A stretch of 37,746 bases of DNA, from NCBI GenBank assembly GCA_003990765.1, contig RBNJ01000183.1, positions 1 through 37,746 of the forward strand, given 5' to 3'. The position numbers were made by a program, and so were the translations under genes. The notes beneath the pieces are model-generated. The model did not search any database and was not told the origin of the DNA. It worked only from the letters and a program-made list of their open reading frames with translations. Of the stretch, positions 1-37,746 are shown in pieces (the stretch's first letter is position 1; each line of letters starts with the position of its first letter). The stretch is from Jimgerdemannia flammicorona (Eukaryota).

Positions 1-670
1 TTTTTTATAATCACTTGGACTTCTTCTTTTATTAATACACCTGTCTATCATCTATATAATACACAGTGCCCACCCCTATCTAATCCCCCTAGGGGGCTCT
101 CTCTCTCTCACCCTCTCTTAATGAAAGACCATTTTGTCAAACACTATCTCCATCTGCCCACTACTCTGTTCACAGATCACTTCTACCAGATGGTAACACC
201 ACCCACTCTGGAGACCTTAACCAACCCACCACTCTGTCAGCAGATCTCCCAATAACTCCTCTCATCTTAATAACTTTTCTTATATATCTATCTGATGTCC
301 TTTCTTGGAAACAAAGAGCTAATGTCTAGCCAACCCTATCTATACTACTAAAACCCACTCTATAGTGAGCCAACCATTGCTAACACCTCCTACTAATCAA
401 GATTTCAAATCCTTCCAGTGACCTCTCTCTCTATCTGACCTCCTCTCTATATCTAGTCAGTCCCCTACTACTATTCAAAAATTCCCCAGAACCTCACACT
501 CTCTCAGCCAATGTTCTGGCATTTGCACAAATCCCCCAACTTGCCCTATATTATAATACTCCTTATAATCTAATCAGCCACCATCCACCAGATGCTCAGT
601 ATGAAAATTCAACATAATATTCCTCTATAGCATCTGCTATTATACCACCCAGAACTTGGGAAGAATCTAT
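1..670 (-). mobile_element. LINE D: 5'-truncated 3' fragment of the L1/Tx1-like family (ORF2 C-terminus, 3' UTR, poly-A tail)
   Basis: The reverse complement ends ...AATAAAAGAAGAAGTCCAAGTGATTAT(A)6, matching the tails at 24790-24814, 23247-23299 and 37725-37746. It aligns by eye to 24140-24810. The truncation point at about 665-670 is approximate. Confidence 0.9.
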
Positions 671-1109
671 ATACAAATTAAGTTATCTGCCAAAACTACA
701 TAAGGAAACTAATAAATTACCAAATTATCACATATAAGGAATCTGCCACACTATACAGAGAGCATTATACTATATAAAGATCATTATGCTAGAAATCACA
801 TACTTTTGGAGATTGCTGTCACTTAAGAAGAAAAACTGCTAAATTGTTAGATCATCCTATATAAGGAATCCACTTACATTATATAGAGATCATTGTATTA
901 TACTAAATTATCTACTATATATAAAATTACTGCTATATCTAGAGAACTGACTCAATAAGGAAATCAGCATACAAATTTCTCACAGATATCTAGCTTTAAC
1001 TATTATATCACTAAATATTAAGAACCTCAGAAATCTCAGAATATTTATTACTTTTAACAAAGTAATTGAGAGCTCAAGTCAAACTACATCAACTTCCAAC
1101 CTTATAATT

Positions 1110-2760
1110 TATCTCTATTGAGCCAGGTATGTTATATTTGGGGGCTCAACTAGAAAGATTTCAAAATTGATATAACTTTTCAGCTCGCAAGAACCCACAG
1201 TCAAACTGGACACATTTGATATAACACCAATTTCTGCCACTATAGGAGAACTAGTTATCACTAGTATCTGGATAGAAAGAGAAGTAATTATCTCAAGACT
1301 TGCCAACTACACAGTATCAGAAGAATCCTAATCAAAAACTAGTATAGCCTAAAATCCTCAATCAGATTAATTAGACAATATAGGTAACCCTATTGAAAAC
1401 TTTGAAGAACTTAGCCAAGAACTAGAAGATCTCATTATATAAGTCTGAAATCCTACAGCCAGATTTCCCATAGCAGTTCTACCAATCTCACCTATTGAAC
1501 CTTTACTACTAGTCCTTGTAGAATTAAAAGTAGCTCTTTCAAGAATACCTAGACTCATTCTACTTCACTTAAGATTCAGAACACTATTCCCAAGATATCT
1601 AAGTACTCTCATCTCTAGTGATAGTTCAGAAAGTGAATTAGAGTCAAAATCTAAATCAGAATCTGGACCAGAATCAAAATCAGAAAAAAGTAATAATGAA
1701 ATGACCACCTCACTGCCAACCTTTGCAGGATATCCAAAGAAAGATCCTAAAGAATTCCTTGATAGAATCAAGGAAATTGCAGCTCTGAGAAATCTCTCAG
1801 ATAAAAGAAAAATTGTCATCTATAAGGCCTAGTTTAGAGAACTAGTTAGAGGAATTTTCCACTAAACAATAATTGACCCACACTCAGAACTGGCAATACA
1901 AATATAAGCAGCAATATTCTATAAGCTAGAATATATAGCCATGGTCCACTGGCTCATTGAAAAATATACAGAAAATGAAACCCACTATAAGGCTCAAAAA
2001 TCCATCATAGAGATGAAGATGAATCTTAAAGAATCACTTAGAGCCTTCTTTATAAGAATTCAGAAGAGAATATATGCAGCTGAGTTCAATGCCACCAATC
2101 AAGATATTATAGGTCTAATGATCTTCATGAATAGGATTCCTCTAAACATTATCCAGTATGTCTGTATCCTAGGTATCAAAAGGTCCAAAAAGCAAGTAGA
2201 TGCAGCCTAAGGATTCTTTAATATCAGATAAGAAACTATCTAGAGTAACTATGATAAGAAGGATAATAAAGAAGACATTCTGGTCAAAGCCCTATAAAGA
2301 CTTCTTCAAGAATAAGAGAGATCTAAAGAAAGAAGATCAGCCAAAAAAAGAAAGAAAGACAGAAGTAAAATTCAAGACTTCAGTTCCAAGTTAGACCAAT
2401 TGGTTGGATAGATTAAAAAACTCACCACATGTAAAAATCAGAGTTATCAAGACAACAGAGAATACCCACCTCAGAGGAGTCAAGGTTATCTACTAAGAGA
2501 TAATAGGAACTATCAGTAAGAGGAAAGAAGATACTCTGCCCAAGATAGACTCTAAGTCCAATACTTTCACTATAGACAATTTGGACACTATACCACTGAA
2601 TGTAACAACAAAAGAAGTGACTGAAGAGACTCAGAACTACCAAATTGAAGAAATGATACTCAGTATAAGAAGACTGAAGTCCATTCTGTTGAAGATTTTG
2701 AGGAAGCAAATAACAGTGAAGACTACAATGATCTAGACTTATACTCTACCAAGGTTACCA
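1110..2760 (+). pseudogene. gag: Ty3/Gypsy gag with a long N-terminal extension
   Basis: From 1701 the frame reads MTTSLPTFAGYPKKDPKEFLDRIKEIA, typical of a Ty3 capsid start. An eroded zinc knuckle YFHYRQFGHYTTEC at 2562-2603 has CX2CX4HX4C spacing with TGY->TAY changes. The same frame extends about 200 codons upstream with stops. Confidence 0.75.
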
Positions 2761-3199
2761 CCTGAAGAATAGTCTACCCAGTAGAGAAAAGGAAGAGATC
2801 TATAGAAAGGTCATCCAGAAATATCAGCAGAAGAATTATCCAAGAAGAAGATGAAGAATATGAAGAAGAACAAGTAGAAATATCTCTCAGACTCTCTTAC
2901 CTTTTGCCTCCAAGACAAATTAGCAGCTATCAGAGAATGAAGAAATAGAGTATGAAGAATGAGAACCTATTGCCCCAAAGCCCAAGAAGAAGTATATCCT
3001 GAAGATTATACCCAGAGATATCTATAATAAAGTCTGGCAGAAGATTCAAGAAGCCAAGATAGAAGTCTCTCTCTTACAGTTCTTACAACTAATACCAGCT
3101 GGAGTCTAAAACAAATTACTGAGGACCATTAGGTCCAGCACTGGCTGAGTCTCTATTCCATAGCAAGAGCCAGCTCCCATACTCACCCAAGCTGCAAAA

Positions 3200-3580
3200 A
3201 TACATGTCAGTACCTATCTACATAAAGATATTAGAGAACAAAAGGTGAAAATTCTCATAGATACAGAACCAGCTATCTGTATCATTGTTAAATAATTTCT
3301 GAATACCCTCTAATAGCCCATTGATGGACCATCTAACCTCAGCATTATAATAGCAGATAGAGCCCAAACTCAACTTCTTGAAGAAGTATAAAACATTACT
3401 ATCTCCCTTAAACATATTCAGTTCTCTATCTTAAAAGCTATTATTACTAAAACTGTTATCTATAATATGATTCTTAGTACTAACTAGATGAAGGAAATGA
3501 ATGCAAGTAATTGATATTGGTCAATAAGTACTTAAGTTTGACTACTGAGATAAGAAGTACAGAGTTAAGATAATCAGCTA
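3200..3580 (+). pseudogene. Ty3/Gypsy aspartic protease
   Basis: KVKILIDTEPAICII at 3242-3286 corresponds to LIDTG with GGA->GAA. Downstream, YNMILSTN*MK corresponds to the D-x-I-L-G-x-D-W motif. Confidence 0.8.
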
Positions 3581-4865
3581 TAAGTTATTAAAGAAGAAGA
3601 AGAAGGTCACTATCCAGGAAAAATATGCTAGTAGTGAAGAATCTACCATAGAAGAGAAAGAAGAATCTAAAGATGGAAATAATCCCAGACTCAATCCCCA
3701 AATCAATCTGATAGATGACAGGTCAGAAGATAATGTGTGGACTAAGAACACTGTTCCCATTACTATTAGAGCCATTGCAGGAGAAATCAAAGAATGCCCT
3801 ATCTGTCTCAAGAGATACAAGTGTCCCAAGTACTCTTCTAAGATCATTGGGATAAGGAATTTGCCTGGCACAGTCTGCCCTAAGTGCAAGAGAAAGAAGA
3901 AGAAATACAGACATATCTCAGAGATACCTATAGCTGAAGCTACTGAAGTATAAGTAATTTGGGGTCAAGAATCATCTGAGGAAGAAGAAATCCCTAAACA
4001 GGAGATTTCTGAACAAGAAGTATCTGAAGAAGAAGAGATTCCTGAACTCATTCTCTAAGATAATTCTCACTGAATACTATCTGAAGATAATAACTCTTGG
4101 AATATAGAAGAAGGACCCAGTACAATTCTCATTATTCCTAAGAAAGAAACTTATTATGAAAGGGCTTTTTAGCTAGGAAGATGTCCACACTAAATAGTCT
4201 TCTACTCTCTCCAAGACTACTACTATCAGTACCATCTACTAGATCAGTAAGAAAGACAGAGACCTCAAAGACTAGAACCCCTGGCTATAGTTGTATAGTT
4301 AACTACTTTCTAAGAAGTTACTATCAAGTTACAAAGTTGATTTAGAGGATAAGGTCTCTTCATCTGAACAGAAGTATACCTCTTGTTCACTCTTCCCCCA
4401 ACTTATGACTAAGATAGATACTGATTCCCAAAACAAGAAGAGTTCAATAATCAGAAATAGCATTCTCAAACAATGGAATATTATAACTATAGAAGACATC
4501 CAGACTGCCAAGACTATAGATATCAGAAAATTTACCTCAGTTATGATATGGTGATCCATACCTTGAAGAGAGGAGATAATAGAGACCAGATCTGAAAAAG
4601 CCAGACCAAGAAGCCAGAAAGAAGGACTCTCAAGATCTATGATTTAAGAGAAGACATCCTAGCTCTTATCAGATATGCAACCTATTAAGGATGGGTAGAA
4701 GATGCCACCAACTTCATAGAAGCCCTAGACCTTATAGAAAGAAGAGAAATCAACTATCTCTGAGACCCCTCTATATGAACCAGATGGCCACATCTCAATC
4801 TCAGAGCCTGAAGGCTCTCTGCTAGTAGAGCTTCAGCCCAAGAAGAGCCCAAACTCAGTAAGAAT

Positions 4866-5279
4866 ATTATCCAGTATGTTCTGCTATATTTTAAGACCAA
4901 ACCTCTAACCAAAGCTCACTCAGAAGATATAGAATATGATCTTCACAGTCTGGAGGATGAATCCATTAAGCCTGGAAGAATATTCATAATCAGAATCAGA
5001 CTAGTTATGTAGCTACCCTAAGAAACTTACATTCAACTAATCTCAAGATCTGAACTTACCAGATAAGGAATAACTGTAGAAGAAGAAACCATTGATTTAG
5101 AATATACAGGTAAAATTAAGATCATCCTGCATAATAATAGTATAGAATAGTACTAAATTATGAGAAGACAGAAGATTGCCCAAGCAGTCTTTATAAAAGT
5201 TAAGACTCCACAATTACAAGAAGTCTATCAACTAACTGAAGAAACAAGACAAGTCAAAGGATTTGGAAGCTCAGACAAG
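4866..5279 (+). pseudogene. dut: dUTPase domain within Gypsy pol
   Basis: One frame with 5 TAA/TAG stops contains all five trimeric dUTPase motifs in order: KAHSEDIEYDL (AGYDL), ISRSEL (RSG), ETIDLEYTGKIKI (GxIDxDYxG), QKIAQAVF, and TRQVKGFGSSD (RGxxGFGSTG). Confidence 0.9.
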
Positions 5280-5699
5280 AAGGAAATATATCTCCTTTAA
5301 GTTAATTATCTCAAGAGAAATATTCTCTAGCAAGTATACCACCAATCAGTCAAACTGCATAAGAATCTCATTCTAGAGCCTAGAGAACAAATGATCTTTG
5401 AAATCTTTATACCACCTAATCCCAGAAACCTCTTCTTTGAACCTAATGAAGATATCTCAAACCTGGATATAGAAAGATACACCTTTTCTAACAAAATAAA
5501 CCCAGTATACTTCTGAGCAATCAACCAGAGTTGGGAAACTATTATCTTATCAAAAGAAACTATTATAGAATATTTGATATCTTTTATCAATCAAACTCAT
5601 AAGGAAGTTTATGAACTAAACTTATTGAGAAACAGCAAAAGGTCCCAGAAGAAAGGAAAGGCCCCTCTGTGACCCAGGAGACAGTGAGGCCTTCTACTA

Positions 5700-6746
5700 A
5701 TATTGGAGAAGAATTGATACCCCAGTAATAGCAACAACTAGTAGAACTCCTCAATAAATATTAAGATTTCTTTACTACCAATTATGGAAATCTGCCATAC
5801 AATCTATCATATTACTATAGTATAAATATAGAAAATACAATACTCATCTGGCAGAAATCCTATAGAATACTCTATTATCTAAAGATATTTGAAAAGGAGC
5901 ATATTTAAGAACTCTTAAATAATGAAGTCATCTGACTCTCAATCACTCCTGGGCCAGCCCTATACTTATTATATTAAAGAAAAGAGGATAGAGACTCTGC
6001 ATAGATTACAGAAAACTCAATTCAGTCACTAAAAAGAATGTCTATCCTTTGTCCAGAATTGATGATCTCTTGGACTAGTTATAAGATATCAGATACTTCA
6101 GCAGTATAGACCTTTTTGCAGGATTCTATGAGATTCTCATAGACCCAAAAGACATTCAAAAGACAGCTTTTCTTACTCTAGAAAAACTGTTTGAATATCT
6201 CTGAATACTCTTTGGACTTTGCAATATACCCCCCATCTTTCAGAGGATGATAAATTTGGTCTATGTCCTTCTGATCTACCACTGCCTGATTGTATATATA
6301 GATTATTCTAACATCTATTCAGCAAATTTCAAGAAATACCTATACTATCTAAAAGAATTCTTTAAGCTTATCTGCAAGAACCACCTGAGACTCAATGTCA
6401 AGAAATGCTATTTCAGAAACAGAAACTTGAATTCCTTAGATTCATAGTTTTGAAAGAAAGAACCTATACAGACTCAAAGAAAACTGAGAAGATCAACAAT
6501 TGGCTAGTACCTAAGACCCCAAAGAAAACACTATAATTCCTAATACCAGTATCCTACTATAGAAGATTTATCAAGGACTTTGCCCAAATTGCTGCTCCAA
6601 TCTGAGTCCTTCTCAAGAAAGAAGTATCTTATAAATGGATAGAATTACAAGAGAAAGCCTTCAAAGAACTCAAGAACTGTATAACCACAGCACCAATCCT
6701 TATATCTCAATCTATAGAAGTCATTCATCTTATATATAGATATCTC
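5700..6746 (+). pseudogene. pol: Ty3/Gypsy reverse transcriptase and first residues of RNase H
   Basis: Motifs seen: SPWASP (frameshifted), RLCIDYRKLNSVT, YPLSRIDDLLD, KTAFLT, FGLCNIPPIFQRMIN, VYIDYSNIYS (YxDD damaged), SYYRRFIKDFAQIAAP, then FILYIDIS. Confidence 0.95.
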
Positions 6747-6889
6747 TATAGCCCTCCTTTCTCTACTACAATTCACATTACACACACTTTTACAACATAT
6801 TTTCAAGTCATTTATTGGAGAAAGATATTAAGACAATGTCAACCAGTAAGCAAGCAGATGCATATACTAGTAGTGCTCTGAATGAATGG

Positions 6890-7028
6890 AGTTGATCTGG
6901 ATGAGATTTGATTCAGGTTCATCATGTGATGTATTCAAATCAACTTAGATTGGTCTCATGATCTGATCTGGATTGATCTAGATTGATCCAGATTGATCTA
7001 TCCAGATTAATCTATCTGGATTGAAATC
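6890..7028. repeat. hAT left subterminal repeats (GATC[T/C][A/G]GATT units)
   Basis: Reiterated gatctggatt / gatctagatt / gatccagatt just inside the TIR. Confidence 0.75.
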
Positions 7029-7301
7029 TTTAGTGACATCACTCTTTCTTTTGTTCATTTCACTCTTGTTTTTTTTTCCTACCACACTTTGGTGATATCA
7101 CCCTTTCCTTTGTTCCCTCTCTATTCTTTGTTCTTTTTCTTTATTCTTTCCTGCTGCATCACGAGCAAATAAAACAACAGCCCTTAATTCATATGTTGGT
7201 CCAGTCTACTCATTTTTTACCCTACAATGATTGTTAAAAGAGGGAGTATTTGAGATGGAAATACACTCTCTGCTGACAATGTTAGATTCTTTCTTATATA
7301 G

Positions 7302-9360
7302 GCAGCATACAAGCTGCTCATCGAGAGCCAAAGGAGTGATGGTGGTGGCAATGGTGATGATGATGGCAATGCAACAGTGATGGCAGGGATGAGGGTGAAT
7401 TCTGGCAACAACTCACAGTAGCCCTTCAGACCTCAGAATTCACAGACCTCATAGCTATGTATGCAGCAGCCTTTTTGGAGCAACTGGTAGTAGTTGTAGG
7501 TTGCTTTTTTCTGCCACTACTTTTTACTTGTTTAAATTCCCCCAGTATAACCTAATTCATCTCATGCTCTTCTTAGGATCCACAGCTCTATAGCGAGATC
7601 TGCTGACTTTATTCACAATATCTGATCAAGATAAAGAAAGGTTGGAGGATATTGTAGGGCATGCTTTTGGTGGCTGAGCTGTTGAGTCAATGCATTGTAT
7701 AGTGGAGGTCTCAAAAGGAATAGAAGTAAGCCTTCATGAGCAATCTTGTGTAAATTGTGCAACTTGTCAGTGTATAACTCATTGGCATGCAGCCTACTCA
7801 CTTACTCACTCATGCTCTTTTTCTGAAATACCCATCTCTGTGTTTTATTTAATTTTATTTTTTACATGGTCTCCTCCTAAAAAACACCCACACCTGTATA
7901 CAATCTATCTGTACACAATCTGTCTGCATGTAACCCATCTGCATACTTATCTTGGTCCCTCAGATCAGAGCTCAGTTCCATTGGAAAGGAGAGTTCAAAG
8001 TTACCCAAGTTCAACCATGTCTGGCATCTGATCAAATAGAGAAATTTGAGGGCAAGATGTTTAGCATAAGTATGTAGTACCAGTATTGTCATCAAGGCTT
8101 GGGGGTCTATATTCGAATCAGAGCCAATTATTCTCGACCAAGGGGTCTATTGGCCAGCAGGAGTAACCAATGATGAAGAGAACCATATATTTATTAATGA
8201 ATGTGGAGAGGTGGTTGTGATGGTGGTAAGGAACCTCTATAGTGATGAGCTTCGCCACCACATCAATGAGATTTGTGAGAATTGTATCAAATACTGAGTA
8301 GCAGAAAAGAGGGGGCGAAAAAAGCAAGGAGGGGAGGTTTGAATGAGAATTGGGTATACTGCAATACTGGCAAAGAGTGGGTTCTGGAGTTCCAAAATCC
8401 CCTGCACTCATCTCTCTTTTTTTTTACTCCTCTCCAGATAAATCACACTCTTCACTAACATACTCTTTTTGATACAAATTCAGGAATGCACAAGATTCTA
8501 TACCTCTACCAGAACTTTAGAAGTGCCATCGAAGAGCAAACTGCATGCAAGCATGACACAGCCTGTGCAGCGATGGTGGCTATGATCTGGGATTCTTTGA
8601 GCAGATTAGTAGAGCATATGATAAGCCAGCTTGGTGGTGATCTCAGTATGGTTGTACATACATTCTTGGCACAATTTAGCATACCATATGAGATGAGGAG
8701 CTCTGCTTTTTTGGGGTGCTGCAGCCTGGAGAGTTTCTGCAGCCTGGGGGATTTCTGCGGCCTGAGGGGTTTCTGCCCTCTCATATGTAAAAAGGACTAA
8801 CCAGTTGCCATCCATTTTGGCAGGTTTCCAAGCCAGGGCTCCCAGGACTGGACCAAGAGCAGGCATCTACCAGCACAGCCTGGCAGTATGAGGTCCTGGG
8901 CCAAGGGTTCACCCAACTGTATGCTCACATCACATCAGGATATGCTGGGCACAACCTTTCTCTGCCCATATACACAGACAACAATATCACCCTAGTAATG
9001 TTTTACATCCCAGAAAGGAAGGGCTCAATCTGGGAGAATAGTGGTAGAGTCTGATATGACCTCACCTATAGTTTAGGGGTCTCATTTGTGGCCAACACAG
9101 CTGTCTACATAACTACTATAGCACTATCACCTTTGAGGAGAGCTCAGACACAACAGTTATTGTACTTACAATAGATGATAGGCTCATCAAGACCTGGGAC
9201 CAGCAGGTGGAACAGTTTTTGTGAGAGTTAGGCAATCTTTTGTGAGGAATAGACAGTCTTATATAAGGGTTAGGTAGTTATTTTATATAGATTGAGCAGT
9301 CTTATGTAGAGGGTTGGGCCAGGCACCTCTTCTGTAGCACTAGCTTAGCCATTATGTAGG
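7302..9360 (+). pseudogene. Spliced cargo gene inside the hAT; putative TET/JBP-like 2OG-Fe(II) dioxygenase
   Basis: Exons about 7302-7495, 7577-7725, 7964-8376, 8484-8692 and 8824-9360. Intron phases are compatible for 7726-7963, 8377-8483 and 8693-8823 (last donor eroded to AT). Branch points CACTAAC at 8453 and GACTAAC at 8795. Translation includes MRIGYTA, AMIWD, GYAGHNLSLPI[Y]TD, ANTAV, [YS]T, VIVLTIDDRL. Gene start and end are approximate, and the functional call is from motif pattern only. Confidence 0.6.
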
Positions 9361-9476
9361 ACCCTATCAGCCCCTTGGCCCTGCTCTGTAGTGCTGCTGA
9401 TACAGTGCTGCGGTGTAGGACCAGGGTGTCTGTGGGACCCAAACCAGCAATGGGGCCCAAATCTATAGTAGACTCC

Positions 9477-9556
9477 GACCACTGGAAATGCCCTCTGACT
9501 ACCAGAAGTACTCTCTGACTGCCAGAAGCACCCTTCAACTGCCAGAAGCACCCTCT
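9477..9556. repeat. 20-bp tandem repeat, 3-4 copies (GACTGCCAGAAGCACCCTCT)
   Basis: gactaccagaagtactctct / gactgccagaagcacccttc / aactgccagaagcaccctct, plus a diverged upstream copy. Confidence 0.75.
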
Positions 9557-9569
9557 GCCCCAGACTCCT

Positions 9570-10260
9570 TGGCAGCTTGGGGCTGCCCCTATGCTGCTAG
9601 CAGAGGGCCACAAATTTTGCACACTCCCTCTATCTACCCTACCTATCCTGGACACTTGTAGCTTGGGGCTGCCCCTTGCTGTCAGCAGAGGGCCGCAAAT
9701 TTTGCATGCTTCCTTGCCAACCCCATGCCCACCAACCCTGCCAACCCCATGCCCACCAACCTTGCTGACCAACCCCACCCATGGACCTGGGCACTGACAG
9801 CTTGGGGCTGCCCCTTGCTACTGGTGGAGGACCACAAATTTTGTATGCTCCCTCCACCTGCCCCACCCATCCTGGACACTTGTGGCTTGGGGCTGCCCCT
9901 TGCTGCCAGTGGAGGGCCATAAATTTTGCATGCTCCCTCTACTGACTCTGTGCCCACCAACCCCACTGACCAACTCTGCCCACTTATCCGGGCACTGACA
10001 GCTTGGGGCTGCCCCTTGCTGCTGACAGAGAGCTGTAAGTTTTGCACACTCCCTCTATCACCCCCCCTGACTGGGATACTTGTGGCTTGGGGCTGCCCCT
10101 TGCTACTAGTGGAGGGCCACAAATTTGGTATACTCCCTCTGCCGACCCACCCACCAACCTGGGTACTGACAGGTTGGGGCTGCCCCTTGCTACTGGTGGA
10201 GAGTCACAAACACTGCACACTCTCTCTACCACCAACCCCACTGACTGCTGCCCACTTAGG
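9570..10260. repeat. GC-rich tandem repeat of about 85 bp, 7 copies, core GCTTGGGGCTGCCCCTTGC
   Basis: Cores start at about 9576, 9662, 9801, 9886, 10002, 10086 and 10173 (spacings 86, 139, 85, 116, 84, 87). Confidence 0.9.
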
Positions 10261-10376
10261 CCATAAACTCGGGGCCAAGTTCTCAGGGTTTTTTACCTTT
10301 TTATTATTTTTGAAAGGTATTAAATATTCCACAAGGCCAACCAACTTATTTGCAAACCCCCAGAATCAACTGAATT

Positions 10377-12830
10377 TTAGTGGCCTGAGCTCCACCAAGA
10401 CTTCAGACACATATACACTTGGATTATCTCAGCATTCAGTACACACCTCTTTGGAACAATGAGGTCTACCCCATCTGAGAACACTTGCTCGATAGGAGCA
10501 CTGGAGGCAGGAACCGCTAGGTAGTCCTGAGCCATATCACACAGGCTGGGGAAGTCTGTTTGATACAGCTGCATGCCCCAGTGGGTAGAGCAGTGGGTAG
10601 AGCAGTGGTTAGATTGGTGGATTAAATTGGCCCAATGCCTACCTAATAATCCACCTTCTACTAGTTGAGTACCTCCATGCCCTCCAGCAGGATCATGCAG
10701 TCGCTGACAAGGTAAATAGTAAGTTTGTCTATTGACAACAGCTCTTCCACTGATGGCTCCCTCTTCCTCTTTCTGCTGAAGAAAATGTGGGACAGAAGGG
10801 ATCCCTTGGCATATTCATCCGGACTTCGGCTGGAACCTTGCGGCAGTGTGTAGTTTTTCTGGTACACTTCGATTACAGTCTGCTTGGTTCTCTCAATGAA
10901 GTGCTGCTCCCAGCTCTGATCTTTATAGTATTATAGCTTTAAGTGTGGGTCCAGCACTGTTCAAAGGAGAGGAGAGAGTGAGTTTTTGTAGGGATTTCTC
11001 TGTTTTGGAAGGGGCAATGGCCACACACTGACATCAACACACCTGTACTGATTGAGTATATAACAGTATCTGTTTGAGAGTAATACTTTCTGAGCTTGCT
11101 AAGAGCAACCTCCATGGCATCTCTCTGATCCAGGCTCAATCATAAATCACTGCAACCCTCTAGCCTGTCCTTGAGCTTGTCCTCTAGCCAGTCAATCAGA
11201 AGGTTATATACTGGTATTGCCAAGCTTATTGTCGGAGTCGTTTGTTTGACTATATCCTTCATATAATCGTTGAAACACTGGCAGTTATATGTATGTGGTG
11301 AGGTGTTGCATTGTGCGGAGGTAGACAAAATGAGTGTAGAGACTGACAAAATGAGTGTGGAGCCAGAGTAATCACCACTTACTTCCAAAACTCTGACAAC
11401 ATTTCTAAGTACATCCCACTCACTTTCATCTAGAGCCTTGGCCTGTATTTCCTTGTTGGTAGCCACTATTGAATCTATTGGCTTTTTTTGTTTTTTTAAA
11501 ATAAATCTTCAATCATCCAAAACAAGTTGCTTCAGCTGACCAAAGAAAAAAAGGATGCATACTATAGCAAACTCCAGCACACACTGGATCATTGCAAATA
11601 TTGAGTTCCAATATATATAGATATCTAATATAAGCTCTTTTGGGACTAAACTGATTACTCTACACTGCACAGCAAATTTGTCTCATCATTGTGGGGATGA
11701 TCAGACTGATACAACCAGGTTGTGTAGCTTGGAAATTATACTCAGGGCCCCTCCTCTCTCGGATGTTTTATCTATATGTATAAGATAGTCCTGAACAGCA
11801 AGGTTCAGTATGTGGGCCTAATATCATACATGGCAGCTATCTGTACTGAAGGCCATGTTTTTCTGTTTGAGGCTGGCTGCTAAAACTTTGAAAAATGTTG
11901 AGTTGTTTGTGGCATTGTCTGTCATAATGGTCAAAATCTGTACTTGAAATATTTGATCAGTGAATTTATATGAAAATAAATAACCAATAAAATCTGATTT
12001 GGTTTAGGACCTCTCTCAAAACACTGACCTAATAGCAAGCCCCCCTTTTTTATCTTGGTTGTGATCCCAAGCTCCCAGATATATGTAACTAATAAAAGCA
12101 TCTGCAATGTTGTCTCCAGAATGAGGGCCAGCAAGTTTGACAAAGTCAAGGGTGAGAGATTTAAGCTGCCAATCGAGGTCAATCTAATAACTGATAATGC
12201 CCAGAAATGAAATTGCATTGGAGGATGTCTATGTGTCAATCATAAATGAAATTTTGCCTGCCGAATTCTGCTTATTGAATGTGAGGTTAAATTGATAAGC
12301 TCTTTTATATAATTCAGCTTGCAAAGGTCATGGTGCTACCCTTATTTTACCTGAAGTGTCTGGCAGAGATTGTCATACTCCTTCCTATAGGCCTCCAGGA
12401 CATCTTTGTGAATAGTATCAGCACTTGGCAAATATAAATCATACTTGAGAAGGCCAAAAATGCTATGCAATTGATCACTCTCAATAGTTGTGAATGGCTG
12501 GTCTGTATATACAATCCAGCAAATAAGCCAATTTCGAAATTCTGCTGAAGAGTATGGCTAAATATTTTTTATTAAATGATATTGTTGGTATAGAAATGGT
12601 CAGGTAATTGGATAAACATATCCACCACAGCTTGGATGTCGATTTTATTTGTCTCTGTGTTCTTTTTGATTTTGTTAGAGTGCTTGTCTTTTATATATCA
12701 ATTCATGTTCGAAGTCATACCCTCAAGCATTTTGAACTTCTGGCTGGTGCAGTTTATGCATGTGTATGTATTGTATATGTATGTGTATATATTATGTTGT
12801 GGATGCATCCAGTATATGAGTCATGTAGAG
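10377..12830 (-). pseudogene. hAT transposase, intron-containing (about 7 introns), with BED zinc finger and C-terminal dimerisation domain
   Basis: BED finger CINC...GMTSNMN*YIKDKH (about 12680-12830), QPFTTIES, KISFMIDT*TSSN (first Asp), IMTDNATNN (second Asp), AHILNLAVQ, LDPHLK, FPSLCDMAQDYLAVPASSAPIEQVFS (Glu). GT-AG introns, e.g. 12350-12268 and donors GTATGC at about 11562 and GTAAGT at about 11382. Start codon not located. Confidence 0.93.
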
Positions 12831-12869
12831 GATTTGGATTGGAGGATTTGGTTGAAGAATTTAGATGAG

Positions 12870-13160
12870 AATTCAGATTGAATGATTCAAATTGGAGGAT
12901 TTGAATTGGAGGATTTGAATTGAAGGATTCAGATTGAGTGATTCAGATTGAGTAATTCAGATTGAGTAATTTGGATTGAGTGATTCGAATTGAGTGATTC
13001 AGATTGGGGTGGTTCAGATGGATGATTCAGATGGGGCGATTCAGATGGGGTGATTCAGATGGGGTGATTCAGATTAATCTGAGTTGATTCAGATGGCTTT
13101 GGATTTGAGATTCGGATCAAACCATCATATGATGAATCAAATCCAGATTTGATTTGAATT
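12870..13160. repeat. hAT right subterminal array of about 14-bp units (GATTCAGATTGAGT / GATTCAGATGGGGT)
   Basis: More than 10 tandem copies of gattcagat[t/g]g[a/g]gt next to the right TIR. Confidence 0.85.
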
Positions 13161-16100
13161 GACTCATTCAGAGTACTATATACTAGATCAGATAGATCTG
13201 GGGCCTTCACCTTGCAATATTTTGGATAAAAGAATGGGCTTGGGATGGGGCCTTTTAGTAGTCCAAGTGGATAAGGCAGCTTGGGCAGTAGAAGTAGTGT
13301 GGGTGGTGAGACTGAAGGGCAGGCAGAGAGGAGCTTTGTGGATATACTGAGAGATAGTGGCTGGCTGGTGGGATCTCAGGGAGGGGCAGGCTGGAGGGAA
13401 GGGAAAGTAGAAGATTGGGGAAGCTGGAGGAGCTGGAGGAGCTAGACCTCAGCTGGTGAGTGGTAGGGCTGGTGCTGCTGGGGGTAGTGGTAAGACTGCT
13501 AATAGTAGCATAATTAGAAATCTGGAAAAAAATTCAGATGTGACTGTTGATGGTGGGGCTGGGCAGATGGGCCCAAAGTAGATGGGGGACCTGGCTGATA
13601 GTGTAATGGGGCTAGTGGTGGCACCATTACTCAAGAAGTCAATTTTGGAGTTTATGGCTACCTTGTGCTTTCAGGGCTTGGTGGTGATGGTAAGAATAGT
13701 CCTGGGGCTTATCTTGCAGCAGGTGGCTGGAGTAGTCTCAGTGAAGTTCCTGAAGGGGCTGGAGGGGATTGAGGTGGGCTTTGAGGAGATAGGCCCACTA
13801 GATGAGGCTCTGAAGACTAGAGTGGTAGTAGGGAAAGTAGTGGTCCCTATGGTGTACTGCCTTAGGTGGGACCCCAGAGTAGTATAGTTACTGATGAAGG
13901 GGGTGCCTATGGTGACAAAGGCTAAGACTAAGAGGAGAGTGGAGGAGGTAATGGTGGAGTATAGTGATGTAGTAGATATCAGCTTCCAGATATGGAAGGG
14001 GACTACCTTTCAGACAGGTGATATTGATGTCAGAATTAGACTGGCTAAGAGGGAGGCCACAGAGAAGACAAGTGACTGGCCATCAGTATTGATGTAGAGG
14101 GCATTTGTCTACAAGATATCAAGGATGAAGGAGAGTGAAGAGGAGGAGGAGAACTTGTTGGAAGTGCTGGAGAAGTTTAGTGGTGCAGTTGAGTAGCAGA
14201 CAAAGATCTGGAAGCTATATGAGAAGTCAATACACCTGGAGATTATTGATGGGAAGCATATTCATACTGACAAGAGGCAGTGGGAGAGGGCTCAAGAGTG
14301 CAGAAGGCAGAGGGAGTTGCTAGCAAGTATAGAAGGAGGGGCTAAGATGAAGGCTGGGGGCCCTGAGAAGTCTGAGAGAGTGAAGGCAAGTGTCTGAGCT
14401 AGCAAGAGAGGAGGTGATAGAGAGGAGGACCTGGAAGGAGCTGTGAAGGTACTGCTTAAGAACCTGTTTGTGAATGGTACTTTTGAGGTCTGGGACCCAG
14501 TCATGGAAAATACTCCCCCTCTAATCTGGCAGAGCCCAGCTGTGAGGAATCAGGTAGCAGAGGATGAGTTGATGAGAGGTGCTCAGCAGGTACACTTTGG
14601 GGTTTCTGATGTGGTAGAGGGTGGACAGGTGATGGCTGTTGGTGAGAATGAGCTAGTAGATGTCTCTGAGGAGAGATGAGATGAGTCTACCAGTGTAGGG
14701 ACAGACACCATGATGCTGGATGCAGGAAGGCCAGGGACATCAGAAGGAAAGGAGGTGGAGAACCTACTGTAGATGAGCAAGGTGATAGATAACCTCATGG
14801 CTGAGGAGTTGGGGGAAGTGGACTTGTGAGTGATGAGTGAGGAGCATTGGACAGAAATTCTGCAGGAAGAGAGGGTGGTGGGGGCACTAAAGATAGAGAT
14901 TCTTGTGATTTTCCTGGAGAAAAAGAGATATGAGGTTGATAAGGTGAGAGAGGTGGAGCTGATGGTTATTGCAGGTGAGTGGGCTACATACTGTTGGGCA
15001 GAGCAGCATAGTTTGTAGCTCTGGCAAGAGGTATGTCTGAAGTATTGTAAGAACTTCAAGGAAAAGGAGGATGGGGTGATGGCTGAACTTCTGGAAGGGT
15101 TGGAAGCCTAGGTGACTGAGGAGAAGGTGCTGGCTGCTGAACATGAATTGGACTTGGCACAGGAGGAGTTGAATGCAGATTTATAGAGGCTGTAATTAAT
15201 ATTCAATATTATTACTTATTAATAGTACAACTAACATTTTTTCTCTGAATGTGAATAGATTATGAGGTACTGGGAGATATAAGAACATTTTTACTTGGCT
15301 TAAGGGATTGGAGGCTGATCTCTTTTTACTATAGGATATATGGTGTGAGGATAAGGAAGATCAAGTAGAGTGGACTAGAGAATGGGGAGAAGCTACTACA
15401 TGGGTTGGCAAAGTGGCAATTCTGGTGAGAAAGGGTAGAGGAGATTTGGGTAGAATTAGAAGCTGGGGTGATTATTTGGTCTGAGGAGAATAGTATAGGC
15501 TGGAGTAGAAATTAGTAAAGGTTGGCTCCTACTACTGTCCTGTGGTCAGGGGTGAGCAGATTGAGTGGATTAAGGATCTTTTGGAGGAGGGCATTCTCTT
15601 GGAGGAAGGTATTGATATTCTGGAAGGTGACTTTAATATAGTGTGGGATCCACAGCTAGATAGAACTGATAGAGAGAGGAGTGTGGGCAGGAGGAGTGGT
15701 GGTCTGGATAAGTGGGAGGAGGCAGAGAACCTTAGCTCCTTAGGGGATATGGATAGAATATATTGGGGCAATTGAAGGGTCTATATGCACTGGGTAAATG
15801 GGCTAGATATAAGAATTGATTGGATTCTAATGGCAGAGTATTGGGGAGTAGATGTTTGGAGGACTCTAGAGGTGGAGTGGTGCCTATGGTCCAATCACTG
15901 GGGGCTGTTAAAGCAGGGACAGTTTGGGGGGATTGAAGATAGACTCAGACATTAGTGCCTTAACTCCTTCCTGCTGGATGAGAAGGAGTTGTGGGACCCA
16001 TAAATAGAGGAAATTCAGAAGAAGATCACTCACTGGATATGTGAGGGTTTATCTGTAGGCAACTACTGAATGAGGTTGAAGGAGGTTGTAAGGGTATATT

Positions 16101-17291
16101 GGAGAGGAGCTGGGAAGGAGGCTGGGAGGTAGAGAAGAAAGCGAGTGAGGTATACTTCTAATAGGCTGGTTAGATTATAGATGAAATGAGCTGATTTGCT
16201 TTCTTCTGCAGGGGTAGAGAATTGGAGGTTGGAAAGGGTGAAATTGAAGGTAGTAGAGTTGCAATAGATATTGAGAGAAGAGAAGGAAATTCATTTGAAG
16301 AGAATGGCTGCCAGACTACAGTGGCAGGGGCTTGAGGAGGGCAAGCAGCCTACTAGGTACTTGTCTAGGCTTCTTTAAGCTAGGAGGGTGTGACATCATT
16401 AGGATGGGGTCTTGGATATTGAGGGGGAAATGGCACATGACATATAACAGATCTTGGGAGTACTGAAGGAGAGATGGAGGGGTCTATGGAGTAAGGAGAA
16501 AGGGGGAGCAGATGAGGGGGCAATTGGTGAAATACTGGAGGAGTGGAATCTGCCATGAGTAGAGGAACTTGGTGACTTGATTATACTAGTCCAAGAGGAG
16601 GAGATCCAGAGCGTCCTTGTGGCAACCAAGTATGGGACTGCACCTAGTGAAGATGGGTTGCCTTGGGACTTCTGGAAGAAGATAGCAAAAGTTCCTGGAG
16701 TATTAGAAGAGATGGCTGCTCTTTGTGACCATGTTCTACTGAATGGAAAGTGAATTGGTGAGCAGGACTTAGAGCTGGTGGCCTTGTTGTATAAAGATAA
16801 GGAAAGAAAGGAGGATTGGAAGAACTGGAGGCTAATTATGCTTCTAGATATGAACAGGAAGATGGTAACAAAGGTGATTGTTACAAGACTACAGAAGGTT
16901 GCCCAATGGGTGCTGGGGGAGGAGCAGTGGGGCTTTGTTGGAGGCAGGCTTATCAGAGATGGGACTGCCTGAGTTTATGACATCATTGAAGGAGTGTGGG
17001 CTTGTGGATTGGATGAGAGACTGGTCTTTTTGGACCAGGAGAAGGCCTATGACCATGTTTGGCAGATATGGCTAGGCAAGGTACTGGATAGAATTGGTAT
17101 TCCCCCATGATTTCAAGTATCTATGTTGAATCTGTTAGAGGGGAGTCAGGCAGTACTAATGTGTAATGGTCACCAGGATCTGGCATTCCCCTTGGGGAGA
17201 GGAGTTCTGCAAGAAGACCCACTGTCTTCTATCCTCTATGCTCTTTCATTGGAACCTTTGATGGATAGGATACAGTAGAAGGTGGCAGGGC

Positions 17292-17491
17292 TAGTGCTCT
17301 CAATGAATAGAATCAAATCAAATCAAATTTGGCCCAAACTCAATTTAATTCAATCGAATCAAGAGTCCAATTCGATTCAACTTTTGATTCAATTCAAATT
17401 GATTCGAATTGAAAAATCCCCGATTCAATTCGACTTGTTTAACCCTCAATTCAATTTGATTCAAATTGATTCGACTTGTTTGGGAGCACTA
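17292..17491. mobile_element. 200-bp non-autonomous hAT-type MITE
   Basis: Ends TAGTGCTC...GAGCACTA. Perfect 8-bp TSD GGCAGGGC at 17284-17291 and 17492-17499. Internal ATTCAA/ATTCGA repeats. Excision restores LINE RT KVAGLSVYGVVWKIGAFADD. Confidence 0.95.
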
Positions 17492-17746
17492 GGCAGGGCT
17501 CTCAGTATATGGAGTAGTATGGAAGATAGGGGCCTTTGCAGATGATATGGTAGTTGGTCTTGGCTCCATGGCAGATGTGAAGGCACTTCAGAAGATAGTG
17601 GATTGGTATAAGGTATACTCTGGGGCAAAACTCAACTGGCATAAGTGTGAGACAATGGTGCTGGACACCTTTCTCAGCTATCATTCACATTATATATACT
17701 TTACAATACACTTTCAAGTAGTTTATTAGAGAAAGGTATTAAGGCA

Positions 17747-19773
17747 ATGGCAAACAGCAAGCAATCTGGGGTATGTACTGGGCAGGGCAACCCTAGCACA
17801 TTCAACTGGCAGTAGGTGGAGAGAGGTCCTGGCCTGGGGGGAGGCATGAGGGGATTGTTGGCAGGAGGATGAGGAGGGGGAAGAGGCAGTAGTGGAGGAC
17901 AGGAGTCTGGGAGGGCGAGCTTTGTGGAGATGGTGAAGGAGAGGCAGCAGGACTCGGCTGGAGGGTTGGCTGAGAAAAGGCAAGAAGATGGAGAAGATAG
18001 CCATTCACAGGGGAGTAGCTCTTGGTAGTGAGAGCAGTGGAGCTGGGGGAGTAGTGGCTGGGGGAAATGTGATAGCTGATGGTGATGAGACTGCCAATCT
18101 GGAAAAAAATTCAGATGTAACTGCTGATAGTATAGCTGAGCAACTGAGGCTTAGAAGGCAAGGAGATTTGGCAGATAGTGTAATAGGTCTAGCAGTGGCT
18201 CCATTACTCAAGGAATCAATCTCAGCATTTATGGTGACATTATGCTTCCAGGGACTGACAGTGATGGTGAAAATGGTACTGGGGCTTATTACTAAGCAGG
18301 TGGCTAGAGCAGCATCTGTAAAGTTCCTGAAAGGATTGGAGAGAGTGGAGGTGGGTTTTGAGGAGGCTGAGCCTCTGGAGGAAGCACTGAAGGTTAGATT
18401 GATAGTTGGAGAGGTGTGTGTCCCAATGGCATGCTGCCTGAAATGGGACCCCAGGGTGGTCCAACTGCTGGTAAAAGGAGTGCCTATGGTGATGGTGGTG
18501 GAGACGAGAAGGAGAGTTGAGGAGATCATGGCAGAGTATGGAGAGGTAGTGGATATTGGGTTCCGAGTCTGGGAGGGGACCTTGCTCAGGACAGAAGATG
18601 TGGATATGAGGATTCAGCTAGTAGAGAAAAAAGCTACTGGGAAGGCAAGGAACTGGCCTTCAGGGATGGTCTGGGGGATGATCTTGTGCAAGATAATGAG
18701 GGTGAAGGAGAGTGAGGAGGAGGAAAAGGACTTGCTGGAGGCACTAGAAGAACTGAGTGGAGTAGTAGAGTGGCAGGTGAAGGCTTGGAAGGCTTTTGAG
18801 GAGCCAACACACTTAGAGGTAGTAGATGGGAAGCAGATTAGAGTAGACAAGGGGCAATGGGAGAAAGCTCAGGGACATAAATATCAGAAGGAGCTACTGG
18901 CCAAGATAGAAAGTCAACCACAGAAGGAGGCAGGTGGAATAGTGGAAACAGGGGGTGCCAAAGTGAGTGTCTGGGCTGGTGAAGACAGTAGGAGTGTGGG
19001 GAAAGGATCAGGAGAGGACAGGAAAGCAGCTGGCAGTGACCCATATACTGATGGTACATATGTTTGAGGTCTGGGAAGAGAAATGAGAGAGGTCACCTAC
19101 CCCTACTCCACTTATCAGAAGAGATCTGGCTTCCCAGAGCAGGGTGGGGGAGGATGTGCCTATGAAGGGGGCCCAGCAAGTGCAATTTGGAGTTCCAGAG
19201 GTAGCAAATGGGAGATGGATGGAGACAGTTGGAGAGGAGGAACTGGTGGATGTCCTGGAGGTATGGGATGAGGCTGTGAGTGCCAGGGCTGATACCATGA
19301 TATTGGATGGTAGGAGACTGGCAATCCCTGGAGGGAAGAAGGTAGAAAACCTACTTTTGATATATAGAATGATGAATAACCTAGTGGCTGAAGAGCTGGG
19401 GGAGGTGGACTTGAGAGTAATGAGTGATGAGCATTGGGTACAGGTTCTATAGAGGGATGGTGTAGAGTTGGCATTGAAGGTGGAGATACTTATGGTATAT
19501 CTGAAGGAGAAAGGGTATGAAGTGGACAAGAAGCAGGAGGCTGAGCTAGCAGGGATTGCTAGTGAGAGGGCCAAATACTGTTAGGCCAAGTGATATAGAT
19601 TGTAGCTCTGGCAAGAGGTCTGCCTAGAGTACTGAGAGGAGTTTGAGAAGAAGGCAGATGGGGAGATGAATGAGCTGTTGGCAGGATTGGAGGCTCAGCA
19701 GACTGAGGAGGAGGCAGTAACTGCAGAACATAATCTGGATATAGCATAGAAAGAGATGAATATGGAGCAGTAG
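17747..19773 (+). pseudogene. LINE B ORF1 (about 675 codons, RRM-like central region)
   Basis: MANSKQ start. Includes the 359-aa open segment 17988-19067 and 19144-19452. Homologous to ORF1 of LINEs A and C. Confidence 0.85.
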
Positions 19774-19805
19774 GAATGGACTGGATTAATACACCATACT
19801 TTATT

Positions 19806-22800
19806 ATGAATAGTACAACTTACATTTTTTCTTTAAATGTGAATGAGTTATGGGATACTTATTGATGCAGGAATATTTTTACTTGGCTGAAGGGATTGGA
19901 GGTCAATCTCTTCCTCTTGTAGGATGTCAGGTGTGAAGATGATTTGGATGGACTGAAATGAACAAAGGAATGGGGAGGTGAGGCAGTTTCAAAAGGCAAG
20001 GTTGGAATTCTGGTATAGAAAGGCAGAGGACATGCAGAGCTGGGGGGATAGATTAGTCTGGAGTGAGTGGATATGTTTGAGATGGGAGCCAGTTACAGTG
20101 GGCTCTTGTTACTGCCCTGTAGTATGAGGTAAGCATGTGGATTGGGTGAAGAGTCTTCAGGAGAGTGGGATTCTCACAGAGGCTGGGGTGGATATGCTGG
20201 GTGGAGACTACAATATGGTCTGAGATATACTGTTGGACAGAACAGATAGAGGATGGGGAGCTGAGGGTCAGAGTGGAGGACTGGCAGTATGGGAGGAAGT
20301 GGAATGGCTGAGTGCTCTAGTAGATGTGGGTAGGGAGTGCTGGGGGGATAGGAGGGTATATATACATTGGACAGGGGGCTTGGGGACAAGAATTGATTGG
20401 ATTCTGATGGCCAGCTGCTGGGGCTTAGATGTTTGGAAGTCACTGGAGTTGGAATGATATTCTTAGTTGGATCATTGAGGGCTTTTAGAACAGGAGCAAT
20501 TTGGGGAGGATGGGGATGGGCCTGGACATTGGTGTCTCAATTCCTCCTTATTAGATGATAAGATCTGGTAGGATGAGTGGGCTGCAGACATGCAACTGAG
20601 AGTAGAGTGCTGGAGATGAGAAGGTACCCCAGTTGGTGTTCAGTAGATATGGATAAAAGAGATGGCCAGGACCTACTGGAGTGAGGTACAAAGCTTGGTG
20701 GCATGGCTCCATTGACAGGGTTTGGAAGAAGGAGAGAGACCCTCAAAGTATCTCACAAGAGTCCTTCAGGTGAGAAGGGTGCAGTAGAGGTGGAAGGGGG
20801 TGCTTGACTCTGATAATATACTGGTACATAGTATATATGATATTCTTGGATCTTTAAAGGAGCATTGGAGTGGTTTGTGGAATGAGGAGGAGGGTGGGGT
20901 AGATGCTGATGCCATTGACCATACATTAGAGGATTGGCACCCCCCATGAGTAGATGGAGTGGGAGACTTAGTGCTGCCTGTACAAGAAGAGGAGATTCAC
21001 TAGATTCTTGCTGTGACATTGCTAAGTATGGCACTCAGGGAGGATGGTTTGCCCTGGGACTTCTGGAAGAAGATGTTTGGGATCCCAGGAGTACTGGGTG
21101 AGATGACAGCACTATGTGATTTTATTCTACAGACAGAGAAATGGGTGGGAGATCAGGATCTGAGGTTGGTGATATTTCTTTATAAGAATAAAGGAGGACG
21201 AGAGGACTGGAAGAACTGGAGACCAATTATGCTGCTGGATATGGATAGAAAGTTGGTTACTAAGGTAGTGGTTGCAAGGCTACAAAAGGTGGCCCAGCAA
21301 GTCTTGGGTATTGAGCAGAGGAGCTTTGTAGGAGGCTGGCTCATTAGGGATGGCACAGCCTGGGTACATGGAGTTATTGAAGGGGTGTAAGCCTGTGGAT
21401 TGGATGGGTACCTGGTCTTTTTAGACCAAGAGAAGACTTATAACTAGGTGAGGTGAGTCTGGCTGGTGAAGGTATTGGACAGAACTGGGGTTCTACACCA
21501 GTTCTGATTAGCTATAATCAGTCTACTGGAAGGGAGTAGGGCTGTACTCATGTGTAATAGATATAGAGGGGTAGCATTTCCTCTGAGTAGGGGGGTGCCC
21601 CATGGGGACCCATTGTCCCCCATTCTGTATACTCTTTCACTGGAACCTTTAATGGATAGAATCAGGCAGAAGATAGTAGAGCTCCCTATCTTTGGTATTG
21701 GGTGGAAAGTAGGGGCCTTCACAGATGATATGGTGGTTGAACTAGGATCAATTGCTGATGTCAAGGAGTTCAAGAAGACAGTGGAGTGGTATGAGAAGAA
21801 CTCTGGGGTGAAGCTTAATTGGCATAAGTGTGAAACAATAGTGTTAGGCAACAGTCTGGTGGGAGGGGAGATTATTAGAACAATTGTCCCTACTAGTAAG
21901 ATAGTGTCATACTTGGGTATCTATCTATCAGTGTATGGATCAGTTCTACTCAGACTTTGGTGGGAGCAGCAGGTTGGAACCTGGGGAGAGACCCTGCAGA
22001 GTTGGGGGGGCCATCAATTGTCCCTGGCAGAGCATGTCTCAATTTTGAATATCTACTGGTTGCCGAAGTTATGGTATCTGGCTTATTATCTAGACTTTCT
22101 AGCCTGGGTGGTGAAGAGAGTGATGAAGCTGGCCAAGAGATAGATCTGGGCTGGAAGAAGGAGTCAGATTAGCTGGGAGGTCTTGTCCTTACTAGTGGCA
22201 AGTGGTGGACTTGGGCTGATTGACTTTTCAAAAAGGCTACACTGCCTGAGAGCATAGTGGCTGAAGAGAGCCATAGAGTTGAGAGGGGAAGATTGGGTTC
22301 CCCTACTACAGAAGGTCTGGGAGATGAGGTCCTCACTATGAGGCTTGACTGGAGATCTTCTATCTTTGGTTGAATTTAAGAATACTGAATAATTGTAATA
22401 TAAAGACTTCTGGTGAGAGATGGTAGAGAGGATGCACCATATTGGAATTCATTAGCAGGGAAATAAAGGGGAGATGGATTGGGATCTGGCAATATAGAGA
22501 TAGGACCAGATGCTGCTAAGTGGTATTCCCTTACTCAAGTTTGACATTAGTGATGAGATAGAATGCCAGAGGGGACTAGGCCAGGATCTGTGGCTCAGTG
22601 GTTGGCAAGGTGTTGGAATCAGCAAAGATTAGGCCTGGTATGGTATTTGGGCCTGGAGTACTGAGGTGAGGAAATAGATGTCACCAAAGTACTGGGTGAC
22701 TTGGTGGTGTATGCTGAGGAGAAATAAAATGCTCAACTACCACCCAGGTCACCTTATTGAGGGTGGTTACTTTGACTGTGAGAAATGCTATAATGTAGAA

Positions 22801-23170
22801 ATAGAAGAAGAATATGTGCAGATGCCTGAATATTGGCTGGGAGAGTGCAAGGTACTTAGTGACTTTTAGCAGACTGTTGGGGATCATTTGGAGATAGGAT
22901 GCAGGAGAGGTGGCATGCAGGGATAGTGGGAGGATCTGAGGGATAGACTGGTGGGGGGGAGTGGAAAAGGAATGGCTCACATTAGGCTGGGCTTGGGGGT
23001 CTGGCTGCTGTAGTGGTATAGTCTTATGGAAGATACCTTGACAGGCTGGTGGCTTAGTTGGGGGTTGCAGGGTGGTCAGAGGTATTAATTGGTGGAGAAA
23101 ATCTATAGATAGAGTAGGAGAAAAGTTGGAGTGGTGGGTGAGAAGATGGTCTTTGTTTGGAAGAGAGTGG
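19806..23170 (+). pseudogene. LINE B ORF2 (APE endonuclease, RT, Cys/His motif)
   Basis: MNSTTYIFSLNVNEL, GGDYN, TRIDWIL, NWRPIMLLD, RGVPHGDPLSP, FTDD, YLGI, CEKC...EYWLGEC. The EN-RT linker appears shorter or rearranged relative to A and C. Confidence 0.9.
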
Positions 23171-23259
23171 GGAGAGGCTCTCCTATGGGGATCGGATAGT
23201 GGGAGGAAATACTGTAAACTTATTAATAGACTGATAATAAATGTCAAAGTCCAAGCAAC

Positions 23260-23301
<42 letters not shown>

Positions 23302-24830
23302 CAATGGTGCTGGAGAATGGTTTAGTGGAAGGAGATGTCATTGGAACAATTGTCTCTACAGGAGAGGTGGTGAGGTATCTGGGCATCTTTCTCTCAGTAT
23401 ATAGTTCTATCTTGCCACAGGTGTGGTGGGAGAGGAGGGTGGCCATTTGGGGGGAGGCTCTGAGAGGTTGAGGAGGTTGCTACATCTCTCTAGCAGATCA
23501 GGTAGCAATCCTGAATGTCTACTGGTTCCCCAAGCTGTGGTATATTGCTTATCATTTAGACTTTTCAGCTTGGGTGGTGAAGAGACTAATGAAACTGGCT
23601 AGGGATTGGATTTGGGCAGAGGGGTGGTCCCAGATCGATTGGGATACACTGGTAACTCTGGTGGTTCAGAGAGAGCTAGGACTAGTGGATCTTCCTAAGT
23701 AGCTACATTGTCTGTGAGCTTGGTGGTTGAAAAGGGCAGTGAAATTGTAGGGAGGGGGCTGAGTACCTCTGATACAGAAGGTGTGGGAGATGAGATTCTC
23801 TTCATGAGAATCCTTGGATGATTTTTTATCTCTAGTGGGTCTGAATGGAAGCTAACAGCTATGGTATAAGGGCTTCTGGTAGAGAGTGGTGGATAAAGCA
23901 TACCAGATAGGCCTACACTGGCAAAGTAATGAGAGGGAGATACTGTGGGGCTCAACTATGTAGCAATGAGACTGACTGCTTCTGGGGGGTATTCTACTTG
24001 CTGAGTTTGATATTGATAATGGAGTGGAATATCAGTGGGGACTTGGACAGGATCTGTGGCCAAGTAGCTGGCAGGCAGTGGGGATTGGTGAGGAGTGGGA
24101 CTGAGCAGGAGTCTGGTCATAGAGTGCTGAGGTACAGAGGTGGCTTCCTCCTAAGTTCTGGGTAATATAGTAGAGGATGTTGCAGAGGAATATCATGTTG
24201 AATTTCCATACTGGATATTTGATAGATGGTAGTCAATTCGATTGTGAGAAGTGTTATAATATTGGGTAAGTTGGGGGTTTTGTGCAGATACCAGAACATT
24301 GGCTGGGTGAGTGTGAGGTTTTGGGAGACTTTTGGTTAGTGGTCAGGGTTTGGTTGGGGGTGGAGAAGAGGCCAGATAGTGAGAGAGGGTAGTGGGAGGA
24401 TCTGAAATCTAGGTTAGTGAGAGGTGTGGGAAATGGATAGCTTACTGTAAGATGGGTTTTAGCTGTATGGATAGGGTTAGCTGGATATTGGCTCTTTATT
24501 TTTGAGAAGGAGTAGCAGTTGAGTATTCCAGGAAGTTGTTGAGATGGGAGGGGTTGATGGAAGATCTGTTGACCAAGTAGTGGGTTGGTTGAGGGCCCAA
24601 GAGTGGGCAACATCATTAGTTGGTGGAAGGGATCTGTAAATAGAGTGGTGGGCAGGTGGCAATGGTGAATGACAAAGTGGTCTTTCATTATGAGGAAGTG
24701 AGAGGGGGGGGGAGTCCCCTTAGGGGGATCAGGTAGGAGTGGGCATTATATATTATATAGAGGATAGACAATATGTTAATAAAGACAGAAGTCCAAGTGA
24801 CTATAAAAAAAAAATATATATATATATCTC

Positions 24831-26252
24831 CAAAGATGGCCTAAGAGTAGTTCTAGTCTAAGAAAGACCTGACCAATAACACTATATAATAGCTTATATA
24901 AGCTGAGCTACAAATCAGTAGCAGATGAACTATGGTAGCACCAAACTAGAATATCTTGCAGTTATATAAGTAGTCATCCTGTTCAAGCATTACTTTATCA
25001 GAAAAAGGTTCATCCTGATCACAGACCATATAGCTCTTAAATGGCTATTTAACTGTAAGGAATCTACCAGAATCCTAGCTTACTGAATCCTTATTCTTTA
25101 GGATTACAAAATCACTATTATCCACAAAGCAGAAAAAGCCCACAATAATGTTAATATACTTTTCCACCAGTCCCAATAAACCAGAAGAGGGATATCTCAA
25201 GGAACTATACTCTAAAAGAAGCTCCTCAGACCATCAAGGCACAAGAAGATCTCATTTGAAAAGAATATCAGAAAGCCCACTAAGGACAGATGAATATAGA
25301 AGAAAAACTGCAAACAATATATCAATATTGGCCCAATCTTAGAACTCAAGTCTGGGATATACTCAAGAAATATGATGTCTACCAGAAGTACCAAGAAAGG
25401 AAGAACCATCAAGCACCACTACAATCAATTGTATTACTAGACAATATCTTTCAGAGATGGAGAGTAGATATAATTGGACCTCTACCAGTTATATTAAGAA
25501 AAAACAAGTATATTCTTATATTTGTAGAACATCTGACCAAGTAGCCCAAGGCTTTTCCAATAGAAATTGCAGATATCTTAACTATTGTAGGCCTTCTCTA
25601 TAGACTCTCACTCAGATATGGATTTCTAGAAGAACTTATCTCTGATCAAGATATAGAATTTATCAACAATATAATTACAAGTTATACCTAAATTCACAAG
25701 ACCAACCTTAAATAGACTATATTATACTATTCTCAGACCAATAGTATGATAGAAAGAATAAACCAGACCATCAAGAAAGGACTTGCCCAAGTCAATCTTA
25801 CTAATTAAAACCTCTGCTTACTTGAGATCCTATGGGAAATTTGAAACATTTCTACTGTCTCTACCAAACAAAAGCCATTTGAAATAATATTTGCTAAGAA
25901 AATAAGAACTGCTAACTATGAGAATCTCAGAGACCTCCTCAAGAAGACAGAACAGTTATATAATCAGACCTGAGTTCAGATTACCAAAGTCCAAGAAAGA
26001 TAAAAGAAGTACTATGACCAGAAACAAAAAGACTAGAAGATCAAGATTGGAGATCAAGTACTAGTTTGGAGAAGCATGATTGATATGAATTTTGCTGCCA
26101 AACTGGAGCTCAAATAGGAAAGACCTTATCTTGTATACAATATCAAAAGAACTACCATCTATTTAAGAAGCATAGATGGATGAACCCTCAGAATACCAGT
26201 ATACATCAACTACCTTGAGATATATCTATCTTACTATGAACTAGAGAATTAA
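24831..26252 (+). pseudogene. pol: Ty3/Gypsy RNase H (continuation) and integrase with GPY/F motif
   Basis: NYGSTKLEYLAV, LITDHIALKWLF, eroded HHCC (KAH...YDVYQ), WRVDIIGPLP, LISDQD, SQTNSMIERINQTIK, KIGDQVLV...KLELK*ERPY. Confidence 0.93.
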
Positions 26253-26788
26253 CAACTACCTCCAGACCCTTGTCCTCAGTTCTTTCCAAGCTTTACCAGT
26301 TCTCCTGCTATAGTTCTGAGAGCTTAATGGAATATATCTCTAAAGAATCTGGGTCTATTAAGAAAATCTCACTTGAGAGATCACTCCAGATCTACCAGCT
26401 GTAGACCTATTATACAATTGGAGAACAATTATAAAATCTTCCTCTCTCAGACCTAGTCTACATATATCTGTAATATCACTGATCTGAACAGAAAGAATAC
26501 CACTGCTGCAGAAGATTATACATAATTTACAAATGAAACCCTTCAGCTCTAATCTAGATCTAGTTCTCTCTAAATGATCTCCAAAGAATGATCCTACCCA
26601 CCTACCTCAGTATCATTTACCAAGTTGAGATTCTATTTCCTGAGAAAGAAGAAGAGTCTTTAGAATAGAGTGATCCTAGTATAGATAATAAAGATAATAG
26701 AACAGGTATAGATATAGAAGCTACTTATACTTATTGAGATAATGACTAAAGAATAGTCTGAGACAGACTATCCTTCAGTGAGGGCTAA

Positions 26789-27154
26789 TGTGATGAGTAA
26801 ATAGTATAATATAACTAGATGATATGAACTTCCAGTATAGTATAGTTACTTATACATTATATTTATAATTAGCCAGGATACTGAATTAGAGTTATTTATC
26901 TATGTCCTGAGGATACACCTATATGTGGCAGACATACTTATATCCTGCAGACATATTCTTATCCTGCAGATACACTTATATCTTATAGATATATCTAAAT
27001 ATTACCAGAAGTAGTAAATCTATAATTATCCAGATAGTAATCAGATAGTAACTATAATATATAAAATACTCTAGAGACAAGAGTAAATAAACCTCAGTTT
27101 GAAATTTGAACCTAAAGTAAAAGATAAGTCTGCCTACCATACTTTGAGAGAAAC
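26789..27154 (+). repeat. Putative Gypsy 3' LTR (5' part), interrupted by Copia; probably continues at 32249
   Basis: Begins TGTGATG directly after purine-rich AGTGAGGGCTAA. Contains TATA-like and AATAAA motifs and an approximately 19-bp internal repeat (TCCTGCAGACATACTTATA, about 26906-26995). No second copy in the window to confirm. Confidence 0.6.
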
Positions 27155-27307
27155 TATTGAAATATGTAGGTTATAACTCAATATATGGTGGCACAGCCTT
27201 CCTTGAATACGTCATCATGTAAACATCACTAATTGTGATGTGTAAAAGCGCATAAGAATTAGCAATAAACAGTTTGTTTCTCCCTCCATTCCAAGTATTC
27301 CACAACA
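27155..27307 (+). repeat. Copia 5' LTR
   Basis: TATTG...CAACA; 137/153 identical to 32091-32243 by manual ungapped alignment. Confidence 0.95.
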
Positions 27308-27310
27308 AAA

Positions 27311-27322
27311 GGTTATGAGCCC
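27311..27322 (+). promoter_or_regulatory. Copia primer-binding site (GGTTATGAGCCC, tRNA-iMet-fragment type)
   Basis: Lies 3 nt downstream of the 5' LTR and matches the GGTTATG(A/G)GCCC PBS type of copia-like elements. Confidence 0.75.
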
Positions 27323-27373
27323 TGCTTAGCGGCTATACACCCCTCTTACACATATGCTACACTACACTATACA

Positions 27374-30300
27374 ATGGCTACTAGTCCAAGCAGTGCTAGC
27401 AGCACACTGCTAAGTTCTGGTAACATGAACACAAATACAGCTGGAACAGGTTTTGCTTCCATGATGACGAACATTTCAGCAGTAGCACTAACGTCAATGG
27501 TAAAGAGGATAATTTCTGTCTTTGACGGTAAGGACTACACTATATGGGCATACCATATGAAGAATCTCTTAGAAGAATGTGGGTTGGAGGACTACTGGAA
27601 GCCACAGGCGCAAGTAATGACATACGATGCCATGAAAGATTACAAAGTGCTAAGGGAGATTATGTTCACCCTTTCGAATGCGCAAATAAAGCTAGTAATC
27701 AATACTATGACAGCGAATGAAGCCTGGGAGATTTTACGCAATCACCATCAACAGGCATCTGCATCAAACAGATTCCACTTAAAGGTGCAACTATTCAATC
27801 TTCAAATTAAGTCCAAGGAGAGCATCTGGGACTACGCCAATCGAGTTGATGAGCTGGTAAATTAAGTGAATTCCCTTACATCTATGCTGGTGGACACCAT
27901 CAAGGATGAAGACAAGGTCCTGGCTCTTATACGAGGCCTTCCCAAAGCGTACAACATGGTTGTCACTGCTATGAGGGAATCCAGCAGATTATCAGATTAT
28001 AAGCACATCGTCACAAGCCTTTTAAATGAGAAAACAAGGCTAGGCAGCAACAACACCAATGAGGAATATGACGAGAAAGCATTCTATGGTGGAGTATGTG
28101 GACGAGGTAAAGGCAAGCTGAACAAAGGTCGAGGCCAGCAACATGAGAAATTCGACAGTAAATGCTTTTACTGTAATAAGTGTGGACATCGTGAGCAGGA
28201 CTGCAACTGCAAGAAGAAGGAAAAGAATGGCCAACAGCAAGGACAACAGCAGGCAAACACAGTGGATACCAACAATAAAAACAGCAGTGGCGGAGGTCTA
28301 TTCTTCACAGAAGCAGCAACCTATCCATATGCAGAAACTATTGAAATAGGAGGAAATTCGGAACCAACTGCCAGTTCCACCAATGCCAGTTGCAGATGTA
28401 ATTCCACCAGTTCGACATCTACAAATCCTGGTCGACAAAACACTTTTCAGACAGTAAAAAATGGTGACGTCAATGTCGGCACCAGCACAAATGTAAGCTA
28501 TATGCTGAACAGTGCTTATGCATATAGTGAAGAGGTCTGGCTTATGGATTCGGGTGTAACACAGTATATGACAGCTCACCGGGAGTGGTTCTCTATGTAT
28601 AAGAAGTTCGAGCATCCCATACCTATTAAGCTAGGCAACAATAACGTCATTTATGCTCAAGGGAAAGGCAACGTAGGCATACATCTACATGGAAACATTG
28701 ATGAACCTTCAGGCACCTTCATGGATGTACTATACACTCCAGATATAGGTAAGAACCTCTTCTCGATAGGCCAGATGATGGCTCGCAGGGACAGAGGAGT
28801 AAATATATGCCCGAATGGTGTAATGGTAATCAATCTGAAGAACAATAAGGAGTTAATGTACATATCAAAAAAGGGAAATCTATATGTAATCAATGGCATG
28901 CCGAGTGGCACATCATTCGCATATTCTACAACTATGACTAGAGAGGATCTCTAGCATATATGGCATGAATGCTTAGGACATATTGGCAAGACGAGCCTGG
29001 AATGGATGATAAGGAGCAAGTTCATATATAGTTTACCAGACTATATGCCACCAGATTTCTTTTGTAATGGATGTGCGGTAAACAAGGCTTCCCAGCAACC
29101 TTTTCAGGAATGAATGAAGTGAGTGGCTGGCATTCTCGATTTGATTCATATGGATATTTGTGGCCCCATGTGAACAGCATTACACTCCGGGAAGAAGTAT
29201 TTTATTACATTCATTGATGATTATACATGCAAAGTCCACGTATATTTCATTGCAGGGAAAAATGAGGCATTCGACAAATTCTGGGAATTCAAGACAGCTG
29301 TAGAGAATGAGACGGGATGTAGAATACGAACCCTATGCTCAGATAACAGCAAAGAATACATCAACAAAGGTTTCAGACACTTCTTGAAGAAGAATGGTAT
29401 ACAGCACTCTACAACAGCCCCTTATACACCTCAGCAAAATGGCATGGTGGAACGATTCAATTGAATGGTAGTGGAAATGGCTAGAACAATGATGAATATG
29501 GCCGGCTTACTGAAGTCCTTTTGGGTGGAAGCAGTGAATATGGCGGCATATATTCGAAATTGTTGTTTCTCTCGAGCTCTAAGCAAGGATCCTGGCAAGC
29601 AATCCAGGAATGACAGCAATCTTACCCCTGAGGAATTATGGAATGAATCCAAGCCTGACATTTCACACTTATGTATATTTGGAAGCAAGGCATATATTCT
29701 AGACAAAGGTGGTAACCAAGGCAAGTTCGAACCTAAGGCAAATAAGCATATATTCCTTAGATACGATGGAGCGGGATATAGACTTTGGAACCTGCAGAAA
29801 TGACATATGATCATTTCATGTGATGTACAGTTCAAGGAGACTAAGCAGGAAATTTATATGGAAATTCCTATCTCAAATCCAATGGTGAATCTGATGATGA
29901 ATTCGACAGTACAGCCAGCGACATCTACACCAACTGCAAAGGCTAGCGGAACAACATCTACACCCAGAATGACACTGAAGACTACGCCAAAGACATCCTT
30001 GAGACCTATGCCAGCGAATGCACTACCCATTCAAATGGCAATGAAGTTGCAAGAACCAAGGATAATGGAAATTATGGACGAGGATGACGAAGAGGATACC
30101 TCTCCAAAGGGCAAACAAAAGCGCAAATCCAGAGTTCTAGGTACGGATTTAGGAGGTTATTAGGACCTGCCTAAGACATCCCGTCATGGCAACAATAGCG
30201 GACATCACGTAAACTACACCAATTCTTATGAATGCACTTATATAGCAACAACCAGTGAGCCAGCACACTATAATGAAGCCATTCATTTGAATGACAAAAA

Positions 30301-31833
30301 GGAGTGGAAAAAGGCTATGGACGAGGAGTATAATTCACTCATCGAGAATGACACGTGGGACTTGGTCCCTCTTCTGGCAAATCGACAAGCCATAGGATCC
30401 CGATAGGTGTATAAAATTAAATGCAATAACAATAGCAGCATAGAATGATACAAGGCCCGATTCGTGGCAAAGGGGTATTCACAAGACTTTGAAGTTGACT
30501 ACAACAAAACATTTTCCCCAGTATTTAAGCTTACTTCGCTTAGAATACTTCTTGTGATTGGAGCCAAGTATGACTATGAGATACATCAAATAGACATTAA
30601 GACAGCCTTCCTAAATGGAGATGTGGATACCGAACTATACGTTCTTCAACCACAAGGATACAAACTATACAACAACAATGGAAATGAGCTCATATGTAAA
30701 TTACGCAAAGGGCTCTACAGAATCAAGCAAGCAGTGAGGCTGTGGAATCGAAAGATCAATGATTATCTCATAGAAGAGAATAGGTTCAAATGATGCAAAG
30801 TAGACCCATACATATACACTCATCATATATCCTCAGGAACGATGTACCTGGGAATTTGGGTTGACGATATCATTCTGGTTGGGATGACAAGTGAGATCAA
30901 CAAAGTAAAGGCGGTATTATGCAAGAAGTTCAAGATGACAGATATGGGTGATGCATCTTTCCTTTTGGGGATATCCATCGTACGTGACAGGAGCACGCAT
31001 ACTATACACCTAAGCCAAGAAGCCTACATTCAGACAATACTCGAGCAATTCAGCATGAGTAAGTGCAAGCCAGTCGGAACACTGATGGAGATGTCTGTGA
31101 GGTTAAAGAAGTCTGGAACTACACTCAAAAATAACAACATCCCCTATTGACAAGCTGTGGGATCCCTCATGTATCTTATGCTCGGGACGAGATCTGATAT
31201 ATCGTTTGCAGTCAACAAAGTGGTGCAATACTCATCATGCTAGGATAATTCGCATTGGATAGTAGTTAAGCGTATTCTTCAGTACATTAAAGGAACCGCA
31301 GAGTATATGCTCAGTTTGGGCGGTGATAATGGGCAAAGCGGGAGTACTATATGCCTACTCGGTTCTTGTGACGCTGATAGGGCCGGCGACTTAGATGACA
31401 GAAGGTCTACGACTGGATACATCTTTAAAGTAAACAACAGAGTCATTTTGTGGCAAATGCATAAGCAACCTTCAGTGGCAATATCCTCTATGCAAGCGGA
31501 ATATCAAGTGTTGTCAACAGTAACAAAGGAGGCTATCTGGCTTCGAGAACTGTTAAAGGAGCTGGATATAAGCAACGACACTCTATGCTACTCCAGCAAG
31601 ATAACCAATCAACGATTGCTTTGGCGAAGAACCCTATACATCATGCCAGAATGAAACACATTGACATACAGCATCATTTTATACATGAATGCATGGAAAA
31701 TGGCACTATACACCTTGAATACATCCCAACAGAATATATGACAGTGGATTCATTGACTAAAGCCCTTCCAAAGGCAAAGTTTGACTTATGCATACAAGGA
31801 ATGGGTATTATGGGACTCTACACTGATAATTAA
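27374..31833 (+). pseudogene. gag-pol: Copia gag-pol polyprotein (multiple stops, frameshift near 31580)
   Basis: FDGKDYTIW, CFYCNKCGHREQDC knuckle, WLMDSG protease, WHECLGH, HMDICGP / SDN / QQNGMVER integrase, AKGYSQ / HQIDIKTAFLNG / WVDD RT, CDAD / STTGY / AEY / DNQS / KHIDI RNase H. Confidence 0.97.
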
Positions 31834-32090
31834 AGATAATTTGGGATGAGATAGGATAATAGAGTGACAGCAAACTTCGTTAACATTGATTCCTACATTG
31901 GTGATTTCTACCAACATTACTCATCTACGAACGTTCACATTTCTACTTTTCAACCTATTTTTCGAGCTTTAAGTAGGCAATTCAGGTGTTTTTCGGTTTC
32001 TAGATAGCAGTCTGAACATTGCAGTGAGATTTGCAGTGGTTATAGCTTAGTATTGCAGTTTGGGAATTTGCATATCTCATTGAGTGGGAG

Positions 32091-32243
32091 TATTGAAATA
32101 TGTAGGTTACAACTCAATATATGGTAGTGCAGCCTTCCTTAACTACATCATCATGTAAACATCACTAATTGCGACACATAAAAGCACATAAGAATTAGTA
32201 ATAAACAGTTTGTTTCTCCCTCTATTCCAAGTATTCTACAACA
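32091..32243 (+). repeat. Copia 3' LTR
   Basis: Direct repeat of 27155-27307, preceded by the PPT and followed by the TSD. Confidence 0.95.
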
Positions 32244-32389
32244 GAAACTCTATAGCTACTGCTAGAAGATTGTGAGCTTTGCTATTTCATTTCTACTTCA
32301 GTTCTCTTTTTGATATAAAGTCTTGGTTTACTTATCAGAATAAGTCTGAAGATTTGCTATCAAAAGTTCAAAAAAGAACTTTGCTATCA

Positions 32390-33990
32390 GGGGATCTAGC
32401 AGATGGTGTAACAGGGCTGGTGGTGACCCTATTACTCAAGAAGTTGATCTCAGAGTTTGTGGTGACCTTGTACTTCCAGGGCTTAGCAGTGATGGCAAGA
32501 ATGGTTCTGAGGCTTGTTTGAAGCAGGTGGCTGGAGCAGCCTCAGTGAAGTTCTTGAAGAGTCTGGAGGGGGTCGAGGTGGGCTTTGAGGAGGCAGGCCC
32601 ACTGGATGAGGCACTGAAGACTGGAGTCATAGTTGGGGAGGTAGTGGTCCCCATAGTGCGGTGCCTGTGATGAGATCCCAGGGTGGTGTAGCTTCTGGTG
32701 AAGGGGGTACCTATGGTGACTAAAGAGGAGACTAGGAAGAGGGTGGAGGAGGTGATGATTGAGTATGGTGATGTAGTGAATATTGGCTTTCAGGTATGGG
32801 AGGGGACAACAATCAGGATGGGTGACATTGATGTCAGGATTCGGCTGGCAGGCAAGGAGGCCATGGTGAAGGCAAGTGACTGGCCTTCTGTGCTGATGTA
32901 GGGGGCATTCATCTGTAAGGTTTCGAGGGTGAAGAGGAGTGAGAAGGAGGAGGAGGACTTGTTGGAGGTACTAGAGGAGATGAGTGGAGCTGTGGAGAAG
33001 AGGGCAAGGGCCTGGAAGATGTATGAGGAGTCAATATATCTGGAGGTTGTGGATTGGAAATGCACTCATACTGACAGGAAGCAGTGGGAGTGGGCACAGG
33101 GGCGCAGGAGACAGAAAGAGCTACTTACAAGTATGAAAGTAGAGGTGAAGCAGAAGGTGGTGGGAGCTGAAGGGTCTGGGGATATCAAAGCCAGTGTTTG
33201 GGCAAGTAAAGGGGTTGGGGAGGTGGAGGCAGATAAGAAAGAGGCTGAAAAAGTACTGAGCAAGGACTCCTTTACTGACAGCACTTTTAAGGTCTGGGAG
33301 CCGGAGCTGGATGTAACCCCCCCTCTTATCAGGAGGGGTCTGGCTGGAAAGAGATGGACAACAGAGGATACACCGATGAAGGGGGCCCAGTGAGTGCACT
33401 TTGGGGTCCCTGATGTAGAAAAAGGGAGTCAGGTGGTGGCAGTTAGCAAGGATGAGCTGATGGATGTCCCTGAGGAGGAGTGGGATGAGGCTGCCAGTGT
33501 AGGGACTGATATCACGATATTGAATGTTAGATGGCTGGGGACTCTGAGAGGGAAGGAGGTAGGGAACTTGCTGTAGATGAGCAAGGTGATGGATAACCTC
33601 ATGGCTGAGACTTTGGGGGAAGTGGACCTGTGGGTAATGCCTGAGGAGCATTGGACACAGATTTTGCACAGTAAGGGAGTGGTGGAGGCACTGAAGGGGG
33701 AGATTCTTTTGATTTTTCTGGAGGAGGAGGGATATGAGGTTGATGAGGTGAGGAGGGCCAAGCTGGTGGTGGTCACTGGTGAGTGGGTGGCATACTGTTG
33801 GGCAGAGCAGCAAGGTTTGTGGTTCTGGCAAGAGGTATGTCAGGAATATCATGAGGACTTTGAGGAGTAAGAAGATGGGGCAATGGTAGAACTTCTAGGA
33901 GGGTTGGAGGTACAGGAAGCTGGTGAGCAGGAACTAGCTGCTGATCATGACTTGGATTTGTTGCAGGAGGAGCAGGATGTGGAATTGTAG
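32390..33990 (+). pseudogene. LINE C ORF1 (N-terminally truncated)
   Basis: Fragments 32698-32901, 32929-33393 and 33394-33870 are colinear with LINE B ORF1. Confidence 0.85.
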
Positions 33991-34022
33991 AGAGTGGGTT
34001 CATGATACAACTTTTTTCTCTT

Positions 34023-37000
34023 ATGAACAGTACAACCAACATTTTCTCTTTGAATGTGAATGGGCTAAGGAGATCTGGGTGGCATAAGAGCATTTTTAAT
34101 TAGCTCAAGAGATTGGAGGCCAAACTCTTTCTACTGCAGAATGGTTGGTGTGAGGATGAGGGTGATTGAATTGAGTGGACTAGGGAATGAAGTGGGGCTG
34201 CTACTTGGTTCAGAAAAGTGGTGATTTTGGTGAGGAAGGGTAGAGGAGATTTGGGAGGTATTGGGAGCTGGGGTGATTGCTTGGTCTGGGGAGATTGGCA
34301 TCGGCCAGGGTGGGAGTCAGTGAGGGTTGGCTCTTGCTACTGCTCTGTGGTTAGGGGTGAGAGGATTGCATGGATTAAGGAGCTGCTGGAGGAGGGTATT
34401 CTCTTGGAGGAAGGGGTTGATGTGCTTGGGGGGGACTTTAATATAGTTTAGGATCAGCATCTGGACCAAACTGATGGTGGGTAGAGTACAGGAGGGAGAA
34501 GTGGAGGCCTGAATGCATGGGAGGAGGTAGAGTAGCTGAGCTCCTTAGGGGATATATGCAGAACATGATGGGGCAACTCCAGGGTCTACACACATTGGGT
34601 GAATGGCTTAGGTATAAGAATTGACTGGATTCTGATGGCAGAATGCTGGGGGTCTGATATCTGAAAGGCTTTGGAGGTGGAATGGTGCCCATGGTCTGAT
34701 CACTGGGGACTGTTGGGTTAGAGGCAGTTTGGGGAGAGTAGAGATGGACCTGGACATTGGTGCCTTAACTCCTCCCTGCTGGCTGAGAAGGGGTTGTGGG
34801 ATTTGTGGGTAGAGGACATTCAGACAAAAGTTTCTTGCTGGAGGTATGAGGGTTTATCAGTGGGTGTCTGTTGGATGAGATTGAAAGAGGTTGTGAGAGT
34901 CTATTGGGGAGGGGCTGGGAGAGAAGCAGGGAGATAGAGGAGAAAGTGCACAAGGTGTGCTTCCAATAGGCTGAGGAGATTGTATATGGATTGGGCAGGT
35001 TTGCTTACTTCTGATGGGGTAGAGGATTGGAGGTTAGCATGGGTTAGATTGGAGATAATGAAACTGCAACAGGTGTTGAGAGAAGAGGAGGAGGTGCATA
35101 TACAAGATATGGCTGCTAGGCTAAAGTGGTAGGGGCTTGAGGAGAGTGAGTAGCCTACTAGATATTTGTCCCATCTGCTCAAAGCTAGAAGGGTGAGACA
35201 TTGGTGGAATAGAGTCCTAGATGCTGATGGGGACATGGTACACAGCATGCAATGAATCTTAGGGGTTTTGAAAGAGAGATAGCAGGGTTTGTGGAGTGAG
35301 GAAGAAGGGGGTGCTGATGGGGCAGCTATTGAGGATATATTAGGGGAATGGAGGCCACCACAAGTGGCTGGACTGAATGACTTGGTCTTGCTAGTGCGAG
35401 GTGAGGAGGTCCAGAGTGTCCTTGTGGCAACTAAAACTAGAATGGCACCAGGGGAAGATGGACTACCATGGGACTTCTAAAAGAAGATGGTTAAGGTCTC
35501 CAGCATTTTGGGTGAGATGACTGCTCTCTATGATCATGTTCTTCAGAGTGATAAGTGGGTTGGAGAGCAGGATCTCAGGCTGGTGGCTTTATTGTACAAA
35601 GACAAGGGGAGGAGAGAAGACTGGAAGAACTGATAGCTGATCATGCTTTTGGACATAGACAGGAAGATGGTGACTAAGGTAGTTGTTGTGAGGCTACAGA
35701 AGGTTGCCCAACAGGTACTGGGGGAGGAGCAGTGGGGCTTTGTTGGAGGCAGACTTATAAGAGATGGGACTGCATGGGTGCATGGTATCATTGAAGGGGC
35801 CCAGACTTATGGACTGGATGGAAGGTTGGTCTTCTTGGACCAGAAGAAGGCCTATGACCAGGTCTGGCAGGTTTGGCTGGGCAAGATGTTGGATCATATT
35901 GGTATTCCTCCAGGATTTCGGGCTTCTATGTTGAATCTGCTAGAAGGCAGTCAGGCAGCGCTGATGTGTAATGGTTACCATGGTCTGACATTTACCTTGA
36001 AAAGAGGGGTTCCTCAGGGAGACCCCCTGTCCCCTATTCTTTATGCCCTCTCATTGGAACCATTGATGGATTGGATTTGTCAGAAGGTAGAAGAGCTCTC
36101 TATCTATGGCATAGTGTGGAAGGTGGGAGCATTTGCAGATAATATGGTGGTTGGTCTTGGGTCTGTAGCAGATGTCAAGGCACTTAAGAAGATGGTGGAA
36201 TGGTATGAGGATCACTCTGGGGTGAAGCTCAACTGGTATAAGTGTGAGACTATGGTGCTGAGGAATGGGCTGGTGAGTGGGGACATCATTGGAACAATTG
36301 TCCCTACTGGTGAGGTGGTACAGTATCTGGGCATCTTCTTCTCTATATATAGCTCTATTCTATCATAAGTGTGGTAGGAGAGCAGGGTGGCTGCTTGGGG
36401 GGAGGCCCTTTGAGGTTGGGGAGGCCACCATATCTCTCTAGCAGAGCAGGTAGTAATTCTGAATATATACTGGTTCTCCAAGCTGTAGTATGTGGCCTAC
36501 CACCTGGACTTCCTGGCTTGGGTGGTGAAGAGGCTGACAAGGGTGGCTAGGGATTGGATTTGGGCAGGGAGGAGGTCCCAGATCAGTTGGGATACTCTTG
36601 CAATACCAGTGGTTAGGGGAGGTCTTGGCCTTGTGGATTTCTCTAAGAGATTACACTGCTTGCGAGCCTGGTGGTTGAGGAGAGCAGCTGAACTGCAAGG
36701 AGGAGGTTGGGTGCCTTTGCTGCAGAAGGTGTAGAAGATGAGAACCTCCTCCTGAGGGTCCTTGGGAGATCTACTCTCTTTGGTAGAGCTCAATAGAATT
36801 CGGAGGCTGAGGTTTAAGGGCTTTTGGTGGAGAGTGGTCAATGGAGCATACAGAATTGGTCTGCACTGGCAAGGCAATGAGGGGGAGGTGTTGTGGGGAC
36901 CTAGTATATAGCAATGGGATAGACTACTACTGGGGGGCACTCTACTTACTGCTTTTGATATGGGGGATGGAGTGGAGTATCAGCAGGGTCTTGGCCAGGA

Positions 37001-37645
37001 TCTTTGGCTGAGCAGTTGGCAGGCAGTCAGGATCAGCAAGGAGTGGGACTGAGCAGGTGTTTGGTCTTGGAGTGCTGAGGTATGGCGATGGCTTCCCCCC
37101 AAGTTTTGGGTGGTGTGGTGGTGAATGCTGCAGAGGAATGTTATGCTGAATTTCTGCACCAAGCATCTGATAGATGGTGGCTGCTTCAATTGTGAGGAGT
37201 GTTACAATATAGAGCAAGCTGGGGGTTTGGTGTAGATACCAGAACATTGGCTGAGAGAGTGTGAGGTTTTGGGGGACTTTTGGGTTAAAATAGAGAATAG
37301 ACTGGGGGTGGGGCATAGGCCAGCAGGTGAGGGGGATCGCTGGGAGGACTTGAGGTGTCAGCTAGTGGGGGGGGTGGGTGATAGTTGGCTCACTGTTGAG
37401 TGGGTGTTAGCAGTTTGGGTGAGATTGGCAGAACATTGTCTATTTGTATTTGGGGAGAGGTGGCAGGTGGGCCTGCAGGAGAAGGTTTTAAGGTGGGAGG
37501 AGCTGTTGGGAGATCTGATGACTGGATGGTGGATAGGTTGGGGTCCTTGGGTGACAGTGAGGTTTGGTAACAAGGATATGTGAACAGAGTAGTGAGAGAG
37601 TGGGAATTGTATTTGATAGAGTGGTGTTTCATCGAGAAGGGGTAG
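34023..37645 (+). pseudogene. LINE C ORF2 (APE endonuclease, RT, Cys/His motif)
   Basis: MNSTTNIFSLNVNGL, GGDFN, RIDWIL, WSDH, APGEDGLP, RGVPQGDPLSP, FADN, YLGI, GGLGLVD, CEEC...EHWLREC. Confidence 0.93.
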
Positions 37646-37746
37646 GGGGGAGGAGCCCCTAGGGAGATTGGATAGGGGGTGGGTTCACTGTACTTATATG
37701 GAATAGATGGGTGTAATAAAGGAAGAGTCCAAGTAACTATAAAAAA

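Follow-up and report, generated by a model that had tools for sequence, protein, structure and literature searches.

The stretch of DNA analysed here (37,746 nt; hereafter the window) contains a decayed hAT cut-and-paste DNA transposon of 6,308 bp (positions 6871-13178). Besides a transposase pseudogene on the minus strand, the element carries a spliced passenger gene on the plus strand that converges on the transposase, the two genes being separated by an internal G+C-rich tandem repeat (Table 1).

Table 1. Features of the hAT element and of its target site (positions refer to the window).
Feature	Position	Strand	Remarks
TSD, left copy TATACTAG	6863-6870		Identical to 13179-13186
Left TIR TAGTGCTCTGAATGA	6871-6885	+	93% complementary to right TIR
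Left subterminal repeats, short tandem units of 10-14 bp, GATTGATC[Y]AGATT	6946-7024
Passenger (predicted dioxygenase) pseudogene, first homology-supported exon	8094-8376	+	tblastn with P0005; L001 exon, E 2e-9
In-frame TGA stops in first supported exon	8295-8297 and 8340-8342	+
Intron, GT..AG	8377-8483	+	Position common to L001 and L002
Passenger pseudogene, middle (helical) exon	8484-8692	+	tblastn
Intron, donor AT instead of GT, acceptor AG	8693-8823	+	Second intron position of L001 and L002
Passenger pseudogene, core exon	8824-9105	+	I-Y-T-D at 8968-8979; TGA stop 9052-9054
Passenger pseudogene, last part after frameshift	9108-9224	+	Coding 9108-9221; Y-S-T at 9117-9125; stop 9222-9224
G+C-rich internal tandem repeat, units of ~85-115 bp around GCTTGGGGCTGCCCCTTGC	9300-10260
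hAT transposase pseudogene	10377-12830	-	Numerous stops and changes of frame
Dimer_Tnp_hAT domain (PF05699, hAT C-terminal dimerisation)	~10395-10568	-	Pfam
Right subterminal 14-bp tandem repeats ATTCAGATTGAATG, ~15 copies	12828-13075
Right TIR	13164-13178	-	Inverted partner of left TIR
TSD, right copy TATACTAG	13179-13186		Identical to 6863-6870

Boundaries and insertion site

The terminal inverted repeats (TIRs; 15 bp) match at 14 of 15 positions, and the 8-bp target site duplication (TSD) is perfect and abuts both ends of the element on the outside, in agreement with an earlier, sequence-only reading of this DNA. About 33 inverted pairs of comparable quality are expected by chance in the region; the chance of an exact 8-bp flank is about 1.5e-5 per inverted pair, and the combination of TIR and TSD is therefore not fortuitous. 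Aligned over 95 nt, the two ends of the element show 77% identity per column and have in common a block, TTCATCAT[G/A]TGATG, located about 50 nt inward. No second copy of the element was found in the window.

The left flank encodes the pol region of a retroelement, with a match to RVT_1 (6205-6444) and a weak match to RT_RNaseH_2 (6606-6881). An LTR retrotransposon appears to have received the hAT insertion in its pol region, with duplication of 8 bp of the target. RNase H-like sequence of the flanking retroelement, read by eye, picks up again near 24.84 kb.

Transposase and passenger genes

The C-terminal dimerisation domain of the transposase was recognised by Pfam (E 7.9e-11; 42 bits versus a cut-off of 21.4), and the element combines the 8-bp TSD, the short TIRs and the domain PF05699 expected of a hAT transposon. 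No Pfam model matched the pieces of the RNase H-like DDE core; the motifs D.W, DNA.NN, C..H.LNL and S.ER.FS, typical of hAT transposases, are readable by eye in its broken frames.

A HMMER scan of 1.84 billion proteins with the exon 8824-9111 as the query (E <= 0.001) returned four matches: P0002, the closest relative (72% identity, E 3.4e-39), P0003 (43% identity), P0005 (an intact protein of 374 aa) and P0004, which is repetitive and was set aside. Later searches added P0006 and two metagenome loci, L001 and L002; P0002, P0003, P0005, P0006 and L001 constitute the five intact relatives. The exons of the passenger are collinear with these relatives, as confirmed by tblastn with P0002 (E 5e-49; 72% identity over 91 + 37 residues), P0005 (E 4e-9 and 6e-9) and the exons of L001 (E 2e-9, 0.008 and 6e-11), and both introns lie at the positions found in L001 and L002. 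A second, convergent and spliced gene within a hAT element, proposed in the sequence-only reading, is thus present, and the splice junctions and the frameshift (9105/9108) had been placed correctly. Homology supports the region 8094-9224. The 5' part that had been assigned to the same gene (~7302-8077) was not confirmed: its local alignments to the N-termini of the relatives were no better than those of shuffled sequences, the observed scores being reached by 39, 164, 77 and 218 of 500 shuffles.

The five intact relatives share the motifs HxD, GG and HG[ST], which include an HxD/E...H iron-binding triad. Where they read T/V-H-x-D, the window copy has I-Y-T-D (Tyr codon TAC, 8971-8973), and their H-G-[ST] corresponds to Y-S-T. 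Histidine is found in all five at both tyrosines of the window (8971 and 9117), and glycine at the serine (9120), so the back-mutations previously guessed from the decayed sequence proved right at all three codons.

Family assignment of the passenger product

The conserved HxD...H motif and the structure neighbours in the ESM Atlas support the prediction that the passenger encodes a 2OG-Fe(II) dioxygenase with a double-stranded beta-helix (DSBH) fold. This part of the earlier assignment is supported; the TET/JBP type that was also proposed is probable. None of the Pfam, PHROGs and NCBIfam models matched the window exons or any relative; for Pfam Tet_JBP (PF12851), the Tet-like family PF20515 and 2OG-FeII_Oxy_6 this was so at E <= 1 or <= 10. 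Against PDB sequences, a profile search produced a single match, a spurious one (E 0.86).

Since neither AlphaFold2 model could be used (pLDDT 33.6 and 36.8), the fold is judged solely from the Atlas's own ESM model of P0002 (pTM 0.59, pLDDT 0.69); a Foldseek search with the second AlphaFold2 model, whose pLDDT is too low for the result to be meaningful, gave no match at E <= 0.001. Of the ten structure neighbours listed for P0002, seven are clusters named or Pfam-marked as 2OG-Fe(II) oxygenases (TM 0.54-0.63), one of them carrying Tet_JBP on 28% of its members, and three are unnamed. Among the feature neighbours, the third-ranked cluster of P0002 is a 'Tet-like 2OG-Fe(II) oxygenase' (score 0.91), 72% of whose members carry PF20515, and the top cluster of P0005 (score 0.96) carries PF20515 on 15% of members.

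The passenger family (5 rows) was also aligned, using hhalign, with phage Tet_JBP proteins (10 rows), whose seed, Cooper gp2, matches Pfam Tet_JBP at 4e-6 (26.6 bits, below the gathering cut-off of 34.9). The alignment scored 34.5 (P 7e-4, Prob 26.5%) over 94 columns with 21% identity, and placed PTHVD with PYHRD, GG with GG, and HGST with HGVT. None of 130 column shuffles reached this score (maximum 24.3), the reversed template gave 14.8, and the control family 2OG-FeII_Oxy_3 (9 rows) remained at background (16.4, P 0.19), with the wrong region aligned. The signal is weak but specific, exceeding all controls.

It is unlikely that the passenger is instead another 2OG-Fe(II)/DSBH oxygenase, prolyl-hydroxylase-like or acting on small molecules rather than on DNA bases, whose capture was unrelated to methylation. 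The P0002 structure neighbours do take in prolyl-hydroxylase-like families, with clusters of prolyl 4-hydroxylase, HIF prolyl hydroxylase, 2OG-FeII_Oxy_3 and 2OG-FeII_Oxy_5 at TM values similar to that of the Tet_JBP-bearing cluster, and the missing Tet_JBP and PF20515 matches would fit such an enzyme. So would the active site: TET/JBP proteins usually have a 2-oxoglutarate-binding arginine after the second histidine, and between +8 and +17 the five relatives have no conserved basic residue, although an arginine occurs at +20/21 in four of them and in the window copy. Against this, the hhalign signal is to Tet_JBP, with the motifs aligned, and not to 2OG-FeII_Oxy_3; the Atlas feature neighbours that have a family carry PF20515 or PF12851; and the only dioxygenase passengers of DNA transposons in the part of the survey of rusts considered here are of the TET/JBP kind (Kojima 2025, Biology 14:1741, PMC12730594).

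Decay and integrity of the element

The window copy is dead, both of its genes being pseudogenes. The passenger has accumulated three stops, one frameshift and one AT splice donor, and has lost both iron ligands. The CpG observed/expected ratio of the copy is 0.12, and its three parts are depleted to a similar degree (cargo 0.10, repeat 0.08, transposase 0.17), which suggests that they are of similar age. The mutational rationale previously offered for the back-mutations is not supported: the bias in the window is one of CpG loss, yet the His-to-Tyr and Gly-to-Ser changes lie outside CpG sites. TCG-biased decay, reported for rusts in the part of the survey considered (PMC12730594), was not seen in this element.

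The uniform loss of CpG also bears on whether the dioxygenase gene and the adjoining G+C-rich repeat (~7.2-10.3 kb) are foreign to the hAT family, as a later insertion or a one-off capture, which we regard as improbable. The element is seen as a single copy in the window, the segment is richer in G+C (0.45-0.54) than the transposase part (0.36-0.45), and the related gene of L001 adjoins a different neighbour, with no transposase seen there. A direct repeat brackets the segment (7213-7240/10289-10316; 75% identity over 28 nt), but it is weak, T-rich and at the level of chance pairs, and the segment has neither inverted ends nor a clean duplication around it. Published TET+ transposons, in the portion of the survey covered here, likewise lack recognisable boundaries around the passenger (PMC12730594).

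That there is no second gene, its short and broken frames, matched by no family model, being chance products of decayed sequence, is refuted by the relatives recovered in the exon scan and by the tblastn matches of P0002 (72% identity), of P0005, with which three exons are collinear, and of the L001 exons, together with the intron positions common to L001 and L002.

Proposed origin and function

We consider it probable that the locus is the remnant of a once-autonomous hAT transposon, inserted in the pol of an LTR retrotransposon, which encoded its transposase and, convergently, a spliced passenger gene for a TET/JBP-type, Fe(II)-dependent DSBH dioxygenase. Judging from the TET/JBP genes that other DNA transposons of fungi carry, this enzyme, when intact, would most likely have acted on methylated DNA, oxidising 5-methylcytosine or a different methylated base; we infer that such oxidation would counter methylation-based silencing and the ensuing C-to-T decay. 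This copy would have lost that contest: its genes are pseudogenes, both iron-binding histidines have become tyrosines and CpG is nearly gone. With both genes inactivated, it cannot act as the mobile 5mC-modifying system envisaged in the sequence-only reading.

More tentatively, the passenger might represent a fourth, unclassified type of transposon-borne TET/JBP-like enzyme beside PU, AG and PE, captured independently by a canonical 8-bp-TSD hAT whose host is not among the rusts, mushrooms and truffles sampled, and with six environmental sequences as its only other known members. If an arginine is indeed missing from the usual 2-oxoglutarate-binding position, the enzyme may rely on a different co-substrate or modify the base in a different way, like algal CMD1.

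Comparison with known systems

The passenger family resembles the phage Tet_JBP proteins (Mycobacterium phage Cooper gp2 and its relatives, PF12851) in the aligned HxD, GG and HG.T motifs; at 21% identity over 94 columns and Prob 26.5%, the similarity is remote. The phage proteins occur in a phage context, whereas this eukaryotic family is found in a transposon context and contains introns and a long helical insert.

In Basidiomycota, Iyer et al. (2014) reportedly described TET/JBP genes carried by Kyakuja-Dileera-Zisupton and Plavaka transposons; these are said to be of the AG type, to which CcTET of Coprinopsis cinerea belongs. Their hosts are fungi with CpG-methylated transposons. As in those elements, a dioxygenase with an HxD...H metal site lies inside a fungal DNA transposon; the transposase superfamily differs, being hAT here, and the AG type falls under the Tet-like family PF20515, which is among the Atlas neighbours, whereas this family has no HMM match.

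The earlier statement that no hAT association was known is superseded: in the parts of the survey considered here, in print since December 2025, TET/JBP passengers are reported from seven lineages of DNA transposons in rusts, one of which is hAT, and an anti-methylation or anti-silencing role is proposed for them (PMC12730594). The element is thus a further example of a hAT-borne TET/JBP-like passenger, a kind already described in fungi in 2025. Like Puccinia TET+ hAT7, it is a hAT with a probable TET/JBP-type dioxygenase beside the transposase and an unbounded passenger; it differs, as far as the same parts go, in (i) the TSD (8 bp versus 7 bp in hAT7), (ii) the start of the element (TAGTGCTCTG versus CAACGGTGGG in hAT7-1_PGr), and (iii) the gene order, which is convergent, whereas in the described hAT7 families both genes have one orientation, with the dioxygenase upstream (PMC12730594). 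By eye only, the family resembles the PU type of Kojima (HxDxD, GGxF, H.T). Of 12 short motifs of this dioxygenase family, six (GYTVSY, THVD, HTDNN and others) are not among the supplementary-table entries listed, and five of the remaining six are absent or occur once among them (PMC12730594). The enzyme is divergent from the published hAT-borne TET/JBP proteins, and the 8-bp TSD and the convergent gene order also set the element apart.

Structure and genomic setting of the hAT element

The element (6871-13178; 6,308 bp) has the ends, the duplication and the transposase domain that define hAT transposons, in agreement with the sequence-only reading: (i) inverted terminal repeats, (ii) an exact TATACTAG directly outside both ends, forming an 8-bp target-site duplication, and (iii) a heavily broken transposase frame with a Dimer_Tnp_hAT match (Table). 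The similarity of the two ends reaches inward past the inverted repeats, with TTCATCAT[G/A]TGATG common to both at approximately 50 nt inside each tip, and short tandem repeats are present subterminally on the left and right. A 7-bp duplication, as in hAT7 elements, was rejected, because it would make the ends asymmetric, and the 8-bp reading is simpler. No second copy of the element was found elsewhere within the window. A weak direct repeat (7213-7240 and 10289-10316) brackets the dioxygenase gene together with the adjacent tandem array; it was rejected as a capture boundary, since 75% agreement over 28 T-rich nt is probably due to chance.

Table. Coordinates of the hAT element, its genes and the surrounding elements
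Feature	Position	Strand	Remarks
Retroelement pol, left of the element	6205-6444; 6606-6881		RVT_1; weak RT_RNaseH_2 match, respectively
Left terminal inverted repeat	6871-6885		TAGTGCTCTGAATGA; 14 of 15 positions match the inverted partner at 13164-13178
Dioxygenase gene, in-frame TGA stops	8295-8297; 8340-8342; 9052-9054	+
Dioxygenase gene, second intron donor	8693	+	AT where GT is expected
Dioxygenase gene, His to Tyr	8971-8973; 9117-9119	+
Dioxygenase gene, frameshift	9105/9108	+
Dioxygenase gene, Gly to Ser	9120-9122	+
Tandem array between the converging genes	9300-10260		G+C-rich (0.52-0.57); units of ~85-115 bp, each with near-palindrome GCTTGGGGCTGCCCCTTGC
Transposase frame, heavily broken	10377-12830	-	C-terminal part matches Pfam Dimer_Tnp_hAT, E 7.9e-11
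RVT_1-bearing, poly(A)-ended (non-LTR-like) retroelements	about 13200-24810; 32000-37746	+
Copia-type element	27269-31833		gag, RVT_2, integrase SH3-like; long open frames

The window consists of stacked transposable elements. Besides the pol sequence on the left flank, RNase H-like retroelement sequence restarts (by eye) at 24840-25100, beyond the poly(A) end of the RVT_1-bearing neighbour, with the A+T-rich, CpG-free composition of positions 1-6870. The hAT element therefore lies within a pile of nested insertions, and the arrangement suggests a single old LTR retrotransposon as host to both it and the RVT_1 element(s) next to it. The RVT_1 elements show a very strong sense-strand excess of G over C (GC skew of +0.4 to +0.5 over many kb), for which native composition and one-strand C-to-T decay are candidate causes. 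A run of 37 A residues occupies 23263-23299; near 24800 there is another A-rich 3' end.

CpG is nearly missing throughout the window: its observed/expected ratio is 0.00 in 1-6870, 0.12 in the hAT element and 0.03-0.06 for the RVT_1 elements. An excess of TpG and CpA accompanies the loss, a combination that marks deamination of methylated CpG. The exception is the copia-type element (0.51), which has decayed far less than any other element in the window and is probably the youngest insertion. TCG-specific hypermutation of the type reported for rusts was not seen in the window, where CpG depletion is mildest in the TCG context.

The second gene and its relatives

The longest exon of the plus-strand gene, with its one stop read as X, was used to scan 1.84 billion representative proteins, and four were retrieved at E <= 0.001: P0002 (136 aa, 72% identity, E 3.4e-39), P0003 (134 aa, 43%), the intact P0005 (374 aa, 30%) and P0004 (4930 aa, 11 matching stretches, E 5.2e-5), which was set aside as a repetitive protein. 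A word-indexed protein search with P0005 added P0006, and a metagenome scan with family alignment A2 gave two loci, L001 and L002; the scan with alignment A3 found no locus. Word-indexed searches returned only P0005 and P0002 with alignment A1, and no match among longer proteins with exon 8791-9054. All relatives, proteins and loci alike, derive from short environmental contigs. In a word search of sequencing runs, one DNA run (X1) matched, with a word fraction of 0.07; the matches listed include no RNA run.

In tblastn comparisons, P0005 and the exons of L001 are collinear with the window over 8094-8376, 8484-8692 and 8824-9105, and the similarity to P0002 runs on past the frameshift into 9108-9218. 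The introns of L001 are of the GT..AG type and coincide in position with both introns of the window gene, and L002 shares these intron positions. Judged from these comparisons, the second gene is a member of a genuine eukaryotic gene family. The splicing proposed in the sequence-only reading was thus borne out, except for its upstream exons (7231-7380 and 7934-8077), whose scores against the relatives were no better than those of shuffled sequences (39-218 of 500 shuffles reached them).

The metagenome loci L001 (1-3666) and L002 (1-2870) are 99.0% identical contigs with a G+C content of 0.34 and a CpG observed/expected ratio of 1.2; the dioxygenase relative is intact in L001 and stop-bearing in L002. 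They differ at 26 positions (23 substitutions and 3 indels). Of the substitutions, 19 are transitions; read from L001 to L002, 15 of these are G>A or C>T, many of them at CpG, and CpG transitions make up most of the differences overall. The pattern fits repeated, methylated copies better than a single host gene. Neither of these short contigs shows a transposase. A second spliced gene at 2320-3250 matched no Pfam family. Short repeats of the GATTTGA type near the 3' end of the loci loosely recall the subterminal repeats of the hAT element; a terminus shared between the L001 repeats and the right end of the element was rejected, as the 19-nt match (E 0.018) is too weak.

Probable assignment to the TET/JBP-like dioxygenases

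Three independent lines, namely conserved motifs, ESM Atlas neighbours and profile-profile comparison, point to a TET/JBP-like double-stranded beta-helix dioxygenase. The family conserves an HxD...H triad, a GG turn and an N-terminal block (R-G-K/x-R...G-x-Y-x-S-A-G-Y-T). Past the second His, the usual arginine is not conserved, which leaves the co-substrate uncertain.

P0002 is present in the ESM Atlas with its own model (pTM 0.59, pLDDT 0.69). Seven of its ten listed structure neighbours are clusters named or Pfam-marked as 2OG-Fe(II) oxygenases (TM 0.54-0.63), the other three being unnamed basidiomycete clusters; one of the seven has Tet_JBP on 28% of its members. By language-model features, third rank for P0002 goes to a cluster named 'Tet-like 2OG-Fe(II) oxygenase', 72% of whose members carry PF20515, and the top cluster for P0005 (score 0.96, 209 of 256 features shared) has PF20515 on 15% of members. 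The Atlas tool itself presents such neighbours as leads.

For the profile-profile test, a Tet_JBP template was aligned from Mycobacterium phage Cooper gp2 and nine phage records taken from the 100 that it matched by tblastn. Cooper gp2 is called a TET/JBP protein in the Figure 7 legend of Kojima (2025; PMC12730594), and it matches Pfam Tet_JBP at 4e-6, under the gathering cut-off. The family (P0005, P0006, the L001 product, P0002 and P0003) aligned to this template by hhalign with a score of 34.5 (P 7e-4, Prob 26.5%, 94 columns), in the register PTHVD/PYHRD, GG/GG and HGST/HGVT. Across 130 column-shuffled templates the highest score was 24.3 and the median 14.9; reversing the template gave 14.8. 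As a specificity control, 2OG-FeII_Oxy_3 was represented by cyanophage P-SSM2 PiuC (Pfam 1.7e-16) and eight of 227 matched records; against it the family scored 16.4 (P 0.19) with an unrelated stretch aligned, and the phage Tet_JBP template scored 19.5. The family thus seems to resemble TET/JBP specifically, though remotely.

The TET/JBP type proposed from sequence alone was favoured by the Atlas neighbours and the profile-profile score, and gained nothing from Pfam, PHROGs and NCBIfam models, none of which gave a relevant match to the dioxygenase exons or their relatives. A profile search of PDB sequences gave one spurious match (E 0.86). AlphaFold2 models from alignments A1 and A4 had pLDDT values of 33.6 and 36.8, low because alignment depth is lacking, and are uninformative about the fold; the Foldseek search of PDB with the latter, which gave no match at E <= 0.001, is meaningless given the model quality. 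On balance, the TET/JBP assignment is probable.

Decay of the window copy

At the sites of the substituted codons, all five intact relatives (P0002, P0003, P0005, P0006 and L001) have H-x-D and H-G-[ST]. The back-mutations predicted in the sequence-only reading are thus matched codon by codon (His, His and Gly in 5/5), and the outcome that would have spoken against that reading, a consensus keeping Tyr, is not what the relatives show. The His to Tyr and Gly to Ser changes fall outside CpG sites and are therefore ordinary transitions, distinct from the dominant CpG process. The element is a hAT transposon, now dead, whose passenger gene is of the TET/JBP-like dioxygenase type. With near-total CpG loss and both iron ligands gone, the window copy is the outcome of a winning host defence.

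Comparison with published TET/JBP-bearing transposons

According to Kojima (2025, Biology 14:1741, PMC12730594), TET/JBP genes occur in seven DNA-transposon lineages of rust fungi; hAT is represented among them by twenty families from six Puccinia species (hAT7, which makes 7-bp duplications). No passenger boundaries were found, and the role proposed is to counter methylation-based silencing and C-to-T hypermutation. The sequence-only reading knew of no hAT association, a statement outdated by the published hAT7 genes, and a claim of novelty for hAT-borne TET/JBP is superseded. The principle, that a demethylase-like enzyme carried by a transposon is a direct counter to host methylation defence, and the hAT association being already published, the window element opens no new question.

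The published survey was seeded with known TET/JBP proteins. That no standard profile library recognises the family described here, and that it is known only from a handful of environmental sequences, suggests that part of the range of such passengers lies outside the survey. In the PU-type sequences printed with the paper, the HxDxD, GGxF and H.T spacing is, by eye, that of the window family. In the supplementary-table text listed, six of 12 short motifs from the family are absent; the matches listed include LDGG (once), FYNL (once) and WYDL (five times). The window element differs from the described hAT7 families in (i) its 8-bp rather than 7-bp duplication, (ii) its termini (TAGTGCTCTGAATGA, whereas hAT7-1_PGr begins CAACGGTGGG) and (iii) its convergent genes, which have the same orientation in hAT7. 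With it, the published list grows by one more hAT lineage and by an enzyme family that is very divergent.
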